Positions 1 through 64,000 of a stretch of DNA of 64,000 nt are shown piece by piece. Location of the stretch: positions 18,492 to 82,491 of the forward strand of contig JANPJR010000030.1 in the NCBI GenBank assembly GCA_031425615.1. The letters run 5' to 3'. How positions within the stretch are numbered: position 1 is the first letter of the stretch; every line of letters starts with the position of its first letter. The notes beneath the pieces are model-generated. The model saw only the letters and a list, made by a program, of their open reading frames with translations. It made no database searches and was not told where the DNA came from. The translations under genes and the position numbers were made by a program. This stretch comes from Cytophagales bacterium (GTDB taxonomy: Bacteria; Bacteroidota; Bacteroidia; Cytophagales; Microscillaceae).

Positions 1-1320
1 TCCGCTTGGAAAGTGTTTTTTGATAGGGCTTTGCAAGGCGAAAAGTTTTCAGTAGATTATGCTTTTACAGAAAATACTTCCGCAGATGTACCCAAAATAT
101 ACCTTAGTATTTATTTTAACCCAATTTTTGATGCCCAAAAACGCATTTCGGGTGTGGCAATTTTTGCACGTGATATTACACAAAGAAAAGAAAGAGAAAT
201 TGAATTTACAGAATTTGCCCAAAAACAAAATACACGCACACAACGCCTTGTAGAACATCAACGCATACAACTCACACAACTTAATGAACGATACCAAGAA
301 GAAAAAAAATACCTTGCCACAGAAATAGAAAAAACATCTTTGCTCTACCAAAAAAATCTAAAAGAAAATCGCTTGTGGCAACATACACCAATGGTAATGA
401 TGGCACTTTCCAAAAATTTTGATGTGGTTTTTTACAACCAAAATGCCAAAAATCTATATGATGATTGGCATTATTGTATGCAACCTGATTATCATTTGCC
501 TGATACATTTTCTACAAGGTATTTTTTCAAATTAAAAAGTTTTTTACAAAAAGCACTCAAAGGCGAAATTATTGAAAATAAGGTAATTTTCAAAAAAAAT
601 AAAGCAAATTATAAAACGAATAATCAAACAGACTACAAAAATCTGTACCCAAAAAGCAAATCGTATTCTATTTTTTATATCAATATCCAAAAAATAGATA
701 TTGAAGAAATGCCTTCTGCTTCGCTTTTGCTTTCTGCACAAGAAATTACCGCACAACTTCTGCCCTACCGCCAAAAATTCAAACAAAGACGCAAATTAGA
801 ACCAAAAGAAAACGTTAAAGTCTTGGAAACACAAGAAAACGTTAAAATCTTGGAAACACAAGAAAACGTTAAAGTTTTGGAAACACAAGAAAATAAAGTT
901 TTAGAAACACAAGAAAATATTGAGGTTTCAAATACAAAAAAGAACGTAAAAACACCTACATTGCATTTAGAAAATGGCACACTAAAAGGCACATTGAAAT
1001 TCTATATTTTTGCACGTGATTTGGCGGTAAGCAGTTATGATGAAGACATGAAAGAAATATTTAACCTATTTCATTTGTGTTTGCAACCTGATTATATGAT
1101 TGCAGACGTATTCCCAAACAAAAATTTCGCACAATGGGGTAGTATATTTAAAAGGGCATTGTTAGGTGAAAAAATAACCTTACAACAACGTTTATTGCAT
1201 AAAAATCCGCTCACAAAAAAACGTACTGTGTATTTGTTTGATGTTATTTTTACACCTATTATTACGGAAGACAACCAATGCAAAGAAGTGCAACTACATT
1301 TGCAACAAAAAATATATTAA
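1..1320 (+). CDS. PAS-domain sensor protein, C-terminal part (reading frame open to window start)
   Basis: ORF 13..1320 begins at a GTG and the frame has no stop back to base 1. The N-terminal region reads like the end of a PAS fold (GVAIFARDITQRKEREIE), with two further PAS-like segments containing QPDY. A 27-bp tandem repeat inside encodes (ENVKVLETQ)x4. Confidence 0.5.
   Translation, partial: SAWKVFFDRALQGEKFSVDYAFTENTSADVPKIYLSIYFNPIFDAQKRISGVAIFARDITQRKEREIEFTEFAQKQNTRTQRLVEHQRIQLTQLNERYQEEKKYLATEIEKTSLLYQKNLKENRLWQHTPMVMMALSKNFDVVFYNQNAKNLYDDWHYCMQPDYHLPDTFSTRYFFKLKSFLQKALKGEIIENKVIFKKNKANYKTNNQTDYKNLYPKSKSYSIFYINIQKIDIEEMPSASLLLSAQEITAQLLPYRQKFKQRRKLEPKENVKVLETQENVKILETQENVKVLETQENKVLETQENIEVSNTKKNVKTPTLHLENGTLKGTLKFYIFARDLAVSSYDEDMKEIFNLFHLCLQPDYMIADVFPNKNFAQWGSIFKRALLGEKITLQQRLLHKNPLTKKRTVYLFDVIFTPIITEDNQCKEVQLHLQQKIY
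808..918 (+). repeat. 27-bp tandem repeat x4 (encodes ENVKVLETQ) inside the PAS protein gene
   Basis: Direct reading: the unit gaaaacgttaaagtcttggaaacacaa repeats 3 times nearly perfectly, followed by one degenerate copy. Confidence 0.85.
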
Positions 1321-1647
1321 ATAAACTAAAAAAATTGATGTAATTATCCGTAATTACATATCCCAATAAAAATAAACACTCAATAAACGTTGGACTGATG
1401 ATTTTAATGTTAAGAATAGGAACAAAAAATGTTAAAAAAGCCATTTTTATCGTTTAGCTAAATAGATGCAATTTTTTTAGGCATTCAATTATTCTGCTGA
1501 AAAAAAATTTACAAAAATAAATTTTTGGTAAAAAAATTGTTTATATAAAGATATTCATATTTGGCAATCCTTGTTTGATATGATTGGAAACCACTATTTT
1601 TAATATTTTTTACAAAAATTTAAGATTTAAACCAAAATTTACGCAAA

Positions 1648-2271
1648 ATGAATAAACCAATCAATAAATTTTTTATTTTTACACTTGCTTTTGCATTTAT
1701 TACTTGTATTTCATTGGCATTTTTTCCTAAAAATACCTACGCACAACTTTCCAAAGACGAAAAAAAGAAATTATTAGCTGAAATTAAAAAAATTTCGCCT
1801 GAAAGTCTTAAAAAAATGAAAGAAGAAGCAGAAAATCCACCACAAAAAGCAAAAAATGATGAAGCATTAGCCACAAAAAGACTTGCTAAACAAAATGCAC
1901 TCATAGAATCCAGCAAAAAAGATGAATCTGTGGTATATTTGGAGGAAAAAATGAGAACTTTCAAAAAAGAAAACCCTGACGTAAATGCTTCAAAACAACA
2001 ACGTACCAACGAAAAATGTGCTTTTAGCGTACAAATTGGGGCTTACAAAAATCAAGACCTTACACAATACATGGAAAAAAGCCCAAATTTTGGCGTAGAA
2101 TCTGATGAATCGGGTATGAAAAAATATGTATTAGGTTATTTTTCTTCTTATTGGGAAGCAAAATATTTTAGCAAATACCTTGATTCATTGGGCGGAAAAT
2201 CGTATGTTGTGGGATTTTACCAAGGTAAAAGAATACCTGATTTGAAAGATATGACAGATTGTACTTTTTAA
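1648..2271 (+). CDS. SPOR-domain (peptidoglycan-binding) protein with signal peptide
   Basis: ATG at 1648. The N-terminus is hydrophobic. The C-terminal ~80 aa (FSVQIGAYKNQDLTQYMEK...YVLGYFSSYWEAKYFSKYLDS...YVVGF) matches the SPOR repeat pattern (vQvGAf...A..l...l...g....yrV.vGpf). Confidence 0.5.
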   Translation: MNKPINKFFIFTLAFAFITCISLAFFPKNTYAQLSKDEKKKLLAEIKKISPESLKKMKEEAENPPQKAKNDEALATKRLAKQNALIESSKKDESVVYLEEKMRTFKKENPDVNASKQQRTNEKCAFSVQIGAYKNQDLTQYMEKSPNFGVESDESGMKKYVLGYFSSYWEAKYFSKYLDSLGGKSYVVGFYQGKRIPDLKDMTDCTF

Positions 2272-2319
2272 ATAATTTGAAAAATAAATACACATTTTTA
2301 AATAATTTATTTTTTTTAT

Positions 2320-2350
2320 TTGCAAATTAAAAAAATAAATTATACCTTTG
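2320..2350 (+). promoter_or_regulatory. Candidate Bacteroidota sigma-A promoter for tRNA-Val (-33 TTTG, -7 TAccTTTG)
   Basis: TTTG at ~2320-2323 and TAccTTTG at ~2343-2350 are spaced ~19 bp, matching the Bacteroidetes -33/-7 consensus (TTTG / TAnnTTTG). The site lies ~65 bp upstream of the tRNA. Confidence 0.3.
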
Positions 2351-2416
2351 CATTACAGTTTTATATAGTAATACGCCTTTTAGCTATACATTATAAAAAT
2401 AAATGTAAAGATTAAA

Positions 2417-2490
2417 GGGAGTTTAGCTCAGCTGGTTAGAGCATCTGCCTTACAAGCAGAGGGTCACAGGTTCGAATCCTGTAACTCCCA
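2417..2490 (+). tRNA. tRNA-Val (anticodon TAC)
   Basis: 74-nt cloverleaf read by hand: acceptor GGGAGTT/AACTCCC, D-arm GCTC...GAGC, anticodon stem TCTGC/GCAGA with loop CTTACAA (anticodon TAC), T-arm ACAGG-TTCGAAT-CCTGT, discriminator A. No CCA is encoded. Confidence 0.9.
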
Positions 2491-2499
2491 CAACAACAA

Positions 2500-2540
2500 A
2501 AAAAAACCTTTTTTAAGAAATTGAAAAAGGTTTTTTTTTA
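2500..2540 (+). terminator. Rho-independent terminator after tRNA-Val
   Basis: The stem aaaacctttttt / aaaaaaggtttt has loop aagaaattg and is followed by a T-run. Confidence 0.5.
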
Positions 2541-2576
2541 TCATTTAGCAGTAGTTTTCAAAAAATATTTTTTTAT

Positions 2577-2600
2577 TTCCCCTTTGGGAGTTAGGGGGCT
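2577..2600. repeat. GC-rich REP-like hairpin motif, copy 1 (TTCCCCCTTTGGGAGTTAGGGGGCT)
   Basis: One member of a family of about 10 copies in this window (see findings). It sits immediately after the stop codon of the 2603..3661 gene. Confidence 0.7.
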
Positions 2601-2602
2601 AA

Positions 2603-3661
2603 TTATTTACTCTTTTTCCCAAAAACCTCTTTTACACGCAGTTGAAGTGTAAAAAAATGTTTTCCTACCCCAATTTGGTGCGTACTATAACCATATTGAA
2701 AACTGTATTTTCGGGCATAAAACGCAAAACCAAAACTAAAACCACGTGTTCCACCAAGATTGCGAATTTTCATTTCACGATTTACAAGGTGATTGTAACC
2801 TGCTAATACATGAAATTTTGGTGAAAAAATAATTTCTGTGCCTACTACAAAATGCCTTGCAAGGTCATCAAAAAAAGTTTTTTTAGGAACATTTTTTTGT
2901 CCAGTCAAATCTACCGTATAATTTTGGAAAGGGTCAAGATACACAATATCCCATCTATGTAAATGATGGGCGGTAAGCGAAAACCGCACAGGCATATATG
3001 TAGGCTTGTAAGATACGCCAAATTGCACATCTATTGGGAGAGGGGTATTTTCACCTTGTAAATAATTTTTTACGGTAAAACCAGCATTCTGTACTGAAAG
3101 CCCTATTTTAAGGTCTTTTTTTGGGTGTTTGAATACACTACTTAATGTAAAAACCAATGCGTGTGCATTATAACTTTCAATCTGTGAAACCAAATAATGT
3201 ATTGCTCCGCCCATATAAAAATTGCCTTGTTTGATGCCATAACTTGCCATCATATCCCAATCCGAAGCCCTGAAATCACCCAAAACTGCTCCTGTTGCGT
3301 CAGTAAGTTGCATTTTGCCATAATTTACGCCTCTAATACCCCCCGAAAAAAGCCCTTTTTTGAATTTATCTGCATAAATAAATTGATATTGTCCTGCGTC
3401 AGCTTGCCAAGTTGCAAAACTAAATGAAGCAGTTTTTGCCAAAGAATCATTTGCAATAGCAGGATTATTAAAAATATTGTTAATGTCATATTCGCCACTG
3501 CTTACATTTACGCCACCAACCGCAGAAAGCCACGCAAAATGTGGATTTTGGGTAAAAGCAAAGCTATTTCTCCCGCCTATTTGTGCATTTGTGTTATGTG
3601 TTTGTGCAAAAAATAGTAAAAAATAAAGCAAAAAAAGATTAAAACTTTTAAGGTTTTTCAT
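2603..3661 (-). CDS. Outer-membrane beta-barrel protein with signal peptide, T9SS-associated type (PorQ/PorP-like); family not resolved
   Basis: ATG at 3661. Signal peptide ending ...NTNAQ. The length (~350 aa) and the alternating aromatic/glycine beta-strand pattern running to a C-terminal aromatic residue are typical of Bacteroidota PorQ/PorP-type barrels. Confidence 0.4.
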   Translation of the reverse strand: MKNLKSFNLFLLYFLLFFAQTHNTNAQIGGRNSFAFTQNPHFAWLSAVGGVNVSSGEYDINNIFNNPAIANDSLAKTASFSFATWQADAGQYQFIYADKFKKGLFSGGIRGVNYGKMQLTDATGAVLGDFRASDWDMMASYGIKQGNFYMGGAIHYLVSQIESYNAHALVFTLSSVFKHPKKDLKIGLSVQNAGFTVKNYLQGENTPLPIDVQFGVSYKPTYMPVRFSLTAHHLHRWDIVYLDPFQNYTVDLTGQKNVPKKTFFDDLARHFVVGTEIIFSPKFHVLAGYNHLVNREMKIRNLGGTRGFSFGFAFYARKYSFQYGYSTHQIGVGKHFFTLQLRVKEVFGKKSK

Positions 3662-3683
3662 GTATGTATTTTCAATAAAAATT

Positions 3684-4076
3684 TTAGTCCAAAAAGGTAA
3701 TATCGCTTTGGATATTGATTGGATTTGAAAGCATTTTGTGGACAGGACAAGCGTTTGCTATTTGTATAAGGCGTGTGAGTTGTTCTTCTGTAATGTTGCC
3801 TGTGAGTGTGATGTGTCGTTGTATATTTGTGCTGTTGTTTTCGCCTTTGTCTAAGGACAATTTCACGTCTATTTTTTGCACATCCCAGCCTTTTCGGTCT
3901 GCATACATGCGGATTGTGATAGCAGTACAACTGCCCAAACTCGCCAAAAGATATTCATTGGGCGTAGCACCTGTGTCTGTGCCTTGCAATTCTGCGGGTT
4001 CGTCTGCAAAAAATGTATGATTGCGTGCCTGAATTGTGGTTTGGAATTGTTGGTTTTGGAGAGAAACGGTAAGCAT
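3684..4076 (-). CDS. OsmC/Ohr-family peroxiredoxin-like protein
   Basis: 130 aa. Carries the OsmC signature GATPNEYLLASLGSCTAITIRMYA and a C-terminal ANACPVHKML with conserved Cys. Confidence 0.8.
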   Translation of the reverse strand: MLTVSLQNQQFQTTIQARNHTFFADEPAELQGTDTGATPNEYLLASLGSCTAITIRMYADRKGWDVQKIDVKLSLDKGENNSTNIQRHITLTGNITEEQLTRLIQIANACPVHKMLSNPINIQSDITFLD

Positions 4077-4117
4077 AGGAAATTAAGTTTTTTTATTATT
4101 TACTACCAAATTTTAAT

Positions 4118-4168
4118 TTAAAAAAATACGGTCAGACCTTCGCAATGCTGGGTGCAGACCGTATTTTA
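4118..4168 (-). terminator. Rho-independent terminator downstream of the E2 gene (minus strand)
   Basis: Hairpin atacggtc...gaccgtat with a GC-containing 8-bp stem. On the minus strand it is followed by a T-run (plus-strand aaaaaaa before it). Confidence 0.5.
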
Positions 4169-4189
4169 TACACATATTTTTTAATTTTT

Positions 4190-5452
4190 TTACAAATTAA
4201 GTAAAAGTCTTTCAGGATTTTCAAGGTATTTTTTAACAGTTACCAAAAATCCTACTGCTTCTCTGCCATCAATAATACGGTGGTCATACGACAATGCAAC
4301 ATACATAATTGGTAGGATTTTGACCTCACCATTCACAGCCATAGGGCGTTCCACGATGTTGTGCATACCCAAAATAGCAGATTGTGGGGCATTGATAATA
4401 GGCGTTGAAAGCATAGAGCCAAATATTCCACCATTGGTAATGGTAAAAGTGCCTCCTGTCATATCTTCAATACTGAGGGCATTATTTTTTGCTTTTGTAG
4501 CCAATTCAATGATGCCTTTTTCTATTTGTGCAAAATTCATGTTTTCCACATTACGCAAAACAGGTACTACAAGTCCTTTTGGAGCAGAAACTGCCACCGA
4601 AATATCCACAAAATCATTATAAACAATCTCAGTGCCATCAATCATAGCATTTACCTCTGGAAATGCTTTCAACGCTTCTGCACATGCCCTCGTAAAAAAC
4701 GACATAAAACCCAATCCAACTTGGTGTTTTTCCTTAAATTCATCTTTGTATTTGTTGCGCAAATCCATGATGGGCTTCATATTTACCTCGTTGAATGTGG
4801 TAAGCATGGCGGTTTCATTTTTTACTGCAACCAATCTTTTGGCAATGGTTTTGCGGAGTGGTGTCATTTTTTGGCGACGTTGTGTGCGTGTGCCTTCGCC
4901 TAATGTTGTTTGTTGGGGCTTGGTCTCAGTTTTAGGGGCTACTATTTCAGGTGTTTTTTCGGTTTTTACTGCATTTACAGCATCTTGTTTGGTGATTCTT
5001 CCACCTATGCCTGTGCCTTCTACTTCGCTTGTATTGATGCCTTTTTCACTAAGGATTTTATTAGCAGAAGGCGAAGGTGTGCCTTTTGCATAAGAAGTTT
5101 CGGTTTGTTTTTCTGTTGTAACTGCTGTATTTTCTACTTTTGCAACAGGTTGTTCTGTTGTTACAAGCGGTGTTTTTGTAGTTTCTGTATTAGCAGTTGG
5201 CTCGCTGATGACAATATTACAAATCAAATCGCCAATGGCAAGCGTATTACCTGTTTGTGCTATTATTTTGAGCGTACCTGATGCAGTAGCAGGAAATTCT
5301 TGAGTAGCCTTGTCCGTTTCAATTTCGCAAAGCGGTTCGTCCATTTTTACAAAATCGCCATCTTTTTTGAGCCATTCGCCAATGGTTACTTCTATGATAC
5401 TTTCCGCTATGGGCGTTACACGCATTTCAATTACATCACCTATTTTGCTCAT
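4190..5452 (-). CDS. sucB: 2-oxo acid dehydrogenase E2 component (dihydrolipoamide acyltransferase, SucB-like), single lipoyl domain
   Basis: N-terminal lipoyl domain with EIETDKA motif, a Pro/Thr/Ala-rich linker, and a C-terminal catalytic domain with DHRIIDG (catalytic His). 420 aa with one lipoyl domain is typical of SucB. No E1 or E3 gene is adjacent. Confidence 0.85.
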
Positions 5453-5698
5453 GTTTTTATAAAGTTTTTTTAAAAAAAATAGTTTTTTTATTTGTGTTTT
5501 ATATTTTAAATCTGGTATTTATAATTTTATATTTTAGTAATTTATTAAATTAAAAAAAATCTTTCCAAAAATAAGAAATAATTTTTAAAAATAATAATTT
5601 TAAATTTTTAAAAATTGGATGAAATCTACTTACAAAGATAATTTTTTTTTGGGTAAAAAAGTTCGTTTTTGTTTTTTTTTGGAATTTTTAAATACCCA

Positions 5699-7141
5699 TC
5701 AAATTTTTACCCCAATATTTTTAGGCTCGGTACAAAAATTCAATGCGTCCCAACCACCTTCACGCCCTATACCAGAATGTTTCATGCCACCAAAAGGCGT
5801 TCTCAAATCACGCACAAGCCAAGAATTGACCCAGACAATGCCTGCATCTATTTTCTGGGCAGTACGGTGTGCTTTCCCAATATTTTCAGTCCAAACGGTA
5901 GCAGAAAGTCCATATCTTGTATCATTAGCCAATAAAATAGCATGTTGTTCATCTTCAAAAGGAATTAAAGTAGCCACTGCACCAAAAATCTCTTCTTGAT
6001 TTGTGTGTGTTTCATTGCCCAAACCCTCAATAAGTGTAGGTTTTATAAAAAATCCTTTTGCGTTTTCGCTTTCCAAATACATCGCTTCACCACCACACAA
6101 AATCGTTCCGCCTTCATTTTTAGCAATTTCTATACAATTTAACACTTTTTGATAATGTAATGGCGAAACTACCGCACCTTGTTGTGTATTTTCGTCCAAA
6201 GGATTGCCAATTTTAAGGTTTTTTGTTAATGCAACAAGGTCATTTTTAAAACGTTCATAGATGGATTTTTCTATCAAAATACGCTCACTGCACAAACAAA
6301 TTTGCCCTTGATTGGTAAATGCAGACCTCAATACACCTTGTAACGTTTTTTCGTAATCGCAATCCGCAAAAACAATTGCAGGATTTTTGCCTCCAAGCTC
6401 TAATGATAATTTTTTGAACATTGGGGCAATAGTTGTGGCAATTTCTGCCCCTATTTTGGTACTTCCTGTGAAAGAAATTGCTTTGATTTTAGGGTGTTTT
6501 ACAATAGCTTCGCCTACTTTTCCACCTACGCCATGCAATATATTCAAAACACCTTTGGGTAATCCAGCTTTTTGACAAATTTCTGCTAAAAGAAAGGCAG
6601 TCATGGGCGTGATTTCGGAAGGTTTGGCAATCACAGCGTTTCCTGTGGCAATAGCAGGAGCAATTTTCCACGTAAAAAGATACAAAGGTAGGTTCCAAGG
6701 CGAAATGCAACCTATCAAACCAATAGGTTTTCGCAATGTATAATTAAAATATTGGCTATTGGTTTCGTGTGTTTGGGTAGAAAAATGCAGAATTGCGGTT
6801 GCAAAAAATCTAAAATTCTCTATTGCTCTTGGAATATCCATTTTACGGGCAAGCGTAAGCGGTTTTCCCGAATCAATGCTTTCCGCAAGTGCCAATTCCC
6901 CTAAATTTTCCTCCATCAAATCCGCAATTTTCAGCATAATGGCAGACCTTTCTTGTGTACTGGTTTCTGACCAAAGCATTTGAGCGGTGAGCGCGTGTCC
7001 AACCGCTTCTGCTACATCTTGATAATCAGAATTAGGCACAATGCTATACGCTTCGCCTGTTGCAGGATTGATATTGTCTAAATAATGTTCAGATAATGGT
7101 GCTACAAATTCACCATTGATAAAATTTAAAATTCTAAGCAT
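5699..7141 (-). CDS. NAD(P)-dependent aldehyde dehydrogenase family protein
   Basis: ALDH motifs ELGGKNP (catalytic Glu) and GQICLCSER (catalytic Cys), plus a GxGxxG-like FTGSTKIG. The track ORF extends to 7192, but the in-frame ATG at 7141 (MLRILNFINGEF...) gives a canonical ~480-aa ALDH. Confidence 0.85.
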   Translation of the reverse strand: MLRILNFINGEFVAPLSEHYLDNINPATGEAYSIVPNSDYQDVAEAVGHALTAQMLWSETSTQERSAIMLKIADLMEENLGELALAESIDSGKPLTLARKMDIPRAIENFRFFATAILHFSTQTHETNSQYFNYTLRKPIGLIGCISPWNLPLYLFTWKIAPAIATGNAVIAKPSEITPMTAFLLAEICQKAGLPKGVLNILHGVGGKVGEAIVKHPKIKAISFTGSTKIGAEIATTIAPMFKKLSLELGGKNPAIVFADCDYEKTLQGVLRSAFTNQGQICLCSERILIEKSIYERFKNDLVALTKNLKIGNPLDENTQQGAVVSPLHYQKVLNCIEIAKNEGGTILCGGEAMYLESENAKGFFIKPTLIEGLGNETHTNQEEIFGAVATLIPFEDEQHAILLANDTRYGLSATVWTENIGKAHRTAQKIDAGIVWVNSWLVRDLRTPFGGMKHSGIGREGGWDALNFCTEPKNIGVKI

Positions 7142-7667
7142 GAAAGGAAGTTTAAAAAAGCATACTGCTTTATAAAAAATTAGATTGTTCAAAACACAAA
7201 CAAAGATATAAAAAAAATGCTGATAATAAATAAAAAATCAAGGTAACAACTTGAAAACAACAACTTGATTATTCTATTTTTACCTTGTTTCTTTTGAAAT
7301 ATTTTTTTGTGTCATAAAACATATCTGTCAAACTCAACCGCTTACACTTTATTTTGGAGATATGTTTTTATTTTGACTGTTGTCAAAAATTTTATTTGCA
7401 AAAAAAATAAAACCTTAAAAATAATTAAATTTCCCAAGATTTGTGTATGGTTTATCACTTTGCTTTCGGAAGTTTATATTTTATTGAAAAAAATATTTCT
7501 AAAATCCCTTGTCTTTTGATGAGGGATTTTTTTATTTTTATTTAGGAATTAATTTTTAGCATTATTTCAATAGATGTATTTTTATTGGTGTAACAAGGAT
7601 TTCTTTTTTTTTAATACCTTTGCAAAAAAATAATACAAAAAGATTAACCACTATAAAAATTTAATTC

Positions 7668-8639
7668 ATGAAACTTAACATACATTTCTATTTGCTTATA
7701 TCCATTTTTTTAACCCAACTCATATTTTGTAAAAATATTTTTGGTCAAGAAAATAAAACAAAAAGCGAAAATAATCCTACTTTTGACCATGCGTTACTTT
7801 GGGAAATATCAGGCAATAATGCCACACAAAGTATGTATATTATGGGAACACACCATTTGTATGATAGGCGTTTTTTGAACACAGATAAAAGTATCCAAAA
7901 TATTTTGCCTAAAATTGATGTTTTTGTGGGTGAATTACACGAAGACAGCCTTGAAAATGCCAGCAAAAGTATGATGTTTATGAAATATATGCTCCTTGAA
8001 AATACCACTATGAAAGAATTACTTTCAGAAAAACAATATAAAAAAGTGGATAAAATGCTCAAAGCAGAAACAGGGCTTGCACTTTCTATGCTTAATACAA
8101 TGAAACCGATGGTTACAACGCAATATATTCAAATAGCAAAATACATGAAAAATATCAAAAAAAATGATAATTTTAATATATTGAGTAGCGGTTTAGACCA
8201 TTCTATTGATGGATATTTTCAGGAATTTGCAAAAAAAAATAATAAACTTGTGTTAGGTTTGGAAACAGCAGAATATCAAATGGAAGCACTTTATAATGGT
8301 ACAAACCTAAAAAAACAAGTAGAAAATTTGATGGATTTGGTGGAAAATAAAAATGCAGGAAGCAATGAAACTATGCAAAAAATGGACGATTTGTATGTTG
8401 AACAAGATATTGCAGGTTTATATCAATATTTGGAAAAATATAGCACAAAAGAAGAAATGGAAACGCTATTGTACAAACGTAATAAAAATTGGTTTCCAAT
8501 GTTGATAAGTATGCTACAATCACCCAAAAAGCATTTTGTAGCAGTAGGCTCAGGGCATTTGGCGGGTAAAATAGGCATTTTGACCATGCTCAAAGATGCA
8601 GGTTATACACTCAAACCTATAAAATTGGAAATGAGATAA
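7668..8639 (+). CDS. TraB/GumN-family protein with signal peptide
   Basis: LLWEISG...YIMGTHHL matches the TraB/GumN hallmark (LW.v.g.....yLlGTiH). The N-terminus is hydrophobic. Confidence 0.65.
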   Translation: MKLNIHFYLLISIFLTQLIFCKNIFGQENKTKSENNPTFDHALLWEISGNNATQSMYIMGTHHLYDRRFLNTDKSIQNILPKIDVFVGELHEDSLENASKSMMFMKYMLLENTTMKELLSEKQYKKVDKMLKAETGLALSMLNTMKPMVTTQYIQIAKYMKNIKKNDNFNILSSGLDHSIDGYFQEFAKKNNKLVLGLETAEYQMEALYNGTNLKKQVENLMDLVENKNAGSNETMQKMDDLYVEQDIAGLYQYLEKYSTKEEMETLLYKRNKNWFPMLISMLQSPKKHFVAVGSGHLAGKIGILTMLKDAGYTLKPIKLEMR

Positions 8640-8744
8640 TGAAAGTTATCAGTTGTCAGTAGCAAGTAATCAGTTTTTGAAGTTTTCCATTTTTACAAAA
8701 AACTAACAACTAAAAAAACTGATAACTGAAAAAATTGACAATTT

Positions 8745-9263
8745 TTAGATAGACACATACACAATTTGCCCATTTTCTTCTATTTCTGTGCCAATAATGC
8801 CTCTTTTTTGCAATTTTTCGATAATAGGAATTAATGTATCAATGCTTTCACGCACCAAAATAACTGCTTCCACCAATGAAATTTTGCCTTTTTTTTGCAT
8901 AAGTGCCTCCAAAAATCTTACTTCCAAATCCGCTTCATAAGAGGAAATACGTTGTTGTTGTATATGTGTGTGGCTGTGAGATGTAAGATTGTGGTTTGGG
9001 CTTTGCAAATGATGCGCATGCGAAGGAGGCAAAAGTGATTCTAATTCCTCTATTTTATCTTGTTTTTGGCGAAGTAAAAGCCTTCCTGTGCCAATAGAAC
9101 CCAAAAAAAGCAACAATATATCAATAAAAAATACAGGCTTAGGCAACATAAAACGAGGTTGTGCCATCATCACCAAAAATAAAAATGTCCCAATACCCAA
9201 ACCACCAAGTATGAGGAAAAAATCAATAATATCCGAAAAAGTATATTTTTTATCGTTTTTCAT
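8745..9263 (-). CDS. Hypothetical membrane protein with C-terminal winged-helix-like domain
   Basis: The track ORF starts at a TTG at 9332. ATG at 9263 (MKNDKK...). Two predicted TM helices, then VRFLEALMQKKGKISLVEAVILVRESIDTLIPIIEKLQKRGII, which resembles a MarR/ArsR-type wHTH. Confidence 0.3.
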   Translation of the reverse strand: MKNDKKYTFSDIIDFFLILGGLGIGTFLFLVMMAQPRFMLPKPVFFIDILLLFLGSIGTGRLLLRQKQDKIEELESLLPPSHAHHLQSPNHNLTSHSHTHIQQQRISSYEADLEVRFLEALMQKKGKISLVEAVILVRESIDTLIPIIEKLQKRGIIGTEIEENGQIVYVSI

Positions 9264-9377
9264 ATTAAAAAGAAAATGTAACTGACAGTAAAACAGACCA
9301 CAAAATAGAAATCCTACACCACTCCGTAGCAAGATAACACAAAAATATAAAAAAAATTAGTAAAAATTTATAAAAAA

Positions 9378-10187
9378 ATGTTAAAAAAAATAATAAAATC
9401 TTCTGCAATTCCTTATATTTGTTTGATAGTTAAAAAATTTATTAAAAAATATGCTAAGAAAGGTAAAATATATATGAAAAATTCCATAAAAAATCAAATG
9501 AAAAATTTTATAAAAACACATATTATTTTTTTACAAATTTCTTGTTGGTGCAATATCATTTTTTTTGCCTTTTCATGCCAAGAAAATACAACGTACAAAG
9601 AAGTGGATAATGGGCTTGGCGTAGGAAATAGAGGTGAAAACAGAAATAACATAGAGAAGAAAAAAATGGAAAACCCCTCCCAAGTTATCAAATTTTATGA
9701 TAAAACAGGCAGAGTACAAATCAGCACTGAAATAAGTAAAAAAGAAGCATTTATCAAATATGATGTAGGCAAAAAATATATTATTGGTAGGTTTGAAAAT
9801 GATAAATCGCCCATTTATTTTGATGAAAAAGGCGATATTTTAGCAAAAATTACGTTTTTGGACAAAGGTCTTATCATCAAAAACAACAGCAATCAACCTA
9901 TTTATTGGGTAAAAGAAACAGAAAAAGCTTTTCAAATTGCAGACAATCAACGCCTAAAAAATGCTTTTGAAATCAGAAAAGAAAAAAATCTTGTACGCTT
10001 GTATTCTCCAACTAAAATGCTCGCAGAATTGCGTTTGGAAGATAAAAAAATTATCCTAAAAGGCTATGATATATATGAAATACGTGATTTTGCAGAAAAA
10101 GAAATCAATCCTGCACTCGCTATTATCCTACTCAATGATATACCAGAATATTTACGTTTTATTATCTTGGTGGAAATGATAAGATGA
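9378..10187 (+). CDS. Hypothetical protein, possible lipoprotein
   Basis: ATG at 9378. A hydrophobic segment ends in a lipobox-like AFSCQ. No recognisable domain. Confidence 0.35.
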   Translation: MLKKIIKSSAIPYICLIVKKFIKKYAKKGKIYMKNSIKNQMKNFIKTHIIFLQISCWCNIIFFAFSCQENTTYKEVDNGLGVGNRGENRNNIEKKKMENPSQVIKFYDKTGRVQISTEISKKEAFIKYDVGKKYIIGRFENDKSPIYFDEKGDILAKITFLDKGLIIKNNSNQPIYWVKETEKAFQIADNQRLKNAFEIRKEKNLVRLYSPTKMLAELRLEDKKIILKGYDIYEIRDFAEKEINPALAIILLNDIPEYLRFIILVEMIR

Positions 10188-10421
10188 GGTTATGAATTAT
10201 AGATTATAAATTGAACAGCCAAATTTTTAATTTGTAATTTACAATCCTAAAAACTTGTTAAAACTAAACATTTTTTCTATTTTTATGGGAAAAGTGTAAT
10301 TTTATACTGATTTTTTTTGTATAATATAAACAAGTCATTATTATTTTTACATAAACCTTATATGTGATTTTTTTACACATTTTTTTATACAATTCTCCCA
10401 CAATATTTCCATTATTTCAAT

Positions 10422-10931
10422 ATGAAAAAAATATTTCTCCCACTTACATTTATCGCCTTGATAATTGCTACATTTCTTTTTGCTTTTTCACCAAAAACAA
10501 CAGAAAGCGTAAATAAAACAACTGAAAATACAAATATAGATGCTGAACCACAAAATATTGTTTGGCTCACAAACTACAAAGAGGCAGTAAAAAAAGCAAA
10601 AAAAGAGAAAAAACGCCTTTTATTGAATTTTACAGGCTCAGATTGGTGTGGGTGGTGCATTCGTTTAGATAAAGAAGTTTTCAAAAAAACAGACTTTGTA
10701 ACTTATGCTAACAAAAATTTGGTGTGTGTGAAACTTGATTTCCCACGCAAAAAAGTCCTCCCACAAGCAGAGCAGAACCAAAATAATGAGCTCCAAAGCA
10801 AATACAACATAGAAGGATATCCTTCAATATTGATTTTGGACAGTAGTGAAAAAGTATTGCTTACAACAGGATATGTAGAAGGCGGTTCAAAAAATTATAT
10901 TGAACACATTGAAAGCGGGTCAAAAAAATAA
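10422..10931 (+). CDS. Secreted thioredoxin-fold protein (CxxC = CGWC)
   Basis: Signal peptide. LLNFTGSDWCGWCIRLDKEVF is a typical thioredoxin-like active-site context. Confidence 0.7.
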   Translation: MKKIFLPLTFIALIIATFLFAFSPKTTESVNKTTENTNIDAEPQNIVWLTNYKEAVKKAKKEKKRLLLNFTGSDWCGWCIRLDKEVFKKTDFVTYANKNLVCVKLDFPRKKVLPQAEQNQNNELQSKYNIEGYPSILILDSSEKVLLTTGYVEGGSKNYIEHIESGSKK

Positions 10932-11036
10932 TTTTTTGAATTTGGTTTTTTTTATTTTTTAACGGTTATTTTTGCAAAGGCAGGAGAAATTTGTTTTTCC
11001 TGTCTTTTTAGTTTTTAATCTTAATTTTGTACAAAT

Positions 11037-11699
11037 TTGAAAGCGTTATTCAAAAAAAATCCTGTTTTTTTTTTCTTGTGTTTTTTATGGTGGACAGTAG
11101 GCGGAATTTTAATCCTCAATACAGAAAAAGGTACTTGGGAACTTTGGGTAAATCGTCATTATATGCCTTTTTTCAATACATTTTTTATGTATTTTACGCA
11201 CATAGGCGATGGATTGACATTTGCGATAGTCAATGTATTTTTGTGCTTTTTTGTGTATATGAAAGATCGAAAAAATACGCTTAAATTTTTTATTTTTGCT
11301 TTTTCGTCTTTTATCTTGACAGGACTTTTTACCCAATTTATCAAAAACTTTATATTTCCTGAGGCAGTTCGTCCTTCGGTAGAGTTGGCACATTATTTTT
11401 TACAACCTATTGCGGGTTTGGAATGGCAGGAATACAATAGTTTTCCATCTGGACATAGCACAAGCGTTTTTTCTATGGCATTTGTATTGTTGATTACTTT
11501 TTGTAGCAATAAAAATAATACTGAAAACCAATATAAAATTATTTTTTTTAATATTTTATTTGCGTCTGTGGCAATATTGGGAGCGTTTTCACGCATGTAT
11601 TTATTGCAACATTTTTTGGTGGATATTTATGTGGGAAGTTTGATTGGTTTTTGGGGGAGTATGGGAATTTGGGTGTGGATAAAACCAAAATTGGCATAA
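11037..11699 (+). CDS. PAP2-family membrane phosphatase
   Basis: The PAP2 motifs are present in order: FIKNFIFPEAVRP (KxxxxxxRP), PSGHS, and SRMYLLQHFLVDIYVG (SRxxxxxHxxxD). Multiple TM helices. The start is a TTG in the track ORF, so the start is uncertain. Confidence 0.75.
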   Translation: MKALFKKNPVFFFLCFLWWTVGGILILNTEKGTWELWVNRHYMPFFNTFFMYFTHIGDGLTFAIVNVFLCFFVYMKDRKNTLKFFIFAFSSFILTGLFTQFIKNFIFPEAVRPSVELAHYFLQPIAGLEWQEYNSFPSGHSTSVFSMAFVLLITFCSNKNNTENQYKIIFFNILFASVAILGAFSRMYLLQHFLVDIYVGSLIGFWGSMGIWVWIKPKLA

Positions 11700-11709
11700 A
11701 AAAAAACTC

Positions 11710-12843
11710 CTACAATCCCAGCTTAAACTGTATTTCTCTGTAATCCGAATACATTACCCCAAACATCTGTAAAGTAGAATAATCACGGTCAAACATTTCC
11801 AAGAAAATGTATTTATCCGAACACAAATCCAAACTTTTTTGGTAGCTTTCCAATGCGTCTTTGAGGTTTTGATTACAGAGATACACATGCCCCAAACACA
11901 TAAAATAGCTAAAATCTGAGTATGGATAGGCTTTTGTATATTCATATAGATAGGTAAAAGTACGTTCTACATCACGCATTTTGAAATAAATTTTACCTAA
12001 AATCCCTTTGTGATTCGTTTCTTGTGGGTACTTAGTTTCATACAACAGCATATAATTGAGTGCTTGGTCAAACCTTTCTAAGTAAAACAAACATTCTGAT
12101 ATACAATACAAAACCCTTTTTTGTACTTCATTATCATCTATAAAACTTACGCTAAAAGGCACTTTTCCGATATTCTTGTATGCAGTTTCGTAGTGATAAA
12201 CTGCGGTTTGATACTCCTTTAAATTCAAATAACAATTACCCAAATGCTCAAAACCCCAAGCCTCGTCAGGTGCGTGTTGGGTGTATCTTTCCAAATAATT
12301 GATGGCTTTTTGGGTTTCTCTTTGCATCTCAAAAACATAACCCATTTGCCCCAAAAGCCATTTATCATCAGGAGTATTTTTTTCTAATGGATAAAAATAA
12401 CTGAGTGCTTCGTTGTATTCGTTCAACATCAAATAGCAATGCCCCATTTGTTGCAAGCCCCAAGTATCATTTTTATCCTGTTTTTTGCGTATATTTTCTG
12501 CTTTTTTGTGGTATTTGAGTGCTTCTGTATATCGTTTATTTTGTTGAAGGCAATACCCAACATGGTCAATATTCCAAAGATAATTTGGATTTGCATCAAA
12601 AGACGCTTGATGAAATTTTAAAGCGGTAACATAGTCGCCAAATTGCTGATAACAATACCCTATGCTCCCTAATGTCCAATCATTGTTAGGATTTAGATAA
12701 TCTGCTCTTTCCAACCATTCAAGAGATTTTTTGTAATCCAGCAACATTGTGTAAGCATGTCCAATATGTTGGGCATAGTGTGCATTCTCAGGATTACCTT
12801 CATACAATTCTAAGTAATGCTTTAATGATTCTTCGTAAGTCAT
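11710..12843 (-). CDS. Tetratricopeptide-repeat (TPR) protein
   Basis: Repeated 34-aa W/Y-L-G-Y-A-F-P patterns (GHAYTMLLDYKKSLEWLERADYLNPNN..., LGNCYLNLKEYQTAVYHYETAY...). ATG at 12843. The track ORF starts at TTG 12915. Confidence 0.7.
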   Translation of the reverse strand: MTYEESLKHYLELYEGNPENAHYAQHIGHAYTMLLDYKKSLEWLERADYLNPNNDWTLGSIGYCYQQFGDYVTALKFHQASFDANPNYLWNIDHVGYCLQQNKRYTEALKYHKKAENIRKKQDKNDTWGLQQMGHCYLMLNEYNEALSYFYPLEKNTPDDKWLLGQMGYVFEMQRETQKAINYLERYTQHAPDEAWGFEHLGNCYLNLKEYQTAVYHYETAYKNIGKVPFSVSFIDDNEVQKRVLYCISECLFYLERFDQALNYMLLYETKYPQETNHKGILGKIYFKMRDVERTFTYLYEYTKAYPYSDFSYFMCLGHVYLCNQNLKDALESYQKSLDLCSDKYIFLEMFDRDYSTLQMFGVMYSDYREIQFKLGL

Positions 12844-12957
12844 AGTTTTAGCCCCAAAGGGAATTAATGCCTTTAATTGAGAAATTTGGAAATTTATTAC
12901 TGAAAAAACTGACAACTGAATTAACTAATTACTGAAAAAACTGATTACTGAATAAAC

Positions 12958-13338
12958 TTATTTATACACAATTACCTCCTCATGTGTAACATTAAGTTTA
13001 GTAAGTGCGGTTTGGTAAAATTCATATTCTTCCTGATTTTGATGGTCAAATACATCAGAAGATGTATCTGTATCAAGCACTTTTTTAAGCCAATATACTG
13101 CCTTTACACGATTTTTTTGATTTTCATCTTTTAGTTTTTCAAAAATATTGTGGCGAAATATATTAATATCCAAATCTCTTGCATAACCTATGATGTCTTT
13201 ATATTCTTCTGTGGAAAGCGGTGTTTCTTCACTTGTCAAATCTACAAGCAGTCTTTTCTCGTCATCTTGCAATTTGCCATCTGCTTTGGCACCAAGTAGC
13301 ATTAGACCAAAAACTGCTTGATTGTAATTGATTTCCAT
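12958..13338 (-). CDS. TerB-like (tellurite-resistance TerB / DjlA-N type) small protein
   Basis: VFGLMLLGAKADGKLQDDEKRLL fits the TerB-domain pattern (a.ADG.i...E...l). 126 aa. Confidence 0.45.
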   Translation of the reverse strand: MEINYNQAVFGLMLLGAKADGKLQDDEKRLLVDLTSEETPLSTEEYKDIIGYARDLDINIFRHNIFEKLKDENQKNRVKAVYWLKKVLDTDTSSDVFDHQNQEEYEFYQTALTKLNVTHEEVIVYK

Positions 13339-13759
13339 TGTGTTGTTTTTTGGTAAAAGTTTTTTTGATAAGTTTTTTTTAGTGCTTAATTTTTAGTAAA
13401 TATATTTAATATAAAATCAAAAAACAAATAATTTTCTCAAAAAACATATTTGAAAAGCAAACACTTTGAATTTTAAAAACGTTTTAAAATTTGAAGGTAT
13501 TTAGTCCCAAAGACGCATAAATAATACAAAAAAAACAAGCAAAATATAATTTATCTTTTTTTTAACAAAAAAATCAACAAAATTTTATTTGGTTTATTTT
13601 GTTTTCCCTAAAAAAAATCCTAATTTCACACAAAATATTTACAAAAACCATAAAACGCATTTTAGGCATTACACATAGCCTTATTTATTTTGTTCCTTTA
13701 CTTCCTTTACTTCCTTTACATATTTTATTGACTTTATTTTATTTCATTAATTTTATTTT

Positions 13760-14917
13760 ATGCAAGCAGACATTTTAGAAAATCGCCAAGAAATCATTGA
13801 TGGTATCGCAGAAAGTACCAAAGATTTTGCAGAAAAACACATTCTTCCTTATGTCATGGAATGGGACGAATCACAAGCCTTTCCCGTAGAAACATTTAGA
13901 AAAATGGGGGAAATGGGACTTATGGGTATGATTGTGCCTACCGAATATGGCGGAAGTGGATTGGGGTATAGAGAATATGTAACAGGCATTGTAGAAATCT
14001 CAAAAATAGACCCTTCTATTGGCTTGTCTATGGCTGCACATAATTCACTTTGCACCAATCATATATTAATGTTTGGCAATGAAAGCCAAAAACAAAATTA
14101 TCTTCCAAAACTTGCTTCTGGCGAATGGATAGGTGCATGGGGACTTACTGAGCCAAATACAGGCTCTGATGCAGGCAATATGCGTACTGTCGCAGTAAAA
14201 GATGGCGAATATTGGATAATAAACGGAGCAAAAAATTTTATTACACATGGTAAATCAGGCAATGTAGCGGTGGTGATTGTGCGTACAGGCGAAGTAGGCG
14301 ATTCACATGGCATGACTGCTTTTATCATTGAAAAAGGTACAAAAGGTTTTACAAGTGGCAGAAAAGAAAATAAACTTGGTATGCGTGCTTCTGAAACTGC
14401 GGAATTGATTTTCCAAGATTGTCGCATACATGAAAGCCAAATGTTGGGCAAAGTAGGCGAAGGTTTTATACAATCTATGAAAATCCTTGATGGCGGGCGT
14501 ATTTCTATCGCAGCATTATCATTGGGTATTGCAAAAGGTGCCTACAATCATGCTTTGCAATATGCCAAAGAAAGACATCAATTTAATCAACCTATTGCCA
14601 AATTCCAAGCGATTGGTTTCAAATTGGCAGACATGGCTACTGAAATAGATGCGTCTGAATTGCTTATTTTGCGTGCTTGCGACCTTAAAGATGCCCACAA
14701 ACCTGTAACAAAAGAATCTGCTATGGCAAAATATTTTGCTTCTGAGGTTTGTGTAAGAGTTGCCAACGAAGCAGTACAGATATTTGGTGGTTATGGTTTT
14801 ACAAAGGATTTCCCAGTAGAAAAATATTATCGTGATTGCAAACTTTGTACGATTGGTGAAGGTACTTCTGAAATCCAAAAACTTGTAATTTCAAGAGATA
14901 TTTTAAAAAATAATTAG
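13760..14917 (+). CDS. Acyl-CoA dehydrogenase (short/butyryl-CoA type), paralog 1
   Basis: Full-length ACAD with GLMGMIVPTEYGGSG, FIIEKGTKGF, the catalytic-base region YRDCKLCTIGEGTSEIQKLVISR, and a FAD-binding pattern. About 60% similar to the 30503..31642 product. Confidence 0.9.
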   Translation: MQADILENRQEIIDGIAESTKDFAEKHILPYVMEWDESQAFPVETFRKMGEMGLMGMIVPTEYGGSGLGYREYVTGIVEISKIDPSIGLSMAAHNSLCTNHILMFGNESQKQNYLPKLASGEWIGAWGLTEPNTGSDAGNMRTVAVKDGEYWIINGAKNFITHGKSGNVAVVIVRTGEVGDSHGMTAFIIEKGTKGFTSGRKENKLGMRASETAELIFQDCRIHESQMLGKVGEGFIQSMKILDGGRISIAALSLGIAKGAYNHALQYAKERHQFNQPIAKFQAIGFKLADMATEIDASELLILRACDLKDAHKPVTKESAMAKYFASEVCVRVANEAVQIFGGYGFTKDFPVEKYYRDCKLCTIGEGTSEIQKLVISRDILKNN

Positions 14918-14944
14918 GAATTAGGAATTTTTTGTCATTCCGCT
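14913..14944. repeat. Heptamer repeat (AATTAGG)x2 + GAATTTTTTGTCATT overlapping the stop codon of the acyl-CoA DH gene
   Basis: Direct reading. The same element with one more heptamer occurs at 47781..47817. Confidence 0.8.
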
Positions 14945-15235
14945 TACTGCTACACATCTTTTTAGGATTTAAAAAAAAGCACTTTGAAACGATTTAAACA
15001 TAATATTTTTAATCACGTTTTTCAAAAAATTGGGTCTGTACCATAGTTTACGGAGGTCTGACCATGATTTTTTGAAAAATTACAAACTGCTAACAATGTT
15101 AAACACAATATTTATTTTAGTTTTTCAAAGAAACGTATTATTTTTTAGTAAAACCTATTTAAAAAAAGCCTTTTCCCTGCGTTTTGAATGTGTTTTTTTT
15201 AATCTGTATAGTAGTAAGCATTTTTTTATAAATAC
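14945..15235 (+). mobile_element. MITE-like non-autonomous element, copy 1 (~290 bp, ~16-bp terminal inverted repeats GCTTACTGCTACACAT ... CTGTATAGTAGTAAGC)
   Basis: About 93% identical over ~280 bp to the reverse complement of 63283..63573. The core is GGGTCTGTACCATAGTTTACGGAGGTCTGACC. The termini are inverted repeats of each other. No ORF of its own; the 78-aa track ORF inside is not credible. Confidence 0.55.
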
Positions 15236-15305
15236 CAAAAACATAAAAAAACACATCAAAAATTGATTTTGATGTGTTTTTTTATATATGAATGACCGCT
15301 AAAAA

Positions 15306-16376
15306 TTAGCGATTACGATTGAGCAATTCTTTTTTGAGTTTGTCAATGAGTTCAGGTTGGCTTACAGGTTTGAGTTCAGATTTTTCCATTTGGTTATCAA
15401 AAAACTCATAAAACTGTTTATCATAATACAAGAAATGGCGTTTATTACCTTTTTCGTCTAAGTGTAATTCTGTGCCTCTTACATTTTTGCTATAAACAAA
15501 CAATTTACCGCTATAATATTGATACAACAGTTTGTGTCCTTGTGTATCATTTTCAAGCGTTTTATCCAGTTTTCCATCAAAAATACCTAAATCATTGTCT
15601 TTTTTAGACATTTGATAAGTATTGTTGTTAGGATTTGTAGATACATTTACGTTGGCTTGTTGTTCGTTGCTTGTGTTGTTGTTGTCTTTTGTCCTTACTT
15701 TCATGTTTGAAAGCGTAATTGCTTTTTGATTGATTGAACGATTTACACTGCTTACTGAAATGTCCAATGGCTCAGTAATTATAGGTGTATTTTTTGCCCT
15801 AAAATTATTATTATTTATGGCAATGTTTTTCGTTTCCTCTTTTACAGTGTTAAAAATATTAGTTTCATTTACATTCGCTACTACATTTTTAACTGTATTT
15901 CCTATTGTATTTTTTGTTGTGTTTTCTATTGTTGTGTTTTCTGTTGGTGCGATTACAATATTTTCCTTTACTGTATTTTTACTACTTGTATTTTGTACAT
16001 TATTTGTTGTTTGTTGTATTTTTTGAGCAGATGAAAATATAAAATATTCTTTGTATTCATCAAAATACACAAGCATTGAAGTCATCACGCCAGCAATCAT
16101 AAGCGAACCTATAAGTGCAGTACGTGGCACATTGAATATCGTATTAGGAGATTCTACATCTATGGTGCTAAGGTGAGCTTTGAGTTCTTTTTTGCGTGCT
16201 TCTTGTGCCATGTCCCTAAGCGCTTCTTCCATTTGAACTTCTTCTTTGAGTTCAGGATTGGCGTTCATGAGGTCTTGAAAAGCAACACGCGCATCATCAG
16301 GAAGTGTATCATTGATGAAAGCATCTTTCAATTCTTCTTGGGACATTTGATTGTAGATTGATTTGTGATAATTCAT
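15306..16376 (-). CDS. Anti-sigma factor (single-pass membrane protein) cognate to the upstream ECF sigma
   Basis: Lies immediately downstream of the ECF sigma gene. ~75-aa cytoplasmic N-domain, one TM (ALIGSLMIAGVMTSMLVYF), an Asn/Thr-rich low-complexity periplasmic stretch, and a C-terminal domain. Confidence 0.55.
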   Translation of the reverse strand: MNYHKSIYNQMSQEELKDAFINDTLPDDARVAFQDLMNANPELKEEVQMEEALRDMAQEARKKELKAHLSTIDVESPNTIFNVPRTALIGSLMIAGVMTSMLVYFDEYKEYFIFSSAQKIQQTTNNVQNTSSKNTVKENIVIAPTENTTIENTTKNTIGNTVKNVVANVNETNIFNTVKEETKNIAINNNNFRAKNTPIITEPLDISVSSVNRSINQKAITLSNMKVRTKDNNNTSNEQQANVNVSTNPNNNTYQMSKKDNDLGIFDGKLDKTLENDTQGHKLLYQYYSGKLFVYSKNVRGTELHLDEKGNKRHFLYYDKQFYEFFDNQMEKSELKPVSQPELIDKLKKELLNRNR

Positions 16377-16514
16377 TTTTCAAGTAGTAGTTATAATAGT
16401 GGTGATGGCGTGTTTTTTAGTTGTACATGTTTCGGTTGTTAGTTTTTCCAGTTGTTAGTTTCTTTTATTAATCATTAAATACTGATTTACTGAAAAAATT
16501 TATTACTAATCTTT

Positions 16515-17069
16515 TTAATCTAAGAAATCGCTTGCTTTATAATTCGCTTTGATGTATTCGTCCAGTTCTTTTTTGCATTTATATTTTTTTGTTTTAGCAG
16601 TATCTGCGTTGGCAAATCCAAGTTTTTCTGCAATTTCTTGCATGGAATAATTATCAAAATAATAATACATGAGGACTTTTTTGCAGGTTTCTCCCAAACT
16701 ATTAAGGCATTTGGCTATAATATTATCACGTTCTTCTTTTTCAAAATCGTTGTATTCCCTTCCTTCCACCATTTCGCCTGATATTTTACTTTTGCGTTCC
16801 AATTCTTTACGCCATAGGTTTTGACATACGCTATATACGAATGTACTTATTTTGGAAGTAAGTACAAAGTCATCACGTCTTGCTTTTTGCCAAAAAATAA
16901 CAATAGCTTCTTGGTAGATGTCTTGTGCTTCTTCTTCTGTACCATTATTTTTGACAATCATTCTTGTCATCATTTTATAGTTTTTTTTATACAGATAATC
17001 CAAAACACTCTCATCTCCATTTTTTATCTTTTGGATAAGTTGGCTATCGCTCGGAGAGAAAAGACCCAT
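16515..17069 (-). CDS. RNA polymerase ECF-type sigma-70 factor
   Basis: Region 2 (DIYQEAIVIFWQKARRDDF...VYSVCQNLWRKEL) and region 4 HTH (LMYYYFDNYSMQEIAEKLGFANADTAKTKKYKCKKEL). Confidence 0.85.
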   Translation of the reverse strand: MGLFSPSDSQLIQKIKNGDESVLDYLYKKNYKMMTRMIVKNNGTEEEAQDIYQEAIVIFWQKARRDDFVLTSKISTFVYSVCQNLWRKELERKSKISGEMVEGREYNDFEKEERDNIIAKCLNSLGETCKKVLMYYYFDNYSMQEIAEKLGFANADTAKTKKYKCKKELDEYIKANYKASDFLD

Positions 17070-17527
17070 GTTATTGTGTTTTTATACAAAATACACACTG
17101 ATTGTAACTTCTTTTTGCAAAGAAATTATAATTTTCTTGATTTTATATAATAAATTTTGTGTTTTTTTTATAAAGACGAATCTTTTTAATAAAAAGTTGC
17201 CTTAAAGGTAGCATTTGTTTTTGAAATTACAAAAAAAAATAGAAAAATATTTTTATTATAAATGTTTTAACATATAATTTCCATGCTTTTTGTATGCTTT
17301 TTACACACCTTTTTATTTTTTTGTATACAAAATAAAATTATACAAAATAAAGTTATGCTCAAAAATTTACAATAATTATGGAAAACATACATAAATTTAC
17401 GCAAAAGTTTTATCGTTTTTTTTTTAATTTGAAATTTTTTAGAAACTTAATTTAAAAATTTTTATCTTTGCAAAAGTAATGATACATTAAAAATACTACT
17501 TTAAGTTTAAACCTTAAAATTTTAAAT

Positions 17528-18502
17528 GTGTTCTTCTTTAAATTTACAAAAAAATTAGTACAAAAATCCAGTAAAAAAGTAAAAACTTTGATAAAAAAAC
17601 CAACATATAAATACATTTCAACCGCTTGGTGGTACAAAAACCTCACACTCATCATACGTGATAGCACTACGTTGGAAGAAATACGCCAAATTACTTATAC
17701 ACCTTTCATTGTACTATTGATTGGAATTGGGTTGTCATTGCCTGTATTTATGGTGGGATTTTGGATTGCAAGTTTTGTGTATAGCCCCAAAAGTGTAATT
17801 GGAAAAGATGAAACTACCCGAAAACTCGTTGAAATGAACCTTACGATTGATTCTTTGGCACAAGATTTAAAAAAGAAAAATGATTTTATCATAAATTTAC
17901 AAAAATTGCTTTCAGGTGATGTTGCACACATGAAAGACGCACAAGGACAGGAAAAAAATGACCCAAAAGACACCTCAAAACATAACCACAACCACGCACA
18001 TCTCAAAAAACCTAATAAAGATTCTGTGAATATTGATAAAATTTCTGCCTCTGACCAAAAACTTAGACAAGAAATAGAAAAAAACGACAGAAGTTTGGCA
18101 GGAATTGGCGGAGTAAGTAATATTGATTTGCAAAATATTTTCCTGTTTAATCCACTCAAAGGACTTATTACAGAAAAATATAACCCAAAAGATAAACATT
18201 TTGGTGTGGATATCGTAGCAGAAAAAGATGCACCTATAAAATCAGTAAATGAAGGAACGGTTATCATGGCTTCTTGGACTGATGATACGGGCTATGTAAT
18301 GATGATTCAACACGCCTCTAAGTTAATTTCAGTATATAAACATTGTTCTGTACTCCTCAAAAAAGCAGGCGATTTTGTGCAAACAGGCGAAATAATCGCT
18401 ATTATTGGCAACACAGGTGCTTTGACTTCAGGGCCACATTTGCATTTTGAACTTTGGTATGAAGGCACCGCCTTAAATCCAGAAAAAATGATAAGTTTTT
18501 AA
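17528..18502 (+). CDS. M23-family (LytM-type) metallopeptidase with N-terminal TM anchor
   Basis: C-terminal HFGVDIVAEKDAPIKSVNEGTV...GNTGALTSGPHLHFELWYEG (HxxxD and HLH zinc motifs of M23). The start is a GTG in the track ORF and is uncertain. Confidence 0.8.
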   Translation: MFFFKFTKKLVQKSSKKVKTLIKKPTYKYISTAWWYKNLTLIIRDSTTLEEIRQITYTPFIVLLIGIGLSLPVFMVGFWIASFVYSPKSVIGKDETTRKLVEMNLTIDSLAQDLKKKNDFIINLQKLLSGDVAHMKDAQGQEKNDPKDTSKHNHNHAHLKKPNKDSVNIDKISASDQKLRQEIEKNDRSLAGIGGVSNIDLQNIFLFNPLKGLITEKYNPKDKHFGVDIVAEKDAPIKSVNEGTVIMASWTDDTGYVMMIQHASKLISVYKHCSVLLKKAGDFVQTGEIIAIIGNTGALTSGPHLHFELWYEGTALNPEKMISF

Positions 18503-18580
18503 GTTAGGTTTTTTCAGTTAATTCAGTAATACGTTTTTTAATTTAAAAATAAATACCCAAATAATATAAATAATACAGCT

Positions 18581-19036
18581 ATGGCAAATTTTTTCGGTGG
18601 AAATAAAGAAAAAGAAACCGTTGCAAGCAATACAAACGATTTTAGCAACGCAAATACACACGTAGCCAAAGGTGCTACTTTCAGAGGTGATATTGAAATT
18701 CAAGGCACACTCCGTATTGAAGGGCGTGTAATTGGTAATGTAAAAGGCAAAGGTAAAATAAGTCTTGGCGATTCTGCACTTGTAGAAGGCAATATTTATG
18801 CACAAAGTGCAGACATTGCAGGCGAAGTAAAAGGTATCTTGGAAATCATAGATATCCTCACGCTCAAAGCTACCGCACAAGTGCATGGCGATTTGATTTG
18901 TGGAAAACTGGTGGTGGAATCTGGTGCAAAATTTAATGGTAAATGCCAAATGGGTGCACCTTTACCTAATCTTAATAATAATTTTCCAAATTTGAATAAG
19001 GAAAAAGATAATAAACTTGCTGATATTAAAATATAA
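18581..19036 (+). CDS. ccmA: Bactofilin (CcmA-like polymer-forming cytoskeletal protein)
   Basis: Beta-helical repeat pattern typical of DUF583: GTLRIEGRVIGNVKGKGKISLGDSALVEGNIYAQSADIAGEVKGILEI...VHGDLICGKLVVESGAKFNG. Confidence 0.85.
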   Translation: MANFFGGNKEKETVASNTNDFSNANTHVAKGATFRGDIEIQGTLRIEGRVIGNVKGKGKISLGDSALVEGNIYAQSADIAGEVKGILEIIDILTLKATAQVHGDLICGKLVVESGAKFNGKCQMGAPLPNLNNNFPNLNKEKDNKLADIKI

Positions 19037-19065
19037 GCAAATTTGTTGGTTTTTGTAAATTTATA

Positions 19066-19104
19066 AAAAAAAAACGGTCAGCATGAGAGTCTGACCGTTT
19101 TTTT
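19066..19104. terminator. Bidirectional rho-independent terminator between the bactofilin (+) and OmpA-family (-) genes
   Basis: aaaaaaaaaacggtcag-catgagag-tctgaccgttttttttt: a GC-rich 8-bp stem flanked by an A-run and a T-run. Confidence 0.6.
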
Positions 19105-19176
19105 TTATTTAAAATACCTACAATAACCTTTAACTGGAAAAATTGACAACTGAATTAACTGACAACTTTTCATTTT

Positions 19177-21315
19177 TTAATTCTTCAAAATTGTAACTTC
19201 CACCCTGCGATTTGCTTGGCGACCTTCTTCAGTAGTATTGACAGCAGAAGGCTTGTCCATACCATAACCTTTGGCAGAAATTCTATCTTTGGCAATGCCT
19301 TTTTGACCCAAATAATTTACTACTGCTTGCGCTCTACTTTGTGATAACAACGTGTTTGCTTGTGCTGTGCCTATATTATCAGTATGCCCACCAACTTCTA
19401 TATTCATGTTTGGATTTTCGGTAAGCACCTTTACAAGCCTGTCCAAGTCCCCAAAAGATTCATTGCGGAGGGTTGCCTTTGAAAAATCAAAAAATACATT
19501 ATTCAAACGAATTATTTGCCCTGTTTCAATAGGTGAAAGATATAAATTGCGTGTAATTTCTTTGTATTCTGTTATTTTAGTAACATCAATATTTTCACTT
19601 ACTGAAATAAATTCATTTTTCTGTGCCAAAAAACCATAAAATTCTCCTGCGGGCAATACAATTTTATAACTACCATCAGTAGGGTTAGAAGTAGCAATAC
19701 CAAGTTCTTTGTTCGCTTTTAGGGCGTTGTATGTGATATTGGCAGACATAGGTTGCTTTGTTTTGCTGTTAAATACTTTGCCTGAAATCAATACCACAGG
19801 TTTTGGTTTGAGGTTTTGGGTAAGTTTTATGCGTATAATATCAAGACTACCACTTAAATCGTTGGTCATATAAGCATAATTACCAGAAGCAGGGAGGGTA
19901 AAATATGCGTCCCAACCATTTGAATTAATACCTTGCCCTAAGTTTTGTGGCTCAGACCAATTTGTCCAAGTGTCATCAAGCCTTCTTGTTACAAATATAT
20001 CATTGCTTCCATAACCAGGAAACCCTGAAGACGCATAATACAATGTAACACCATCTGCTGCGAGAAAAGGCGTATCTTCATTTTCAACGCTGTTGATTAC
20101 TTTGCCCATGCTTTTGGGTTTGCTCCATTTGTTATTGCCCAAATTGAATGTTACGAACATGTCTTTTCCACCAATACATTCATCACGCAATACCGTCATA
20201 ATAATAACTTTTCTGTCAGCAGACAAGCAAAATTCATTTGTGCCACCTTTTGACACAAAATCTTCTATTTCTATTTTTTGGGGCACTTCCCAACCGTCTT
20301 TTGTGCGGTGTGTAATAGAAAATCCTCCTCCATTTGGCGAGCCATCAGGTTTGTAACTATTTCCTACCAAGAGTGTATTATGGTCAGGTGTTGAAGAAAT
20401 CACAAAATTTGCTTGGTCATTGTTGAGTGGTTTTCCCATATTTTTCTTTTCTGTCCAAGTTTGACCATTGTCATTGGATTCGCTATAAAATATTTCGCCC
20501 CCATCTTTTTCACCACCTGTATTTTCAGGGCTATTGTGTATGCAATAATACAATGTTTTACCATCAGGCGTGATATAAGGCGAAGTTTCTGCATATTTTG
20601 TATTTACCTTATTACCCAAATTTTCTTTGGCAAGATTAGTAGGTGCGTTTGGCACTAAGTTTATTTTTACATCTTCATAAAACTTAAAATTATCAATTTC
20701 TAATTTTTGGGCATTAGAAGTAAAAAAACCATACGTACCTGTAAAATCTTTTGGATTATTGCCTGTATATATTTCTTTATCGTTGATTTTTACAATAATT
20801 TTATCAGGTTTTATATTTACCCAAAGTTTGTTGGTTTCATTAAAATTTTTCTTGATAATGTCATCATGTATTTTTTTTTCTGTCAAATCGCCAAATTTAC
20901 CTTTGTAGTAGCGTATTTCAAAATCTGACGTTTTGGGTATTATTTTAAAAAAATACGTTTTATTGTCTTTTCCACTTACAGAAAATCCATGCGACAACAC
21001 ATCTTTTGCACCTTCCAACAGTTTAAACTCCACTTCAAATATAATTTCTTTGTCATGGTTTGTAAAAATACTTTTTTTTGCCCAAAAGAAATTATCCGCA
21101 GCAGCATGATTGGTAATATAATATTTACCTTCCGAATAAGCATAATCCACTTCTTCGCCTTTTTCTACCCTAAAACCAGACGCAGGATTTGAAAAATCAT
21201 CACTTACCCAAAGTGGAATTTTTTGGGCAAAAATAGGTGGAATAGCTAAAATAACTATTTGAATAAGGAAAAACAGCACAAAAAATGCAACTGTAAATTT
21301 GTTGGTTTTATTCAT
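19177..21315 (-). CDS. OmpA-family outer-membrane protein with PD40/TolB-like beta-propeller repeats and a CarboxypepD_reg-like domain
   Basis: C-terminal OmpA domain (NVFFDFSKATL...EVGGHTDNIGTAQANTLLSQSRAQAV...NRRVEV). The middle has PD40-type repeats (TPDGKTLYY, AADGVTLYYAS). ISGKVFNSKTKQPMSANITY resembles a carboxypeptidase regulatory domain. Signal peptide. Confidence 0.8.
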   Translation of the reverse strand: MNKTNKFTVAFFVLFFLIQIVILAIPPIFAQKIPLWVSDDFSNPASGFRVEKGEEVDYAYSEGKYYITNHAAADNFFWAKKSIFTNHDKEIIFEVEFKLLEGAKDVLSHGFSVSGKDNKTYFFKIIPKTSDFEIRYYKGKFGDLTEKKIHDDIIKKNFNETNKLWVNIKPDKIIVKINDKEIYTGNNPKDFTGTYGFFTSNAQKLEIDNFKFYEDVKINLVPNAPTNLAKENLGNKVNTKYAETSPYITPDGKTLYYCIHNSPENTGGEKDGGEIFYSESNDNGQTWTEKKNMGKPLNNDQANFVISSTPDHNTLLVGNSYKPDGSPNGGGFSITHRTKDGWEVPQKIEIEDFVSKGGTNEFCLSADRKVIIMTVLRDECIGGKDMFVTFNLGNNKWSKPKSMGKVINSVENEDTPFLAADGVTLYYASSGFPGYGSNDIFVTRRLDDTWTNWSEPQNLGQGINSNGWDAYFTLPASGNYAYMTNDLSGSLDIIRIKLTQNLKPKPVVLISGKVFNSKTKQPMSANITYNALKANKELGIATSNPTDGSYKIVLPAGEFYGFLAQKNEFISVSENIDVTKITEYKEITRNLYLSPIETGQIIRLNNVFFDFSKATLRNESFGDLDRLVKVLTENPNMNIEVGGHTDNIGTAQANTLLSQSRAQAVVNYLGQKGIAKDRISAKGYGMDKPSAVNTTEEGRQANRRVEVTILKN

Positions 21316-21663
21316 AACAAAAACGATTTGTAAAAAAAAGATAAATTAAAAAAAATAAGTAAAATTCATACGTAAAATTCATACGTAAAAACACCTACAA
21401 TTTAAACCAATAATATTTTAAAAAAAAATATTTAAAAAAGCATACCTTGATTTTTCAAAAAAAATTACATTAAACTTTGAGACTTTTTAATGCCTTTCAA
21501 AAAAAAAGTGATAAACCAGATGTACAAAAGCAAATTTTTACGTATTTTTGCAAAAAAAAAAATTATAATAAAGAAACATAACAACAACATATAACAATCA
21601 TAAATTATTGTAAGATTAGGTTTCTTTACAATAAAATAATTAGATTATTTATTTGCTAAAATT

Positions 21664-23907
21664 ATGGGTATAGACAGAGGTAGGTATTATGGTTGGGTAA
21701 AAGGCTTGTGGATTACATTTTTGAGTTTTTGGGTGTTGGTTTTAGTGTATTTTGTGGCGTTGAGTTACAATTTTTTGGGTTTATTTGGTGAAATTCCAAG
21801 TTTGGAGGAATTAGCAAACCCCAGAAACGAATTAGCCTCCGAAATTTATACTGCGGATAATATTCTCATGGGAAAATATTACCGTGAAAATCGCACATTG
21901 GCAAAATATGAAGAACTTTCACCTTATTTGGTTAATGCGTTGATTGCTACAGAAGATGTACGTTTTGAAGAACATTCAGGCATTGATTTGAGGGCATTGC
22001 TTAGGGTTGTAATGGCACGTGGTAGCGAAGGCGGTGGCAGTACATTGAGCCAACAATTAGCCAAAAACCTTTTTAGGTTGCGTCAGCGTGAAAGTGAAGG
22101 TACTTTTCACAAAGTTCCTATCTTGAAAACCATTGTTACAAAAACCAAAGAATGGGTTACTTCTGTCAAAATTGAAAGAAATTATACCAAAAAAGAAATT
22201 ATTGAATTGTATCTTAATACCGTAGAATTTGGCAGTAATGCCTTTGGTATTAATACCGCTTCACGCACTTTTTTTGATAAAAACCCCAGCCAACTCAACG
22301 TACAAGAATCTGCGATGCTTGTAGGACTTTTGAAAGCTCCCAGCAAATATAGCCCTTTTTATGAAAAGAAAAATGCCATTGCAAGACGTAATGTGGTATT
22401 AGACCAAATGCGTAAATATGGTTTTTTGAGTCAAGAACAATGTACACATTTTCAAAAACAACCACTTACTCCAAAACGAGGCGAAGAAGAACATACTGCA
22501 GGTATTGCACCATATTTCAGAGTAGAAGCCCAAAAATGGCTCTTGGAATGGGGTAAAAGAGAAGGCAGAAATATTTATAAAGATGGTTTGCGTATTTATA
22601 CTACGATTGATAGTAAAATGCAAATGCTCGCTGAACAAGCAGTAACAGAACACCTCAACAATCACCAACAGATTTTTGATGCAGTATGGCGTGGTCGCAA
22701 TCCTTGGATTGATGACAAAGGTTATGAAATAAAAGATTTTATCCAAAAAGAAGCCAAAAAATCTGAAAGATACCGCAAACTTGTAGAAAGATTTGGCAAT
22801 GATAAGAAAAAAATTGAGGACATCATGAACACGCCTACCCGTATGCGTGTATATACCATGAAAGGTGAAAAAGATACTACTATGACCCCTATGGACTCTA
22901 TTCGCCATTATAAACGCTTTTTGCAAGCAGGTTTTATGTCAGTAGAACCACAAACAGGACACGTGAAAGCATGGGTTGGTGGTGCCAATTACAAACATTT
23001 TAAATATGACCATGTATATTTGGGCAAAAGACAACCTGGTTCCACATTCAAACCTATTATTTATGCAGCAGCATTAGACAACGGTTATACACCTTGCTCC
23101 CAAGTACGTGATGAACCTGTAACGATTGGAAATTGGACACCTGTAAATTCGTCAGGAGGGTTTTCAGGAGCGTATATGACACTTCGAACAGGCATTGCAA
23201 CCTCTACCAATTCCATTGTAACACGCCTTATCAAAACAATGGGAACGAAACTTAGCATAGAATATGCAAGAGAATTGGGCATCAAAAGTCCTTTGGACAG
23301 TACTTCAGCTACGATTTGTTTGGGTACAAGTGATGTAAATATTTTTGAGCTTTTGAGTGTGTATGCAACTTTTGCAAACAGAGGCAAACACATTGACCCA
23401 ATGTTTATCACACGTATTGAAGATAGAAATGGCAATGTAATCAAAGATTTTACGCCTGTGATTACACAAGCTATTAGCGAAGATTTGGCGTATCAAATGA
23501 CTTTTATGCTCATGGGTTCTACACAAGACCCAGGTGGTACTTCTACCACTGTGGCAAATTATGGTGGTGGCGAAAGCCTAATGAAAAATAATGAAATCGC
23601 TGCAAAAACAGGTACAACACAATATAATGCTGATGCGTGGTTTATGGGTTATACCCAAAATCTTGCCTCTGGTGTGTGGGTTGGAGGCGATACTTGGGTA
23701 ACACGTTTTGAAAGTATTGCGTATGGACAAGGTGCAGTAATGGCATTGCCTATTTGGGCAAAATTTTATGAAAAAATATACGCAGACCCTGAACTGTCAA
23801 GACGTTATCCCAAAACTACTTTTGAAAAACCCGAAGAAATTAGCGTAGAATTGAATTGTGGAAAAATGATCCAAAAAAATCCAAGACGTGCCAGCAAAAG
23901 TGAATAA
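21664..23907 (+). CDS. mrcA: Class A penicillin-binding protein 1A (glycosyltransferase GT51 + transpeptidase)
   Basis: N-terminal TM. GT51 motifs (EDVRFEEHSGID, GGSTLSQQLAKN). Transpeptidase SxxK (PGSTFKP), SxN and KTG (AAKTGTT) motifs. Confidence 0.9.
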   Translation: MGIDRGRYYGWVKGLWITFLSFWVLVLVYFVALSYNFLGLFGEIPSLEELANPRNELASEIYTADNILMGKYYRENRTLAKYEELSPYLVNALIATEDVRFEEHSGIDLRALLRVVMARGSEGGGSTLSQQLAKNLFRLRQRESEGTFHKVPILKTIVTKTKEWVTSVKIERNYTKKEIIELYLNTVEFGSNAFGINTASRTFFDKNPSQLNVQESAMLVGLLKAPSKYSPFYEKKNAIARRNVVLDQMRKYGFLSQEQCTHFQKQPLTPKRGEEEHTAGIAPYFRVEAQKWLLEWGKREGRNIYKDGLRIYTTIDSKMQMLAEQAVTEHLNNHQQIFDAVWRGRNPWIDDKGYEIKDFIQKEAKKSERYRKLVERFGNDKKKIEDIMNTPTRMRVYTMKGEKDTTMTPMDSIRHYKRFLQAGFMSVEPQTGHVKAWVGGANYKHFKYDHVYLGKRQPGSTFKPIIYAAALDNGYTPCSQVRDEPVTIGNWTPVNSSGGFSGAYMTLRTGIATSTNSIVTRLIKTMGTKLSIEYARELGIKSPLDSTSATICLGTSDVNIFELLSVYATFANRGKHIDPMFITRIEDRNGNVIKDFTPVITQAISEDLAYQMTFMLMGSTQDPGGTSTTVANYGGGESLMKNNEIAAKTGTTQYNADAWFMGYTQNLASGVWVGGDTWVTRFESIAYGQGAVMALPIWAKFYEKIYADPELSRRYPKTTFEKPEEISVELNCGKMIQKNPRRASKSE

Positions 23908-23919
23908 ATTTTTTAACTG

Positions 23920-23957
23920 AAAAAACGCACTGTATTAAATATAGTGCGTTTTTTTCT
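23920..23957. terminator. Hairpin terminator between convergent PBP1A and menB genes
   Basis: aaaaaacgcactgtat-taaat-atagtgcgttttttt: imperfect 9-10-bp stem with flanking A and T runs. Confidence 0.5.
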
Positions 23958-23970
23958 AAACCCTAAAAAA

Positions 23971-24810
23971 TTATGGAAATTTTGGATATTGGTTAAAATC
24001 AGGTTGGCGTTTTTCTAAAAATGCTTTTTTGCCTTCTTGCGCTTCCTCGCTCAAATAATACAATAATGTTGCATTTCCAGCAAGTTCTTGAATACCTGCT
24101 TGTCCGTCAAGTTCTGCATTGAATGAAGATTTGAGCAGACGCAACGCAATAGGTGATTTTTCCAAAATTTTACTACACCATTCCACTGTTGTTTTTTCTA
24201 AATCTGCCAAAGGCACAACTTTATTCACAAGTCCCATTTTGTCTGCTTCTTCTGCATTATAAAAATCACAAAGATACCAGATTTCCCTTGCTTTTTTTTG
24301 TCCCACAATTCTCGCCAAATACGAAGCCCCAAAACCACCATCAAAACTTCCAACTTTGGGTCCTGTTTGTCCAAATTTTGCATTATCCGCACAAATTGTC
24401 AAATCACAAACAACATGCAATACATGTCCTCCACCTACTGCCCAACCTGCTACCATTGCGATAACAGGTTTCGGAATACTGCGAATTTGTTTTTGCAAAT
24501 CCAATACATTTAAACGTGGCACACCATCATTGCCTACATATCCGCCTACGCCTCTTACGCTTTGGTCGCCACCACTACAAAAAGCTTCAGAGCCTTCGCC
24601 AGTTAAGATAATTACGCCAATATTGTCGTCATATCTGCACATATCCATTGCTTCACGCATTTCTGCTACTGTAAGTGGCGTAAAAGCATTGTGTTTTTCA
24701 GGGCGGTTGATGCTGATTTTGCCAATACCTGTAGCACGATTTTCAGGTTTGTAGTAAGAAAACTTAATTTCTTGAAATTCTTTCAGGGTTTGCCAAACGA
24801 TTTCAGACAT
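23971..24810 (-). CDS. menB: 1,4-dihydroxy-2-naphthoyl-CoA synthase (MenB)
   Basis: Highly characteristic MenB sequence throughout: [29 protein letters not shown]...[23 protein letters not shown]...[22 protein letters not shown]. Confidence 0.9.
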
Positions 24811-24920
24811 GATTTTTAGTTTAGTTTTTTAGTTGTTGTTTTATTTTTTAAAGAAAAACGTTTTTTTAAGGGAAAAGTTTTTTTTGAAAAGAATTAAAAG
24901 GTTTTTATGTGATTTTTGGT

Positions 24921-26543
24921 TTATTTTTTCTTCCAATCAAAGACAAATTTACTCGCGTGCCATACATCTTGGCGTTTTGGATTTTTGACATTGCCATTAC
25001 GCAATTCTTGGTCACCAATCCAAAGAAAAACATTGTCGTACCAATGAATAAAAGAATACGCACCGTTGTCATCAACTTTGTAGCCTTTTGGCAAAAAAAT
25101 ATCCACAAGACTTTGTTTTTGTTCTTTTTCTGTGGTATTTTCTTTTTCTGTAAAAACCTTATAATAAATATCTTTTTTATGAATATAAGCTAATACATGG
25201 TATTCTTTGCCATTTTTTTGCCAATGTCCCATTTCTGTTTGTACTGCAAGTTCGTCGGTTGTTACATCTTCCAATTCCATAACATTATCCCAAAGCAAGT
25301 TACCTTTTTTGTCCCAAGCCACCACTACTGTATAGGCATAGTGATATTCATTTTTGGGTGCATTGCGGTTGTTGATATTTTGGTAATAATAAGGATTTAA
25401 TCCGCCACGTGCCATTGTCGCAGAACCAGCACCATACGGAAAAGTATTTGCAGATTGAAAAGGCTGGATTTGTGGATTATAAGCGTCCCATTTAAGAATA
25501 ACTTGGTCTTTTTCAAAATAAAAACGTGGGTCAAGCAACATTCTGCGTGAAAGTGTGTAAGGTTTTTTCTGGGCAAGTGCATCTTTTGCTTTTTTTCGCA
25601 GTTTTTCAGCCCTTTTTTTGGGCAAATAATTAAAATAATTATCCAAATATGCAAAACCTTTATAATTCATCTGGGTTTGGGTTTCACCTGTAAATTTTGC
25701 CCAATAAATCCCTTCCACAAAGTCGGTGCAATTTTCATTGTACGTGCCAAAAACCCATGAATTTTGGGCATCTTCTGAGAAAATTTTTGCTTCAAAATAA
25801 TTTTTATCACTTTTTTTGTCTTCATCTTTCACAGCCCAACGTATGCGACCACCCATAAGGGGTGAATGTGGATAAATATACATATCACAATTACGCCCTC
25901 CTGTATGTTTGCTCACAAAATACACACCATTGCCTGACGCTCTGCCTTGCAAATTACGTACATTTTCCCAATCCTTAAACATGGTAAAAGCAGGCAATAA
26001 TTTTACAATACTTTCTGATAAAGTCATATACATTGCAAAGGTTTTGCCATTATCATTTGCAGTAAAATACACATTTTCCATAGAAACATTATAATCCACA
26101 ATATCAGCACGCAAAGGCAATTCGGATTGGTGCATTTTGCTTGTATAGTCATTCAAATTAATACACAAAAGCCAAAACTTTTTTCTTTCTAATGTATTTT
26201 GACACAAAATAAATGCTTGATTTTCTGATGGATTATAAAAATGGCTTGTATTGCGTGTAAAATCATAAGGCACCACCACTTGTAATTTTTTCAACACTTG
26301 TAAAGTAGTGTCCAATACTTCTATAATACAAGCTTTATTTTCGCTGTAACTTGTTTTTTTTTCTACTTTATAGGTAATAAGTCCGCGTTTTTCGAGATTA
26401 ATGTACCCAAATAAATGCTGTTCGTTGTATGGATTTTCGTATTCCTGACGATTTACAAAGGTAAATTGGGCAAAAACACAAGGCGAAATTCCTATAAAAA
26501 GAACAAAAAATAGGATAAAATAAGGTAAAAATTTTGTTTTCAT
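24921..26543 (-). CDS. Hypothetical secreted protein (540 aa)
   Basis: ATG at 26543. Clear signal peptide (MKTKFLPYFILFFVLFIGISPCVFAQ). No domain recognised. Confidence 0.5.
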   Translation of the reverse strand: MKTKFLPYFILFFVLFIGISPCVFAQFTFVNRQEYENPYNEQHLFGYINLEKRGLITYKVEKKTSYSENKACIIEVLDTTLQVLKKLQVVVPYDFTRNTSHFYNPSENQAFILCQNTLERKKFWLLCINLNDYTSKMHQSELPLRADIVDYNVSMENVYFTANDNGKTFAMYMTLSESIVKLLPAFTMFKDWENVRNLQGRASGNGVYFVSKHTGGRNCDMYIYPHSPLMGGRIRWAVKDEDKKSDKNYFEAKIFSEDAQNSWVFGTYNENCTDFVEGIYWAKFTGETQTQMNYKGFAYLDNYFNYLPKKRAEKLRKKAKDALAQKKPYTLSRRMLLDPRFYFEKDQVILKWDAYNPQIQPFQSANTFPYGAGSATMARGGLNPYYYQNINNRNAPKNEYHYAYTVVVAWDKKGNLLWDNVMELEDVTTDELAVQTEMGHWQKNGKEYHVLAYIHKKDIYYKVFTEKENTTEKEQKQSLVDIFLPKGYKVDDNGAYSFIHWYDNVFLWIGDQELRNGNVKNPKRQDVWHASKFVFDWKKK

Positions 26544-26675
26544 GATTTTGAAACGATTTTTTTGGTATAAAATAAAAAATGAGATTTGCTAAGATATGAT
26601 TTTTTTTGAAAAAAATAAAAAGAATATATGATTAGTTTATTTTTTTAAACAAATAGAACGAAATGAAATGCGAAT

Positions 26676-27470
26676 TTAATCGTCTATATTTTGTATTATA
26701 ACTTCTGCCTCATAAATTTCACGATAACTTCGATAATAAACATAATATGTACCATTCTTCAGATTAGAAAAATCCAGATATCTTTGATTCCCTGGTATAT
26801 CATCATATTTTATACCCATTATATAATTACCATATCCCTTCAAAGAATAATAATAATTTTCACCATATTGATCTTTTTGTATTATTGCTTCAATAGGCTT
26901 ATCATATACTCCCCAATAATTCAAACCTCCAAGTATAGGAAACTCCAACAATAATTTTTTATTTTTTTTTGAACGTTTTATAAAATACGAATTTACTTCG
27001 CTATATCCTTTCATTTTCAACATCAAAGAATCTTTTTGAGCAAATAAAGTATCACTTTTGAAAGGATATTTATAAAATATTTCTGCCCCTTCGTTGTATA
27101 AAATAGCTCTTTGAAAGTTGCCCAAACTATCAAATTCGTTCCAATACCCTGTTTGGAAACAGTCATTAGGAATATAATTTATCGTATCTTGCCCTTTGTA
27201 ATTTTTATTCCAAAACCTGCAATCATATTGCCCTGAAGTTTTCAGATTGCCATTAGCATAATATTCTTTGAATATGCCATAATAACATGTGTCTATTTTT
27301 ATTTGGTCATTATAACAATCCCCAAGTATAAAATTTTTAATATATTGGACGTTGCCATTGGTATGATAGGTAATCGCTTGTTTTAAATCACGTTTCTTAA
27401 CAGTTTGTGCGTTTATTTTTAATAGGAAAAAAAACAAAAAAGAAAACAGTATAATTATTTTTATATTCAT
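26676..27470 (-). CDS. Hypothetical secreted protein with MORN/YwqK-like repeats
   Basis: ATG at 27470 (MNIKIIILFSFLFFFLLKINAQ signal peptide). The track ORF starts at a TTG at 27515. Repeats such as YYANGNLKTSGQY resemble MORN-variant repeats. Confidence 0.45.
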   Translation of the reverse strand: MNIKIIILFSFLFFFLLKINAQTVKKRDLKQAITYHTNGNVQYIKNFILGDCYNDQIKIDTCYYGIFKEYYANGNLKTSGQYDCRFWNKNYKGQDTINYIPNDCFQTGYWNEFDSLGNFQRAILYNEGAEIFYKYPFKSDTLFAQKDSLMLKMKGYSEVNSYFIKRSKKNKKLLLEFPILGGLNYWGVYDKPIEAIIQKDQYGENYYYSLKGYGNYIMGIKYDDIPGNQRYLDFSNLKNGTYYVYYRSYREIYEAEVIIQNIDD

Positions 27471-27539
27471 AAAATTTTCAAAAAATGATAAGTTGATTAC
27501 ATTTACAAACCCCAAAAAAAGCCCTATACAAAAAACCTA

Positions 27540-28058
27540 TCACTTTGATAAATTTTCTCTAATTTCCATCAAAATTTTCCCAAGCATATTTTCACCTTTA
27601 CCACCACATACACCCCAAAAAGTATCTTTCCAATGGTTGGTTTCTTCCAAGTATTTATGTTGGGTATTTCTAAGCAAGATACACAATGGTTCATATTGAA
27701 ATTTTTGGATTAAAATGCGTTTCATTTCATCAATTTTTACATTTTCCCAATTTTGTTTGATATGTATTTTTAATTCCCAAGCCAATAAAATGGCTTGTTT
27801 GTAATCAATATCTTGAAATTTTTTTTTGATTTCAGCATCTTCAAATTTAGAGGCTTGGTACGCATTTTCGCTGTAAGCATACACAATATTTGGATTTTCA
27901 ATATCTTGTATGTTACATTTTTTGCCATTACTCAAAAAAAAATATGCACCAAAAAAACCACATATTTTTTCTTCGTTGTGTATCACATATTCATACAATC
28001 CATGCTCATTTTTGGGTGGTGGGTTTTCATTATAAAGGATTGGTTTTATTTTTTCCAT
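27540..28058 (-). CDS. NADAR-family protein (YbiA-like N-glycosidase / ADP-ribose-processing fold)
   Basis: The NADAR/DUF1768 pattern holds end to end: FLSNGKKCNI...YSENAYQASKF.D.EI...F.......A..LAWE.......WENVKIDEMKRILIQKFQYEPLCILLRNTQHKYLEETNHWKDTFWGVCGGKGENMLGKILMEIRENL. Confidence 0.75.
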   Translation of the reverse strand: MEKIKPILYNENPPPKNEHGLYEYVIHNEEKICGFFGAYFFLSNGKKCNIQDIENPNIVYAYSENAYQASKFEDAEIKKKFQDIDYKQAILLAWELKIHIKQNWENVKIDEMKRILIQKFQYEPLCILLRNTQHKYLEETNHWKDTFWGVCGGKGENMLGKILMEIRENLSK

Positions 28059-28127
28059 TTTTATTTGATTTTTTATGATAATACATTTTTCCTAAAAAAC
28101 ATATTCAATCCACAGGAAAAGGCTTTT

Positions 28128-29084
28128 TTACCTAAAAAACCTCAAAACTTTAATAATTATTGTTTTTATTTTTTGAAAAAAAGTTTTTCTGGGAAAAAGT
28201 CGCATAAATCGGTATGTGTTTTTAAGGATTTTGCGGGCTTTGAGGTTTTCTTGTATGGGAATTTTTTGCAAAAAAATTTGATTTTTGTGTAATGTTACAT
28301 CAAATTTATCATCTATTCCACAATGTTCTCCTGTGCCATCAAAACCAATATTTTGCACCAAAGACATTCCTAACCATAAAGAAAGCCCTTTCTCCAAAAA
28401 AACACTTGCATACCACCTACCTGCCCATGTGCTTAATCTGCGTGTAATATACGCCTCCAAAATACTAAAATGGTCGTAGGTATTTTCATAATTGAACGCG
28501 TATTTGAGTGAAGGACTTTCTTGCAATTTTTTAACCAACACATTTGCATCAGGGTTAAATTTTTGCCAAGCCCGCTCCCATGTTGCCCAGCCCCAACTAC
28601 TAATAGAAGTCGTAAAAAAATAATTGGGCAACGATTGTAATGTTTTGGGCGAATATGCAGATATGTGCATTACTTTGTCGTCATTTGCATACATATCAAG
28701 AGCATCATTCATGTATTGCAAAAAAAAAGGCGACAACACAAGGTCATCTTCCAACACAATCACCCTGCCATACAAACGTATTATTTCGCTTACGCCTGTG
28801 ATAATGCTATTTGCTAAACCAATATTTTTATCTTTTGTTATTATGTTTATTTTTTTAAAACGTTTTTCTTTTAGAGAATTTTCTTGTAAATTACTTTCTT
28901 TTTCAAAAATATTTTTTATTTCTTGGTGTAATAATTTTTCTTTTTCTGTTGCATTTTCTTTCAATCCATCAATAAAAACATACAGAGTTGATTGTAAGGC
29001 AAGTTGATTTTTTGCCAAAGAATCTAAGGTTTTTTGGGTGTGTAAAGGTCGCAAATACACGAATAAAATGATTGGTGCGAGCAT
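28128..29084 (-). CDS. Putative glycosyltransferase (GT-A-like, DxD motif)
   Basis: N-terminal PIILFVYLRPLHTQKTLDSL resembles GT-A Rossmann starts. VIVLEDDLVLSPFFL carries a DxD-type motif. SSWGWATWERAW is conserved in some LPS/capsule GT families. Family not resolved. Confidence 0.45.
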   Translation of the reverse strand: MLAPIILFVYLRPLHTQKTLDSLAKNQLALQSTLYVFIDGLKENATEKEKLLHQEIKNIFEKESNLQENSLKEKRFKKINIITKDKNIGLANSIITGVSEIIRLYGRVIVLEDDLVLSPFFLQYMNDALDMYANDDKVMHISAYSPKTLQSLPNYFFTTSISSWGWATWERAWQKFNPDANVLVKKLQESPSLKYAFNYENTYDHFSILEAYITRRLSTWAGRWYASVFLEKGLSLWLGMSLVQNIGFDGTGEHCGIDDKFDVTLHKNQIFLQKIPIQENLKARKILKNTYRFMRLFPRKTFFQKIKTIIIKVLRFFR

Positions 29085-29306
29085 AAAATTTTAAAAAAAC
29101 TAAAATTTTTACCTTTCAAAATAACACAAAATAAATTAACTCTTAATAAACTTTGGATTAAAATACGTTCATAAATTTAGGTGTAACCTTTATACAGGTT
29201 TTGAGTTATGATTTTTTACGAAAATATTATTAAAGAAAGTACATTTAAAACATATATAATCTTTGATTATAATATGTTATATTCATTTTTATTTTTTCCA
29301 AAAATT

Positions 29307-30359
29307 TCAAACATTTCCCTCTCTCATTCTTGGGTCAAAAACACTATACAATACATCTACAAGCACATTAATACACACAAAAATAAACGCCATAAATATT
29401 GTAGCACCCATTACCACAGGCAAGTCAAAATCACGTGAGGCTTCTAAGGTTACCCTGCCTAAGCCTTTCCATGCAAAAATATATTCCACAAAAAATGCTC
29501 CTGCCATCAAACTCGCCAACCAACCCGAAATCGCAGTAATTACAGGATTTAGGGCATTGCGTAAGGCATGCACGTAGAGGATTTTATAGGCAGAAAGTCC
29601 TTTTGCTTTTGCGGTGCGAATATAATCTTGTTTCAAAACTTCCAACATACTATTACGTGTAAGTTGCGTAATAATCGCCAAAGGACGCACAGACAAGGTA
29701 AGTGCAGGTAAAATTAAATTATCCAAACGCAATTTATACACACCCGAAAGCGTATCCATTTCCCACAGCGAACCTGTCATACGCAAACCTGTAAAATGTG
29801 CCAACCAAAAACCAAATACCACCGAAAATATCATAGCAGACACAAACGAGGGCGTAGCAATGCCCAAAACAGACACACCCATAATGCCTTTGTCCCACAA
29901 ATCGCCTTCATGTTGCGAGGCAAAAATGCCAATCATAATACCAAAAACAGTTGCCAAAAACATGGCACTTACTGCCAAAATAATTGTTCCCCAAAGGGCT
30001 TCCCACAATATTTCACTTACCAATTTTCCTGTGAGATATGACCGCCTAAAATTTGGAAATTTCAACACAAAATTTGTATTTTCACTAAAAGAAAAAAGCA
30101 AAATATAGCGATAATCTTCGTTTTTTAAGGTATTTTTTTGGTGAAAGGATAAAGGCAAAAGATCATTCAAATAATAACCATACTGCACATACAAAGGCTT
30201 GTCAAGTCCCCATTCTGAGATAAGTTTTTGGCGTGTTTCTGCATCAGCATTGTCACCCAAAAGCACAGAAGTAGGATTGGCAGGCATCACCAAAAATAAT
30301 ACAAAAACGATAGTAGCAACGCCCCAAAGCACTCCCATTCCTTGTAATATGCGTTTCAA
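29307..30359 (-). CDS. ABC transporter permease, DppB/OppB family (no adjacent ATPase or binding protein)
   Basis: Signature YIRTAKAKGLSAYKILYVHALRNALNPVITAISGWLASLMAGAFFVEYIFAWKGLG (EAA loop region). The track ORF runs to TTG 30455, but its first ~30 codons merely translate a GC-rich REP-like motif (30378..30396). A TTG at 30359 (MKRILQGMGVLWGV...) or the ATG at 30338 gives a canonical N-terminus. The start is uncertain. Confidence 0.8.
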   Translation of the reverse strand: MKRILQGMGVLWGVATIVFVLFLVMPANPTSVLLGDNADAETRQKLISEWGLDKPLYVQYGYYLNDLLPLSFHQKNTLKNEDYRYILLFSFSENTNFVLKFPNFRRSYLTGKLVSEILWEALWGTIILAVSAMFLATVFGIMIGIFASQHEGDLWDKGIMGVSVLGIATPSFVSAMIFSVVFGFWLAHFTGLRMTGSLWEMDTLSGVYKLRLDNLILPALTLSVRPLAIITQLTRNSMLEVLKQDYIRTAKAKGLSAYKILYVHALRNALNPVITAISGWLASLMAGAFFVEYIFAWKGLGRVTLEASRDFDLPVVMGATIFMAFIFVCINVLVDVLYSVFDPRMREGNV

Positions 30360-30502
30360 TTTGATTAAAATTAGTCCCAGCCCCCAAAGGGACAAAAGGT
30401 AGTAAAAAAAAAGTAAATAGTTGTCAGTAATCAGTTTTTTCCCAGTAAAATACAAAACTAAAAAAAACTGAAAAAACTGACAACTGAAAAAACTAAAAAA
30501 CC

Positions 30503-31642
30503 CTATTTTAACAAATCTCTTGCAATAACGATTTTTTGAATTTCGGAAGTGCCTTCATAGATTTGGGTAATTTTGGCATCACGCATCATACGTTCCACAT
30601 GAAACTCTTTCACATAACCATAACCACCATGCACTTGTACCGCTTCGGTTGTAACGTCCATTGCTACTTGTGAAGCAAATAATTTGCATTGTGCAGCAGC
30701 AGATACATAATCTTGGTGTGCATCTTTGAGTTTGGCAGCGTGTAATGTAAGCAACCTCGCACAATTAATATGCGTAAGCATATCTGCAAGTTTAAATTGA
30801 ATGGCTTGGTGTTCAGAGATAGGTTTTCCAAATGCTTTGCGTTCTTTGGAATACTTTACAGAAAGCTCGTAAGCACCAGACGCAATACCTAACGCTTGTG
30901 CAGCAATGCCAATACGACCACCATTGAGGGTTTCCATCGCAAATTTAAACCCAAAACCATCACCGCCAATACGGTTTGTTTTTGGTACTTTTACATCTGT
31001 AAACATCAGCGAATGTGTATCAGAGCTTCTAATACCCATTTTATCTTCTTTTTTTCCCACTACAAATCCCTCTGTACCTTTCTCCACAATCAGCACATTG
31101 ATACCTTTGTGTTTGAGTTCAGGATAAGTTTGTGCAATCACAAGATAAATAGAGGCATTTCCACCATTGGTTATCCAGTTTTTTGTGCCATTTAGGAGGT
31201 AATAATCGCCTTTATCTTCTGCGATTGTTTTTTGGGAAGTTGCATCAGAGCCTGCCTCTGGCTCAGAAAGACAAAACGCACCCAATACATCTCCTTTTGC
31301 AAGTGGTACAAGATATTTACGTTTTTGTTCTTCATTGCCATATTTTTCCAATCCCCAGCACACTAAGGAATTATTGACTGACATTGCCACCGCAGCAGAC
31401 GCATCTACTTTGGCTATTTCCTCTAATGCCAACACATAGGATACGGTGTCCATGCCACTTCCACCATATTCGGTAGGCACCATCATACCCATAAAGCCCA
31501 ATTCTGCCATTTTTTTGATAGAACTGAAAGGGAATTTTGCTTCGTTATCACGTTCAATAATCCCTTCCCAAAGATTATTTTGGGCAAAATCACGTGCTGC
31601 ATCACGCACAGCTATTTGTTCTTCTGTAAGAAAATCCGTCAT
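30503..31642 (-). CDS. Acyl-CoA dehydrogenase (short/butyryl-CoA type), paralog 2
   Basis: MGMMVPTEYGGSGMD, LIVEKGTEGF, MRDAKITQIYEGTSEIQKIVIAR. A paralog of 13760..14917. Confidence 0.9.
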   Translation of the reverse strand: MTDFLTEEQIAVRDAARDFAQNNLWEGIIERDNEAKFPFSSIKKMAELGFMGMMVPTEYGGSGMDTVSYVLALEEIAKVDASAAVAMSVNNSLVCWGLEKYGNEEQKRKYLVPLAKGDVLGAFCLSEPEAGSDATSQKTIAEDKGDYYLLNGTKNWITNGGNASIYLVIAQTYPELKHKGINVLIVEKGTEGFVVGKKEDKMGIRSSDTHSLMFTDVKVPKTNRIGGDGFGFKFAMETLNGGRIGIAAQALGIASGAYELSVKYSKERKAFGKPISEHQAIQFKLADMLTHINCARLLTLHAAKLKDAHQDYVSAAAQCKLFASQVAMDVTTEAVQVHGGYGYVKEFHVERMMRDAKITQIYEGTSEIQKIVIARDLLK

Positions 31643-31940
31643 CTTTTTTGTTTTTTTATAATTTTATGACAAAAATAACCATTTTTTGAGAGAAAAAAAA
31701 CTTTGGTATTTTGCAACAAACCAACCTTGTATTAAAATTGAGAAGGGCTAAATGAAAATATAAATTTTTAACCCTAAAATTTATTATTACATGATTTTAC
31801 TTGAAAATATACGTAACATACTTTTCCATAGTGAAGGGGTTACAAACACTTCACTATGGAAAAAATAGAATTTTTCACATATTTTTACCAAATAAAATTA
31901 CTTGGTACCAAAAACTTGGTACCAAAACTGACAACTTGGA

Positions 31941-32516
31941 TTAAATATGTTTATCTAAAATAGCAGAAATATTCCCAAAAATTTCATGTATTGTGCCAAT
32001 GCCTGATATAGATTCAAATTTATTTTGTGCTTGGTAATAATTGGCAACAGGGCGCGTTTTTGTTTCATATTCTTGCACACGTTGGCGTACAAGGTCTTCG
32101 TTTTGGTCGTCAGCCCTGCCTGATGTTTCGCCACGTTTGAGTATGCGTGTAGTCAATTCTTCATTATTTACTTCCAATGCAATCATGACCGAAATACTCA
32201 TATTACGTTGTTTGAGCATATTATCCAACGCTTGTGCTTGTACTTGTGTGCGTGGAAATCCATCAAAAATAAATCCTGTACTTTCAGGGTGTGCGTCTAT
32301 TTTGTTGGAAACCATGCCAATAAGCACATCATCAGGCACGAGATTACCTGCATTCATAAACCTTTTTGCTTCCAAACCAAGTTGCGTTTCTTGTGCAACT
32401 TCTGCTCTGAGTAGGTCGCCTGTAGATATTTGAATGAGTCCGTATTTTTTTACGATATTTTCGCTTTGCGTACCTTTTCCTGCGCCAGGAGGTCCAAATA
32501 AAACCAAATTTAGCAT
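31941..32516 (-). CDS. adk: Adenylate kinase (short type, no long LID insertion)
   Basis: P-loop LFGPPGAGKGTQ, the ISTGDLLRAEV NMP-binding region, and FDGFPRT. 191 aa. Confidence 0.9.
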   Translation of the reverse strand: MLNLVLFGPPGAGKGTQSENIVKKYGLIQISTGDLLRAEVAQETQLGLEAKRFMNAGNLVPDDVLIGMVSNKIDAHPESTGFIFDGFPRTQVQAQALDNMLKQRNMSISVMIALEVNNEELTTRILKRGETSGRADDQNEDLVRQRVQEYETKTRPVANYYQAQNKFESISGIGTIHEIFGNISAILDKHI

Positions 32517-32749
32517 ATTTTTATTTTTTTAAATCCTTTTTTATACACCCCAAACTTGAAAGTTATGTTGGTATATATATGGGGTTTGTTTTATGAGAAA
32601 AATTTTTTATACCAAAGATGGTATTTTTTTTTAAAACTACAAAAAGAAAAATAAATTAAGTTATCAGTAACCTGTTTTTTTTAAGTTAATCCAAGTTGTT
32701 TATTATATTTTTTTTCAAAACTTACAACTAAAAAACTGGTAATTTTTAG

Positions 32750-33322
32750 TTATTCTGCTTCCAACACATTTACAATATTTTCAAAAACTTTTTCAGGTTC
32801 AGGCAATCCATCTATTTCAAAAAATTTACTTTGTTGTTTATAAAATTTTGATACTGTTTGTGTTTCATGATTATAAAGTCTGATGCGACCTTTGATAATG
32901 ATTTCGTTTTGGTCATCAATGCGGTTGTTAGTTTTGCCTCTTTTTAGTATGCGTTTTACGAGTTCTTCATCTGGCACTTGTAATGACAATACATGTGTTA
33001 TTTCAATATTTTGGGTACTAAATATTTTTTCCAACGTATTTAATTGTGTTTGATTACGTGGAAAACCATCAAAAATAAAGCCATTGCTTGCACTATTGGC
33101 AACAATCATATTCTCAATCATTTTAAAAATAATATCATCAGAAACCATTTTTCCCATTGCCAATGTATCTTTTATTTGTATGCCAATATGTGTTTGTTGG
33201 CTGATTTCTTTACGCAACAAATCGCCTGTAGAAATCTGTATAAGTCCATATTTTCCTATTAATTTCTCGCCTTGTGTGCCTTTTCCAGAGCCTGGCGCAC
33301 CAAATAAAATAATGTTTTTCAT
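32750..33322 (-). CDS. Adenylate kinase paralog (second tandem copy, short type)
   Basis: ATG at 33322 (MKNIILFGAPGSGKGTQ). The track ORF starts at a GTG at 33355. ISTGDLLRKEI, FDGFPRN. About 45% identical to the upstream adk. Confidence 0.85.
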   Translation of the reverse strand: MKNIILFGAPGSGKGTQGEKLIGKYGLIQISTGDLLRKEISQQTHIGIQIKDTLAMGKMVSDDIIFKMIENMIVANSASNGFIFDGFPRNQTQLNTLEKIFSTQNIEITHVLSLQVPDEELVKRILKRGKTNNRIDDQNEIIIKGRIRLYNHETQTVSKFYKQQSKFFEIDGLPEPEKVFENIVNVLEAE

Positions 33323-33582
33323 ATTAAAAAAATGATATGATGAATAAATTTTCACAAAAAAACAGATAAAAACTAAAATATAAAAGTTTTAAAGCAAATA
33401 ATTATGAAATAATTATAAAAACTATTGATATTTACCTTTTATCAAAAAAAATTTCCCTAATTTAACGTGTAATTTCTGTTACCTTTTTCTATTATTTTTT
33501 ATTTTTCAAAAAAATAAGCACTTTTGCATTTTTAAATAAAAAAAAGAAAAATCTATAATACCAAATCCATAATCTTATTTTT

Positions 33583-35949
33583 ATGTTCAGTTCTACAAAA
33601 AAACTCTTTTTATGCCTGTTGTTCCTATGTATAGGTGCACCAGCATTTGCCCAAGTATTGCGTTTGGGGCTTGTTAATAGTAATTATGCAGGTACAAACG
33701 GTTTGCATTTCAATCCTGCAAGCATCGCAGACAATCGTTACAGATTTTACATGGAAATCTTAAACGCTGGTTTTACTGCAAATAATAACCGTTATATTTT
33801 TGAAACAAAAAACAACTTTGAAGAGTGGAATGTGAAAGGCGATAGAGGCAAAGGCAGTTTGGGAAATGTTGGAGCCAATTTTAATATTCCTGTCATTAAT
33901 TTGATGTTTAAGGTTTCGCCAAAAGCATATTTTGGGCTTACAACACGCACACGCACCTATTTGAATGTGAATGGCATGTCCGAAAATTTTTTTAAATTAT
34001 TAAAAGAAGAAGGAAAATTTGCTAATTTTGATACCAATGCTAATTATTCTGGGAGTACAGGCAATGTTAATTTTAATAGTTGGCTTGAAATTGGAGTAAC
34101 TTATGGGCGTGAATTATTAAAAAAAGACAATCATTTTCTCAAAATTGGCGGTACTGTGAAATATCTCATGGGTGCAGGAAGTGCCAACTATACCCTCAAA
34201 AAATTGGATTACAGCATTGTTACACAAGCCACACAAAACGGTGGCACAGAGAAAGTAATGCGTATCAACAACATAGAAGGTAATATTTCGTATAGTAACA
34301 AGGGCGATTTTGAAGCATCTTCTGATATATTGGGCAATTCACAAGGCAGTGGCGTTGGCATTGATTTAGGAGCAGTATATGAATATCGCCCAAATCCTGA
34401 GAAATACACGTACAAAATGGACAACGAAATGCACGAAGACCGCAGAATGAACAAATACAAATATCGTTTGTCTGCTTCACTCATGGATTTAGGGTTTATT
34501 CGTTACAATACAGGCAATTCCCGTTCTTATAATACCAATATCCAAAATCGTATCCTTACACAATCTGACATTGAAAACGCACAAGACCCTGACAAAGTGA
34601 TAAGTGCATTGGGTATTTCTGCTAATGACTTTCAAAGTAAATATAATGCAGGTTTGCCTACTTCTTTGAATTTGAGTGCAGATTACAATTTTTATAAATA
34701 CTTGTTTCTCAATGCAACTTATATTCAAAACCTTAAAGGGAAATTCGCAAGAAGTGCAAGACAACAAACCGTTTTTGCCCTTACGCCACGTTTTGAGCGT
34801 AGTATGTTTGAGATTGCAATGCCTATCGTCCTATCCAATAATTTGAGTTCTTTGGATTTGGGATTGATGATTCGTTTGGATTTCTTTTATATTGGTTCTG
34901 ATAATCTTTCTGTATTATATAATCCTTCACGTGTGAGAGGTGTAGATTTTTATACAGGAATTTCTGTACCTATTCGTAGAGTAAAACGTCCTCGTGATAG
35001 AGATGGTGATGAAATATCAGATGGAATAGACCTTTGTAAAACAGAAAAAGGCACTTGGGAACTCAAAGGTTGCCCTGACCAAGATGGCGATGGCATTACT
35101 GACAAAGACGATAATTGCCCAACCGAAGCAGGGAAAGCAGAGTTTAAAGGTTGTCCTGACCAAGACAATGATGGTGTGATGGACAAAGAAGATGATTGCC
35201 CTACAATTGCAGGAAAACCTGAATTAAAAGGTTGCCCTGACACGGATAATGATGGCATCATGGACAAAGAAGACGATTGTCCAAGTGAAGCGGGCAAAAA
35301 AGAATTTAAAGGTTGTCCTGACACGGATAATGATGGCATCATGGACAAAGAGGACGAATGTCCAACAGTTGCAGGTATTGCACAATTCAAAGGTTGCCCT
35401 GATACTGATGGTGATGGCATCAAAGACAGCGAAGACGATTGCCCTACCATCGCAGGAAAACCCGAACTAAAAGGTTGCCCTGACAAAGATAATGATGGTG
35501 TAGCAGACAAAGACGACCAATGCCCTGATGTAGCAGGTTTGAAAGAGCTGAAAGGTTGCCCTGAAACCAAAAATAGCGAGCCTATTCTTACCGCAGAAGA
35601 AAAAGAAACCTTGAAAGAAGCTTTTGAAAATCTTGAATTTGAAACAGGCAAAGCAATTATTGCCCAAAAATCACTTTCAAGCCTCAAAGAACTCGCTGAA
35701 GTATTGAAAAAACGTGATAAATATAAACTGGAAATATCTGGACATACTGATAATCAAGGCATTGCAAATGCAAACCTCGCACTTAGCAAGCAACGAGCTG
35801 AAGCGGTAAAAGCATTTTTGGTAAAAGAAAAAATCCCTGCAAATAGACTCATAGCACAAGGTTTTGGACAAACTAAACCTGTTGCAGATAATAAAACTGC
35901 AGAAGGCAGACAGAAAAATCGTAGGGTAGAAATGAAAGTGATTAAGTAA
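33583..35949 (+). CDS. OmpA-family protein with N-terminal beta-barrel-like domain and thrombospondin type-3 (Ca-binding) repeats
   Basis: Signal peptide. Six to seven 27-aa repeats KGCPDxDxDGxxDKxDxCPT.AG with the DxDxDGxxD Ca-binding signature. C-terminal OmpA domain (ISGHTDNQGIANANLALSKQRAEAV...NRRVEM). Confidence 0.85.
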   Translation: MFSSTKKLFLCLLFLCIGAPAFAQVLRLGLVNSNYAGTNGLHFNPASIADNRYRFYMEILNAGFTANNNRYIFETKNNFEEWNVKGDRGKGSLGNVGANFNIPVINLMFKVSPKAYFGLTTRTRTYLNVNGMSENFFKLLKEEGKFANFDTNANYSGSTGNVNFNSWLEIGVTYGRELLKKDNHFLKIGGTVKYLMGAGSANYTLKKLDYSIVTQATQNGGTEKVMRINNIEGNISYSNKGDFEASSDILGNSQGSGVGIDLGAVYEYRPNPEKYTYKMDNEMHEDRRMNKYKYRLSASLMDLGFIRYNTGNSRSYNTNIQNRILTQSDIENAQDPDKVISALGISANDFQSKYNAGLPTSLNLSADYNFYKYLFLNATYIQNLKGKFARSARQQTVFALTPRFERSMFEIAMPIVLSNNLSSLDLGLMIRLDFFYIGSDNLSVLYNPSRVRGVDFYTGISVPIRRVKRPRDRDGDEISDGIDLCKTEKGTWELKGCPDQDGDGITDKDDNCPTEAGKAEFKGCPDQDNDGVMDKEDDCPTIAGKPELKGCPDTDNDGIMDKEDDCPSEAGKKEFKGCPDTDNDGIMDKEDECPTVAGIAQFKGCPDTDGDGIKDSEDDCPTIAGKPELKGCPDKDNDGVADKDDQCPDVAGLKELKGCPETKNSEPILTAEEKETLKEAFENLEFETGKAIIAQKSLSSLKELAEVLKKRDKYKLEISGHTDNQGIANANLALSKQRAEAVKAFLVKEKIPANRLIAQGFGQTKPVADNKTAEGRQKNRRVEMKVIK
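35066..35568 (+). repeat. 81-bp tandem repeats (about 6 copies) encoding the TSP3 repeats
   Basis: The DNA unit aaaggttgccctgac...ga(a/t)tt recurs in phase at 81-bp spacing. Confidence 0.8.
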
Positions 35950-36009
35950 AAATTAACCTTTTCAGTTGTCAGTTTTTAGTTATTTTTAAAATTTATAAAA
36001 AAATAACAC

Positions 36010-36057
36010 AAAAACAGCCAAAAATCTATTTCAAAAAATAGGTTTTTGGCTGTTTTA
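36010..36057. terminator. Strong hairpin terminator between convergent OmpA-TSP3 and hbd genes
   Basis: aacagccaaaaa-tctatttcaaaaaatagg-tttttggctgtt: 12-bp stem, followed by TTTT. Confidence 0.6.
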
Positions 36058-36120
36058 CTAAAAAAATAGTTTTAAAACGAAAAAAATAGTTTCTAACTGA
36101 AAAAACTGATTACTGAAAAA

Positions 36121-37011
36121 TTATTTTCTAAATCTCTCCGCCACTACAAGCGTTTTACTGCCTGCAACATATTCATAAAAACCTTTCCCTGTTTTTACGC
36201 CCAAATGTCCAGCTTCTACCATATTAACCAAAAGCGGACAAGGGGCATATTTTTGATTGCCTAAACCATTATATAACACTTTTAAAATATTCAAACATAC
36301 GTCCAAACCCACAAAATCAGCTAATTGAAGTGGTCCCATAGGGTGTGCCATGCCAAGTTTCATGACAGTATCTATTTCTTCTACGCCAGCAACGCCCTCA
36401 AAAAGTGTGTAAAAAGCCTCGTTGAGCATAGGCATCAAGATACGATTAGACACAAAACCAGGATAATCATTTACCACAACAGGCACTTTACCAAGTTGCA
36501 CAGAAAGGTCAAAAATTTGTTGGGAGATGGCTTTATCTGTGGCATAACCATTAATAATTTCCACAAGTTTCATTACAGGCACAGGGTTAAAAAAGTGCAT
36601 ACCAACTACCTGCGTTGGACGTGTGGTAGCTGAGGCTATTTTAGTGATAGAAATAGACGAAGTATTGCTTGCCAAAATTGCATTTTTTGGTGCAAAAGCA
36701 TCTAATTGTTTAAAAATTTGAAGTTTTAAATCAATGTTTTCAGTGGCTGCTTCTACAATTAAATCTGCTTTTTCAACGCCTTTTTGCAAATCCGTAAAAG
36801 TAGTAATATTGTTTAATGTTTGCGTTTTGTGTTCTTCTGTAAGCGTACCTTTTGTAATTTGTCGGTCAAGGTTGCCTGCAATGGTTTTAAGGGCTTTTTC
36901 AAGACTTTCAACCTTAATATCAACCAATGATACCAAAAAACCATTTTGTGCAAATAAATGTGCAATACCATTGCCCATTGTACCTGAGCCTATTACAGTG
37001 ATGTTTTTCAT
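36121..37011 (-). CDS. hbd: 3-hydroxybutyryl-CoA / 3-hydroxyacyl-CoA dehydrogenase (NAD-binding)
   Basis: N-terminal ITVIGSGTMGNGIAH Rossmann motif. 3HCDH C-terminal domain. 296 aa, typical of Hbd. Confidence 0.9.
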   Translation of the reverse strand: MKNITVIGSGTMGNGIAHLFAQNGFLVSLVDIKVESLEKALKTIAGNLDRQITKGTLTEEHKTQTLNNITTFTDLQKGVEKADLIVEAATENIDLKLQIFKQLDAFAPKNAILASNTSSISITKIASATTRPTQVVGMHFFNPVPVMKLVEIINGYATDKAISQQIFDLSVQLGKVPVVVNDYPGFVSNRILMPMLNEAFYTLFEGVAGVEEIDTVMKLGMAHPMGPLQLADFVGLDVCLNILKVLYNGLGNQKYAPCPLLVNMVEAGHLGVKTGKGFYEYVAGSKTLVVAERFRK

Positions 37012-37214
37012 GGGAATAACTAATAATTAATTTGGGTAATAATTTTGGGCTATATAAAATAGGAAATGTTATAAAAATGTTTAATGTTTTATATAGCACA
37101 AAATTATGATTTTTTTTGATTAAACCAACAAATTACCCAATAAGCACGTAGAATTGCTTATATCGCCAAATCCAATAGCCTTTTTTTAGCCTATTGATTG
37201 ATGCCTAAAATAGT

Positions 37215-37763
37215 TTAAAAATCTTCGTTTTGTATTGCATCAAGTTCAGATTTTATCCATTTTTGACGAAAAATAAATTTTTTTTCTGTTTTTTCAATAG
37301 GCACTACAAATTTCAAATAACGCAACGCAAACCAAATATCTTTGCTTGGAAATAAAATACTCCCTCTAATACTTTCTTGTGGAAACAAATGCGTTTTTCG
37401 CAATGTCAATCTCTCCCAATTTGTTTTTGTATTTTTGAGGTCTTGTGCCTCCCATGCTTTTAGCATAGCATTATCTACTGCATATTTACCACTCAAAATA
37501 CCCAACGAAGCTACTGCGCTTGCCTTGTTGTTGGTGTTATTTTGAGTATTATGATTGTTGTTGCGTTCTTGCAAAGTATTGTTTTTAGAAGGTGTAGGTT
37601 GAGAAGCAATAGCCACCGCAGTAGCTGTAAGGGCAACTGTTGCACCTACAATTGCCCATGTTTGGTTATTTTTGGCACTTGCATCTTTGCGTGCTATTTC
37701 TTTTTCCAAATCCAAAATCTTTTTTTCTGGGTCAATTGCATAATACAACTTTGCATCATTCAT
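37215..37763 (-). CDS. Hypothetical protein
   Basis: ATG at 37763. Asn/Thr-rich middle and a hydrophobic segment (WAIVGATVALTATAVAIA). No domain recognised. Confidence 0.35.
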   Translation of the reverse strand: MNDAKLYYAIDPEKKILDLEKEIARKDASAKNNQTWAIVGATVALTATAVAIASQPTPSKNNTLQERNNNHNTQNNTNNKASAVASLGILSGKYAVDNAMLKAWEAQDLKNTKTNWERLTLRKTHLFPQESIRGSILFPSKDIWFALRYLKFVVPIEKTEKKFIFRQKWIKSELDAIQNEDF

Positions 37764-38065
37764 CAATGTATTATTTGTGGTGTCAAATGTTGTATAATAA
37801 ATTTTCTCATTTGTGTTAGAAAATTTATTTAAAAATACATTTTTTATAAAAAATATGACAGGAAAATAGTTTTTTGTAAAAGAAACAGTTTTGAAATTGA
37901 ATAAAAAAATTATGTTTTAATGTATAATTTTATATCTATTAACAAGACATTAACTTAAAAAAAGGTTGCCTATATGTTTTTTATATTTAAAAAAAATAAA
38001 AAAAACAAATACCAAAGGCATTTGTTTTTCTGTTTGTTATGTTTACTTATTGTAATTTTTTGTTT

Positions 38066-39898
38066 TTATTTTTCAATTACTTTAAATTCAGTTCTACGAT
38101 TTTTTGAGCGATTGCCTTCATTGTCATTAGGTGCTATTGACTCAGAAAAATCATATCCTTTTACTTCCAAGCGGTTTGCATCTACACCACGTTCAATCAA
38201 ATAATTGCTTACTGCTTGCGCCCTTTTCAAAGAAAGTGCTTGGTTGTATGTTTGAGAGCCAATATTACAAGTATGTCCGCCAAGTTCTACACGTACCGCA
38301 GGATTATCTTGCATAAATTTAAGCAAATCTTCGCAAGATTTTTTAGATACAGGTCTATTCAAATTACTTTTATCATAGTCAAACAATACAATAAATTTGA
38401 AGTTTGGTTTGATATTTTTCTTGTTCATGGTGTCCAATTTCACAATTTGCAAACCAGGAGGTGTAATTGTAAGCCCTGTTTTATCCAATTTTATGAGGTC
38501 AATTTTTGGTGCGCCAATTTTGTAAATGTCTTTGCTACCAAAACCAGCTTCATCAGATGAAACATAATATCCGTTTGCATTGTCTTCTGTAATCATGATG
38601 TGCATATCATCTTCAGGCCCATTGATGGGTGCACTTAAATTTTCAGGTTTTCCCCATTTCCCATTTTCGTCTTGTGATTTGAATACATCATAACCGCCCA
38701 TTGTATCATGTCCTTTGGAAGAAAAATAAAGCGTTTTGCCATCAAAAGACAAGAAAGGTGAATCATCATCATATTCGGTATTGATTTCAGCCACATTTGT
38801 TCCTGGACCCCAATCATTACCTTCTTTTTTACTCATATAAATATCCAATCCACCTTTTCCGCCAGGTCTATCACTTGTGAAGTACATGATATTACCGTCT
38901 TGTGATACACATAAAGAAGTTTCTTGGTATTTAGTATTGATGTTGTTATTGAGTTTTTTAGGGTCGCCAAAATCATCATCATTTGCCTTTTTAGCACTTT
39001 TTTTGTCTTTTGCATTTTTGCCACGTGTAGACATATACAAGTCGCCTTTAGTTTTTTTATTATCTCTGTATAGATAAAGCGTATTACCATCAGCAGAAAG
39101 TGCAGCAGCAGCATCATGATATTTTTCGTTTACATTTTTCATGAGTTGTGCTTTCCCAAATTTTCCATCTTTTCCCCTTGTAGCGATATAAATATCTTCA
39201 AAATATTCATTATCACTCCAATCCATTTTACCGCCTGTTGTGGTATTTCTACGAGAAGTAAAAACCATAAAAGACGAATCACGAGGCATAAGTGGTGTAT
39301 ATTCTGGGTAAGAAGTATTGACATTCGCACCCAAATTTTCAAGGCTTGCATTTATGGGATTTCTCTCATATTTCATACCTGATTCTGTTTCTTGGATACG
39401 TTTTACACAATCTTTAATTTGTTCATCAATCAAAGCAACTTTTTTAGTTTTTGCTTTTTTACTCATTTTGCTATCAGCACTTACTTCGCTACGATATTTT
39501 TCGAGGCTTTCTTTGCCTTTGATGTAGCTTGTTTTTGCTTTTTCGTAATTCCCTTGATAATGCTCACCCATTGCCATCATATATTCCAATTCTGGTTTGA
39601 ATGTAGGAGAATTATCATATACTTTTTTGAAGTATGGATATGATTCACGTTTTTTTTCAGAATTGAGCAAACATACCCCCATTTGATAATTGTATTCCAA
39701 TTCGTTGGGTCTTGTTTTTAGAAGGTCTTTATATATTTCTATAGCTGTGTTATACTCTTGGTATTCCATAGCTTTTATTGCTTCGTTGTTGATGCGTGTA
39801 ATTGCTCTATCCTCACCTTTTTTTTGTGCAATCACTGGATAAACCAATGCACAAGAAAGAAAGATGGTAGATAAGAATGTATTAGATAGAAATTTCAT
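38066..39898 (-). CDS. OmpA-family protein with TPR repeats and PD40/TolB-like beta-propeller repeats
   Basis: Signal peptide, N-terminal TPR-like helices, PD40-type repeats (SQDGNIMYFTSDRPGGKGGLDIY, SFDGKTLYFSSKGHDTMGGYDVF), and a C-terminal OmpA domain (ELGGHTCNIGSQTYNQALSLKRAQAV...NRRTEF). Confidence 0.8.
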   Translation of the reverse strand: MKFLSNTFLSTIFLSCALVYPVIAQKKGEDRAITRINNEAIKAMEYQEYNTAIEIYKDLLKTRPNELEYNYQMGVCLLNSEKKRESYPYFKKVYDNSPTFKPELEYMMAMGEHYQGNYEKAKTSYIKGKESLEKYRSEVSADSKMSKKAKTKKVALIDEQIKDCVKRIQETESGMKYERNPINASLENLGANVNTSYPEYTPLMPRDSSFMVFTSRRNTTTGGKMDWSDNEYFEDIYIATRGKDGKFGKAQLMKNVNEKYHDAAAALSADGNTLYLYRDNKKTKGDLYMSTRGKNAKDKKSAKKANDDDFGDPKKLNNNINTKYQETSLCVSQDGNIMYFTSDRPGGKGGLDIYMSKKEGNDWGPGTNVAEINTEYDDDSPFLSFDGKTLYFSSKGHDTMGGYDVFKSQDENGKWGKPENLSAPINGPEDDMHIMITEDNANGYYVSSDEAGFGSKDIYKIGAPKIDLIKLDKTGLTITPPGLQIVKLDTMNKKNIKPNFKFIVLFDYDKSNLNRPVSKKSCEDLLKFMQDNPAVRVELGGHTCNIGSQTYNQALSLKRAQAVSNYLIERGVDANRLEVKGYDFSESIAPNDNEGNRSKNRRTEFKVIEK

Positions 39899-40129
39899 AG
39901 TGTTTTTTTGGTTTTTGAAGTAAATAGATTGTCAAAATCTTAAATTACCAAAATTGAAAAGATTAAAATAAAGAAATAGGAATAAACGAAGTTATCAGCG
40001 GTTAGTTTTATAAATTTAATTTATGTTTTAAGTTTTAAACTTATAAAACTGTGCCATGTATTATATTTTTTGATAATAAATTTCCAAAAACTTATAACTT
40101 GATACTGATAATTTGGATTAAACTACATT

Positions 40130-41125
40130 TTATCTACGCAAACGTGGATGACGACGTGTAGTAAGGATATAGTTCAAATGAATACCCGTTACCAAGTAAA
40201 AATCATTCAACTGTTTTCCTTGTGAGCCACGTACAGAGCCTGGTTCTCTACCATCAAGCAGAGGATATACGATACCATTACTATCAGTCCAAGTTGAAAG
40301 TGTACCTAATTTTGTTTCCAAAAAAGCCAAATCACGTGTGTTGCCTGAGAATACATTGGTAGGTTCTGCTGTGCGGTTTGACATTCTGCGTGCAAGTTCG
40401 GAATCCAAATCTTTCAAATCAGGATAATTGCCACCCACATCATCAATGTGGTCAGTTGTAAGAATACGTCCTCCAACTTCAGCAGATATATCCCATTTGT
40501 CAGTCAAACGGAAACGTACACCAATACCAATAGGGAATGCCAACTGAAAATTAGAATACATTTTTGCATAACCTTCTTTTCCTTGACCTTCTGTACCCAA
40601 TGGGCGTAAAGCTACCCAACCACCACCCATACTTTCAGGTGCTTTTGCTTTTGGATTGTGGTAAAAACCAGCAACACCTCCAAATATGTATGGATTCCAA
40701 TATGCGCGACGATAAAAACGGTTTGGGTTTTTAAACAATTCATATTGTCCAACTACTGCAAGTTCAATAATATCATTGCGAAAATGCAAATTACGTCCAT
40801 AACGTCCTACACTTGATGGAGAATCAGGGCTTGCAGAAGTATTATCGTTGCCTACCAATCGTCCATAATTCAAACTTGCTCGCACATACCAATGTTGTGT
40901 CATTTTGCGGGCAATTTGTATACCAAAGTTTGGACGTGTATGGTCAAGTTTCGTAGAAACGAATTGTTTTAATGGATTCAAATCACCGAAATAATTGAAA
41001 GCATTGATTTGTGCACCAACTGACCAGTATTTTTCGGTGCGTTGGCTTGGCGGTGTTCTTTGTGCTGTTGCAATAGAAGCAAAAAAAAGAGATAAAACCG
41101 CAGTGAGTAGTAAGTGTTTTTTCAT
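40130..41125 (-). CDS. Hypothetical outer-membrane beta-barrel protein
   Basis: ATG at 41125 (MKKHLLLTAVLSLFFASIATAQ signal peptide). Alternating hydrophobic beta-strand pattern. C-terminal residues basic. Confidence 0.5.
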   Translation of the reverse strand: MKKHLLLTAVLSLFFASIATAQRTPPSQRTEKYWSVGAQINAFNYFGDLNPLKQFVSTKLDHTRPNFGIQIARKMTQHWYVRASLNYGRLVGNDNTSASPDSPSSVGRYGRNLHFRNDIIELAVVGQYELFKNPNRFYRRAYWNPYIFGGVAGFYHNPKAKAPESMGGGWVALRPLGTEGQGKEGYAKMYSNFQLAFPIGIGVRFRLTDKWDISAEVGGRILTTDHIDDVGGNYPDLKDLDSELARRMSNRTAEPTNVFSGNTRDLAFLETKLGTLSTWTDSNGIVYPLLDGREPGSVRGSQGKQLNDFYLVTGIHLNYILTTRRHPRLRR

Positions 41126-41665
41126 GACAAACAAGATTAATGGTTTGTGAGAATATGTTTTTAAGTGTGTGTTTTTTATTTTATGCAGTTATTTTTATAC
41201 TATTTTAATTTTGGTAAAATAGTAAAAAACAAAACGTTATATTAAAAAAGGGGAAATTTAACGATTTTTTAGATAAAGTTATTAAAAAAAGAATTAAGCA
41301 TTAAAAATAAATAAATTTTATAAATTTAGGTTATGTCTGTCTCATTTTTTTGAGATATTTTTATATTATGCGTAAAAAACCATTGCAAAATTACACCTTT
41401 TTTTTGATTTTTTCTAAAAAATATTTTATTTTTTGTAAAATATATCATCATTTTTCTTGGAAAAATACGAAAAATTGAAAATATATCATCATTATTTTAA
41501 AATATATTTGCATTTACTAACCAAAAGTAACCCTTTTCCCACAAGAAAACAAAAAATGCTTAAAAAAATTAACTTTTTTTACCATTTTGTAAGGTTTAAA
41601 AAAAAGCATTTAAAAATAATAACTATGTTTGTATATGGTTTTTTTTATGAATTTCAATAAAATAT

Positions 41666-42007
41666 ATGAATGTAAAAGATTTCTTAAATGCACAACAAAA
41701 AAACATAGATGATCTGCTTACACAAGAGATGTCGCTGTTGATATTGGGTTATTTGAGCCAAAAAGATGAAGATTTTAAACAGTTTTTAGATTTTTTTTGG
41801 CAAGAAATTCACAAAAATACAACAGACTTAATCAAAAATGTACTTATACAATTACCAGAATATCAATACCTTGAAGCATATAGTAATGAACTACAAGATA
41901 ATGAGCAATATAATATATTGAAAAAAATCATTGCTGAAGCTGTTCAAATGCGTATTCAAGTGTCTAAATCTGTTGTAGAAGATTGGAGAAAACAAATAAA
42001 TGATTAG
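41666..42007 (+). CDS. Hypothetical small protein (113 aa)
   Basis: ORF with ATG. The stop lies within a 12-bp x3 tandem repeat. No domain recognised. Confidence 0.3.
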   Translation: MNVKDFLNAQQKNIDDLLTQEMSLLILGYLSQKDEDFKQFLDFFWQEIHKNTTDLIKNVLIQLPEYQYLEAYSNELQDNEQYNILKKIIAEAVQMRIQVSKSVVEDWRKQIND

Positions 42008-42033
42008 TTAAATGATTAGTTAAATGATTAGTT
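41998..42033 (+). repeat. 12-bp tandem repeat (AAATGATTAGTT)x3 spanning the stop codon of the 113-aa ORF
   Basis: Direct reading. Confidence 0.85.
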
Positions 42034-42246
42034 TTTTGCAACAATTTAGAAAATAATAATTTATTCGTATCTATTTAGCCTATATTTTAAAATGTTGTTT
42101 TGGAACACACAGACTAATAGTCTGTGCTACGAAAATACAAAAAAACGCTTTATCATTGTTAATTCCCCCTTTGAGGTTAGGGGGTTAAATAGTTACATTT
42201 ATTCAAATATAATAAACCAATACAATAACCTAATACAATTTGGAAA

Positions 42247-43275
42247 ATGTCTTTAAATAAACTCGCCCTAATCCGCTACAAAACCATTGATGAGTGTTTG
42301 CAAAATAGATATAGAAATTGGACATTAGAAGATTTGATGGACAAAGTTTCTGATGCAATTTATGAATATGAAGGGATAGATTCAGGCATTAGCAAACGCA
42401 CAATACAAGCTGATATTCAACTTATGCGAAGTGATAAACTTGGCTACAATGCACCAATTATCGTAAAAGAAAAGAAATATTATACCTATGAAGATAAAAA
42501 TTATAGCATTTCTAAAACGATATTCAATGACAAAAATATCGAAGTTATCAAAGAAAGTCTGGAAATTTTAAAACAATTTGGTGATTTTGCATTGTTTGAA
42601 GGTGTTGGAGATGCAATTTTGAAATTGGAAAATAAAATAAATAATCCACAAAATACTAAAAGAAAATTCATTCAGTTTGAACAAAACCAACAACTCAAAG
42701 GTTTGAATTTTTTGATGCCTTTGTATCAAATTATTGCCCAAAAGAAAACAATTAATTTGTCTTATCAATCATTCAAAGCACAATTTAAAGACAATCCGCC
42801 CAAAGATTTTATCATCTATCCATATCTGCTCAAAGAATACCGAAATCGCTGGTTTTTGATTGGCACAGAAAAAAACAGAACTGCTGTTGCAACTTTTGCA
42901 TTGGATAGAATTGTGAATTTTGAAATATTGCCACAAGAACATTTTAACGAAATAAACATAGATTTTGAGCATTATTATAGCAACTTGATTGGCGTTACAA
43001 AGTCAGAACAACAAGCAACCGAAAAAGTGGTCTTGCAAGTAGAAAAATCAACTATTTTGTATGTTTTAACAAAACCTTTGCACGCTTCACAAAAAATATT
43101 GCAAGAATTCCAAGACAGTACCATTATTTCCTTAGATGTGGTATTAAATTTTGAATTAGAAAAAGAAATTTTGGGTTTTGGGGAAGGTATTAAAGTGCTT
43201 TCACCCGATTTATTGGTACAAAATATGAAAAGAAGGCTCAAAAAAGCATCTAAATTTTATGAAAATAACGAATAA
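42247..43275 (+). CDS. HTH + WYL-domain transcriptional regulator
   Basis: N-terminal DeoR/HTH_11-like region (LNKLALIRYKTIDECLQNR...WTLEDLMDKV). Central YPYLLKEYRNRWFLIGTEKNRTAVATFALDRIVNFEIL matches the WYL-domain core (W.L.g......r.frldRI). A C-terminal extension follows. Confidence 0.7.
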   Translation: MSLNKLALIRYKTIDECLQNRYRNWTLEDLMDKVSDAIYEYEGIDSGISKRTIQADIQLMRSDKLGYNAPIIVKEKKYYTYEDKNYSISKTIFNDKNIEVIKESLEILKQFGDFALFEGVGDAILKLENKINNPQNTKRKFIQFEQNQQLKGLNFLMPLYQIIAQKKTINLSYQSFKAQFKDNPPKDFIIYPYLLKEYRNRWFLIGTEKNRTAVATFALDRIVNFEILPQEHFNEINIDFEHYYSNLIGVTKSEQQATEKVVLQVEKSTILYVLTKPLHASQKILQEFQDSTIISLDVVLNFELEKEILGFGEGIKVLSPDLLVQNMKRRLKKASKFYENNE

Positions 43276-44329
43276 CTTTTTTTTGTACTTCCTGCTGATA
43301 GGCTTTTTAGGATTAGGTGGTTGTACAAAAAAAAAAGAAAACCTACCTATTTCATTCTACTTTTGGCAAACTACTTATAAAAAAAATACGCCAAACCCAC
43401 AAGATTTTTTGAAAAAATTAAATAAAAATACAAACAAAAATACCAATAAAAATCCGACACTTTTTGTGCGGTTATTTGATGTGGATTTTAACCCAGAAAG
43501 CGGGTCTGCTGAACCTGTTGGTATTTTGCAAGACGATATTTTGAAAAACATAAGTTTTTTACCCAAAAAAACACACATTGCACCTGTTGTATTTATCACA
43601 AACCAAACAATGCACGCATTGAAAAAAGATGATGTAGCAATTTTGGCAAATAGAATTTGGAAAAAAGTTGTTTTTTTGGTAAAAGATTTTACATTTTCTA
43701 CTTTTCAAATTGATTGTGATTGGAACGAAAGCACAAAAGCAAATTTCTTTCATTTTCTCAACACACTTCAAACACTTTCCAACAAACAATCCATAGAAAT
43801 TTCGGTAACAATTAGACTTCACCAAATAAAATTTTATAAAAAAACAGGCATTCCACCTGTCAAAATTGGAACACTCATGGCGTATAATATGGGCAATGTG
43901 CGTGCATTAGACACCGAAAATTCTATTTTGGACACCAAAATTTTGCCCAATTATCTTGCAGGTTTGCCCAATTATCCTTTAACATTGGATTTAGCTTTGC
44001 CACTTTTTTCATGGATTGTGGTGCAAAGGCAAGGAAAAGTAATAAAATTATTACCCCAAGAAGATTTTAATTTTAAAAAACATAAATTCCTTAAAGAAAA
44101 TTTTTATGAAGTAACTGAAAGTCAATATGTAAATGGATATTATTTGTATAAAAATGATATATTAAAATTAGAAACTACTTCCAAAGAAAATTTGGCTAAT
44201 GTCGCAGAAATATTGCAACAATACACTCCAAAAAATAGATTTAAAAAGGTTGTATTTTACCACTTTGAAAAAAATATTTTAGAAAAATTTGATATAAAAT
44301 TTTTGCAAGACATTAGTAGTAAATTTTAA
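43259..44329 (+). CDS. Hypothetical lipoprotein (356 aa); its start overlaps the 3' end of the WYL regulator gene
   Basis: ATG at 43259 overlaps the regulator's last 17 nt. Lipobox LGLGGCTKK. No domain recognised. Confidence 0.5.
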   Translation: MKITNNFFLYFLLIGFLGLGGCTKKKENLPISFYFWQTTYKKNTPNPQDFLKKLNKNTNKNTNKNPTLFVRLFDVDFNPESGSAEPVGILQDDILKNISFLPKKTHIAPVVFITNQTMHALKKDDVAILANRIWKKVVFLVKDFTFSTFQIDCDWNESTKANFFHFLNTLQTLSNKQSIEISVTIRLHQIKFYKKTGIPPVKIGTLMAYNMGNVRALDTENSILDTKILPNYLAGLPNYPLTLDLALPLFSWIVVQRQGKVIKLLPQEDFNFKKHKFLKENFYEVTESQYVNGYYLYKNDILKLETTSKENLANVAEILQQYTPKNRFKKVVFYHFEKNILEKFDIKFLQDISSKF

Positions 44330-44355
44330 TAAATTTTGGTAATAAATTTTAAAAA

Positions 44356-45015
44356 ATGAAAAATATTAGCATAAAAGTTTGTGGTATGCGTGATACCCAA
44401 AATATAATAGATATTGCACAAATACCCAATATTACACATTTAGGGTTTATTTTTACGCCCAAATCACAGCGTTTTGTAGGACATGATTTTGAAATGCCTG
44501 AATTGCCTACACATATTCAAAAAGTAGGTGTTTTCCTTGACCAAAGTTTAGACGAAGTATTGGCAAAATGTGCCAAATATAACCTTGATATGATACAACT
44601 GCATGGCAACGAAAGTCCAGATTATTGTCAATATGCCCAATCGCCCATGATGCAAGGGCGTAGAGGTTTGGAAAAACGCCCAAAAATCATAAAAGCATTT
44701 TCTATAGACGAGTATTTTGATATGAATATTTTGGCAGAATATAGCTTGCATTGCGATTTTTTTCTGCTGGATACAAAAGGCAAAAATGCAGGCGGAAATG
44801 GTGTAACATTTGATTGGGAAATATTAAAAAACCATATTTTTGAACGCCCTATTTTTTTGAGTGGTGGCATTTCCTTAGAAAATATGCAAAAATTGCAAGA
44901 TTTTCTCACAAAAAATCCCCAAATTCCTATTCAATGCTTAGACATTAATAGTAAATTTGAGGATAATATTGCTTTGAAAAATGTGGGGAAAATTAAAGCA
45001 TTTTTGGAATTGTAG
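44356..45015 (+). CDS. trpF: Phosphoribosylanthranilate isomerase (TrpF)
   Basis: IKVCGMRD..., DMIQLHGNES, DFFLLDTKGKNAGGNGVTFDWEIL, FLSGGISLENM match the PRAI TIM-barrel motifs. Confidence 0.8.
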   Translation: MKNISIKVCGMRDTQNIIDIAQIPNITHLGFIFTPKSQRFVGHDFEMPELPTHIQKVGVFLDQSLDEVLAKCAKYNLDMIQLHGNESPDYCQYAQSPMMQGRRGLEKRPKIIKAFSIDEYFDMNILAEYSLHCDFFLLDTKGKNAGGNGVTFDWEILKNHIFERPIFLSGGISLENMQKLQDFLTKNPQIPIQCLDINSKFEDNIALKNVGKIKAFLEL

Positions 45016-45057
45016 ATTATGAATTATGAATTATGAATTATGAATTATGAATTATTT
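45016..45057. repeat. Heptamer tandem repeat (ATTATGA)x5 plus a partial copy, starting the base after the trpF stop codon
   Basis: Direct reading. It is followed by an AT-only 9-bp palindrome, attatttta-attat-taaaataat. Confidence 0.85.
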
Positions 45058-45163
45058 TAATTATTAAAATAATATTTTAACAAAACTATTTTCCTTAGAA
45101 GAAGAAATTTAAAATTATTGATTTTTCACAATTTTTAATCATTTATAACCTATAATCCATAAT

Positions 45164-46726
45164 TTATCTTTTTGGTGCTGATTTTGTTGCTTTATCCACA
45201 AAAATACGTTTTTCACGGTTTGCAATTTCCCAAGCGGTACTAAAAATTAGGCGACCAATTTTTTCCATTTTAGGAAAATGGATTTTTTCTACATCATCAG
45301 TAGGTTGGTGATAATCTTCATGCACACCATTAAAATAAAAAATAATTGGAATATCATTTTTTGCAAAATTGTAATGGTCAGAACGATAATAAAAACGGTT
45401 TGGGTCGTTTTCATCATTATATTTGTAGTCCAGTTTGATATTTTCGGTTTTTTTGTTTACTTCTTCGCTGAGGTTGTGAAGTTCAGTAGAAAGTTTATCA
45501 GAACCAATCAAATACACATAATTAGGATTATTGTCTTTTTGGTATTCTTCGCCAATGCGTCCCACCATATCAATATTCAAATCAACAACCGTATTTTTAA
45601 GTGGGAAAATAGGGTCGTTGTCCGCATAATATTGTGAGCCAAACAAACCAAGTTCTTCACCTGCAACAGTCATAAACAGCATACTTCTGCGAGGGCGTTT
45701 GCCATCTTTGCTTGCTTGTGCAAATGCTTCTGCGAGTTCTAATACAGTAACTGTACCTGAGCCATCATCATCAGCACCATTATACACGATTTTTTTGCCA
45801 TCAATTTCTTTAAAACCTACATGGTCATAGTGCGAAGTAATCACCACAACTTCCTCTTTTTTGTCTGTACCTTCCAAAAAACCAAGTACATTTTCAGAAC
45901 TCCACTCCTCTTTTTCTTTCATGTTGGCTTGGAGTGTGATTTTTTTGGATTTTTTACTAATGTCTTTTGGATTTTTAAATAATGCTTCTTCTTTTACGCC
46001 CAATACTTCTGCGGTATATTTTGGTGAGAAATAAAATGTAACGGTTTCTTTTTTATTAGGATTGCTTAGGCTTTTGAGTGTTCTTTCAAAATAAAAAGCA
46101 TTTTCCTCATAATCCGTATCAAATTCTTCTTGGTTTTTACCAATCGTAATAATGATGGCTTTTGCTCCTTTTTCTCTTGCAGTTTTTGCTTGTTCTTTTT
46201 GGTTTTCGTTTTGCAAAATGATTACTGCTTTATCTTTTACGTCTATTTTTGCCAATTCTTCTTGTGTGGGATTACCCAAAAACAATGTTTGAAATTTTTT
46301 TGCCTTGCGTAGTTCATAAGAAACCCCTTTTACATAAAAATTTTTATCTTTTGTAAAAACTGATTTTTTGCCTTTTTCTGCTTGCACAAATACCTCGTCC
46401 CAACTGCGTTGCATAAGTTGAAATTTTTGCAAATATTCCATACCTTTGCTTGTTTTGACAGGAGGCGTAAGTCCTATTTTTTTGAAATGATTTGCAATGT
46501 ATTCCGCAGCACGTTTTTGACCTGCTGACCCTGTATTGCGTCCTTCCATTTCATCAGAGGCAATAATTGTAAGGTGTTTTTTTAAATCTTCTTGCAAAAT
46601 AGTTTTGGCATATTTGGCAGATTCTTCCGTTTTGATATCTTGTGCAAACACCGAAACAGGCAACAAAAGAGTACCCAACAATAATGATTTTTGTAAGGTT
46701 TTTTGTAGGTTTTTTTGAAAATTCAT
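45164..46726 (-). CDS. M28-family aminopeptidase with PA domain, secreted
   Basis: Signal peptide. HYDHVGF...GADDDGSGTVTVLELAEAF, ...MLFMTVAGEELGLFGSQYY, and ...YHQPTDD are M28 zinc-ligand motifs. Confidence 0.8.
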   Translation of the reverse strand: MNFQKNLQKTLQKSLLLGTLLLPVSVFAQDIKTEESAKYAKTILQEDLKKHLTIIASDEMEGRNTGSAGQKRAAEYIANHFKKIGLTPPVKTSKGMEYLQKFQLMQRSWDEVFVQAEKGKKSVFTKDKNFYVKGVSYELRKAKKFQTLFLGNPTQEELAKIDVKDKAVIILQNENQKEQAKTAREKGAKAIIITIGKNQEEFDTDYEENAFYFERTLKSLSNPNKKETVTFYFSPKYTAEVLGVKEEALFKNPKDISKKSKKITLQANMKEKEEWSSENVLGFLEGTDKKEEVVVITSHYDHVGFKEIDGKKIVYNGADDDGSGTVTVLELAEAFAQASKDGKRPRRSMLFMTVAGEELGLFGSQYYADNDPIFPLKNTVVDLNIDMVGRIGEEYQKDNNPNYVYLIGSDKLSTELHNLSEEVNKKTENIKLDYKYNDENDPNRFYYRSDHYNFAKNDIPIIFYFNGVHEDYHQPTDDVEKIHFPKMEKIGRLIFSTAWEIANREKRIFVDKATKSAPKR

Positions 46727-46943
46727 GTAAAAATATATTTAAAAAAATTATTTAAAAGTAAAAATAATACGTAATTTCTGTATGAGTTGATAATATCAAA
46801 AGTTATTACAAATTATGAAAAAATATTTGAAAAATTTGTATCAAAAAGGCAATCTAAAAAGCGGAAATATGCTACAAGATTACAAAAAAAACGAAAAACA
46901 GCCAAAGATATTTTGGTGTTGTACTTTTTTTATTTTATCATTT

Positions 46944-47774
46944 TTAAAAAAACTTAGCCATTTCTTGTTGCCAATATAAAGCACGTTTTTGGGCTAATTG
47001 TGCAAAGTTTTCTTCGTGTGTTGTGCTTTGATTCTCGTGTGTAATTTCTTGTTCAAAAGCAAAAATTATATCTCTTGAAATATTGATTAAAAGCCCTTCT
47101 TCTGCATTTCTACCATATTTTATTACTTCTTCAAGGTTACCACCTTGTGTGCCTACACCTGGAATGAGTAAAAAATGATTTGGAATTATTTTTCTGATAT
47201 TTTCCAATGCTGAGGTTTTTGTAGCACCTATCACAAACATCATATTTTTTTCATTTCCCCATGTAGAAGCGGTTTTTAGCACATTTTCGTATAATTTTTC
47301 ACCATTTTCAAGGGTAAGCATTTGAAAATCCAAAGCAGAATTATTTGAGGTAAGCCCCAAAACAATGGCGTATTTTTGGTCATATTGCAAAAAAGGTGTT
47401 ACCGAATCTTTACCCATATAAGGTGCTATTGTAACTGCATCAAAGTCCATTTTTTCAAAAAAAGCCTTCGCATAACTGTCTGCGGTGTTGCCTATGTCAC
47501 CACGTTTGGCATCAGCAATGATAAAAATATCTTTTGGTATAATGTCAAGCGTTTGTTGCATGGCTTCCCAACCCAATGTACCTTGTGCCTCATAAAAAGC
47601 GGTATTGAGTTTGTAGCTTACTGCTAAATGTTGTGTTGCGTCTATAATGGCTTTATTAAAAGCAAATATTGGATTTTTGTAATTTTTTTTGAGAAAATTA
47701 GGGATTTTGTTTAAATCACTGTCTAACCCAATACACAAGAAGGATTTTTTTTGGCGTATTTGTTCCGTAAGCAT
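46944..47774 (-). CDS. pyrF: Orotidine-5'-phosphate decarboxylase (type 2, long form)
   Basis: IIADAKRGDIGNTADSYAKAFF (the KRGDIGNT hallmark). 276 aa. Confidence 0.9.
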   Translation of the reverse strand: MLTEQIRQKKSFLCIGLDSDLNKIPNFLKKNYKNPIFAFNKAIIDATQHLAVSYKLNTAFYEAQGTLGWEAMQQTLDIIPKDIFIIADAKRGDIGNTADSYAKAFFEKMDFDAVTIAPYMGKDSVTPFLQYDQKYAIVLGLTSNNSALDFQMLTLENGEKLYENVLKTASTWGNEKNMMFVIGATKTSALENIRKIIPNHFLLIPGVGTQGGNLEEVIKYGRNAEEGLLINISRDIIFAFEQEITHENQSTTHEENFAQLAQKRALYWQQEMAKFF

Positions 47775-47780
47775 TTTTTG

Positions 47781-47817
47781 GAATTAGGAATTAGGAATTA
47801 GGAATTTTTTTGTCATT
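47781..47817. repeat. Heptamer repeat (GAATTAG)x3 + GAATTTTTTTGTCATT immediately upstream of pyrF
   Basis: The same element as 14913..14944, with a different copy number. Confidence 0.8.
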
Positions 47818-47903
47818 ATTGTTAGAAATTTGGTTATTTATATGCGTAAAAATTGATAGATAACTAAAAAAACTGACAACTGAAAAAAACTGACAACTTT
47901 ACA

Positions 47904-48509
47904 TTATTTTTTAATTTTTTTCATTTGAAAAATTGTATTCACAATAGGTGTAATAATGACTTCATTCGTTTTTTCGGGAATATAAAAAATATACATGCTA
48001 TTTTGCCCAATAATTTTTACATTTACGTCTTTGCCATTGTTGAATACAATATTAAAATCTGGTTTTACATTACCATCTTTTAGCATTTTTTTCAACTTTT
48101 CTCCCATGCCCATACCTATACCTGTATAAAAACCAAATACAAGAAATCCAACGAAAAACAAAAAACGCATTGGCTCTTGTTTTTTAGATTGGAGTTCCAA
48201 CTTTTGGATTTCTTCTTCTGCTAATCCTTCTGACGATTTTCTTTTTCTAATTTTTTTTTGGTGTTCTTTGGTAATAAATATATTCAAAAAATACATAAAA
48301 ATACTCATAACCACCAATACAGCAGGCACTAATATATTTCCTGTAAGCACATTGATAGGTGTAATCAAAATATCCAAAAAGCTGGAATAATGCAAAATAT
48401 TAATGTTTGCATTATTGTAAAAAATAATATCGTTAATCAAACCTGTCAAAAGCAGATACAGATAGCCCAAAGAAAGGTATTCTTGAATACTGATTTTTTG
48501 TGTTTCCAT
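47904..48509 (-). CDS. Hypothetical membrane protein
   Basis: Three to four predicted TM helices. Lys/Glu-rich linker. No domain recognised. Confidence 0.4.
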   Translation of the reverse strand: METQKISIQEYLSLGYLYLLLTGLINDIIFYNNANINILHYSSFLDILITPINVLTGNILVPAVLVVMSIFMYFLNIFITKEHQKKIRKRKSSEGLAEEEIQKLELQSKKQEPMRFLFFVGFLVFGFYTGIGMGMGEKLKKMLKDGNVKPDFNIVFNNGKDVNVKIIGQNSMYIFYIPEKTNEVIITPIVNTIFQMKKIKK

Positions 48510-48654
48510 GATTATTTTTTAATGGATTTTTTTTTAATAAAATGGGTTAAAACCTATTGCAAATTATGTTTTTTGACTGAAAAAATAAATTACTGAAAAA
48601 ACTGATAACTTTTTTATGCGTATTTATTCCCCCTTTGGAGGTTATTGGCTATTT

Positions 48655-49968
48655 TTAAGTATGCAAAACCCCTGCAATCGTCCCTGTAAGCATACACGCA
48701 AGACTCGCAGCGAGCAGGGCATACAAACCATATTTGGAAAGCGTAGCTTGTTGGTTTTTTGCCATTTCGCCAATGCCACCAATTTGTATTGCAATAGAAC
48801 TAAAATTAGAAAATCCGCAAAGCGAATAAGTAGCGATAATAACGGTTTTTTCGTCAAGTGTATGCTTGATAGTACCCAAGGTTTGGTACGCAATAAATTC
48901 ATTAATAGCAGTTTTTTGTCCCAAAAGACTTCCCATTTGCATACTATCTTTATAATCCACACCCATCACCAACGCCAAAGGTTGTCCTATTTGTCCAAAA
49001 ATATACTCCAAAGAAAATTCTTTAAAAATACCTCCTGAAATCTGTTCTACAAAACTATTTAAACCCAATAAACCGCCTACACTTTTACACATAGCATTGA
49101 GCATGGCAATCAACGCCACAAATGCGAGGAGCATTGCCCCAACGTTGAGTGCCAAAAATAAACCATCTCTTGCCCCATTGGAAAGTGCATCAAGGATATT
49201 TGAGCCAATTTGTTCTTTGTTCATTTCAAGGTCTTTTTTGACCAATTCGGGTTGGGTTTGTGGCACAATAATTTTTGCAAAAACCACCGCAGCAGGTGCA
49301 TTCATAATAGATGCACTCAATAAATGTGCTGCAAAAATTGCTTTTTGTGTTGCATCATCTCCGCCCAAAAAATCTACATACATCGCCATCACACCACCTG
49401 CAATAGTTGCCATGCCCCCTGTCATAAGGCACATGATTTCGGAGTGCGTCATCGTAGCAATATATGGTTTGACCAAAAGTGGTGCTTCGGTTTGTCCCAT
49501 AAAAATATTGCCCGCAGCAGAAAGACTTTCAGGTCCTGAAAGTCCCATCGTTTTGCTCATAACCCAAGCCAAACCGTATGCGATTTTTTGCAAAACACCC
49601 AAATAGTATAAACCAGACGATAAAGTAGCGAAGAAAATCACCGTTGGAAGCACCCTAAATGCAATAATTGTCCCAAAATTATGTTTGTAATAAGGCTCTA
49701 CACCTGTGCCTGTTGTACCAAGTCCTCCAAATACAAACCTTGCACCGTTTTCAGAAAAATTTAAAAGATTGACGAAACCGTTGCCTATTACCTGAAATAT
49801 GGCATTTACTTGTGGCACTTTTATAACCAATAACCCAAAAAATATCTGCAATACCAACCCAATGCCCACAAGTCGCCAATCAATTGCTTTTCTATTGGTA
49901 GAAAAAAGATAAGCAATACCCACCAAAACGCCCATGCCAAAAATGCCACGTAGTATATCTAAAACCAT
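48655..49968 (-). CDS. nupC: Concentrative nucleoside transporter, NupC/CNT family
   Basis: The N-terminus (LVGIGLVLQIFFGLLVIK) and the conserved C-terminal core (GFSNFSSIAIQIGGIG..., TLSKYGLYALLAASLACMLTGTIAGVL) are typical of NupC. Confidence 0.85.
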   Translation of the reverse strand: MVLDILRGIFGMGVLVGIAYLFSTNRKAIDWRLVGIGLVLQIFFGLLVIKVPQVNAIFQVIGNGFVNLLNFSENGARFVFGGLGTTGTGVEPYYKHNFGTIIAFRVLPTVIFFATLSSGLYYLGVLQKIAYGLAWVMSKTMGLSGPESLSAAGNIFMGQTEAPLLVKPYIATMTHSEIMCLMTGGMATIAGGVMAMYVDFLGGDDATQKAIFAAHLLSASIMNAPAAVVFAKIIVPQTQPELVKKDLEMNKEQIGSNILDALSNGARDGLFLALNVGAMLLAFVALIAMLNAMCKSVGGLLGLNSFVEQISGGIFKEFSLEYIFGQIGQPLALVMGVDYKDSMQMGSLLGQKTAINEFIAYQTLGTIKHTLDEKTVIIATYSLCGFSNFSSIAIQIGGIGEMAKNQQATLSKYGLYALLAASLACMLTGTIAGVLHT

Positions 49969-50090
49969 GCTGTTTTTATAATAAAAAAAAATCCAAAAAA
50001 TACTATTATTATAATATTTTAAAGAAAGGTTATGTAATGTTATTTTTGTTTATTTTTTTTCAAAGATATAAGAAATAAACATATAAAAAG

Positions 50091-50765
50091 TTAAAATTTG
50101 ATTTTTCCTGTGATAGAATTTACAAATTCCTCCAAACTTTTATTGTTTTTTAGAAATGGTTTTAAGGTTTTCATTTTTCGCATTTCATCTATGATTTTAT
50201 CTTTTTCTTTTTCTTTATTCACAATACCATTTTTTGATATTTTTTTTAATTCATGGTTCAATGTCCTTTTTGGGTCTGCGGATTTTGTTGTATTTTTTCC
50301 GAATTTTGCCAAAATCCATGCTTCTATTTCCTCAATCGCTATCGCATATAGCAGTTCATCTGCATAATTATTTTCAAGCCATTCATTTATAAAGTTTATG
50401 ACTTGATTTCGTAATTCTGTGGGGTAAGCATCGTTATTTTTTTCAGGTTTTTGAAAATCAAAATCTTGTTGGTCTATTTCCGCAGTATCCAAATGAATAA
50501 CCATATAATTTTGGTCATCTATGAAAAAAAACTTATCAAAATATGGTCTTGCGCCATTTTCATTTTTCATACACGCCTTTTTTACGCCTTGTAATGTACC
50601 TATTGTAGTTTCATTTGAATTTTCAGGGTTATTTTTATCTGTTTCGTCTGTTTGATTTTCAGGTTTTACCTGAATAATGTCGCTTTTATCTATCTTGCAA
50701 GCCTGCAAAATACCTGCAATTACTTCTTGGTCGCTTTTTCCTTCTGCAATAATGCCTACACGCAT
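50091..50765 (-). CDS. Small Toprim-like protein (DUF4276/RloB-like) partnered with the upstream ATPase
   Basis: N-terminal MRVGIIAEGKSDQEVI (E-G-x-x-D as in Toprim/OLD-family nucleases and DUF4276). Later acidic motifs (HLDTAEID, AIEEIEAWILA). Starts 17 bp after the ATPase stop. Confidence 0.5.
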   Translation of the reverse strand: MRVGIIAEGKSDQEVIAGILQACKIDKSDIIQVKPENQTDETDKNNPENSNETTIGTLQGVKKACMKNENGARPYFDKFFFIDDQNYMVIHLDTAEIDQQDFDFQKPEKNNDAYPTELRNQVINFINEWLENNYADELLYAIAIEEIEAWILAKFGKNTTKSADPKRTLNHELKKISKNGIVNKEKEKDKIIDEMRKMKTLKPFLKNNKSLEEFVNSITGKIKF

Positions 50766-50784
50766 AATTTTTTCTTTTTAAAGT

Positions 50785-51987
50785 TTAAAAATTTTTAGAA
50801 ATTGCCCCTAAAAAACCCCTTGTCCAAAGCTCTGAAAGTTTATATTTTTCGCCCAATTCATTTGTTTGGTTTGGTTTTATTTTGATGCGTTTGGTTTTGG
50901 TATGCCCATATTGGTTGCGTTTTACCTCAAATAAGCGAATTTCATCATCCAAAAGATTTAATCCATCAAGTATTGCAGGATTGTAGGTAGTAACCAATAT
51001 TTGTTTATCGTTTTCTTTGGCAAGTTTGCAGATTTCAGTCATAAGTTTGCGACAAAGATGCGGATTAAGACAGGATTCTATGTTGTCAATGGCAAAAAAC
51101 GAAGGTGTTTTGTGGCTTATCATCATGGTAAGATAAAAAAGCAGGTGTAAAATACCCTCGTTGGCGTTTTCAGATACAAAAACCAAATTTTTATCTTTGG
51201 GCATAAATTTATCCTTGAAATACAACAAAGATTTATTAAAATTTAGTTTGTGTCCCTCCAATTTTAATGTATCTTCTCCATCAACCAAAAAATCCTCAAA
51301 CCATTCCACAAAATAACTATAACTTTTGAGTTTTTCGGTTTCTTCTGGGGTTAAATTGGCTATCATTTCATCAAGATTTTCCCCAAAAAGCCCTTTTTGT
51401 GAATATGAAAAATTGCCTAATCCCCTAAGTGCTTGCGTATTGAGGGTGTAAAGGGCGTAATTGATAAGATTTTTAGCTATATTTTTTTCTTTTTCTTTAT
51501 TTTTTTTTACTATTTCAACAATATAATTCGCAAATCCTTTGTTCATTGCATCGTCATCTTTATTATTTTGTAATTTAAAAAGCATTTTTTCTAAAATATC
51601 ATTTTCTTGGGCAGAAATTTTTAAATTTTCACCCCAATAACTTTTGATGTATTCTAATTCGCTTGGTGTTGAAGTGCAATAAACTATTTTATTGTCTATT
51701 TTCAGGGTAATATCCACTGTATTTTTATTATCTTGATTTTTCTCATTCCCCTCATTTTCTTCAAACTGATTTACCATTAAAATAGGCTTTGTAACCCTAA
51801 TATTATTATTATGGAGAATATCACCATCAACATGGTCATATTTTTTTGAAACACTTGCAAAAGCCACCGCCTCCAAGATATTAGATTTTCCACAACCATT
51901 TTCACCAATAAACACATTCACACGCCCCAACGCAATGGTGTCACCAGCAATAGATTTGAAATTTTTGATGTGGATTTCTTCAATCAT
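50785..51987 (-). CDS. ABC-type AAA_21/AAA_15-family ATPase (SMC-like, OLD/AbiL-type N-terminal ATPase)
   Basis: IKNFKSIAGDTIALGRVNVFIGENGCGKSNILEAVAF (Walker A). Walker B/D-loop FAIDNIESCLNP. QILVTTYNPAILD resembles the TTHSP motif of this family. 400 aa. Confidence 0.8.
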   Translation of the reverse strand: MIEEIHIKNFKSIAGDTIALGRVNVFIGENGCGKSNILEAVAFASVSKKYDHVDGDILHNNNIRVTKPILMVNQFEENEGNEKNQDNKNTVDITLKIDNKIVYCTSTPSELEYIKSYWGENLKISAQENDILEKMLFKLQNNKDDDAMNKGFANYIVEIVKKNKEKEKNIAKNLINYALYTLNTQALRGLGNFSYSQKGLFGENLDEMIANLTPEETEKLKSYSYFVEWFEDFLVDGEDTLKLEGHKLNFNKSLLYFKDKFMPKDKNLVFVSENANEGILHLLFYLTMMISHKTPSFFAIDNIESCLNPHLCRKLMTEICKLAKENDKQILVTTYNPAILDGLNLLDDEIRLFEVKRNQYGHTKTKRIKIKPNQTNELGEKYKLSELWTRGFLGAISKNF

Positions 51988-52162
51988 TTTGTTTAATTTT
52001 TAGTTATTTTTTTAATTTTATTTTTAATGAAAAAAATTTTTCAAAGATACACAAAAATAAATATCTTTCAAATAATCCATTAAATAAAGGGTTTTTATGA
52101 AATATATATAAAATTTAAGCGTATTTTTGCAACAATTTATACCAAATTGCCCCTAAATTTTT

Positions 52163-52765
52163 ATGCGTATTTTACTGTTGTTTTTTAAGTTTTTTTGTTT
52201 GATTTCCGTGATTTTTTCCTGCCAACTTCCTGATGAACGTGCCATTGACACGCGTGAAGTAGCACAACAAGTGAAAGACCACAAACCAAAAAGAGTAACC
52301 GAAAATGAACTCCAAAAATGGCTTAATGTGAAATCCAATGTGTGGTTTGCCAAAATCCAACGCAGGTTATTAAAACAAATTACGCCTAATATTTCAGATT
52401 CCCTTTTAAGAAAAATACCTTTAAATCCTGAGTTAGATTCTTTGCAAAAAATCTACAAATTTGAACTTTTTTTTGTGTTGCCAAGCGACATAGAGAATCC
52501 AACAATGAAAGCAAGTTTTGACAAAATGCCCAAATACAAAGACGTTTTGTCTGCCCTCAAAACTTACCCACAAAATACGGAAGAAGTGCCAAATATTGTC
52601 AAAATCTCGTCTGCCTCAGCAATGGAAAAAGCCTACAAAACCAAAAACTATATTATACATTTTCCGCTACGTGTGGCTGAAAAAATGCGTGGAATTTGGG
52701 TAATTGTATATGAAAGAGAGCAGGCCATCAGGTTTTTTGATTATAAAGAAATATTATATAATTAA
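52163..52765 (+). CDS. Hypothetical lipoprotein (200 aa)
   Basis: ATG at 52163. The hydrophobic N-terminus ends in FSCQ (lipobox-like). No domain recognised. Confidence 0.4.
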   Translation: MRILLLFFKFFCLISVIFSCQLPDERAIDTREVAQQVKDHKPKRVTENELQKWLNVKSNVWFAKIQRRLLKQITPNISDSLLRKIPLNPELDSLQKIYKFELFFVLPSDIENPTMKASFDKMPKYKDVLSALKTYPQNTEEVPNIVKISSASAMEKAYKTKNYIIHFPLRVAEKMRGIWVIVYEREQAIRFFDYKEILYN

Positions 52766-52880
52766 TTGCCCCCTAATCACCAAAGAGGGATTTTTAAATA
52801 AAAAATACCAATCTATTTCCCCTTTTGAATTTACTCCCTTTGGGGGGGTGGGCTTTCACCACATTACAAAACTAATTTTT

Positions 52881-54062
52881 ATGCTAAAAATTTATACCAT
52901 CATTTTATTTTTAATCCTGCAACATGGATTTTTTTTGCAAAAAACCTTTGCACAAAAAGAAACTAAAAAAACAGAAAAGAAAACAGAAAAAAACCCTGAA
53001 AGACCAACAGAACTCAACGATACCATCAAAATCAATGAGGAAGCAAATGCACTCGCACAAGTAATGGCTGGGGTTGAAATAGAAAACAATAAAATAACCG
53101 AAAACGCTACTACAAAGCAACACGCAAAGGTTTTTGCAGAAAATTGGGAGAAATTGGAAAATACAAGACTTAAAAAATTACGTACTTGGCGTGATAATGA
53201 ACTCTCAAACATCAACCAAAATACCCAAAATCTATTTTATCCATTTTCAGGTCCTGATTTTCTCAATGCTTATATATTGTTCCCTAATTGTGATAATTAT
53301 TTGCTTTTTGGATTAGAAAAATCTGGCGAATTGCCAAAAATAGAAGAAATGAAAGGCGTTTTTTTGCAAAATTATTTGGCAAATGTGCGTAGTGCCTTGT
53401 CTGAAATTTTTTCAAGAAATTATTTCATTACACGCAACATGATGCAAAATGTATCTGCAAATCTCAAAGGTGTATTGCCTATTTTGGCGGTTTTTTTGGC
53501 AAAAACAGACAACGATATTATAAAAATTCAAAAGGTTTTTATAGAAAGGGGCGACAAATTAACCTATACTTCTTTGAAATTTCAAAGCAAATATAATTTG
53601 GTAAATGGACTTTACATTGAATTTAAAAACAAAAAAAAGAATAAAATCCAAAAAATGTATTATTTTGGAACTGATTTTCAAGATAAATCTATGGTAGGAA
53701 AACCAGAATTGGTACAGTTTATCAAAACCTTTGAAAATGTTACTACTTTGACCAAATCTGCCTCGTATTTGTTGCATGGAAGCGATTTTAGCACAATCCG
53801 CAATTTGGTTTTATCGCAAAGTGATGCAGTTGTGCAAGATGATACTGGCGTGCCTTTTCGTTATTTTAAACCTGCGGAATGGGAATCACAATTTTATGGC
53901 AAATACGCCAAACCTGTTAAAGATTTTAATTATGGTTATCAGCAAGATGTTGCCACAAAATTTAATACTGACAAAAGCATAAAAGCCATTGATTTTACGT
54001 TTGGGTATCATTGGTGGACAGACAAAAGTAGCGTGTTTAGGTATGTAAAGAAAAAGAAATAG
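52881..54062 (+). CDS. Hypothetical secreted protein (~393 aa)
   Basis: ATG at 52881 (MLKIYTIILFLILQHGFFLQKTFAQ signal peptide). The track ORF's 5' extension from 52704 merely translates the REP-like GC-rich motifs. Confidence 0.45.
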   Translation: MLKIYTIILFLILQHGFFLQKTFAQKETKKTEKKTEKNPERPTELNDTIKINEEANALAQVMAGVEIENNKITENATTKQHAKVFAENWEKLENTRLKKLRTWRDNELSNINQNTQNLFYPFSGPDFLNAYILFPNCDNYLLFGLEKSGELPKIEEMKGVFLQNYLANVRSALSEIFSRNYFITRNMMQNVSANLKGVLPILAVFLAKTDNDIIKIQKVFIERGDKLTYTSLKFQSKYNLVNGLYIEFKNKKKNKIQKMYYFGTDFQDKSMVGKPELVQFIKTFENVTTLTKSASYLLHGSDFSTIRNLVLSQSDAVVQDDTGVPFRYFKPAEWESQFYGKYAKPVKDFNYGYQQDVATKFNTDKSIKAIDFTFGYHWWTDKSSVFRYVKKKK

Positions 54063-54120
54063 AAATAGACCGCCAATCACCAAGGGGAATAAACAGCCTT
54101 TAACTGAAAAAACTAACAAC

Positions 54121-55347
54121 TTATACCATTTCTATTCTACATGATAATAGCGTAATATCATCATTGTAAGGTACATTTTGCCTAAAATCATCTAATTTTT
54201 GGATTAAAGATTCGTGCAAATCTATCAAATGTGTGTGTCTATTGGCTTTTAAAAATTCCAATAAACGCTCATCACCAAACTGTTCGCCTTGCGGATTATT
54301 CAGTTCTGTAACACCATCAGTAAAATGAAAAAGATAAAAATTTTTCAAATTATTAATGATTGTTTCCTCCAAAAATGGCAAAGGCTCAAATATACCCAGA
54401 ATCGTAGTACCTGTATCCAATATGTGTGTATGGTGGTGCTGAAAATCAAATAAAATAGGCGGATTATGCCCTGCATTGATATAGGTTAGCGTTTGTGTAG
54501 TGCTATCATACAATCCTATAAAAAATGTAATAAAATGCTCTCCTTGTGCATTGCGATAAATAGAATGGTTGAGTGCTTCCACAATTTGGCGAAGTTGTGT
54601 AGTTTGTCGCACCAACGTTTGCAAAGATGCTTGAAAATTGGACATCAACAACGCTGCGGGAATGCCTTTGCCTGATACGTCAGCAATGCACCAAAGGTGT
54701 TTATCTGCATCTATTACAATATAATCGTAATAATCACCTCCAATCAAATAATGTGGAAAATAAGTTGCTTTGATTTTAATTTTTTTATTAAAAGGCAATT
54801 TTTTTGGAAAAAGCAAACTTTGTACTTGTTGTGCGATTTGCATTTCACGTTGCAATCCTGCTTGTGCGATTTGCTCACGTACAAGTTTTTTGTTTTCTAT
54901 TGCCACCAAAATCACATTTGTAAGTGTTTCTATGAGGCGTGTATCAAAAGGTTCTGTATTGCGAATTTCTTGGGGATTAGGATTAAAAAATAAATATGCT
55001 AAGATTTTATCTTTGTGAAAAACAGGAATTACGATTTCAAAAACTTGGAATTTTTTGTCTTTAAAATCAACGTCTTTTGTATAAGTAAGGTTTTTAATGG
55101 ATAACAAAGGCGTTTGTTCCAAAGGAAAATTACTAAAATTAAATGTCGTACCAAAATTAACTTTGCACGCCCATTCTTTGTCCCACACATATAAAGCAAG
55201 TTTTTCCAGTTGTAATGTACCACGCAAGGTAAATTTATACATAGCATACAAAGAACTTTCAGGCATATTATTATTAATTGCCTCTGTAATCTCCAAAATA
55301 GCGTCTAATTCTAATTCTTTGCGTTGAAATTGTGCCTTAAAATCCAT
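54121..55347 (-). CDS. PP2C-type (SpoIIE/RsbU-family) serine phosphatase with N-terminal GAF-like sensor domain
   Basis: C-terminal PP2C motifs: GGDYYDYIVIDADKHLWCIADVSGKG..., HFITFFIGLYD..., INAGHNPPILF, FHFTDGVTE. Confidence 0.8.
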   Translation of the reverse strand: MDFKAQFQRKELELDAILEITEAINNNMPESSLYAMYKFTLRGTLQLEKLALYVWDKEWACKVNFGTTFNFSNFPLEQTPLLSIKNLTYTKDVDFKDKKFQVFEIVIPVFHKDKILAYLFFNPNPQEIRNTEPFDTRLIETLTNVILVAIENKKLVREQIAQAGLQREMQIAQQVQSLLFPKKLPFNKKIKIKATYFPHYLIGGDYYDYIVIDADKHLWCIADVSGKGIPAALLMSNFQASLQTLVRQTTQLRQIVEALNHSIYRNAQGEHFITFFIGLYDSTTQTLTYINAGHNPPILFDFQHHHTHILDTGTTILGIFEPLPFLEETIINNLKNFYLFHFTDGVTELNNPQGEQFGDERLLEFLKANRHTHLIDLHESLIQKLDDFRQNVPYNDDITLLSCRIEMV

Positions 55348-55667
55348 AAAATAATGCTTTGAAAACTAAATTGTGAAAACTATACCCAAAGAAAGTATTT
55401 TTTGTAAAATAAATCAAAAATTTTTGTATTTAAGATATTTTTTTTGATTTCTCTTATTCAAATATCATTTATTTAAGCCATACACCTGTATAAGAAAAAG
55501 AAAAAAAACTTTCGTTAAGTCAAACTATATATTCATCAAGCCAAATGCGCGTTTTGTAAAATATATACATTTTATTAAAAATATAATCTATAATTTTGCG
55601 TAATATATTTTAATATTTTTTTTTATAAAAACCTAAAAAACTATAACAATAAAAACCCCTAAAAAAA

Positions 55668-56381
55668 ATGAAAAAAATAAGTTTATTCCTTATCACATTT
55701 CTCATGGCATTATCTGCCTACGCCCAAAGTGCAAAAGGCACATGGTATTATTATAGTATTGGTGGCTCACGCCCAGAAAGCTATGAAGTGCAGAAAGTAA
55801 TTGTTTCAGACAAAGCCATTTCAGACAAATGCAGTACATCACCAGGTAGTTTTGACTTTGATTATGTGGTAACAAAAGTAATTGAAAAAGGTAGTGAAAC
55901 ACGATTTATTACCAAAGATGATGGAGGTTATAATGCTTTCGTTATCAAAAATATCACAGCAAAAGCTGCAAAAAAAGAGTTTATTACTGGTAAAAAAACG
56001 GAAGCAGAAGCCATAAATGCGAAAGTAAATGACAAAGATATGTCTGACTTATTCACAGAAGAAGGCTTCAAAGAACAAGAACTTAAACCTGTGCTTAAAT
56101 CACTCACGCGTGAAGAAGCCTCTGAAGTAATTGGTGGGCTTGAAAAAGGCATGGAAAACCTAAAAAAAGATGGAAAACTCAAAAATGAAAAAGATAAAGC
56201 TATGGCAGGGTTTGTGTTGATGTTGGCAGTACCAAAAATGTGGCTTGAGAAAAAAGGTTATAATGCATACAAAAGTTTGATTACGTTCTCAAAGGGTTTA
56301 GAAAGTTTTAAAGATGACCCTGAATTGAAAAAACGCATGGACGCTATTTTTGGTAACAATGCAAAAAAAGAAAAAAAATAA
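55668..56381 (+). CDS. Hypothetical secreted protein (Lys/Glu-rich)
   Basis: Signal peptide (MKKISLFLITFLMALSAYAQS). No domain recognised. Confidence 0.45.
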   Translation: MKKISLFLITFLMALSAYAQSAKGTWYYYSIGGSRPESYEVQKVIVSDKAISDKCSTSPGSFDFDYVVTKVIEKGSETRFITKDDGGYNAFVIKNITAKAAKKEFITGKKTEAEAINAKVNDKDMSDLFTEEGFKEQELKPVLKSLTREEASEVIGGLEKGMENLKKDGKLKNEKDKAMAGFVLMLAVPKMWLEKKGYNAYKSLITFSKGLESFKDDPELKKRMDAIFGNNAKKEKK

Positions 56382-56456
56382 GTGAAAAAAAATAATCTTT
56401 GGATTTTAAAATGATTTATCCACATTGTTGATAGCGAAATGCTGTAGCAATGTGGA

Positions 56457-57014
56457 TTATTCTTGTGTATTTTGTGAGAAATCTTTAATAATTGTTTTTA
56501 ATGCATTACCTATTTTATAGGGGAAAATATTTTTTATGGCGTAATTATACAGATTGAGATGCGTATTCATCACTTCAAACCAAATTTTGCCTTCAAAAGC
56601 CAATGTTAGAAAAATACAATCAATAGGCTGCCATGTTTCATTGATATAAACCAAATCCTGCAATGTTTCATAAGAACATTCTGTTACTTTTCCCTTTTCA
56701 AAAAACCTATTCCAATCTCTGTAAGGGTTATTTTTTAGGAAAAATATTGCTTTTTGACAATAAGGATTATCCGTTTTAGGATAACAAATGGCATAAAAAT
56801 CTTCTAAAAAAGGGATTAATTCTTTTTCAAGGATTTCATCTTTTATGTTGTAATGCAAATATTTATCTTCAAAATAAATATTGTAAATGTTTCCAATGCC
56901 ATTTGTTAGTTCAAAACATTCATTTATTTGTTTTTGTAGTGAAATTGCTTCTTGTTCATTTCCACAATTTACTTTAAAACGTATGCGAATACCTGTATAT
57001 AAATAAGTTTCCAT
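56457..57014 (-). CDS. Hypothetical protein (185 aa)
   Basis: ATG start. No domain recognised. Confidence 0.4.
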   Translation of the reverse strand: METYLYTGIRIRFKVNCGNEQEAISLQKQINECFELTNGIGNIYNIYFEDKYLHYNIKDEILEKELIPFLEDFYAICYPKTDNPYCQKAIFFLKNNPYRDWNRFFEKGKVTECSYETLQDLVYINETWQPIDCIFLTLAFEGKIWFEVMNTHLNLYNYAIKNIFPYKIGNALKTIIKDFSQNTQE

Positions 57015-57270
57015 ATTTATTTGTATTTTTGGTTAAAAAATTATTTTTTTTAAGTAAAAATACATAAAAAATAGATATTTCTGAAATAGTGATATAAAAA
57101 CATTCAAAAATTATTTTTTAAAATATTCTTAAAAACCAACCTAAAAATATGATTACTCAAAATAATTGAAGTTTCAAAATCCTTTTTTTTTTTTCTTTTT
57201 TATGCGTATCTTTGTTTTTAATTAAAAGTAACATTTTTTTTTCAACTTTTAAAAACAGCCCAATCCTATT

Positions 57271-57780
57271 ATGATAATATTTGGTAGTGGAGAACATTAT
57301 TCTCCAAAAAAAGATGGAAAAACTGTAGCTGAAAAATGCCCACATTGCGAAAAACATGTTTCTTTCTACGAAGTGGAAAAAGTGGAGTATATTTCCCTAT
57401 TTTTTATCCCTGTGCTTGATGCAAAAAAAGATACAAAACTACCCCCAAACAAACATCAAATGAAATGTCCAAATTGCGAAAATGTTTTTGTATTTTCGGA
57501 TATGAAAAATGCAAAAACATCTCAAAACACAGAAAATAATGACAATACAGTATGGGGTAATTTAAAAAAAACGTATAATTTTTTTACCAAAAAACCACAA
57601 GATAACCAAAAACAAGAAACACCAAAAAACTCAGGCAATCAGCAAAATAATCAACAATATAAACAAGATACAACCGCAAAATCTTATGTGGAACAGCTAA
57701 AAGAAAGAAATGAAAAAATACAACAAAACGTAGAAAGTGATTTAGAAAGGTTGAAAAGAGAAATGAACAACAAAAAATAA
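57271..57780 (+). CDS. Hypothetical zinc-ribbon protein (two CxxC pairs) with Gln/Asn-rich C-terminus
   Basis: CPHCEKH...CPNCEN spaced ~45 aa apart. Confidence 0.45.
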   Translation: MIIFGSGEHYSPKKDGKTVAEKCPHCEKHVSFYEVEKVEYISLFFIPVLDAKKDTKLPPNKHQMKCPNCENVFVFSDMKNAKTSQNTENNDNTVWGNLKKTYNFFTKKPQDNQKQETPKNSGNQQNNQQYKQDTTAKSYVEQLKERNEKIQQNVESDLERLKREMNNKK

Positions 57781-57873
57781 ATATTATCCAAAACTATTTT
57801 TTCATTTTCTTAGCTTACACGTACAAGACTTACCAAATTTTCTACATTTGGTAAGTCTTTTCTATTCCATTTT

Positions 57874-60800
57874 TTATTCTAAATTTTTGTTTATTTTTTT
57901 GCTTTTTGCAAAATACACATACATTGCAGGAATTACATATAGCGTAAGCACAAGCGAAAAAAACAATCCACCTACAATCACTACGCCCAAAGGCACACGA
58001 CTTTGCGCCCCAGCACCCAACGCCAACGCAATAGGCAACGCCCCCAAAATAGTGGCAAGTGAAGTCATCAAAATAGGTCTTAAACGTGCCACAGCACCTT
58101 CAAGCATAGCATTATATTTGTCTAAGTGGTCATGTTCTTGTTTTTGATTGGCAAATTCTACCATCATAATTCCATTTTTTGTAACCAACCCAATAAGCAT
58201 AATCATACCAATTTGCGAAAAAATATTTAAGGTTTGACCATAAATCCAAAGCGAAAACAACGCCCCAGCCAACGCCAAAGGCACAGTAAAAAGGATAATA
58301 AAAGGGTCAATAAAACTCTCAAATTGGGCAGCAAGAATCAAATAAATCAATACCAACGCCAATATAAATGCAAAAGAAGTATTGCTTGCACTCTCTGCGA
58401 AATCTCTTGAAGGTCCTGAAAGGTCAGTATTGAAACTATCGTCTAATAGTTTTTTGCCAATTTTTCGCATGGTTTCTATGCCTTCACCAAGTGTTTTATT
58501 GGGGGCAAGGCTGGCACTTATGGTGGCAGATTTGAAACGGTTAAAGTGAAACAATTGCGGTGGATTACTGATTTCTTGCATTTTTACCACATTGTCAAGT
58601 TGTATCATTTCGCCACGTGAATTGCGTACATAAAAAGATTTCAAATCCAACGGTTCATCACGGTTATTCCTATCTACTTGTGCAATTACTTGGTATTGCT
58701 TGCCTTTCATAATAAAATATCCTAATCTTCTGCCACTCAAAGCAAGTTGGAGAATATTATTGATATCCAATACCGAAATACCCAATTCAGTAGCTTTTAG
58801 GCGGTCAATGGTAATTTCTAACTCGGGTTTATTAAATTTCAAATTGCCATCAACATTGCCAAAAGTGCCACTTTTGCGGGCTTCTTCTAAAAATTTTGGA
58901 AGAATTTCTTGTAATTTTTGAAAATCAAAATTTTGGATTACAAACTGCACAGGCAACTGAAAACCTGCGGAAAGGCTTGTAGAAATTGTTTGCTCTTGGT
59001 TTGGAAAAATACGTGCTTCGGGATAACGCCTAAAAATTTTGGTCAATTTTTCGTATATTTGTTGTTGTGAAAGCCCCCTTTCTTCAGGGTCTTTTAGCAC
59101 CAAATTAACAAAACCCGAATTGCCACTACCTGCTGCCCCAAATGAAGGTGAAGTACCACCAAATACCATGCGTTGCTCAGGCACACTGTCCAATACAACT
59201 TGTGTAAGTTTGGTAATGAGTTTTTCCATGTAATCAAAATCCGTTCCTTCAGGAGCGGTTACAGGTGTGCGAATAACACCCCTATCCTCCAAAGGAGCAA
59301 GCTCGGATTTGAGGCTTCCACCTACAAAGTAAATTACCCCAAAACATCCTACAACCAATACCCAAGCAATCCATTTTATATTAAGAAAAAATGACAAACT
59401 TTGTCTATATCCATTGTCCAAAGCCTTAAAAAATGGTTCTGTAAAATGATAAAACCAAGAACGTTTTGTGCTATTGCCCCCAAGATATACATTCAATACA
59501 GGCGTAAGTGTCAAAGATACAAAAGCAGAAATCAATACCGCCCCAGCTACCACAATACCAAATTCACGAAATAGTCGCCCTGTAAAACCTTGTAAAAAAA
59601 TCACTGGAATAAACACCACCGCAAGCGTAATAGAGGTAGAAATTACCGCAAAAAATATTTCTTTTGAGCCTTCTATAGTAGCGTCCCATTTAGATTTACC
59701 TTCTTCTATTTTTTTAAAAATATTTTCTGTAACCACAATCCCATCATCTACTACCAATCCTGTAGCCAACACAATACCCAACATCGTAAGTACATTGATG
59801 GAAAACCCAAAAACATACATCACAAAAAAAGTGCCTATCAAGGACACAGGAATATCTATCAATGGACGAATCGCCACAACCCAATCCCTAAAAAATAGAT
59901 ACACAATCAAAATTACCAATATTAAGGCAATAATAAGTGTTTCTGCTACTTCTTCAATAGATTTGCGAACAAACTTGGATTTGTCAATGCCTACATCAAT
60001 AATAATATCAGCAGGCAATTCTTTTTTTATTTGTTCAAATCTTTTATAAAAATCATCTGCAATCTGAACATAATTAGAACCAGGCTGTGGAATAAGTGCT
60101 AAGGAAACACCATTTACATTATTGCGTTTTATGGCAGTTTCTTCATTTTCAGAGCCTAAAATAACCTCTCCTACATCTTTAAAGCGAATAATTTGGGTAT
60201 TATTTTGGCGAATAATCAACTCCTCAAAATCTTTTTCAGTGAGCAAACGCCCAAAAGTTTTTACCGTAAGTTCTGTGTTATCACCTCTTATTTTTCCGCT
60301 TGGGAGTTCAATATTTTCTCTGTCTAAGGCATTTTTAATGTCTTGAATAGTAAGACTGTATGCAGAAAGTCTCGCAGGGTTAATCCAAAGACGCATAGCA
60401 GGTCTGCGTAATCCAAAAACTTGTACTTGGCTAATACCTTTGATGGTTTGTAATTTTTCCACAAGTACATTTTCTGCAAAATCACTTAATTCTACTACAT
60501 TTCTTGTGGTACTTTGCACAGGCATAAAAATAATAGGGTCACCATTGGCATCAGCTTTTGCAACCACAGGCGGAGCATCTATATCTTGTGGCAGGTTGCG
60601 GACTGCTTGTGATACTTTATCACGTACATCATTGGTTGCTTGTTCCAAATCTACACCCAAATCAAATTCTACGGTAATATTACTTGAACCCAACGCACTC
60701 GCAGAAGAAATACTTTTGATGCCTTGTACGCCATTGATAGCACGCTCCAAAGGCTCTGTAATTTGTGATTCTATAATGTCAGGGTTTGCCCCTGTGTAGG

Positions 60801-60948
60801 CAGTTCTTACACTGATAGTAGGTGGGTCAATCGCAGGATATTCACGCACACCAAGATAATAATACCCAAGTCCCCCAAAAAGGATTATCATAACATTCAT
60901 GACAACCGCAAAAACAGGGCGACGTACAGATAATTCACTTATATTCAT
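57874..60948 (-). CDS. RND-family efflux transporter permease (AcrB/HAE1-like), no adjacent MFP or OMF genes
   Basis: 12-TM RND topology with two large periplasmic loops. Conserved GLVVDDGIVVTENIF-type motif region and a C-terminal TM bundle. ATG at 60948 (MNISELSVRRPVFA...). The track ORF extends to 60993. Confidence 0.9.
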   Translation of the reverse strand: MNISELSVRRPVFAVVMNVMIILFGGLGYYYLGVREYPAIDPPTISVRTAYTGANPDIIESQITEPLERAINGVQGIKSISSASALGSSNITVEFDLGVDLEQATNDVRDKVSQAVRNLPQDIDAPPVVAKADANGDPIIFMPVQSTTRNVVELSDFAENVLVEKLQTIKGISQVQVFGLRRPAMRLWINPARLSAYSLTIQDIKNALDRENIELPSGKIRGDNTELTVKTFGRLLTEKDFEELIIRQNNTQIIRFKDVGEVILGSENEETAIKRNNVNGVSLALIPQPGSNYVQIADDFYKRFEQIKKELPADIIIDVGIDKSKFVRKSIEEVAETLIIALILVILIVYLFFRDWVVAIRPLIDIPVSLIGTFFVMYVFGFSINVLTMLGIVLATGLVVDDGIVVTENIFKKIEEGKSKWDATIEGSKEIFFAVISTSITLAVVFIPVIFLQGFTGRLFREFGIVVAGAVLISAFVSLTLTPVLNVYLGGNSTKRSWFYHFTEPFFKALDNGYRQSLSFFLNIKWIAWVLVVGCFGVIYFVGGSLKSELAPLEDRGVIRTPVTAPEGTDFDYMEKLITKLTQVVLDSVPEQRMVFGGTSPSFGAAGSGNSGFVNLVLKDPEERGLSQQQIYEKLTKIFRRYPEARIFPNQEQTISTSLSAGFQLPVQFVIQNFDFQKLQEILPKFLEEARKSGTFGNVDGNLKFNKPELEITIDRLKATELGISVLDINNILQLALSGRRLGYFIMKGKQYQVIAQVDRNNRDEPLDLKSFYVRNSRGEMIQLDNVVKMQEISNPPQLFHFNRFKSATISASLAPNKTLGEGIETMRKIGKKLLDDSFNTDLSGPSRDFAESASNTSFAFILALVLIYLILAAQFESFIDPFIILFTVPLALAGALFSLWIYGQTLNIFSQIGMIMLIGLVTKNGIMMVEFANQKQEHDHLDKYNAMLEGAVARLRPILMTSLATILGALPIALALGAGAQSRVPLGVVIVGGLFFSLVLTLYVIPAMYVYFAKSKKINKNLE

Positions 60949-61317
60949 TTGATAGTTAAAAAGATAGTATTTGTTTTGTTGTTGTTTTTTCAAAAAAACC
61001 TTTTTATAAAATTATAAGTTCAATCAAACATTGGCTAATGGTTGAAATAGCATTTTTTTAACAAAAAGAACACCATAAAACCAAAAGAAATATTGTATTC
61101 AATGTTGTTCTAAGTTTGTAATTTTTTTCAAAACTTTGATTTTTAATGTTTTTTTAGAAAAAAACCACTCATTCTATCGTTTTCTGTGTTAAAAATACAA
61201 ATTGATGTGAATTTATAAAAACTGACAACTTAAAAACTGATAACTGACAACTTGGGTTAATTTATTTTCATTTTATTTAAAAAAAGTATATTTTTGCTTT
61301 TTAATTACAAAAAAATT

Positions 61318-62817
61318 ATGGCAAAAAAGATAGAAATCACACCTGAACAAAAACGTTTTGAGGAAATTATTGCACACGCAAAAGCTTACGGTTTTGTATT
61401 CCCTTCAAGCGAATTGTATGACGGTTTGCAAGCAGTATATGACTACGGACAAAACGGTGCGCAACTCAAAAATAACCTCAAACAAGTGTGGTGGCGTGCT
61501 ATGACACAAATGAACGAGGACATCGTGGGTATTGATGCAGCAATATTTATGCACCCTGAAGTGTGGAAAGCGTCTGGACATGTGGATAATTTTAACGACC
61601 CAATGACCGACAACAAAGATAGCAAAAAACGCTATCGTGTAGACCACCTAATTGAAAAAAAAATAGACGCACTCAAAGCTGAAAATAAAACTGAAGAAGC
61701 CCAAAAATTAGAGCAAGAAATGGAATCATTGCTCAAAGTAGAAAATTTTGAAGGATTATACAACCTGATTGTTGCCCAAAATATCAAATGTGAAATATCT
61801 GGTACTTGTAATTGGACAGAAGTAAGGCAGTTTAATCTCATGTTTTCTACGGAAATGGGTGCAATAGCTGACGAAAATAGTAAGATTTATCTGCGTCCTG
61901 AAACTGCACAAGGTATTTTTGTTAATTTTCTAAACGTGCAAAAAACAAGCGGTAGAAAAATTCCTTTTGGTATTGCTCAAATTGGTAAAGCATTTAGAAA
62001 TGAAATTGTAGCAAGACAATTTATTTTTAGAATGAGAGAATTTGAACAAATGGAAATGCAATATTTTGTACGCCCAACAACCGAAATGGACGCTTACAAT
62101 CGCTGGAAATCAACTCGCATGAATTTTTTACACGCATTAGGCATCAATCCTGAAAAATTGCGTTTTCATGACCATATCAAACTCGCCCATTATGCCAATG
62201 CTGCGGTGGATATTGAGTATGAATTTCCGTTTGGATTTAAAGAATTGGAAGGCATACATTCACGCACTGATTTTGACCTTACACAACATCAAAAACATTC
62301 ACGCAACAAAATTATATATTTTGACGAACAAGTAGAGGACAAAGACAAACAACGCTACACACCTTATGTGGTGGAGACTTCCATAGGTGCGGACAGATTG
62401 TTTTTGGCAATTCTCTGCGAAGCATATACCGAAACAAAAGGTGTTGATGCCAAAGGCGAAGAAAAAACACGTCTTTTTCTCAAACTTCACCCTGCGATTG
62501 CGCCTATTAAAGTGGCGGTTTTCCCATTATTGAACAAAGACGGTTTGCCTGAAAAAGCAAGAGAAGTATTTGAAATGTTGCGTTATGACCACGAAACTTT
62601 GTATGAGAATAGAGGTGCAATAGGCAAAAATTATACACGTATGGACATGATTGGTACGCCTTATTGCGTTACGATTGACCACCAAACATTGGAGGACAAC
62701 ACTATTACGCTTAGGGACAGGGACACTACTGACCAAGTACGCATTAATATTGTAGATTTGCCTGCAATAGTGGAGGAAAAAGTATCTTTGAAAAATATTT
62801 TGAAAAAATTAAAATAA
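61318..62817 (+). CDS. glyQS: Glycine--tRNA ligase, dimeric class II type (GlyQS)
   Basis: Class II motif 2 (FRNEIVARQFIFRMREFEQMEMQYF), motif 3 region, and a C-terminal anticodon-binding domain. ATG at 61318. The track ORF begins at TTG 61294. Confidence 0.9.
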   Translation: MAKKIEITPEQKRFEEIIAHAKAYGFVFPSSELYDGLQAVYDYGQNGAQLKNNLKQVWWRAMTQMNEDIVGIDAAIFMHPEVWKASGHVDNFNDPMTDNKDSKKRYRVDHLIEKKIDALKAENKTEEAQKLEQEMESLLKVENFEGLYNLIVAQNIKCEISGTCNWTEVRQFNLMFSTEMGAIADENSKIYLRPETAQGIFVNFLNVQKTSGRKIPFGIAQIGKAFRNEIVARQFIFRMREFEQMEMQYFVRPTTEMDAYNRWKSTRMNFLHALGINPEKLRFHDHIKLAHYANAAVDIEYEFPFGFKELEGIHSRTDFDLTQHQKHSRNKIIYFDEQVEDKDKQRYTPYVVETSIGADRLFLAILCEAYTETKGVDAKGEEKTRLFLKLHPAIAPIKVAVFPLLNKDGLPEKAREVFEMLRYDHETLYENRGAIGKNYTRMDMIGTPYCVTIDHQTLEDNTITLRDRDTTDQVRINIVDLPAIVEEKVSLKNILKKLK

Positions 62818-62825
62818 AAAAAATG

Positions 62826-62922
62826 CCCCTGACCCCAAAGGGGAATAAGTCCAAAAGTGGAATAAATACACTTAATCATTATCATTCTTTAATTTATTGT
62901 TCCTCCTTTGGGGTTAGGGTCT
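62826..62922. repeat. Pair of inverted REP-like GC-rich hairpin motifs (~100-bp palindromic unit) downstream of glyQS
   Basis: GCCCCTGACCCCAAAGGGGAATAAG at 62826-62849 and its inverted counterpart TTCCTCCTTTGGGGTTAGGGTC at 62900-62922. Confidence 0.7.
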
Positions 62923-62931
62923 TCTATTCTC

Positions 62932-63267
62932 ATGTTTCTCTATCGTCCTGTAAATCAAGCAGAATTAGATTTGGTTAAGGCAAGCGATTGGTTGGCATTT
63001 CCGCCTCGTTTGCCAGAGCAACCTATTTTTTACCCAGTTACAAACCTTGCGTATGCGTGCAAAATCTCCTTAGAATGGAATGTACCAGCATACAAGAAAA
63101 GCTATGTGCTAAAATTTGAAGTTGCTGATGATTTTTTGAAAAATTATGAAATCCAAAATGTAGGTGGCGAAGGCATTGATGAATATTGGATTCCTGCACA
63201 AGATTTGCCACTTTTTAATGCAAATATTTTACAAAAAATTGAAATTGTAGAAACCCACGAAGAATAA
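62932..63267 (+). CDS. Hypothetical small protein (112 aa)
   Basis: ATG at 62932 (MFLYRPVNQAELDLV...). The track ORF's TTG start at 62908 lies within the REP-like motif. No domain recognised. Confidence 0.4.
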   Translation: MFLYRPVNQAELDLVKASDWLAFPPRLPEQPIFYPVTNLAYACKISLEWNVPAYKKSYVLKFEVADDFLKNYEIQNVGGEGIDEYWIPAQDLPLFNANILQKIEIVETHEE

Positions 63268-63282
63268 AAAGTTTAAAAAATA

Positions 63283-63573
63283 GTTTTTATAAAAATTTCC
63301 TCACTACTATACAGATTTTTAAAAAATACATTCAAAACACAGGAAAAAGGCTTTTTTTGAATATTTTTTACTAAAAAATAATACGTTTCTTTGAAAAACT
63401 AAAACAAATATGGTGTTTAACATTGTTACCAGTTTGTAATTTTTCAAAAAAATCAGGGTCAGACCTCCGTAAACTACGATACAGCCCCAATTTTTCGAAA
63501 AATGTTATTATTGTGTTTAAAGCGTTTCAAAGTGCTTTTTTTAAAAATTCTGAAAAAATGTATAGTAGTAAGC
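63283..63573 (-). mobile_element. MITE-like non-autonomous element, copy 2 (inverted relative to copy 1)
   Basis: Its reverse complement aligns with 14945..15235 at ~93% identity, including both terminal inverted repeats (CCTCACTACTATACAG ... ATGTATAGTAGTAAGC). Confidence 0.55.
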
Positions 63574-63597
63574 TAATCTATAATCCATAATCTCTTT

Positions 63598-64000
63598 CTA
63601 AAACTCCAATTCTGTTCTTGGCAATATCTCCCTTGCTTGTTGTTTTTCTTTATCAATAAGGGCGTTGCCACGCAGATTAATCACTTTTAGTTTTTTGAGC
63701 AGATTTATCACTTCTGGGATATGCGACAAGCCCATTTTAGACATTTCTAAGGTTTGTAGATTTGGGATTTTGCTGACAGTTTCAATTGTTTTTCGCATAT
63801 CAAGGCTAATATTTCCGCTAATGTCCAATAAACTTAGGCTATCAAGTTGTGTAATATTTTCGTGTAAGAGATTTAGGCGATTTTTTGCAAGTCGCAAAAC
63901 TCTGAGTTCTCTAAGTCCATTAATTTCTCTTGGAATATCAGTAAGTTCATTATTTCTGAGGTCTAATTCTTGGAGGTCTTTCAATTCTCCAATTTCAGGG
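63598..64000 (-). CDS. Leucine-rich-repeat (LRR) protein, C-terminal part (gene continues beyond window end)
   Basis: LxxLxLxxNxLxxIPxEI repeats (LRELRVLRLAKNRLNLL, LDSLSLLDISGN, LQTLEMSKMGLSHIPEVI, LKVINLRGNAL). The frame stays open and LRR-like (PEIGEL) up to base 64000. Confidence 0.7.
   Translation of the reverse strand, partial: PEIGELKDLQELDLRNNELTDIPREINGLRELRVLRLAKNRLNLLHENITQLDSLSLLDISGNISLDMRKTIETVSKIPNLQTLEMSKMGLSHIPEVINLLKKLKVINLRGNALIDKEKQQAREILPRTELEF

Follow-up and report, generated by a model that had tools for sequence, protein, structure and literature searches.

The closest described relatives of the repeats analyzed here belong to TnpA_Y1 subclass 2.6, which corresponds to the Group 5 RAYTs of Bertels (Quentin et al. 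2018, PMC6006769). Proteins of this subclass carry the motifs NH[LIV]H, WQ, and YIH[QN]NP, are ~179 aa long, are found mostly in Bacteroidetes, and average 1.8 copies per genome. Their genes are bordered by “atypical” secondary structures that recur at other genomic sites, and the corresponding REPs have no GT[AG]G foot and form weaker hairpins (PMC6006769). Table S1 of the same study includes a Cytophaga hutchinsonii REP that contains GGTCTG as well as BbalA01 (subclass 2.6), a 122-nt composite hairpin. Group 5 RAYTs are further associated with moderately abundant flanking 16-mers (Bertels et al. 2017, PMC5581495), and RAYT genes are flanked by their own REPs, typically with one gene per REP type (PMC3116915). 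So far, REP/RAYT research has dealt almost entirely with Proteobacteria.

Here we analyze a 64,000-nt stretch of Cytophagales DNA (the window), in which two inverted copies of an intergenic repeat had been predicted to represent a novel MITE-like element. The repeat itself proved to be real. However, its part that is conserved across genomes is a REP-type hairpin of a known REP/RAYT system, so that the proposal of a novel element class does not hold. Our analysis argues that both repeats are probably copies of a REP-centered, non-autonomous element whose hairpin is recognized by a RAYT encoded elsewhere. Given the literature on subclass 2.6 and Group 5 (PMC6006769, PMC5581495), elements of this kind are already known, but this REP family and its composites are absent from PMC6006769.

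Two inverted copies of a bounded, non-coding element

The predicted ~290-bp element was recovered as an end-to-end inverted match by MAFFT, a repeat search, and blastn. Its two copies and their ends are as follows.

14942..15220, + strand: copy 1, a ~280-nt composite (family a) made up of terminal repeat, arm, REP hairpin, arm, and terminal repeat
14942..14956, + strand: left terminal inverted repeat of copy 1, GCTTACTGCTACACA, with 2 mismatches to GCTTACTACTATACA
15205..15219, - strand: right terminal inverted repeat of copy 1, GCTTACTACTATACA, with 0 mismatches
63298..63573, - strand: copy 2, composite element, inverted match to copy 1 (MAFFT, blastn, and global alignment)
63559..63573, - strand: left terminal inverted repeat of copy 2, GCTTACTACTATACA, with 0 mismatches
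63299..63313, + strand: right terminal inverted repeat of copy 2, CCTCACTACTATACA, with 2 mismatches to GCTTACTACTATACA

The original prediction had put the identity between the copies at ~93% over the full length, a value that applies to the best 131 nt only; overall, identity is 87 to 90%. The repeat search split the inverted match into three collinear segments with lengths of 131, 70, and 43 nt and identities of 93, 87, and 81%, respectively, blastn aligned the copies at 86.5% over 297 nt (E = 1e-94), and the global alignment of 14942-15220 (+) with 63298-63573 (-) contained 245 matches, 28 mismatches, and 9 gap columns, corresponding to 89.7% identity without gaps and 86.9% with gaps. Each copy starts 25 nt past a stop codon and lies between convergent genes: copy 1 between the acyl-CoA dehydrogenase gene and a 356-aa ORF without a Pfam match, and copy 2 between an LRR protein gene and a 119-aa ORF, neither of them related to the neighbors of copy 1. 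Similarity between the copies fades within ~20 nt beyond the element ends.

The terminal inverted repeats, predicted to span ~16 bp, are found as a ~15-nt sequence at all four ends with 0 to 2 mismatches. At up to 3 mismatches, the 15-mer GCTTACTACTATACA matches the window 5 times (the four element ends and one further site), compared to 1.1 matches expected and 0 shuffles with 5. The inverted symmetry of the ends runs on, with one indel, to ~40 to 48 nt, and the ends of family a read CTTACTACTATACA. Copy 1 as a whole is predicted to fold at -56.6 kcal/mol (z = -3.7). The ORFs inside the two copies differ (78 aa versus 42 aa) and are not conserved. As stated in the original prediction, the window lacks a transposase: no transposase family was detected by Pfam among 54 window ORFs, and a tblastn search of the window returned no RAYT. 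The window repeat is hence bounded, non-coding, non-autonomous, and extragenic.

A further segment was considered as a third copy and rejected as too weak to count.

61077..61133, - strand: possible degenerate remnant, 57 nt, with 77 to 79% identity to the stretch immediately 3' of the REP (TTTTGAAAAAAATTACAAAC...)

This segment contains no REP core and sits in the divergent promoter region of an AcrB-type gene; since nhmmer missed it, its status as a remnant is weak.

The conserved core is an imperfect hairpin with an invariant foot

The GGTCTG half-sites noted in the original prediction are real and constitute the conserved part of the element. The window contains three REPs, one within each copy and one standing alone.

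15014..15088, + strand: extended REP unit of copy 1 (nhmmer E = 1.3e-19; single-stranded DNA fold -13.5 kcal/mol, z = -3.9)
15033..15063, + strand: REP core of copy 1, type 1, GGTCTGTACCATAGTTTACGGAGGTCTGACC
63431..63506, - strand: extended REP unit of copy 2 (nhmmer E = 1.4e-18; single-stranded DNA fold -9.7 kcal/mol, z = -2.0)
63457-63487, - strand: REP core of copy 2, with a mutated 5' foot (GGGCTGTATCG)
4118..4170, - strand: solo REP of apical type 2, diverged, found by nhmmer; core at 4130-4160, GGTCTGCACCCAGCATTGCGAAGGTCTGACC

The REP core of copy 1 sits within an outer stem rich in A and T (TTTTTCAAAAAAT / ATTTTTTGAAAAA), and the conserved 3' flank GAAAAATTAC comes after this stem. The REP stem itself consists of GGTC/GACC, a T.T mismatch, a G-C pair, a bulged T, ACC/GGT, and a variable apical insert, and the hairpin is bordered by A- and T-runs on both strands. 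The hairpin of copy 2 is weaker because its 5' foot is mutated, so that this REP looks like a decaying copy. The solo REP lies between co-oriented genes for a 2-oxoacid dehydrogenase E2 and an OsmC protein, and has its own covarying outer stem (AAAATAC/GTATTTT) and T-run.

Comparison of 22 distinct copies showed that the 31-nt center is near-invariant, reading GGTCTG(Y)ACC, an apical insert, and (R)GGTCTGACC. Its invariant foot, GGTC-T-G-(Y)-ACC ... GGT-C-T-GACC, includes the T.T mismatch and the bulged pyrimidine as conserved features. The three bases on each side of this center covary (CGC/GCG, CAA/TTG, TTT/AAA, AGT/ACT, and TAC/GTA). Across the stem, 90.9% of cells are paired, compared to only 34 to 46% in slid controls, and 50 double-sided changes were counted versus 18.7 in shuffles, with none of 500 shuffles as high. 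Each outer-stem pair is realized by 3 to 4 pair types, whereas the foot shows no variation. The covariation analysis proposed in the original prediction thus yielded a signal above both shuffles and slid controls, which a DNA hairpin explains equally well. ViennaRNA with DNA parameters predicts the same stem, mismatch, and bulge in all three window REPs and in the copies that flank RAYT genes in other genomes (see below).

The apical insert comes in three types. The first, GTAGTTTACGGA, is found in both window copies and in most copies from metagenome-assembled genomes (MAGs); the second, (G/C)AGCA..GCGAA, in the solo REP of the window and the copies of locus L027; and the third, a 3-nt loop, in L028 and L025. 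The apical type of the solo REP resembles that of the REPs around the L027 RAYT gene. The foot, GGTCTG, does not contain the canonical GT[AG]G guide tetranucleotide; GTAG is present only within the type 1 apical insert and is missing from types 2 and 3. Furthermore, since the window element holds one REP and no inverted doublet, it is not a canonical REPIN, which would have two inverted REPs separated by a short spacer.

The hairpin is dispersed in other Cytophagales genomes

When one genome per species was scanned, the exact 20-mer TAGTTTACGGAGGTCTGACC gave 26 matches on 25 contigs, many of them at contig ends, from three Cytophagales/Bacteroidetes MAGs (RDZP01, RDXZ01, and JAAFIN01). Alignment of these matches showed that only a palindromic core of ~70 nt is common between genomes; likewise, a full-length HMM of the window element matches the 25 loci only at positions ~87 to 171. 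With an nhmmer model of the core, 43 non-overlapping copies were found in ~235 kb, 3 of them within the 64-kb window. Nearly all copies (38 of 39) are extragenic, and convergent, divergent, and tandem gaps are occupied alike. The REP hairpin is therefore dispersed extragenically in four genomes. Exact-core scans of JGI metagenomes and IMG/VR returned zero matches, and hence neither additional copies nor a viral link.

Exact-protein look-ups of the genes neighboring both copies retrieved nothing but short Logan contigs (SRR20217183) whose ends fall within the element. The contig breaks at 15124 and 63381 were considered as proof of more copies and dismissed, since a stretch of 39 nt is identical between the window copies, which explains them at k = 31. 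The break at 15047 is not explained by this identity and could reflect strain variation or low coverage.

The same hairpins flank RAYT genes

Locus L025 contains a 197-aa ORF (112..705, - strand). Its ATG is preceded by a REP core at a distance of 17 nt, and its stop codon is closely followed by an inverted core. The ORF matches the NCBIfam family REP_Tyr_transpos over profile positions 9-146 of 146 (E = 6.7e-11), with a score of 42 bits that lies below the curated equivalog cut-off of 80, and the Pfam family Y1_Tnp with E = 4e-4 and a score of 20.9, below the cut-off of 23. Homologues of the protein number more than 3000. Of the best 120 listed, those with a name come mostly from Cytophagales, and several of these 120 carry the JGI annotation RayT. 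The motifs PNHFH, WQ, and YIHQNP (H54, H56, Y129-I-H-Q-N-P, and W146) are invariant in 13 homologues. While phmmer of the RAYT against the PDB gave a weak IS200-like match only, a family profile reached E. coli TnpA_REP (4ER8) as its best match, at the Tyr motif. Judged by these protein motifs, the family fits RAYT subclass 2.6 / Group 5.

The hairpin is located beside the RAYT gene in seven of seven related genomes examined (L025, L027, L028, L029 from Bernardetia litoralis, L030, L033 from Roseivirga, and L034). In the six loci besides L025, the hairpins are of the type GGTC[TG]G.ACC...GGTC[TA]GACC. They flank the gene on both sides in L027, L028, L029, L030, and L033, often as inverted doublets or arrays, whereas in L034 an inverted doublet was seen only upstream. 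In Bernardetia litoralis DSM 6794 (CP003345), the RAYT gene is Fleli_3567 and the hairpin takes the form CGGTCTGC...GGCTGACC; in Roseivirga, the mismatch position has changed from T.T to G.A and is still a mismatch. Dispersed copies also retain ~15 nt of RAYT-proximal flank, GAAAAATTAC, as present upstream of the L027 RAYT gene. A second copy of a RAYT-like gene was absent by tblastn from the loci examined. Because the same hairpin flanks RAYT genes in related genomes, the core of the window element belongs to a REP/RAYT system, and we have good confidence that it is the cognate REP of a Cytophagales RAYT.

The REP core travels in several composite shells

At least three MITE-like shells, which differ in their terminal repeats, carry the REP core. 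Family a, the first of them, is the type seen in the window. Relatives of the same architecture are present in another genome, namely, the JAAFIN copies L003, L006, and L024. Neither window copy has a target-site duplication, a feature that the original prediction had proposed to look for. The JAAFIN copies are 65% identical to the window elements overall and 85 to 95% identical over the REP. The ends of L003 and L006 are homologous to the window terminal repeats, and the terminal 8-mer ACTATACA is kept between the window and the JAAFIN elements of family a, which suggests that the ends themselves are under constraint. A perfect 9-bp direct repeat, CAATTTGAT, borders L003 on its two sides; L006 has no target-site duplication.

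Family b, from RDZP, is ~270 nt long, comprises at least 11 copies at 93 to 97% identity, and contains two inverted REPs, making it REPIN-like. Its terminal repeats are perfect and 18 nt long (ACGTGAGTTCGGGATAAT), with no consistent duplication around them. Family c, from JAAFIN, measures ~135 nt, has the ends TTAGGAAYGAAAAT..., and carries one central REP; identical TWA trinucleotides border it on both sides in 3 of 4 copies. One copy of family c is nested within the family a element L006, and comparison with the intact L003 reveals a single TTA at the empty site and TTA on both sides of the filled one. Shells without a REP were represented by one isolated family c-like end only (L018), which is uninformative.

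None of the three terminal-repeat sequences occurs around the RAYT genes, and the shells are therefore not deletion derivatives of a RAYT locus. A cognate IS with matching terminal inverted repeats, as envisaged in the original prediction, was not encountered either: in an all-against-all blastn of the loci, repeats longer than 300 nt were coding paralogues or orthologues only, and neither the window nor ~250 kb of related loci yielded a transposase gene whose ends match.

How the element might move

In our preferred reading, it would be a RAYT that mobilizes the entire 280-nt unit, and not a DDE transposase that uses the terminal repeats. Such a RAYT would be encoded elsewhere in the source genome, where it would recognize the folded hairpin on single-stranded DNA, cut beside it, and then rejoin the ends. 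The REP, together with the DNA attached to it, would thereby spread across intergenic DNA. In the window, the REP sits in a longer palindromic shell with terminal inverted repeats of ~15 nt, which would make the element a BIME- or MITE-like composite. Movement by a RAYT explains the common core, the doublets, and the absence of duplications at most copies. Terminal inverted repeats and the TWA and 9-bp repeats are signatures of DDE and not of HUH transposition, which is a point against this model. The lack of a RAYT gene in the window, the scores of the RAYT matches below the curated cut-offs, and the single REP of the window element count against it as well.

It is tempting to read the same unit as a classical MITE, that is, as an internally deleted derivative of a DDE-transposase IS that moved via its terminal inverted repeats, and we regard this as a possible though less probable account. 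The REP would then be passenger DNA or a later RAYT-mediated insertion, a tentative addition that is compatible with the core being a REP. In favor of the MITE model are the terminal repeats present at all four window ends, the termini ACTATACA and TGTATAGT, which are kept in the JAAFIN copies despite an overall identity of 65% to the window copies, the 9-bp direct repeat CAATTTGAT of L003 (for which we estimate a chance of ~1e-3 when allowing for positional slack and five copies), and the TWA repeats of family c with their paralogous empty site. The CT...TATACA termini and 9-bp duplications presumably resemble the ends of the IS4 family (IS50-like), and we take the TWA duplications to resemble those of IS5/Harbinger-type elements. 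Nevertheless, target-site duplications are absent at the window copies and L006, family b combines perfect 18-nt terminal repeats with no consistent duplication, and the window and ~250 kb of related loci hold neither a repeat above 300 nt of the kind expected from a parental IS nor a matching-end transposase. A MITE origin also leaves unexplained why the same near-central REP is found in three shells with unrelated terminal repeats. Both models may also be true together, with the REP either carried as cargo or inserted into the foldback loops of MITEs. Such hybrids might be movable by both HUH and DDE transposases, or RAYT-driven insertion of REPs might favor the single-stranded apical loops of MITE foldbacks; we put this forward with some doubt. 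If true, either the hybrids or the loop targeting would be an interaction between two types of non-autonomous elements that has not been described before.

Two further explanations were weighed. The element could be a structured RNA or terminator module selected by the host, in which hairpin and T-run terminate or stabilize upstream transcripts or which forms a small RNA family, with mobility being incidental. E. coli REPs do affect mRNA stability and termination, and both copies as well as the solo REP are located soon after stop codons and co-oriented with the upstream gene; A- and T-runs surround the hairpin on both strands, and the stem covaries. We nonetheless consider this origin improbable. 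The structured sRNA family suggested as an alternative in the original prediction found no backing in Rfam, with no hit at gathering thresholds and nothing but noise at E up to 10; a simple terminator scan made no call at the REP sites, and a separate, better terminator-like hairpin follows copy 1 at 15241-15287. Across genomes, REPs occupy divergent and tandem gaps as readily as convergent ones, and the invariant foot with its mismatch and bulge, along with the linkage to RAYT genes, indicates recognition of DNA by a protein. As a side effect of a REP that spreads by other means, termination or mRNA stabilization by the hairpin and T-run is plausible on the basis of the predicted structure. 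Finally, the occurrence of just two visible full-length copies in a genome with 32% G+C could be taken for a segmental duplication or a chance likeness of AT-rich intergenic DNA. This explanation is refuted by the sharp boundaries and the unrelated flanking genes, a comparison suggested with the original prediction, by the blastn E-value of 1e-94, by homologous elements in another genome, and by the recurrence of the core in four genomes; we give it almost no weight. The RAYT-mobilized, REP-centered element remains our preferred reading.

Comparison with known elements

Like the REPtrons of subclass 2.6, the family described here combines a protein of about 180 to 200 aa bearing NH.H, WQ, and YIH[QN]NP with a gene bordered by imperfect hairpins without a GT[AG]G foot, which have dispersed copies and share GGTCTG with the C. 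hutchinsonii REP. It differs from the subclass 2.6 entries (PMC6006769) in its two direct GGTCTG.ACC feet, its T.T mismatch and bulge, and its three apical types, and from the subclass consensus in that the HuH motif has F (NHFH) where [LIV] is found there. Shells bounded by terminal repeats do not feature in PMC6006769. With the REPs and BIMEs of E. coli (TnpA_REP, 4ER8) and the REPINs of Pseudomonas (PMC3116915), the family shares extragenic imperfect palindromes in many copies, inverted doublets (in family b and in the RAYT flanks of L027, L030, and L034), mosaic composites, and a RAYT gene with its own REPs on its flanks. In contrast to these, it has no 5' GTAG at the foot, belongs to another RAYT subclass, occurs as a single REP in the window element, and is enclosed in shells with terminal inverted repeats and, in places, flanking direct repeats.

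The shells resemble bacterial MITEs such as Correia/NEMIS of Neisseria and RUP of Streptococcus pneumoniae in being non-coding, intergenic units of 130 to 280 nt with terminal inverted repeats and long hairpin folds, which in family b form a multi-copy family of 93 to 97% identity. Unlike such MITEs, the shells have yielded no cognate IS, target-site duplications are missing at the window copies, and it is the internal REP and not the termini that is conserved across genomes. By analogy, the element would share with IS200/IS605 and palindrome-associated elements the Y1/HUH chemistry, recognition of a hairpin with unpaired bases, and movement without target-site duplication; it differs from IS200/IS605 in that the RAYT-like gene does not belong to a multi-copy IS, tnpB is absent, and the hairpin is central and not subterminal.

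The window and its relatives thus provide a concrete REP of subclass 2.6, with a defined mismatch/bulge foot, three apical variants, and a covarying outer stem, that is seen to travel in several composite shells. A REP defined in this way should help in choosing substrates for the first biochemical work on a subclass 2.6 RAYT. It is also of value for annotation, since these repeats break short-read assemblies of Cytophagales MAGs and run the risk of being called novel MITEs or small RNAs. No established knowledge is overturned: the family joins the REP/RAYT systems as an ordinary member, not listed before, from an under-studied phylum; it is of modest interest, and its composite architecture is its notable feature.

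Heptamer arrays next to the element

Both window copies are adjoined by short arrays with a period of 7 nt, which the original prediction had read as a hint of target preference.

14912..14929, + strand: heptamer array (AATTAGG) x2.6, located 13 nt upstream of copy 1 and overlapping the stop codon of the acyl-CoA dehydrogenase gene
63574..63592, - strand: heptamer array, GGATTAT-like, x2.7, abutting the left end of copy 2

A preference of this kind is not borne out: a period-7 array lies within 250 nt of only 8 of 40 REPs, compared to ~5 expected under uniform placement, and as both features are intergenic, the true expectation is above ~5. The two arrays are neighbors of the element and are not shown to be part of it. 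Period-7 arrays are common in these genomes, with AATTAGG being the commonest, and often abut stop codons.

Assembly breaks at the element and surroundings of copy 1

Assemblies of the source organism are broken up by these repeats. Three short-read contigs (L026, L031, and L032; Logan, SRR20217183), which encode proteins identical to those of the window, have ends that fall within the element (window positions 15047, 15124, and 63381), and the breaks at 15124 and 63381 match a 39-nt stretch that is identical in both copies (k = 31). The gap that separates copy 1 from the convergent gene at 15306..16376 holds a perfect A/T-rich hairpin of 20 bp with T-runs on either side (15241-15287), which is a bidirectional terminator-like site and not part of the element.

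REP arrangements in related loci

At locus L002, three REP units form a direct tandem with a period of 90 nt (2912-3166), joined to the right end of family b. In a Bernardetia genome, ACGTGAACTCGGGATTAA is located ~200 nt 3' of the RAYT gene (locus L030) and is alike at 14 of 18 positions to the family-b terminal repeat ACGTGAGTTCGGGATAAT; it may represent a related shell in another genus.

Tandem arrays at stop codons

Short tandem arrays adjoin, or lie near, stop codons at five sites of the window.

14912-14929, (AATTAGG) x2.6, over the acyl-CoA dehydrogenase stop
41997-42033, by or near a stop codon
45016-45055, by or near a stop codon
47780-47806, by or near a stop codon
63574-63592, by or near a stop codon

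The TAG that ends the PRA isomerase gene is followed directly by (ATTATGA) x5.7, and further examples in the window are (TAAATGATTAGT) x3 and (GGAATTA) x3.9. AATTAGG is the commonest heptamer in related MAG loci, and the REP elements in loci L021 and L019 are flanked by such arrays, arranged as inverted arrays.

The repeat search also returned a second family (groups D2 and D4) with 7- to 9-nt units of the type AACTGAnAACTGA, most of whose arrays directly follow the stop codon of a minus-strand gene.

8697-8734, 12896-12962, 30454-30501, AACTGAnAACTGA-type arrays
36060-36121, 47862-47898, 61216-61252, AACTGAnAACTGA-type arrays

Other genes in the window

Two possible defense-type gene pairs were observed, at 50091-51987 and 42247-44329; the ORFs of 224 and 356 aa, which adjoin the ATPase gene and overlap the WYL/WCX gene, respectively, are without a Pfam match. 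Two paralogous gene pairs are also present, and the gene at 33583..35949, encoding a DUF5723/OmpA protein, contains at least five tandem 81-nt (27-aa) repeats (35035-35537), which match thrombospondin type 3 repeats.

50785..51987, AAA_21/AAA_15 ATPase, first possible defense pair
42247..43275, WYL/WCX-domain protein, second possible defense pair
13760-14917 and 30503-31642, acyl-CoA dehydrogenase paralogues, 70-86% nucleotide identity in patches
31941-32516 and 32750-33355, adenylate kinase paralogues, adjacent
2417-2490, tRNA gene, the window's only gathering-level Rfam match

Follow-up and report, generated by a model that had tools for sequence, protein, structure and literature searches.

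The repeated sequence CAGTTRTCAGTTTTTT, found after genes along the 64-kb stretch of DNA analyzed here (hereafter the window), is not a new signal. Judged from its sequence, it is the local form of the TAACTGA/CAACTGA family of heptameric direct repeats, which is related to the cyanobacterial STRR. The family occupies about one quarter of the gene 3′ ends in the window, in a fixed orientation. The reading that we prefer, with a probability of roughly 0.55, is that a slippage-prone heptamer family has spread through the beginnings of 3′-UTRs in this lineage, and that it is near-inert alone and provides a terminator stem when inverted. New here are the clean genome case and the polarity of the arrays across phyla; the heptamer element itself was already known.

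Identity and unit of the repeat

The exact sequence CAGTTRTCAGTTTTTT was present four times in the window, compared with 0.00 expected from shuffles. When up to two mismatches were allowed, 16 copies were found vs. 0.43 expected, and the shuffle maximum was three. An unbiased comparison of the 7-mers of the window revealed AGTTGTC/GACAACT as the one most enriched in intergenic DNA (12 intergenic and no coding occurrences). The core pattern AGT[TA][GA]T[CT]A[GA]T had 25 matches, and 100% of them were intergenic, although coding DNA makes up 83% of the window. The genome is AT-rich (G+C content 32%).

The initial annotation had taken the CAGTTRTCAGTTTTTT-type motif as the unit. The TRF analysis corrected this: the true unit is a 7-nt repeat, CAGTNNT (TCAGTNN, or NNACTGA on the opposite strand), with a super-period of 16–17 nt. 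Its variants were CAGTTGT, CAGTTAT, CAGTAAT, and CAGTTTT. The three classical STRR units, CCCCART, TTGGTCA, and CAACAGT, are different sequences from this one. The usual form in the window is a super-unit, CAGTTRTCAGT(T)5–7, made of two heptamers plus two or three extra T. Head-to-tail runs of two to four units in a 7-nt register were present at 8643–8675 and 61220–61252, and the T-spaced unit pairs elsewhere in the window depart from pure heptamer arrays. The NNACTGA/TCAGTNN direct repeats are recognized by their core, by at least two tandem copies, and by an intergenic, boundary-adjacent, and patchy occurrence; the window arrays had all of these properties.

The search against Rfam showed that only a tRNA scored above the gathering threshold across the whole window, and no family corresponded to the motif. 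E-value searches with two motif sites gave sub-threshold matches to generic hairpins (miRNA precursors) and no family. Other heptamers were also detected by TRF at CDS boundaries in the window: (ATTATGA)5.7, (GGAATTA)3.9, and (AATTAGG)2.6.

Position and orientation of the arrays

The positions of the arrays and of the canonical terminators are shown in Table 1. Each of the 14 regions listed in the initial annotation holds the motif or a degenerate form of it. The copies at 16440–16510, 32660–32750, and 39985–40129 are degenerate, and a site at 18503–18539 had been missed. The region 31900–31940 has one motif copy and an unrelated GGTACCAAG hairpin.

Table 1. Heptamer arrays and canonical terminators in the window
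Feature	Position	Strand	Context
Three heptamer units AAGTTAT CAGTTGT CAGTAGC AAGTAAT CAGTTTTT	8643..8675	+	4 nt past stop of 7668..8639; 5′ arm of inverted pair
Three 16-nt super-units	8697..8744	-	After stop of 8745..9263; pairs with 8643–8675
TRF array, period 16 nt, 2.4 copies	8697–8734		
Direct array, 4.2 × 16-nt super-unit, unstructured	12896..12962	-	Begins 8 nt past stop of 12958..13338
TRF array, period 16 nt, 4.2 copies	12896–12962		
Degenerate antisense copies GGTTGTTAGTTTTTC CAGTTGTTAGTTTCTT	16433..16466	+	Distal arm, weak inverted pair
Degenerate sense copies TTAGTAATAAATTTTTTCAGTAAATCAGTATTT	16477..16509	-	Past stop of 16515..17069
Degenerate sense copies GTTAGGTTTTTTCAGTTAATTCAGTAATACGTTTTTT	18503..18539	+	Immediately past stop of 17750..18502
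Two units	19137..19168	-	9 nt past stop of 19177..21315; bidirectional terminator 19065–19106 downstream
Hairpin, both arms heptamer arrays	30419..30485	-	After stop of 30503..31642
U9 tract	30404..30412	-	6 nt beyond hairpin 30419..30485
One unit TCCAAGTTGTCAGTTTT	31927..31940	-	1 nt past stop of 31941..32516; then separate hairpin 31901–31926 and T-rich tail
Antisense copy AAGTTATCAGTAACCTGTTTTTTTT	32658..32682	+	Inverted pair, distal arm
Degenerate sense copy ACCAGTTTTTTAGTTGTAAGTTTT	32717..32740	-	Past stop of 32750..33322
Sense copy	35963..35985	+	14 nt past stop of 33583..35949; upstream of bidirectional terminator 36011–36056
Sense copy	36090..36116	-	6 nt past stop of 36121..37011; opposite side of terminator 36011–36056
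Degenerate antisense copy GAAGTTATCAGCGGTTAGTTTT	39987..40008	+	Inverted pair, distal arm
Degenerate sense copies AAATTATCAGTATCAAGTTATAAGTTTTT	40086..40114	-	Past stop of 40130..41125
Direct array, 2.2 × 17-nt super-unit, unstructured	47862..47899	-	5 nt past stop of 47904..48509; public short-read contig breaks inside
TRF array, period 17 nt, 2.2 copies	47862–47898		
Sense copies AAGTTATCAGTTTTTTCAGTAATTTATTTTTTCAGTC	48575..48611	-	44 nt past stop of 48655..49968, beyond GC mini-hairpin
Sense copy T-AAGTTGTTAGTTTTTTCAGTT	54100..54122	-	First unit fused to TAA of 54121..55347; public short-read contig breaks inside
4.6 heptamer units, (ACTGACA)n on +	61216..61253	-	41–65 nt before start of class II aminoacyl-tRNA synthetase gene 61294/61318..62817
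TRF array, period 7 nt, 4.6 copies	61220–61252		
Canonical terminator			After gene at 4190
Canonical terminator	10976–11007		
Canonical terminator	15241–15287		
Canonical terminator, bidirectional	19065–19106		Serves 19177..21315, array 19137–19168
Canonical terminator	~23925–23955		
Canonical terminator	31901–31926		Serves 31941..32516, array 31927–31940
Canonical terminator, bidirectional, perfect 21-bp hairpin	36011–36056		Shared by 33583..35949 (array 35963–35985) and 36121..37011 (array 36090–36116)
Canonical terminator	37999–38031		
Canonical terminator	57825–57859		

Orientation was counted with a simple model of 53 genes, using zones of 60 nt after stops and before starts. The zone after the stop contained a sense copy in ten genes and an antisense copy in one; the zone before the start contained no copy, sense or antisense, in any of the 53. 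This confirms the motif as a marker of gene 3′ ends, located on the sense strand immediately past the stop. In an 11th gene, 54121..55347, the TAA stop and the first unit are fused, and degenerate copies are present at four further gene ends (16515, 17750, 32750, and 40130). The distance from the stop to the first copy was 4–44 nt for the matches of the core pattern. In 13 of the 14 regions the array follows a stop, with the G/U-rich strand in the mRNA. The remaining region, 61213–61256, had been described as an exception to the rule. It does lie upstream of a start, but it corresponds to a known alternative configuration of the heptamer family, with the A/C-rich strand as sense (PMC4679880).

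Both orientations had been reported between convergent genes. They also occur between tandem genes (16450, 30419/30426, and 32659), and the distal arm of the inverted repeat is then the antisense copy. Each of the antisense copies at 16450, 30419/30426, 32659, and ~39987 has a sense copy proximal to it, with which it makes up an inverted repeat.

The products of the genes that flank the arrays include adenylate kinases, acyl-CoA and 3-hydroxyacyl-CoA dehydrogenases, OmpA-family proteins, an ECF sigma factor, a nucleoside transporter, and a SpoIIE-type phosphatase. The window neighbors scanned share no functional theme, and none of those beside the arrays is an RNA-binding or transposase gene.

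Terminators and RNA folding

Canonical terminators had been considered rare in the window, and this was not the case: we counted at least nine with a hairpin and a T-run, and in four cases the motif is immediately upstream. In at least four gene ends (19177, 31941, 33583, and 36121) an array is placed between the stop and a separate canonical terminator, so the direct arrays there would be 3′-UTR elements and not terminators. The idea of a terminator that works without a hairpin is not supported at these sites, since the arrays 19137–19168, 31927–31940, 35963–35985, and 36090–36116 precede a separate hairpin and T-run.

Folding of the direct array region 12885–12975 gave an MFE of −2.2 kcal/mol and a z score of +0.70, with no structure beyond that of shuffles. 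The z score was −1.11 for 47850–47925, and −0.54 and −0.59 for two further direct sites. A stable hairpin followed by a U-tract was not found in direct arrays; only 30419–30485 with U9 and 8643–8744 with U5 had one. The inverted pair in 8625–8760(+) forms a hairpin of −26.8 kcal/mol, followed by U5. The proposed termination signal is supported in part: the motif belongs to a terminator at inverted pairs, including the one at 30421–30500, but the direct arrays are unstructured. No recognizable hairpin terminator was found downstream of 12896–12962, 47862–47899, 48575–48611, and 18503–18539. The first three have no hairpin before the next co-oriented gene and may be intercistronic spacers, and such hairpin-less direct arrays may have a role in termination or processing. 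As far as the predicted folds indicate, heptamer arrays are a terminator solely where an inverted pair of copies folds into an ordinary hairpin.

The hairpin at 30421–30500 has sense copies in its 5′ arm (30462–30501) and inverted copies in its 3′ arm (30418–30440). The fold of 30405–30520(-) had an MFE of −28.3 kcal/mol and a z score of −5.1, and none of 200 shuffles was as stable. The hairpin is followed by AUUUAC and then by a U8/9 run at 30404–30412. We compared this spacer with the orthologous one of the relative GCA_013297825.1, whose acyl-CoA dehydrogenase is 96% identical. The alignment showed that the U-run (T9 vs. T8) and the downstream block CCCTTTGGGGGCTGGG are kept. The stem differs: at the same place, the hairpin of the relative is AT-rich and unrelated, CAATGTTCAAA...TTTGAACATTG. 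That the U-run is kept while the stem is not indicates an otherwise ordinary intrinsic terminator with a stem provided by the motif. On the evidence of the fold and the alignment, termination at this site would be explained by an ordinary hairpin plus U9, with a stem that happens to consist of inverted arrays.

Relatives and assembly breaks

The closest homologues, with Microscillaceae among those named, indicate Cytophagales; the window is not from a Flavobacterium. Two relatives were scanned, 26.5 kb of GCA_013297825.1 and 39.5 kb of GCA_013298075.1. In these 66 kb there were no intergenic matches of the core pattern, vs. 25 in the 64-kb window; the six matches that were found were all within genes. 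The gene ends in the sampled DNA of both relatives have ordinary hairpin terminators. The motif had been proposed as a genus-specific signal. Its abundance agrees with this, as the two relatives had none in 66 kb, but its sequence does not, since arrays of this heptamer are present in at least 16 phylum-level groups and in the genomes reported earlier (PMC4679880).

A public short-read contig was 100% identical to 47869–54113 of the window, and both of its ends are inside motif arrays, as expected of a sequence repeated many times in a genome. Exact-protein look-ups gave only short Logan contigs ending in repeats, or none. A metagenome scan with AGTWRTCAGTTTTTTCAGT returned 74 stretches, of which about 20 were in heptamer arrays; most were single, chance-like, and inside coding DNA of unrelated genomes. 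None of the 74 belonged to the lineage of the window.

The same repeat in other phyla

We searched one genome per species for two copies of AGTTGTCAGT separated by 0–25 nt and obtained at least 120 stretches. In-register (AGTTGTC)n arrays were present in at least 16 phylum-level groups. Among the matches listed, the leading groups were Acidobacteriota (38 loci), Cyanobacteria (21), Planctomycetota (20), and Bacteroidota (13); the tandem arrays had 4–34 units, and nearly all match lengths were 24, 31, 38, or 45 nt, so the copies are in a 7-nt register.

All 128 arrays listed were put in the (AGTTGTC)n orientation, with the longest ORF to either side serving as the neighboring gene. In 56 of the 128, a CDS boundary was no more than 15 nt from the left end, the 5′ end of the G/T-rich strand, compared with 11 for the right end; this asymmetry cannot come from the longest-ORF heuristic, crude as it is, notably in G+C-rich genomes. 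The 56 left-end boundaries comprised 29 co-oriented stops and 27 opposite-strand starts. In these listed arrays the stop is often fused to the first unit (T|AGTTGTC, TG|AGTTGTC) and starts are often 0–10 nt from the array. A G/U-rich array directly before a start codon was the one configuration that was nearly absent across phyla. An inverted partner array within 150 nt was found downstream of 33 of the 128 arrays and upstream of two. The T-run was missing from the listed arrays of other phyla, and the proteins encoded downstream of the start-adjacent ones were ordinary housekeeping proteins.

In units of the listed arrays that differ from the consensus, and that the search pattern did not force, the AGT positions mismatched in 20%–23% of cases, compared with 36%–40% at the next three positions. 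Conservation of the CAGT core was about 1.7 times that of the other three unit positions. This hints at sequence-specific selection, for example by a binding factor.

Possible origin and function

In the reading that we prefer, the heptamer repeat would colonize the first 5–50 nt past stop codons, and the mRNA would carry the G/U-rich strand of the array, either at the beginning of its 3′-UTR or in a spacer between cistrons. A lone direct array would be an unstructured tract that does not terminate transcription. An inverted second array downstream would produce a long hairpin and, together with a U-run, an ordinary intrinsic terminator, as predicted at 30421–30500. The arrays probably arise and grow through replication slippage, and their orientation would be fixed by selection on the transcript, in which G/U-rich arrays are tolerated after stops and just A/C-rich ones before starts. 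Any function of the direct arrays themselves would be weak at most. Slippage alone does not explain the presence of at least 15 unlinked sites in one genome while the relatives have none.

Other known elements were considered and rejected. A rut site should be C-rich and G-poor over at least ~70 nt; CAGTTGTCAGTTTTTT has three G and two C per 16 nt, and most arrays are 16–67 nt long. REP or MITE elements do not fit, as the unit is not self-complementary, single arrays are unfolded, and no transposase was found among the neighbors scanned. A DNA uptake sequence does not fit either, with none of the 25 copies in the 83% of the window that is coding. Pure (CAGTTGT)n agrees by inspection with the elemental pause consensus G−10 Y−1 G+1; the 16-nt super-unit and the GGGAATC repeats do not, and the idea was dropped for this reason. 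Back-up stop codons do not account for the 3′ arrays, because sense CAGTTGT has no stop in any frame and only its complement gives TGA, in three frames.

It is possible, though not probable, that the arrays are a platform for a putative single-strand nucleic-acid-binding protein that recognizes the TCAGT core in a 7-nt register, like HutP (NAG-N4) or cold-shock domains (6–7 nt). The candidate binder would protect or regulate the mRNA at the 3′-UTR and control translation at the 5′-UTR, where the orientation is opposite. The conservation of the CAGT core above the other unit positions is consistent with this, as is the contact of the arrays with start and stop codons. The unstructured arrays would leave the RNA accessible to the binder, and a patchy distribution of the binder would account for close relatives without repeats, in spite of a unit present in at least 16 phylum-level groups. 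Binders have been proposed for related repeats: S1, cold-shock (Csp), or CsrA-like proteins for TAACTGA (MacGregor, 2015; PMC4679880), and an unidentified partner for other heptamers near start codons in Nostoc (10.1101/2022.06.06.494920). However, no candidate protein is encoded beside the arrays among the window neighbors, and the flanking genes have no functional theme. The unrelated ATTATGA, GGAATTA, and AATTAGG are also at CDS boundaries and GGGAATC obeys the same rule (PMC4692102), which makes a property of the 7-nt period more likely than one sequence-specific factor. In a broader form that we regard as unlikely, TCAGTNN arrays would be the cis-sites of a putative horizontally mobile single-strand-binding protein that marks CDS boundaries in at least 16 phyla; it would read the 5-nt core in a 7-nt register, G/U-rich after stops and A/C-rich before starts. 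If so, there would be a post-transcriptional layer present in some genomes and missing in their close relatives.

A termination or 3′-processing role of CAGTTRTCAGTTTTTT independent of hairpins, either as a pause element with a U-tract or through RNase E-type AG|UU sites, seems decidedly unlikely. The sense orientation directly past stops, the U-run within every super-unit, the several arrays without a downstream hairpin, and the canonical terminators that relatives carry where the window has arrays would all agree with it. At four gene ends, though, a strong separate terminator follows and the array is not needed; in the inverted pairs the U-runs are found at the loop side rather than past the stem; the unit has more G than C and the arrays are short, which makes for poor Rho loading; and the listed family arrays of other phyla have no T-run. 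To our knowledge, bacterial multisubunit RNA polymerase needs a hairpin or Rho to terminate at a sequence of this kind. An element that acts as DNA (an uptake sequence, a site for a nucleoid or roadblock protein, or the footprint or target of a REP/MITE-like mobile element) we consider very improbable. Inverted pairs do resemble the uptake-sequence pairs in Neisseria terminators, and the patchy distribution looks as if the element had spread horizontally. The rule can also be stated on DNA alone, with the G/T-rich 5′ end abutting a CDS of either direction (PMC4692102). Against this, there are no terminal inverted repeats, target-site duplications, palindromic unit, or nearby transposase or RAYT-like gene; 0 of 25 copies are coding, unlike uptake sequences; and the copies are oriented with the neighboring gene, not with the chromosome strand.

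Many bacterial genomes contain an excess of heptameric simple repeats, a functional puzzle since 1990. The window offers a clean case, with one family at about one quarter of the gene 3′ ends and none in the relatives. The presence of this heptamer in at least 16 phylum-level groups under the rule of an unrelated heptamer argues for a common cause, and this makes the question testable. For annotation, the arrays should be taken as terminators only if inverted, and they break short-read assemblies.

Comparison with known systems

Direct repeats of TAACTGA were described in marine Beggiatoaceae, 15 cyanobacteria, and five Bacteroidetes (MacGregor, 2015, Front Microbiol; PMC4679880). TAACTGA is the reverse complement of TCAGTTA, that is, of the AGTTATC variant found here. 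Both sets of arrays are tandem, intergenic, in contact with CDS boundaries, absent from close relatives, and places where assemblies break; in the earlier work, close relatives had no copies, indels were in 7-nt steps, and contigs ended in repeats (PMC4679880). The TAACTGA sets are mostly just before start codons, and in the sulfur bacterium the mRNA carries their A/C-rich strand; Flexibacter litoralis has one reverse-oriented set directly after a stop codon (PMC4679880). In contrast, 13 of the 14 window regions are after stops and G/U-rich, the commonest unit is CAACTGA, and the units are doubled with a T-run in a 16–17-nt period. The distribution of the family in our scan is far wider than in the 2015 account.

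STRR in Calothrix PCC 7601 are, like the window arrays, intergenic tandem heptamers with many copies per genome, as cited in PMC4692102 (its ref. 39). In Nostoc PCC 7120, ttgtcagttgtcagttgtca has 44 copies, and the sequence of this repeat, csR1.1, is exactly (AGTTGTC)n (PMC2408588). The STRR and Nostoc repeats differ from ours in that they were described only in cyanobacteria, usually as long pure arrays, and with no 3′-end rule. The GGGAATC/GGGGAYT heptamers of Xanthomonas and Nostoc are near the 5′ neighboring ORF; those that follow a stop are on the coding strand and those that precede a start are on the non-coding one (Rehm et al., 2015; PMC4692102). Their flanking genes have no functional theme, and the authors cite the idea that heptamers are favored by DNA polymerase slippage. 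These heptamers share with the window motif the 7-nt period, the positional rule, inverted pairs, and functionally unrelated flanking genes. They differ in forming G-quadruplexes, which the window motif cannot form, and their positions are kept between two Xanthomonas species, whereas the window arrays are missing in relatives. None of the heptamer papers cited (PMC4679880, PMC4692102, PMC2408588, 10.1101/2022.06.06.494920) established a function, and the transcriptome paper on Flavobacterium psychrophilum does not mention such a motif.

The window elements resemble intrinsic terminators in their position after genes and their U-run, with a stable hairpin at 30419–30485 and 8643–8744. They differ from them in that direct arrays have no hairpin, the T-runs of the unit are on the loop side of inverted pairs, and several are followed by separate terminators. 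The REP/BIME of enterobacteria are also short dispersed repeats of 3′-UTRs and operon spacers, often alternating and capable of forming hairpins; their units, however, are imperfect palindromes of ~35 nt mobilized by RAYT, while the window unit is a non-palindromic tandem 7-mer and no RAYT was seen among the neighbors. Repeated sites for RNA-binding proteins are found in the 5′ leaders of single Bacillus operons, namely NAG-N4-NAG-N4-NAG for HutP and GAG/UAG repeats for TRAP. By analogy, the CAG-N4-CAG-N4 of the window arrays would have the same 7-nt register as the HutP site.

Short repeats and intergenic words in the window

Besides the TCAGT type, another heptamer family lies directly 3' of stop codons in the window (table). 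The sense-strand units of these ATTATGA-type heptamers contain TGA, TAG or TAA, and three units therefore place a stop in every frame. Further short tandem repeats are in contact with the boundaries of coding sequences at three sites.

A GC mini-hairpin motif of the form CC(C)AAAGGGG(G)AA occurs at dispersed sites, and TAA often follows it; 19 matches were found against 5.7 expected (at most one mismatch), most of them shortly 3' of stop codons. In contrast to the TCAGT heptamer arrays, this motif is common to the window and to L121, a sequence from the relative GCA_013297825.1 (CCCCCGAAGGGGG, CCCCCTTTGGGGGCTGGGG). Several intergenic sites of the window also have the word AAACAGCC/GGCTGTTT in common, with no excess over chance in its count (5 versus 2.9 expected).

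Coordinates of repeats and intergenic words in the window and, where indicated, in L121
Feature	Position	Strand	Context
(ATTATGA), 5.7 perfect copies	45016-45055	+	after gene 44356..45015
ATTATGG/ATTATAG/GTTATAA units	45130-45163	-	after convergent gene 45164..46726
GTTATGA ATTATAG ATTATAA	10188-10215	+	after gene 9378..10187
(GGAATTA) x3.9, perfect	47780-47806	+	directly upstream of start of 46944..47774(-)
(AATTAGG) x2.6	14912-14929	+	overlaps stop of 13760..14917
12-mer (TAAATGATTAGT) x3.1, T-run at its end	41997-42033	+	overlaps stop of 41666..42007
GC mini-hairpin	2576-2588	-	
GC mini-hairpin	42163-42175	-	
GC mini-hairpin	48627-48639	-	
GC mini-hairpin	62834-62845	+	
GC mini-hairpin	62900-62912	-	
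GC mini-hairpin	30325-30395		
GC mini-hairpin (L121)	9337-9365 and 9455-9480		
AAACAGCC/GGCTGTTT	36011-36056		arms of a bidirectional terminator, a perfect hairpin of 21 bp
AAACAGCC/GGCTGTTT	46896-46903; 54091-54098; 57253-57260		

TCAGT-type heptamers in other genomes

Elsewhere the heptamer may form part of longer repeat units, as the unrelated metagenome contig JAAUYJ010184428.1 suggests: at 280-368, the 19-mer AGTTRTCAGTTTTTTCAGT recurs within a repeat of about 70 nt that reads TTTTCAGTTGTCAGTTTTTTCAGTTTTTTTT ATGATGCAAAATAAGATTTCAGCAATCTCAT..., and the contig has 10 core matches in 1.7 kb. Arrays can also supply a neighbouring gene with its stop codon: among the matches listed (L001-L120, stretches with (AGTTGTC)n arrays; right-hand side), about 14 arrays of other phyla provide the TGA at which the ORF terminates. 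These genes enter the array from its A/C-rich side and end 1-23 nt within it.

Genes near or between arrays

Two tandem adenylate kinase paralogues of 191 and 190 aa, both with a full ADK domain, are located at 31941-32516 (-) and 32750-33322 (-), 233 nt apart, and each has a copy of the TCAGT heptamer motif 3' of it. The gene 33583..35949, which encodes a large OmpA-family protein, contains a coding tandem repeat at 35065-35525 (+), with 5.4 copies of an 81-nt unit (27 codons) at 75% identity. The 27-codon repeats are Asp/Gly-rich (CPDxDGDGxxDxxDxCP-like) and look like thrombospondin-type-3-like calcium-binding repeats.

Follow-up and report, generated by a model that had tools for sequence, protein, structure and literature searches.

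What is the two-gene cassette that separates nupC from a lipoprotein-like gene in a Cytophagales bacterium, and how does it come and go at this site? We analyzed it within a 64,000-nucleotide stretch of genomic DNA (the window). An earlier note had read the cassette as an OLD/PARIS/AbiL-like candidate module that combines an ABC/SMC-like ATPase of the AAA_15/AAA_21 type with a Toprim/DUF4276-like protein, and this core reading stood up to each of the refuting conditions set in that note. The locus is probably a two-gene PDC-M31-type operon, in which a putative ATPase sensor is paired with a putative Toprim nuclease, and as such a candidate anti-phage system.

The locus and its PDC-M31 classification

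Two co-oriented open reading frames of 400 and 224 amino acids are present on the minus strand, as had been claimed. They are adjacent, with the ATPase gene (A) followed by the small gene (B); the gap between them measures 19 nt rather than the 17 bp originally given. The genes of the locus are as follows:

50785-51987, minus strand: PDC-M31A ATPase gene, ABC (SMC/Rad50-type head) ATPase, 400 aa
50091-50765, minus strand: PDC-M31B small gene, 224 aa, divergent DUF4276-like, Toprim-type putative metal-dependent nuclease
48655-49968, minus strand: nupC, Na+-dependent nucleoside transporter (Pfam Nucleos_tra2_C, 1.7e-69), a flank outside the module and a synteny anchor
52163-52765, plus strand: 200-aa lipoprotein-like gene, a divergent flank outside the module and the second synteny anchor

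Annotation of the neighbors bore out the described position of the cassette: the nupC product carries the Pfam Nucleos_tra2_N, Gate and Nucleos_tra2_C domains, and the 200-aa flanking protein, without a Pfam match, has a lipoprotein-like N terminus. A scan for intrinsic terminators returned no site in the region and none between the small gene and nupC. An Rfam scan of positions 49000-53000 gave nothing meaningful, arguing against a retron-like or other known non-coding RNA there. PADLOC matched none of the 10 window neighbors of the cassette, which places the window locus outside any defence island. The GC content of the cassette is 0.30-0.32, and both GC and GC3 fall inside the range of the window genes; thus, composition gives no sign of a recent foreign origin.

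The PADLOC check proposed in the earlier note was run, and both proteins matched models of PDC-M31, number 31 of the multi-gene phage defence candidates. PDC-M31A recognized the ATPase at 1.8e-80 (269 bits, residues 1-397 against profile positions 1-393 of 395), the best of 101 families. PDC-M31B models were the best among the matches of the small protein, yet weak: PDLC04571 at 1.7e-11 (residues 1-189 against profile positions 4-198 of 233) and PDLC04573 at 3.9e-11. The weak match suggests that the window B protein belongs to a divergent branch, mostly from Bacteroidota and metagenomes; an archetype-like pair on the Enterobacter plasmid pE5_001 reaches 3.2e-92 with PDC-M31B. PDC-M31 likewise has A then B, adjacent and on the same strand, and its models are the best match for both window proteins; no BREX, DISARM or type I RM system surrounds the window locus, in contrast to PDC-M31. 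The PDC set consists of predicted candidates found by guilt-by-embedding (Payne et al., bioRxiv 10.1101/2024.01.29.577857). The view that an ATPase and DUF4276-type pair lacked a named system thus needs amending: the pair is already listed as the candidate PDC-M31, which is itself a prediction only, and a literature search for 'PDC-M31' found no mention of it.

The two proteins

The ATPase has its fold closest to SMC and Rad50 heads, with no long coiled coil. It is of the AAA_15/AAA_21 type, with SMC_N and RecF similarity in its N-terminal part. Some sources label its homologs 'recombinase RecF', and Pfam describes AAA_21 as 'putative AbiEii toxin, Type IV TA system'. Walker A, a signature-like motif, the Walker B Asp, the D-loop and the H-loop are all found on the ABC head fold. 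The reported Walker A motif is present, at residues 28-35 (G28-E-N-G-C-G-K34-S35) and not at ~30-38; the signature-like motif is E273-N-A-N-E-G278. The reported IDNIE was confirmed as Walker B (AIDNIE, with the Asp at D301, followed by N302). The ILVTTYNP stretch was also found, at residues 330-337, yet within it the otherwise invariant H-loop His has become Tyr, in this protein alone (T333-T-Y335-N-P).

Two of these positions bear on how the ATPase might work. Asn replaces the catalytic Glu of ABC ATPases at N302 in all 120 family members, and position 335 is His in 119 of the 120 and Tyr in the window ATPase alone. Taken together, they suggest that ATP hydrolysis may be weak throughout the family and further impaired here, so the window copy may be impaired owing to H335Y, and its activity is uncertain. 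We therefore considered that this is a PDC-M31-type cassette that is functionally impaired or in decay, which no longer acts as a switch or in defence in this genome. Besides the solitary Tyr, this is favored by the ATPase of an occupied relative (L040), which is 91% identical and keeps the His, and by ABC ATPase enzymology, from which one might expect the H-loop His to matter more where N302 is universal. Against this, both frames are intact and full-length, and the remaining invariant residues are kept. H335Y, in the codon at 50983-50985, is also a single transition, perhaps tolerated, perhaps a recent polymorphism or an error of assembly; an independent Logan assembly yields an identical protein, though its reads may be related. 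On balance, we regard an impaired or decayed window copy as unlikely, though plausible enough to keep in view.

The small protein begins with MRVGIIAEGKSDQE, exactly as first read, and is modelled with a four-strand alpha/beta core N-terminally and a helical bundle C-terminally. Its conserved residues are E8, G9, D12, D40, D93, T94, E96, E145, E146, E148 and K166. E8 is invariant across 98 sequences and follows model strand 2-6, matching the conserved Toprim Glu that closes beta1. D93, also invariant, ends strand 86-93 and opens the motif D93-T94-A95-E96, found in place of the canonical Toprim DxD; a DUF4276 protein aligned to the family profile has D-S-D at this motif.

The claimed Toprim/DUF4276 link gained nothing from direct searches: Pfam and NCBIfam scans gave no match, and for Pfam DUF4276 (PF14103) relaxing the limit to E <= 10 brought up nothing in the window protein. 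Profile comparison, sub-threshold matches and structural neighbors nevertheless upheld it. DUF4276 was the commonest sub-threshold match in the family (14 of 98 members, best 9e-5), and hhalign aligned the family profile full-length with a Pseudanabaena plasmid protein (99.1% probability, E 5.7e-19 over 197 columns). The Pfam DUF4276 cut-off is 30.2 bits, and the Pseudanabaena protein passes it with 31.6. The closest structural neighbors are PH0156, AriB and the Toprim regions of OLD, and a sequence search of the PDB with the family profile gave only noise (E > 1). PHROGs holds no family for the small protein, and tblastn against plasmid and phage collections returned no match. Judging from its conserved residues and profile, the small protein appears to be a divergent DUF4276-family protein with a putative Toprim-type acidic site. 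The Pfam DUF4276 model misses this whole sub-family, about 880 representative clusters, which matters for annotation.

Distribution, related systems and a candidate mechanism

In all 11 loci examined (the window and L002, L004, L006, L008, L040, L041, L043, L044, L045 and L047), the ATPase gene lies directly upstream of the small gene in the same orientation. The distribution of the pair is patchy: it occurs in unrelated phyla, on plasmids, in a defence island, on viral contigs and in varied housekeeping contexts, and another Cytophagales MAG carries it at a different locus. Its neighbors at L004 include two GmrSD genes, an N6 methyltransferase and IS21; at L044 the pair is found with a SAVED-domain protein on a conjugative plasmid, and on two viral contigs it lies beside a primase, a WYL regulator and an SLOG protein. 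At L045, on the mobilizable plasmid pMARC2 (5.8 kb), it is the main, essentially sole, cargo.

Such contexts speak to two alternatives to a defence role. The pair could be a selfish addiction or stabilization module, similar to a toxin-antitoxin system, in which the ATPase keeps a nuclease toxin in check, and which persists on mobile elements and in chromosomes with no sensing of phage. The cargo of pMARC2, the patchy spread through varied housekeeping contexts and the AbiEii label of AAA_21 are all consistent with this. However, the pair sits within or beside defence genes at several loci, and all characterized ABC ATPase and Toprim relatives are phage-defence systems; moreover, toxin-antitoxin and defence roles are not mutually exclusive. 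We consider a pure addiction module improbable. Alternatively, the pair could be no accessory system at all and instead serve housekeeping DNA repair or recombination, as an ATPase of the RecF or SbcCD kind and its partner nuclease; its RecF-like N-terminal part, the RecF name of some homologs and the SMC- and Rad50-like fold might suggest this. But the pair is missing from the same locus in a sister genome and sits elsewhere in the other Cytophagales MAG, it is sporadic and carried by plasmids and viral contigs, and the NCBIfam repair models all fell far below their cut-offs with the ATPase (RecF, 37.8 bits against 172). Universal conservation within the order is already contradicted. A housekeeping repair role is hard to credit.

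[quoted passage not shown] HEC-01A models match the window ATPase at 1.6e-25 and HEC-01B models match the C-terminal half of the small protein at 7.3e-6; these matches are weaker than those of PDC-M31 and partial, and there is no Hma system at the window. HEC-01B is reported to share the metal-binding site of OLD (bioRxiv 10.1101/2024.01.29.577857). HEC-01 gave no defence in the original test (Payne et al., bioRxiv 10.1101/2024.01.29.577857), but E. coli B with a representative of HEC-01 was protected from one or more of the phages T4, T5 and T7 (PMC12881386); the two experimental results conflict.

MADS contains the same ATPase and DUF4276 pairing as Mad3-Mad4, within an eight-gene methylation-associated defence system that is weakened by deletion of mad3 or mad4. 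The PADLOC mad3 model matches the window ATPase at 2.8e-19; at L004 the pair directly follows the N6 methyltransferase, and the ATPase there has a restriction-enzyme N-terminal domain. By contrast, the window pair is a stand-alone two-gene unit: NCBIfam MAD3 gave 31.5 bits where its cut-off is 420, no mad4 model matched, and near the cassette there was none of mad1, mad2 and mad5-8, of which mad6-8 are mandatory. We rejected membership in MADS on these grounds.

We also rejected membership in three further systems. PARIS, an ABC ATPase and Toprim system, defends against phage (PMC11464382). Its AriB effector is of the DUF4435 type, whereas the window effector is DUF4276-like and matches no AriB model, and the 400-aa window ATPase is not closest to AriA; the Ocr trigger and tRNA-Lys target are features of PARIS. 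OLD and Gabija GajA fuse the same two modules, ABC ATPase and Toprim; their models and structures were recovered for both window proteins, and, like them, the small protein has an acidic cluster and a conserved Glu that follows beta1. The window modules, however, are separate polypeptides with D-x-x-E instead of DxD, the small protein does not match PF20469 (Toprim_OLD), and there is no GajB-like helicase neighbor. AbiL is a two-gene abortive-infection system whose first gene encodes an AAA_21 ATPase; AbiLi models match the window ATPase at 2.2e-16, far more weakly than PDC-M31A, and AbiLii is absent from the 12 PADLOC families matched by the small protein.

By analogy with PARIS AriA/AriB, OLD/Gabija and HEC-01, we infer that an oligomer of the PDC-M31 ATPase would serve as an infection sensor that keeps hold of the Toprim protein or licenses it. 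A phage cue would trip this sensor, ATP binding being the switch, and the small protein would turn into an active metal-dependent nuclease, with putative catalytic residues E8, D93/E96 and E145/E146 together with K166. It might then cut DNA or tRNA, so that the phage or the infected cell is stopped.

Direct repeats, likely promoters and the empty site

The cassette had been described as bracketed by imperfect direct repeats of ~30 bp with a 12/12 exact core. Repeats are indeed present, but the exact core common to both flanks is 13 nt long (TTTTTCAAAGATA), and similarity beyond it is imperfect and needs a 1-nt indel. The elements are as follows:

52037-52049, minus strand: direct repeat, ATPase-proximal copy, reading TATCTTTGAAAAA; likely operon promoter and upstream junction
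50056-50068, minus strand: direct repeat, nupC-proximal copy, reading TATCTTTGAAAAA; likely nupC -7 box and downstream junction
52069-52072, minus strand: TTTG, candidate -33 element, 19 nt upstream of the -7 box (TTTG-N19-TAnnTTTG)

TTTG-N19-TAnnTTTG is the established Bacteroidetes sigma-A promoter consensus. A generic sigma-70 promoter scan carries little weight in Bacteroidota. In the ATPase-proximal copy, TATCTTTG conforms to the Bacteroidota -7 box and lies 62 nt upstream of the ATPase ATG; the nupC-proximal copy starts 23 nt past the small-gene stop and 100 nt ahead of the nupC ATG. Could the operon and nupC, then, each simply have an independent -7 box, the two copies being alike by consensus and no footprint of an indel? 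TAnnTTTG occurs in sense within 150 nt upstream of 16 of the 51 window genes, with exact TATCTTTG upstream of four, and the ATPase-proximal copy has its TTTG at the expected place. When we shuffled the two 200-nt flanks in the window, stretches of 13 nt or more common to both arose in 3 of 200 shuffles, so that the window repeat alone is only modestly unusual. The 12-mer is one of 28 AT-rich repeat families in the window, and its third exact copy, at 62783-62794, falls within the 3' end of a gene's coding sequence and is uninformative on the cassette.

Close relatives argue for a junction. At the occupied site of L040, an exact repeat of 19 nt (TATCTTTGAAAAATTTTTT) stands at the same positions, far past an 8-nt box and reached in 0 of 200 shuffles, and the small-gene stop is exactly 23 nt from the downstream copy in both occupied genomes. 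The proposed search for an empty site succeeded: L010, a close relative, lacks the cassette at the same locus and retains a single repeat copy exactly at the breakpoint. Its lipoprotein ortholog (69% identity) adjoins nupC, and the L040 ortholog (66%) flanks the cassette. Aligned to each other, L010 and L040 are near-identical for ~65 nt up to and through the ATPase-proximal motif and diverge beyond it; past its single motif, L010 matches the sequence past the nupC-proximal copy. The 19-nt repeat in L040 and the single copy at the L010 breakpoint indicate that the window repeat is real, and independent boxes are a doubtful explanation, if one with some substance. The concern that the repeat might be a common promoter element was justified as to the -7 box, yet the repeat also coincides exactly with the indel breakpoints. 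Since it contains the TATCTTTG -7 box, we take it to be both an indel junction and a promoter element. The operon would thus be transcribed from the region that forms the nupC promoter in the empty relative, and nupC would retain a duplicated -7 box.

No flanking repeat rose above chance where the pair is inserted at five other loci (L002, L004, L006, L008 and L041), which indicates that such repeats are not a general mobility signature and also favors independent boxes in the window. We rejected a cassette-borne att site or a target-site duplication, given the absence of repeats at these five sites. Of the marks of a transposon- or integrase-borne cassette, the window has flanking direct repeats, but only two genes lie between them, neither a transposase nor an integrase, and no terminal inverted repeats inside them were convincing, all being low-complexity AT-rich matches.

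The earlier suggestion that the cassette was acquired as a unit holds for its presence or absence as a unit. As to direction, deletion between the repeats is no less likely than insertion, because the empty genome L010 is the sister of an occupied one, and the (+,(+,-)) occupancy pattern favors loss in L010. The ATPase gene, however, has low synonymous divergence, showing a later exchange that confounds this pattern; we therefore set aside simple parsimony for insertion polarity, which cannot settle the direction.

A bolder proposal has two separate parts, and we offer it as a long shot. PDC-M31 could be a genuine defence system with an ATPase naturally poor in hydrolysis, given that an invariant Asn replaces its catalytic Glu; this ATPase might act as an ATP-binding latch, not a motor, and release a minimal DUF4276 Toprim nuclease with an unusual D-x-x-E metal site. 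Separately, within this Cytophagales clade, the cassette could be gained, lost and partly exchanged, in its ATPase gene alone, at the duplicated -7 box. If true, recombination at the -7 box would be a promoter-hijacking insertion of a defence gene pair without a mobility gene.

[quoted passage not shown] Because PDC-M31 is already listed as a candidate, the value of the locus is incremental and the current picture of defence systems is unchanged. For the DUF4276-type branch it provides a clean natural case, in which closely related genomes show the site occupied, empty or with a partly exchanged allele, together with a high-confidence model and residues that can be mutated (K34, N302 and H/Y335 in the ATPase; E8, D93, E96, E145 and E146 in the small protein).

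Assignment of the cassette to PDC-M31

Both minus-strand ORFs described in the earlier note were present, encoding proteins of 400 and 224 aa and separated by 19 nt:

48655-49968, minus: nupC, downstream of the cassette
50091-50765, minus: 224-aa small protein
50785-51987, minus: 400-aa ATPase
52163-52765, plus: lipoprotein-like 200-aa gene, divergent, upstream of the cassette

The ATPase matched Pfam AAA_21 (4.5e-16), AAA_15 (1.6e-13) and SMC_N. Its top PADLOC match was by far PDC-M31A (1.8e-80, end to end); far weaker were the matches to HEC-01A, PDC-M25A, PDC-M07A, AriA (1.2e-20), mad3, NsnB, AbiLi, GajA and Old. The small protein had no match in Pfam, NCBIfam or PHROGs, and in PADLOC it matched PDC-M31B (1.7e-11 and 3.9e-11) and, in part, HEC-01B. 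The locus passed as PDC-M31, one of 145 predicted candidates, whereas the better-known systems each failed on a defining feature. The cassette lacks the DUF4435 AriB of PARIS; unlike OLD/Gabija, its proteins are not fused and no GajB is present; no mad6-8 accompany it, as MADS would require, and every NCBIfam model (including RecF, MAD3, Eco8 and PtuA) scored the ATPase far under cut-off; and the small protein has no match to AbiLii of AbiL. Judged by sequence, the cassette is best described as a divergent member of the PDC-M31 type. The reading of the pair as an OLD/PARIS/AbiL-like ATPase plus Toprim-like module was thus supported, with corrections, one being that the pair already bears a candidate name in PADLOC.

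Within ~5 kb lie genes for an M28 peptidase, PyrF, a membrane protein, NupC, a SpoIIE-type phosphatase and two proteins without a Pfam match. None of these neighbours matched a PADLOC model, so the cassette stands alone, outside any defence island. Its base composition is native-like (window GC, 32.5%), and the nearest relatives of the window NupC are in Cytophagales and Microscillaceae MAGs, which places the source among the Bacteroidota as Cytophagales-like. We also observed that the lipoprotein-like ORF overlaps the next, 450-aa ORF (52710-54062, plus) by ~56 nt in a different frame; neither matched Pfam, and the start of the 450-aa ORF may be mis-set.

Conserved residues of the ATPase and the small protein

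At E <= 1e-20 the ATPase has no fewer than 2772 homologs, and we assessed conservation in 120 with identities of 47% or more. Among these there was essentially no variation in Walker A, in the signature-like ENxNEG or in the Walker B Asp. ABC ATPases normally carry a catalytic Glu directly after the Walker B Asp; this position was Asn in 120/120 homologs (AIDNIE; window codon 302, 51082-51084), suggesting that the PDC-M31A-like family as a whole may bind ATP and hydrolyse it poorly. The H-loop His was present in 119 of the 120 and was replaced by Tyr (TTYNP) in the window protein alone. ILVTTYNP, which the earlier note cited as an ATPase motif, is a private substitution at an invariant H-loop residue. 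Codon 335 reads TAC (50983-50985, minus), one transition away from CAC, and the His is kept in the 91% identical ortholog of L040, a relative with the same nupC site occupied. H335Y may reflect an error in the assembly, a polymorphism, or a mutation that inactivates the protein or lowers its activity, and the window copy of the cassette may thus be impaired.

The small protein is part of a compact family that lacks annotation: searching with the single sequence gave 118 clusters, a profile search gave 558, and at E <= 1e-3 there were 878 representatives among 1.84 billion. Saprospiraceae and other Bacteroidota contribute members, as do Thiomargarita, Desulfonema, Azobacteroides and many metagenomes. 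When 98 sequences were aligned, E8, P35, C65, D93, W129, E145, E146, W150, K166, N208, S210 and F214 were invariant, and the near-invariant residues included G9, D12, D40, T94, E96 and E148. A confident AlphaFold model (pLDDT 90.8, pTM 0.88) showed an alpha/beta core of four strands (2-6, 30-34, 86-93 and 138-143) and a C-terminal helical bundle, placing E8 after strand 1, D93 at the end of strand 3, and E145/E146 after strand 4.

No precomputed Pfam domain was found among the listed family members. DUF4276 was the commonest weak Pfam match (14/98 members, best 9e-5), and one member is named 'DUF4276 family protein' in UniRef. The closest plasmid-borne ATPase, on a Pseudanabaena plasmid, is itself PDC-M31A (2.3e-79), and the protein after it passes Pfam DUF4276 (31.6 bits vs a threshold of 30.2). 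This protein aligned full-length with the small-protein family profile (hhalign 99.1%, E 5.7e-19), pairing AEGKSDQ with TEGITDQ and IHLDTAE with IHIDSDI; because of the latter pairing, the canonical Toprim DxD of DUF4276 would be D-x-x-E in the small protein. Published work argues for placing DUF4276 and RloB within Toprim, with their catalytic residues retained, and Mad4 belongs to DUF4276 (PMC12065111). The small protein is thus below the Pfam DUF4276 threshold, yet profile-profile comparison points to homology with DUF4276 proteins, an indirect link through the Pseudanabaena neighbour, the weak family matches and the UniRef name. The proposed link to DUF4276 held at the level of profile homology and not as a direct Pfam match. 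As the Pfam model misses these 878 representative clusters (E <= 1e-3) almost entirely, the sub-family is an annotation gap of Pfam DUF4276.

The nupC site, its direct repeat and its history

An empty site with a single repeat copy, as the earlier note envisaged for a relative, was found in L010, a Cytophagales MAG (NupC 81% and lipoprotein 69% identical to the window). Here the lipoprotein gene and nupC are divergent and adjacent, ~243 bp apart, with one motif copy, TATCTTTGAAAG. At the occupied L040 site (NupC 82%, lipoprotein 66%, ATPase 91% and small protein 70% identical to the window), the exact repeat is 19 nt, TATCTTTGAAAAATTTTTT, a length reached in 0/200 shuffles. In the window, the exact core is 13 nt (50056-50068 and 52037-52049), by itself modestly unusual (3/200 shuffles). 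The downstream copy starts 23 nt past the stop codon in both. Over ~65 nt leading up to the motif and across it, L010 and L040 hardly differ; past it, L040 enters the ATPase gene and L010 enters sequence matching that after the nupC-proximal copy. Because the two part at the motif, the breakpoints of presence and absence lie at the repeat. Separately, L010 carries a tandem array of the 8-mer GTTTAARG (~7945-7998, approximately six copies) directly upstream of the nupC start codon, which is missing from the window and L040.

On the coding (minus) strand, the repeat core is TATCTTTGAAAAA, whose first eight bases match TAnnTTTG, the Bacteroidetes sigma-A -7 consensus. The ATPase ATG follows the ATPase-proximal copy by 62 nt, and a TTTG precedes the box of this copy by exactly 19 nt; for the nupC-proximal copy, the distance to the nupC ATG is 100 nt. 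It thus appears from the sequence that the repeat is a promoter element and an indel junction at once, and that expression of the operon relies on the region that, in the empty genome, is the promoter region of nupC. TAnnTTTG occurs in sense within 150 nt upstream of 16/51 window genes (17 sense vs 9 antisense occurrences). The 12-mer TATCTTTGAAAA recurs exactly a third time at 62783-62794 (plus), within the 3' end of a gene (61318-62817), so the core also occurs away from the cassette junctions. The bracketing repeat therefore stood as the site of the indel breakpoints, with the qualification that it is also a promoter box of a kind found before many genes. No flanking repeats were found at five other cassette sites, and the cassette has neither terminal inverted repeats nor a mobility gene; we concluded that the repeat is local and rejected a general transposition footprint.

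L040 and L010 NupC are 92.6% identical and each is ~81-82% identical to that of the window, making the window genome the outgroup. This (+,(+,-)) pattern is most simply explained if the cassette was ancestral at the nupC site and L010 then lost it, for which recombination between the repeats is a plausible route. Acquisition as a unit, as first proposed, is no more likely than loss, given that the empty L010 is sister to the occupied L040.

Inheritance was not purely vertical, however: when the cassette and its flanking genes were compared between the window (cassette at 50091-51987) and L040 (719-2623), divergence within the cassette was mosaic. Nucleotide identity was 85-98% in the ATPase gene, 71-81% in the small gene, 64-80% in the lipoprotein gene and 69-89% in nupC. 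For the ATPase gene, small gene and nupC, respectively, third-codon-position identity was 84%, 71% and 60%, and synonymous change among identical-amino-acid codons was 15%, 22% and 35%. Divergence of the small gene and nupC was at or near background, unlike that of the ATPase gene, whose low synonymous divergence implies a recent exchange, of this gene alone, between the lineages or with a common donor after their split. The ratio of first- plus second- to third-position change was ~0.66 for the small gene and ~0.28 for the ATPase gene and nupC. The small protein has unusually high non-synonymous divergence (70% amino-acid identity), and its ratio would fit relaxed or diversifying selection.

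Distribution of the pair and a proposed mode of action

The two genes were co-oriented at 11/11 loci examined, window included, with the ATPase gene immediately upstream. Comparison loci were as follows:

L040: pair at the same nupC site
L041: Cytophagales MAG; pair adjoins a methyltransferase; its own nupC locus (L012) is without the cassette
L002, 6699-9376: Bacteroidota MAG; pair between a histidine kinase gene and that of its LytTR response regulator
L004, 1-8669: pair after two GmrSD genes and an N6 methyltransferase (Eco57I-type); IS21 downstream
L006, L008: pair in housekeeping contexts
L043: pair on a cyanobacterial plasmid
L044: pair on a conjugative Enterobacter plasmid, beside a SAVED-domain protein; B protein vs PDC-M31B, 3.2e-92
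L045, 1786-3668: 5789-bp mobilizable Paracoccus marcusii plasmid pMARC2; ATPase and PDC-M31B-like pair is the main cargo
L046, L047, 1449-9258: IMG/VR contigs; pair beside a 1100-aa DnaG-type primase, a WYL-WCX regulator and a YspA SLOG protein

In L002, the stop of the small gene overlaps the regulator start by 4 nt, the pair being wedged within the two-component operon. The L004 ATPase is a 550-aa variant with an N-terminal BsuBI/PstI restriction-enzyme N-terminal domain, directly after the N6 methyltransferase; the arrangement at this locus is RM-embedded and MADS-like. The pMARC2 cargo is compatible with either a defence or an addiction role, and L046/L047 could represent a satellite or integrative-element defence hotspot. 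Overall, the spread is patchy and context-independent, often with mobile elements or defence genes, which is the pattern of an accessory immune or selfish module; we rejected a housekeeping gene pair on the same grounds.

The sequences show what the parts are, that the pair is conserved, that its distribution is accessory and how the promoters are arranged; beyond this, we infer a sensor-effector scheme of an ATPase plus a Toprim nuclease. By analogy with PARIS, OLD/Gabija and HEC-01, an ABC ATPase oligomer would detect an infection cue and control its Toprim-type partner, which would cleave nucleic acid through a cluster of acidic residues (E8, D93/E96 and E145/E146). With Asn in place of the catalytic Glu throughout the family, the switch would probably be ATP binding, not rapid hydrolysis. 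Experimental support comes from relatives only, and PDC-M31 itself is a candidate defence system. MADS is weakened when mad3 or mad4 is deleted. The mechanism of PARIS, an ABC ATPase plus Toprim system, has been solved (PMC11464382), and HEC-04 needs both active sites (bioRxiv 10.1101/2024.01.29.577857); for HEC-01, no defence was seen in the latter study, and protection was reported in another (PMC12881386). The main value of the cassette is as a clearly delimited natural example on which the DUF4276 branch of ABC ATPase-Toprim systems could be tested.

Follow-up and report, generated by a model that had tools for sequence, protein, structure and literature searches.

A GC-rich palindromic repeat at gene boundaries of a Cytophagales bacterium recurs across Bacteroidota and in phage replication origins

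GC-rich palindromes close to stop codons in otherwise AT-rich intergenic DNA raise the question of whether they are a repeat family peculiar to one genome or something more widely shared. We addressed this in a 64,000-nucleotide stretch of a Cytophagales contig (hereafter, the window), for which the earlier note had listed ten copies of a 24-nt motif and proposed a REP-like family. Its 24-mer consensus finds a match only at 2577 when up to three mismatches are allowed, so the family is loose, and we therefore replaced that consensus, which describes a worn version of the repeat and differs from the true one, with a 25-nt master sequence. This master, AGCCCCCTAACCCCCAAAGGGGGAA, was derived from other genomes and has the layout (A/T)AG-CCCCC-TAA-CCCCC-AAA-GGGGG-AA-(T/C)T. 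An edit-distance scan with the master found 10 window sites at ≤7 edits, versus a mean of 0.2 and a maximum of one in 60 dinucleotide-preserving shuffles, which gave none at ≤5 edits. Thus, the observation of a GC-rich palindromic motif family is confirmed, and the family is non-random. Nine of the ten matches lie outside long ORFs, and nine are sites that had already been noticed. All ten positions listed earlier carry the motif, the "partial" copy at 52816 being merely a C/T-rich fragment adjoining a degenerate G-rich form.

Each copy reads as a C-rich form (C-form) on one strand and as a G-rich form (G-form) on the other, and five copies read as C-forms in the sense of the gene whose stop they follow, with 3–9 nt from the stop to the first C run, as the claim that copies abut stop codons implied. 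The best window copy, at 2577..2601 on the minus strand (TAGCCCCCTAACTCCCAAAGGGGAA, two edits from the master), has 4 bases between the TAA stop (2605-2603) of ORF 2603-3661(-) and its first C run, and a tRNA-Val gene, 2417-2491(+), lies beyond it. The copy at 48627..48651 (minus strand; TAGCCAATAACCTCCAAAGGGGGAA, four edits, first C block decayed) begins 3 nt past the TAA stop (48657-48655) of nupC, 48655-49968(-), and is also present in L001. At 52766..52790 (plus strand; TTGCCCCCTAATCACCAAAGAGGGA, five edits), the copy directly follows the TAA stop (52763-52765) of ORF 52163-52765(+). A strongly decayed copy at 54065..54089 (plus strand; ATAGACCGCCAATCACCAAGGGGAA, seven edits) begins 2 nt past the TAG stop (54060-54062) of ORF 52881-54062(+), which converges on a SpoIIE-type phosphatase gene, 54121-55347(-). 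The fifth, at 62821..62845 (plus strand; AATGCCCCTGACCCCAAAGGGGAAT, five edits), begins 3 nt past the TAA stop (62815-62817) of glyQS, 61294-62817(+), with its first C run at 8 nt.

Proximity to stop codons is, however, only half of a stricter rule, in which C-forms turn their outer end to stops and G-forms theirs to starts. Four G-rich copies lie 7–60 nt upstream of starts. These are the copy at 62900..62924 (minus strand, G-rich on the plus strand; TTCCTCCTTTGGGGTTAGGGTCTTC, four edits), 7 nt upstream of the ATG at 62932; a degenerate copy at 30371..30395 (plus strand, six edits), whose C-form on the plus strand is a G-form in the sense of the minus-strand gene, about 11–14 nt upstream of the likely TTG start (30359) of a DppB-like permease; a degenerate copy at 52832..52856 (minus strand, G-rich on the plus strand; TTACTCCCTTTGGGGGGGTGGGCTT, six edits), 24 nt upstream of the ATG at 52881; and a near-perfect copy at 42163..42187 (minus strand, G-form on the plus strand; TTCCCCCTTTGAGGTTAGGGGGTTA, three edits), some 60 nt before the ATG (42247) that starts a WYL-domain gene, and without a recognisable partner. 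A separate CAGT-type inverted repeat lies between the 30371 copy and the stop of the upstream gene (30503). The two inverted pairs described previously are present, with 52766 and 52832 as the left and right arms of the first (41-nt spacer) and 62821 and 62900 as those of the second (54-nt spacer). The remaining match, at 59276..59300 (plus strand, six edits), is motif-like and inside the long ORF 57874-60993(-); it is a doubtful member and possibly a chance occurrence.

The idea of a genome-specific REP family did not hold, and the window copies are instead worn versions of a master 22- to 27-mer common to Bacteroidota. An exact-pattern scan of species genomes returned at least 118 stretches, and about 112 of those listed are from Bacteroidota; the Bacteroidota matches listed fall in Flavobacteriales, Cytophagales, Chitinophagales/Saprospiraceae, and Bacteroidales. 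Among the matches listed, the free gap positions are nearly always CCCC and the flanks are unrelated, and a logo of 100 exact copies shows conservation limited to positions -3 to +24, with a foot of A/T-A-G. The genes flanking copies are housekeeping genes, e.g., dut, purE, glyQS, and aspS. PLSDB plasmids hold no exact copy, and we found no description of the repeat in the searchable literature or in Rfam. Its density between lineages ranges from near zero to about one copy per 6 kb, and 329 kb of unselected Flavobacteriaceae DNA contained one weak match versus 10 in the 64-kb window. At the purK-purE junction, the repeat is absent upstream of purE in 80 of 80 close relatives, and it is present at the purE junction in six motif-selected Flavobacterium genomes. 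It is likewise absent downstream of glyQS in two relatives (L002 and L003), in both of which synteny is lost.

The unit is a single arm of ~25 nt, which occurs solo or as an inverted pair with an unconserved spacer of 8–177 nt; ~55% of perfect arms have no recognisable partner. The arms are invariant while spacers and synonymous sites vary, and the variable positions within arms are the 3-nt spacers between blocks; the T/A variants of blocks are complementary. The metagenome-assembled genome (MAG) JAAYPC has four copies of an arm, a 49-nt spacer, and an arm (~97 bp) with a conserved core and unrelated flanks. In JAAFIN, the spacers differ between pairs of the same genome; thus, most pairs are not simple copies of one element. 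The repeat also enters genes. A loop of AspRS has received it in both orientations: a clean insert of 7 to 10 amino acids encoded by the G-form (TPPSGVGGL), and in other lineages a C-form-encoded CPLTPKGGT. IleRS and UvrA offer similar cases, and one clade of AspRS has the loop exchanged for the motif at unchanged length.

The window pair at 62821/62900 forms a long, strong hairpin (-39.5 kcal/mol, z -5.3), and the pair at 52766/52832 has decayed (-24.1 kcal/mol, z -0.3) and does no better than shuffles. Single copies form weak hairpins only, also no better than shuffles. A perfect pair has an uninterrupted, fully complementary 25-bp stem (-56.8 kcal/mol, z -7.7). Only the tRNA-Val reached the Rfam gathering score in the window, with no family matching the repeat, and a permissive Rfam scan of the perfect pair returned only generic long-hairpin matches far below threshold.

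What kind of element is this? We put the probability at about one half that it is a palindromic repeat of the REP/REPIN or MITE type that has multiplied in this lineage and is copied or read by some factor. Such a repeat would be a small non-autonomous mobile element, and mobility would then be the cause of its spread. Orthologous junctions have gained and lost it; most Bacteroidota have few copies, and it has been amplified in some lineages, this one among them. It can be copied as arm-spacer-arm and probably lands now and then in frame in tolerant protein loops. The window holds about nine worn copies, most of them probably decaying toward AT in a genome of 32% GC. A transcript crossing an intact pair is predicted to form a hairpin of 22–25 bp between two cistrons, which could affect processing, stability, or translational coupling. 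Single arms fold weakly.

Both models that this reading draws on fit in part. Like the REP/REPIN elements of Escherichia coli (BIMEs) and Pseudomonas, the repeat is an imperfect palindrome of 20–40 nt with many extragenic copies, occurs singly or as inverted doublets of one fixed arrangement, lies at 3′ gene ends and between cistrons, often near stops, and varies in copy number by lineage. A REP has a short conserved foot 5′ of its GC-rich part, for which the counterpart here is (T/A)AG; the GT[AG]G foot itself is missing from the logo of 100 exact copies. The comparison with REP/BIME elements made previously therefore stands for extragenic palindromes in fixed inverted doublets and fails for the foot and for species specificity. 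REPs are sequences specific to a species or genus that co-evolve with a RAYT gene (a Y1 HUH transposase) flanked by repeats, whereas this repeat is letter-perfect across orders and its pair spacers are not conserved within a genome. A regular-expression search for RAYT-like ORFs (HUH...Y..NP motifs) found none in ~1.2 Mb of loci plus the window. The Bacteroidetes REPs of RAYT subclass 2.6 have different sequences (PMC6006769), and our motif is absent from the supplement of that paper.

As in a MITE, terminal inverted repeats with defined outer ends bracket a short non-coding core, and in JAAYPC the whole ~97-bp unit has been copied. A MITE should also have target-site duplications and a parental IS with the same ends. 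No direct repeats flank the pairs or the JAAYPC units (the AG...CT at pair ends is part of the inverted repeat), and arms 0.3–4 kb apart enclose ordinary genes, with neither a transposase among the ORFs between them nor a parental IS that shares these ends. Most pairs, moreover, have unrelated cores, and over half of the arms are solo. We therefore see, against a mobile repeat, no transposase or RAYT-like gene near any copy by either search, no target-site duplication, spacers that differ within JAAFIN, and many solo perfect arms. Random insertion also leaves the sharp abutment of solo arms to stops unexplained, and the AspRS clade with a loop replaced at unchanged length runs against it as well. 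Both REPs and the ends of MITEs usually vary from species to species. To find every letter conserved across orders is unexpected for either, and would take gene conversion, recurrent horizontal spread, or a reader that is itself conserved. Together with the stop/start rule, this conservation points to a conserved factor that copies or reads the repeat.

Placement relative to genes argues for an alternative. Among 52 adjacent pairs, 46 are C-then-G, none is G-then-C, and six are tandem. The outer end (AG-CCCCC) faces the neighbouring gene, so that the C-form follows a stop and the G-form precedes the next start: among 180 copies, ORF stops lie at the C-form edge in 54 and at the G-form edge in 6, and an ATG follows within 20 nt of 31 G-forms versus 9 C-forms. 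Solo stop-adjacent copies sit within 5 nt of the stop in 30 of 44 cases, and solo copies inside ORFs are sense in 20 and antisense in 2. In Flavobacterium, the G-form ends 2–8 nt before the ATG of purE, thiolase, acyl-CoA dehydrogenase, and clpB, and in one operon each of the consecutive junctions carries a pair.

This pattern would suit a cis-acting RNA element of the host at cistron boundaries, its sequence maintained by a conserved factor that reads it (the ribosome, an RNase, or an RNA-binding protein, for example). The C-rich arm would fall within reach of the terminating ribosome and the G-rich, Shine-Dalgarno-like arm would cover the next start region; a pair would form a hairpin for translational coupling or processing, and protection of the 3′ end would fall to solo arms. 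The strict polarity, the closeness of solo arms to stops and of G-forms to the four Flavobacterium starts, the pairs at successive operon junctions, and the high stability of the long hairpins all argue for it, as do arms that stay invariant while spacers and synonymous sites diverge and variable positions that are the 3-nt inter-block spacers, with T/A variants of the blocks that are complementary. Nevertheless, we regard it as unlikely, though it survives better than any other alternative. Gene polarity follows automatically from a fixed pair arrangement that abuts ORFs, and most of the Bacteroidota DNA sampled has few copies or none (the single weak match in 329 kb; none at 80 purK-purE junctions). 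Most window copies have decayed, one pair no longer folds, and the folding of single arms is at the level of shuffles. Shine-Dalgarno pairing is in general little used by Bacteroidota. A host RNA element also leaves unexplained the copies in phage initiator genes, which are read in two frames.

Those copies were not predicted by the REP idea of the earlier note. In Planktothrix phage PaV-LD, four iterons and an AT-rich stretch precede the exact 22-mer inside a replication-related gene, and the corresponding position is taken by near-identical versions in Stenotrophomonas phage BUCT708, in a Klebsiella phage, and in gene O of Cronobacter phage phiES15. Iteron-type (lambda-like) phage origins of several families and host phyla thus share an identical or near-identical 22-mer in this position. 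In IMG/VR, at least 8 of 22 stretches (5–6 distinct phages) carry the exact 22-mer in sense inside initiator-like ORFs whose N-termini are of the HTH_36 or DUF1376 type, with direct repeats upstream. The initiator genes read it in two frames, as PPNPQRG or as PLTPKGG; therefore, the DNA is conserved and not the peptide. In 5,426 E. coli genomes, chromosomal near-matches lie solely in prophage replication genes. The position beside iterons, AT-rich DNA, and an initiator gene holds for the phage copies, whereas the window copies, like other chromosomal copies, lack iterons and follow gene boundaries. The 22-mer in phage origins of other phyla suggests a DNA-level role, which lies outside the predictions of a mobile repeat, and its recurrence beside iterons ties the chromosomal repeat to replication biology, a link that seems not to have been described before.

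One broad interpretation is that C5-N3-C5-N3-G5 is a general nucleic-acid signal, a new class of conserved cis-element and not the repeat of one lineage, which would indicate where unwound DNA ends in phage origins (Cyanobacteria, Proteobacteria, and others) and where ORFs begin and end in Bacteroidota chromosomes. Its reader might be a component that all bacteria have, such as the ribosome, RNA polymerase, primase, or helicase; alternatively, the signal might act through an unusual fold, in which two hairpins compete or the strand folds back into a triple structure. We consider this distinctly unlikely.

A narrower interpretation, which we hold to be decidedly improbable, starts from replication: the repeat would be a DNA-level structural or replication signal, the GC-rich unit beside the AT-rich unwinding region of iteron-type phage origins, acting, for example, as a single-strand hairpin at the border of the unwound DNA or as one that guides priming. 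Its effect would come from its own fold or from a reader present in bacteria generally, and its presence in Bacteroidota chromosomes would be due to secondary scattering. The exact 22-mer in PaV-LD and its near-identical counterparts, the sense copies in IMG/VR initiator-like ORFs, the differing frames that point to conserved DNA, and the restriction of E. coli near-matches to prophage replication genes are all consistent with such a role. The layout of blocks separated by 3 nt would also be compatible with either of two hairpins and, in principle, with a triple structure made by fold-back; a strict search for the architecture X-loop-rc(X)-loop-rc(X), used as a covariation test, singled out CCCCC alone and thus gave no independent support for a triple-block structure. 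Set against this are chromosomal copies without iterons, placed at gene junctions with gene-related polarity, and a copy density that varies so widely between lineages. In the searchable literature we found no experiment or paper that describes the 22-mer or assigns it an origin role. The linker of the initiator genes is insertion-tolerant, AT-rich, and often single-stranded, so the phage copies could be insertions of the same repeat.

That the copies are ordinary intrinsic (Rho-independent) terminators with stems alike by chance is very improbable, even though they lie at gene ends, the long hairpins are stable, and CTTTT follows some pairs elsewhere (L094, L100, L103, and L143). No sense-strand terminator-like site coincides with a window copy between 44 and 64 kb, where the number of such sites equals the shuffle expectation; the window copies lack a U-tract on the sense strand and, in agreement with the earlier note, are not U-tract terminators. 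The flank logo past the G-form of the 100 exact copies shows C-T-T only, with no U-tract, many copies lie 2–8 nt before starts within operons or inside ORFs, and a canonical terminator distinct from the arm adjoins several of the solo arms (L052, L058, L071, and L126). Terminator stem sequences, furthermore, are not conserved phylum-wide. A DNA uptake sequence like the DUS of Neisseria or the USS of Haemophilus, dispersed through preferential uptake followed by recombination, would account for one short sequence with unrelated flanks across a large clade, inverted pairs downstream of genes, coding-region copies in permitted frames, and the length-neutral replacement in one AspRS clade, but is scarcely credible given a density far too low and uneven (one weak match in 329 kb vs about one copy per kb for DUS/USS), a strong gene-related polarity where DUS/USS have no orientation rule relative to genes, clean length-adding insertions, the copying of arm-spacer-arm as a unit in one genome, and occurrence in phages of non-Bacteroidota hosts.

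The repeat also resembles some other known elements. Yeast mitochondrial GC clusters and Rickettsia palindromic elements (RPEs) are likewise GC-rich palindromes scattered in AT-rich DNA, and both are occasionally inserted in frame in protein-coding genes. They are restricted to an organelle or a genus, RPEs being 100–150 bp long. No transposase of their own is known, and neither is known to abut stops and starts by rule. Integron attC sites, too, are imperfect inverted repeats with a variable centre, placed between the stop of one ORF and the next start; read from the consensus, the CCCTAAC...GTTAGGG of the arms matches the attC core sites RYYYAAC...GTTRRRY at 6 of 7 positions each. However, attC sites have an unpaired central spacer and extrahelical bases, both lacking in the fully complementary perfect pair, and they stand in cassette arrays, whereas the copies here flank housekeeping genes across the chromosome and solo arms are common.

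Further candidates were rejected. Two same-orientation copies 5–6 kb apart in viral contigs have unrelated flanks, which speaks against att sites, and a Cardinium MITE is an unrelated IS982 derivative. Programmed frameshifting on CCCAAAG as a slippery heptamer was discarded because that frame contains the TAA of the motif itself. The TAG or TAA within the C-form sometimes serves as the stop codon of the gene before it. Annotation is misled in this and other ways: the repeat extends ORFs, supplies stops, and adds SPLTPKGG-like peptides to real proteins, and knowledge of the motif improves start and stop calls in Bacteroidota. In the window, the suggestion that some N-terminal extensions are translations of the motif proved correct in at least one case, that of the ORF opened at 52704 versus the ATG at 52881.

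An edit-distance scan of the window with the master sequence AGCCCCCTAACCCCCAAAGGGGGAA at up to seven edits yielded ten sites (2577, 42163, 48627, 62900, 52766, 62821, 30371, 52832, 59276, and 54065), versus a mean of 0.2 and a maximum of one in 60 dinucleotide-preserving shuffles of the window; at up to five edits, there were six sites in the window and none in the 60 shuffles. Because the window sites far exceed the shuffle counts, the motif family is real. The earlier note had listed about ten REP-like motifs from sequence alone. The motif is present at every position it gave, and nine of the ten scan sites are on its list, the exception being 59276. Its 24-nt consensus, idealized in the wrong way, did not hold up: at up to three mismatches, the sole match is the copy at 2577. 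The window, from a Bacteroidota bacterium, has a GC content of 32.5%, and the nearest proteins to its GlyRS come from MAGs named Cytophagales, Microscillaceae, and Raineya.

The pattern CCCCCTAA-N3-5-CAAAGGGGRA, which fits the two best window copies, was searched in one genome of each species, and at least 118 stretches matched. Among the matches listed (118), about 112 are Bacteroidota by record title, with carriers in Flavobacterium, Maribacter, Lutibacter, Aequorivita, Cytophagales MAGs, Marivirga, Fibrella, Chitinophagaceae, Saprospiraceae, Prevotella, Paludibacteraceae, and others; the non-Bacteroidota matches comprise three stretches of one "Fibrobacter sp." MAG, one stretch of a Chloroflexota MAG, and two of an unclassified MAG. 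The listed matches have unrelated flanks, and nearly all carry CCCC in the free gap of the pattern. In a logo of 100 exact copies, conservation stops three bases before and about three after the 22-mer core, with edges (A/T)-A-G, 22-mer, A-(T/C)-T, and the frequent variants alter only the 3-nt inter-block spacers (TAA to CAA, TAG, or CAG; AAA to GAA). By this comparison, the window copies are worn versions of a master sequence common to Bacteroidota orders. No exact copy was found in plasmids (7.3 Gb) or in 5,426 complete E. coli genomes, and these controls support a restricted distribution.

The proposal that the copies abut stop codons was borne out: five window C-forms (the strand reading CCCCC-TAA-CCCCC-AAA-GGGGG) begin 0-4 nt past a stop, in the gene's sense, after ORF 2603-3661 (minus strand), nupC, ORF 52163-52765, ORF 52881-54062, and glyQS. 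Four G-forms (the complement) sit 5' of a start codon in the gene's sense: 7 nt upstream of ATG 62932, about 11-14 nt upstream of the likely TTG start of a DppB-like permease, 24 nt upstream of ATG 52881, and 60 nt upstream of a WYL-domain gene. ATG 52881 is the first after a repeat pair and opens a signal-peptide-like N-terminus; the public call for this gene begins upstream and translates the pair (window 52704-52880; 4842-6194 of retrieved locus L001), as had been suggested for N-terminal extensions.

Across genomes, it is a strict rule that the outer end of an arm (a single copy) points to the neighbouring ORF. Among the matches listed, 52 neighbouring pairs are separated by less than 200 nt; 46 are C-then-G, 0 are G-then-C, and 6 are tandem, with spacers of 8-177 nt that are unequal even inside one genome. 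About 32% of the exact C-forms among the matches listed have a partner (up to four edits, less than 200 nt downstream), another 11% have one that diverges more, often CTCCCTCCCCTTTGGGGAGGG, and about 55% are solo. Polarity was counted on 180 copies at up to two edits among the matches listed: a long ORF terminates at the 5' edge of the C-form in 54 copies, with 46 of these ORF ends at -8 to +3 (at -8, the motif's own TAA supplies the stop), versus six with an ORF end adjoining the G-form, and an ATG-initiated long ORF begins within 20 nt past the G-form in 31 (peak at 2-8 nt), versus nine past the C-form. The polarity of pairs follows from their fixed arrangement. The ORF-facing polarity of solo arms is an extra fact, for which random insertion gives no explanation: 30 of 44 stop-adjacent solo arms lie within 5 nt of the stop, and within ORFs, sense C-forms outnumber antisense ones 20 to 2.

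We read the motif, with a probability of about 0.5, as a non-autonomous palindromic repeat that was amplified in this lineage and is now decaying; RNA-level effects at intact pairs are plausible. The 329 kb made up of the 80 purE loci described below and two relatives of the window organism gave one weak match versus ten in the 64-kb window, so the repeat is scarce in most lineages and has been amplified in some. In the MAG JAAYPC, the unit of arm, 49-nt spacer, and arm occurs four times; the stretch from AG-CCCCC to GGGGG-C is identical in all four, and the sequence outside it is unrelated. The AspRS loop is 12 aa in most Flavobacteriaceae (GELNAVAQHKEF), has a G-form-encoded insert …TPPSGVGGLGF in some lineages (19-22 aa), and is the C-form-encoded CPLTPKGGTFGF in another clade (12-15 aa); IleRS and UvrA hold similar in-frame copies. 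No target-site duplication was seen around the pairs and JAAYPC units. Neither regular-expression searches of the sampled loci nor the ORFs between distant arms showed a RAYT-like or other transposase gene. JAAYPC, labelled Fibrobacter sp., is the only sampled genome with a recurring conserved unit (about 97 bp, three loci).

In six motif-selected Flavobacterium genomes, the purE start is 5 nt past a G-form that follows a second hairpin, AAACCCTACTNACCCCTAGTAGGAAT; the same composite stands in front of clpB, thiolase, and acyl-CoA dehydrogenase genes. In ten Flavobacterium loci, a second conserved hairpin, AAA(A)CCCTAYTNACCCCTARTAGGAAT, is joined to the G-form, which continues into CT(A/G)AT-ATG; the genes downstream are unrelated and also include the gene after dut. 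At purE, the motif was found in 0 of 80 loci from metagenomic relatives (PurE identity 76-97%). Their purK-purE junctions (about 200 nt upstream of purE retrieved) are 2-5 nt, or lineage-specific repeats of short inverted or tandem units (AAAGATTGAAA.../...TTTCAATCTTT, CACAGATTTCACA, CATTCAACATTCAAC, GGGGTTTGGAGTTTGG) take up the whole space between stop and start; such junction-filling palindromes look like a general class in Flavobacteriaceae. In the closest available relative of the window organism (GCA_013297825.1, GlyRS 89% identical), no C5/G5 motif occurs downstream of glyQS (L002, 11510-11639), where there is a long palindrome of 7-nt units, AATGGTGAATGGTAAATGG ... CCATTTACCATTTATCATT.

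A host RNA cis-element is an unlikely alternative. The two inverted pairs that had been proposed were recovered: 62821/62900 forms a long hairpin (-39.5 kcal/mol, z -5.3 against shuffles), and 52766/52832 is decayed and folds no better than shuffles. Lone window arms form hairpins of -6 to -13 kcal/mol, the same as shuffles. Between Flavobacterium species, both arms are identical at two junctions, dut (three species) and thiolase/acyl-CoA dehydrogenase (two species), while the spacers carry substitutions and indels or are unalignable; the flanking codons show synonymous changes. In a third species, the C-form is a variant, CCTCCCCCAACCCCTCCAAATGAGGGGAG, with T and A changes that are still complementary. 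In this small sample, arm identity amid spacer change speaks for selection, gene conversion, or recent re-insertion.

A DNA-level, origin-related signal is quite improbable. BLAST against phage genomes gave 16 weak-to-good matches, 10 of them inside replication-initiator genes, including an exact 22-mer in Planktothrix phage PaV-LD (retrieved locus HQ683709 2074-2901), a 22-mer with one extra base in Stenotrophomonas phage BUCT708, a motif with C6 runs in a Klebsiella phage, and, in gene O of Cronobacter phage phiES15, one with runs of C6 and of G6. In lambda-type origins, iterons and then an AT-rich stretch lie inside the initiator gene; all four phages read in detail have direct repeats (iterons), an AT-rich stretch, and then the motif. 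At least eight of the 22 IMG/VR stretches that carry the exact 22-mer (five or six distinct phages) share this context. Their initiators differ in N-terminal domain (HTH_36, DUF1376, or none recognised), and the motif is translated in two frames, as PPNPQRG or PLTPKGG, so that the DNA and not the peptide is conserved. Near-matches in E. coli chromosomes lie only in prophage replication genes. The 22-mer thus extends beyond Bacteroidota; in phages, it may work as part of the origin, or the repeat may have landed in an insertion-tolerant, AT-rich, often single-stranded linker. The points of most interest are the master sequence shared by Bacteroidota orders, the outer end facing ORF boundaries, and the 22-mer in phage origins. 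Nine IMG/VR loci and the four phages above carry the exact or near-exact 22-mer in initiator genes, in every case after direct repeats and an AT-rich stretch, and the hosts of motif-bearing phages include Cyanobacteria, Gammaproteobacteria, and unknown hosts.

Among known families, the motif works most like REP/REPIN elements, which share its size, palindromy, singlets with fixed doublets, 3'-end and intercistronic placement, and lineage-specific amplification, but it has neither their GT[AG]G foot nor their species specificity. "REP-like" is a fair working analogy. The motif differs in sequence from the REPs published for Bacteroidetes RAYT subclass 2.6 (PMC6006769). MITEs are alike within one genome, but the motif has no target-site duplications, and no parental IS was seen between the distant arms. 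Integron attC sites are alike in their layout of stop, inverted repeat, and start, and the CCCTAAC/GTTAGGG of the consensus resembles their cores, but the motif does not have the imperfect stem of attC, and no cassette context was seen among its flanking genes. Rfam held no matching family, and full-text searches with the motif sequence and peptides, outside the subscription literature, returned nothing relevant. A DUS/USS-type uptake signal was rejected in the family comparison, as was a canonical terminator: no copy in 44-64 kb resembles a U-tract terminator on the sense strand, as the lack of T-runs in the earlier note had implied, and terminator-like sites there equal the shuffle expectation.

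The window also holds other repeats. On the minus strand, a separate CAGT-type inverted repeat (30405-30500; TCAGTTGTCAGTTTTTTCAG ... CTGATTACTGACAACT) occupies the gap from the stop of gene 30503-31642 to a degenerate G-form, and similar CAGTTTTCAGTC-type palindromes fill Flavobacteriaceae purK-purE junctions. Three tandem copies of AAATGATTAGTT (41997-42035) surround the stop of ORF 41666-42007, and a separate hairpin, CACAGACTAATAGTCTGTG (42107-42127), precedes the 42164 copy by about 40 nt. Two adjacent minus-strand genes located between nupC and the 52163 gene (50091-51987) match PDC-M31, a candidate anti-phage system in PADLOC: the A protein is a 400-aa AAA_15/AAA_21-type ATPase (E 1.8e-80), and the B protein has 224 aa (E 1.7e-11).
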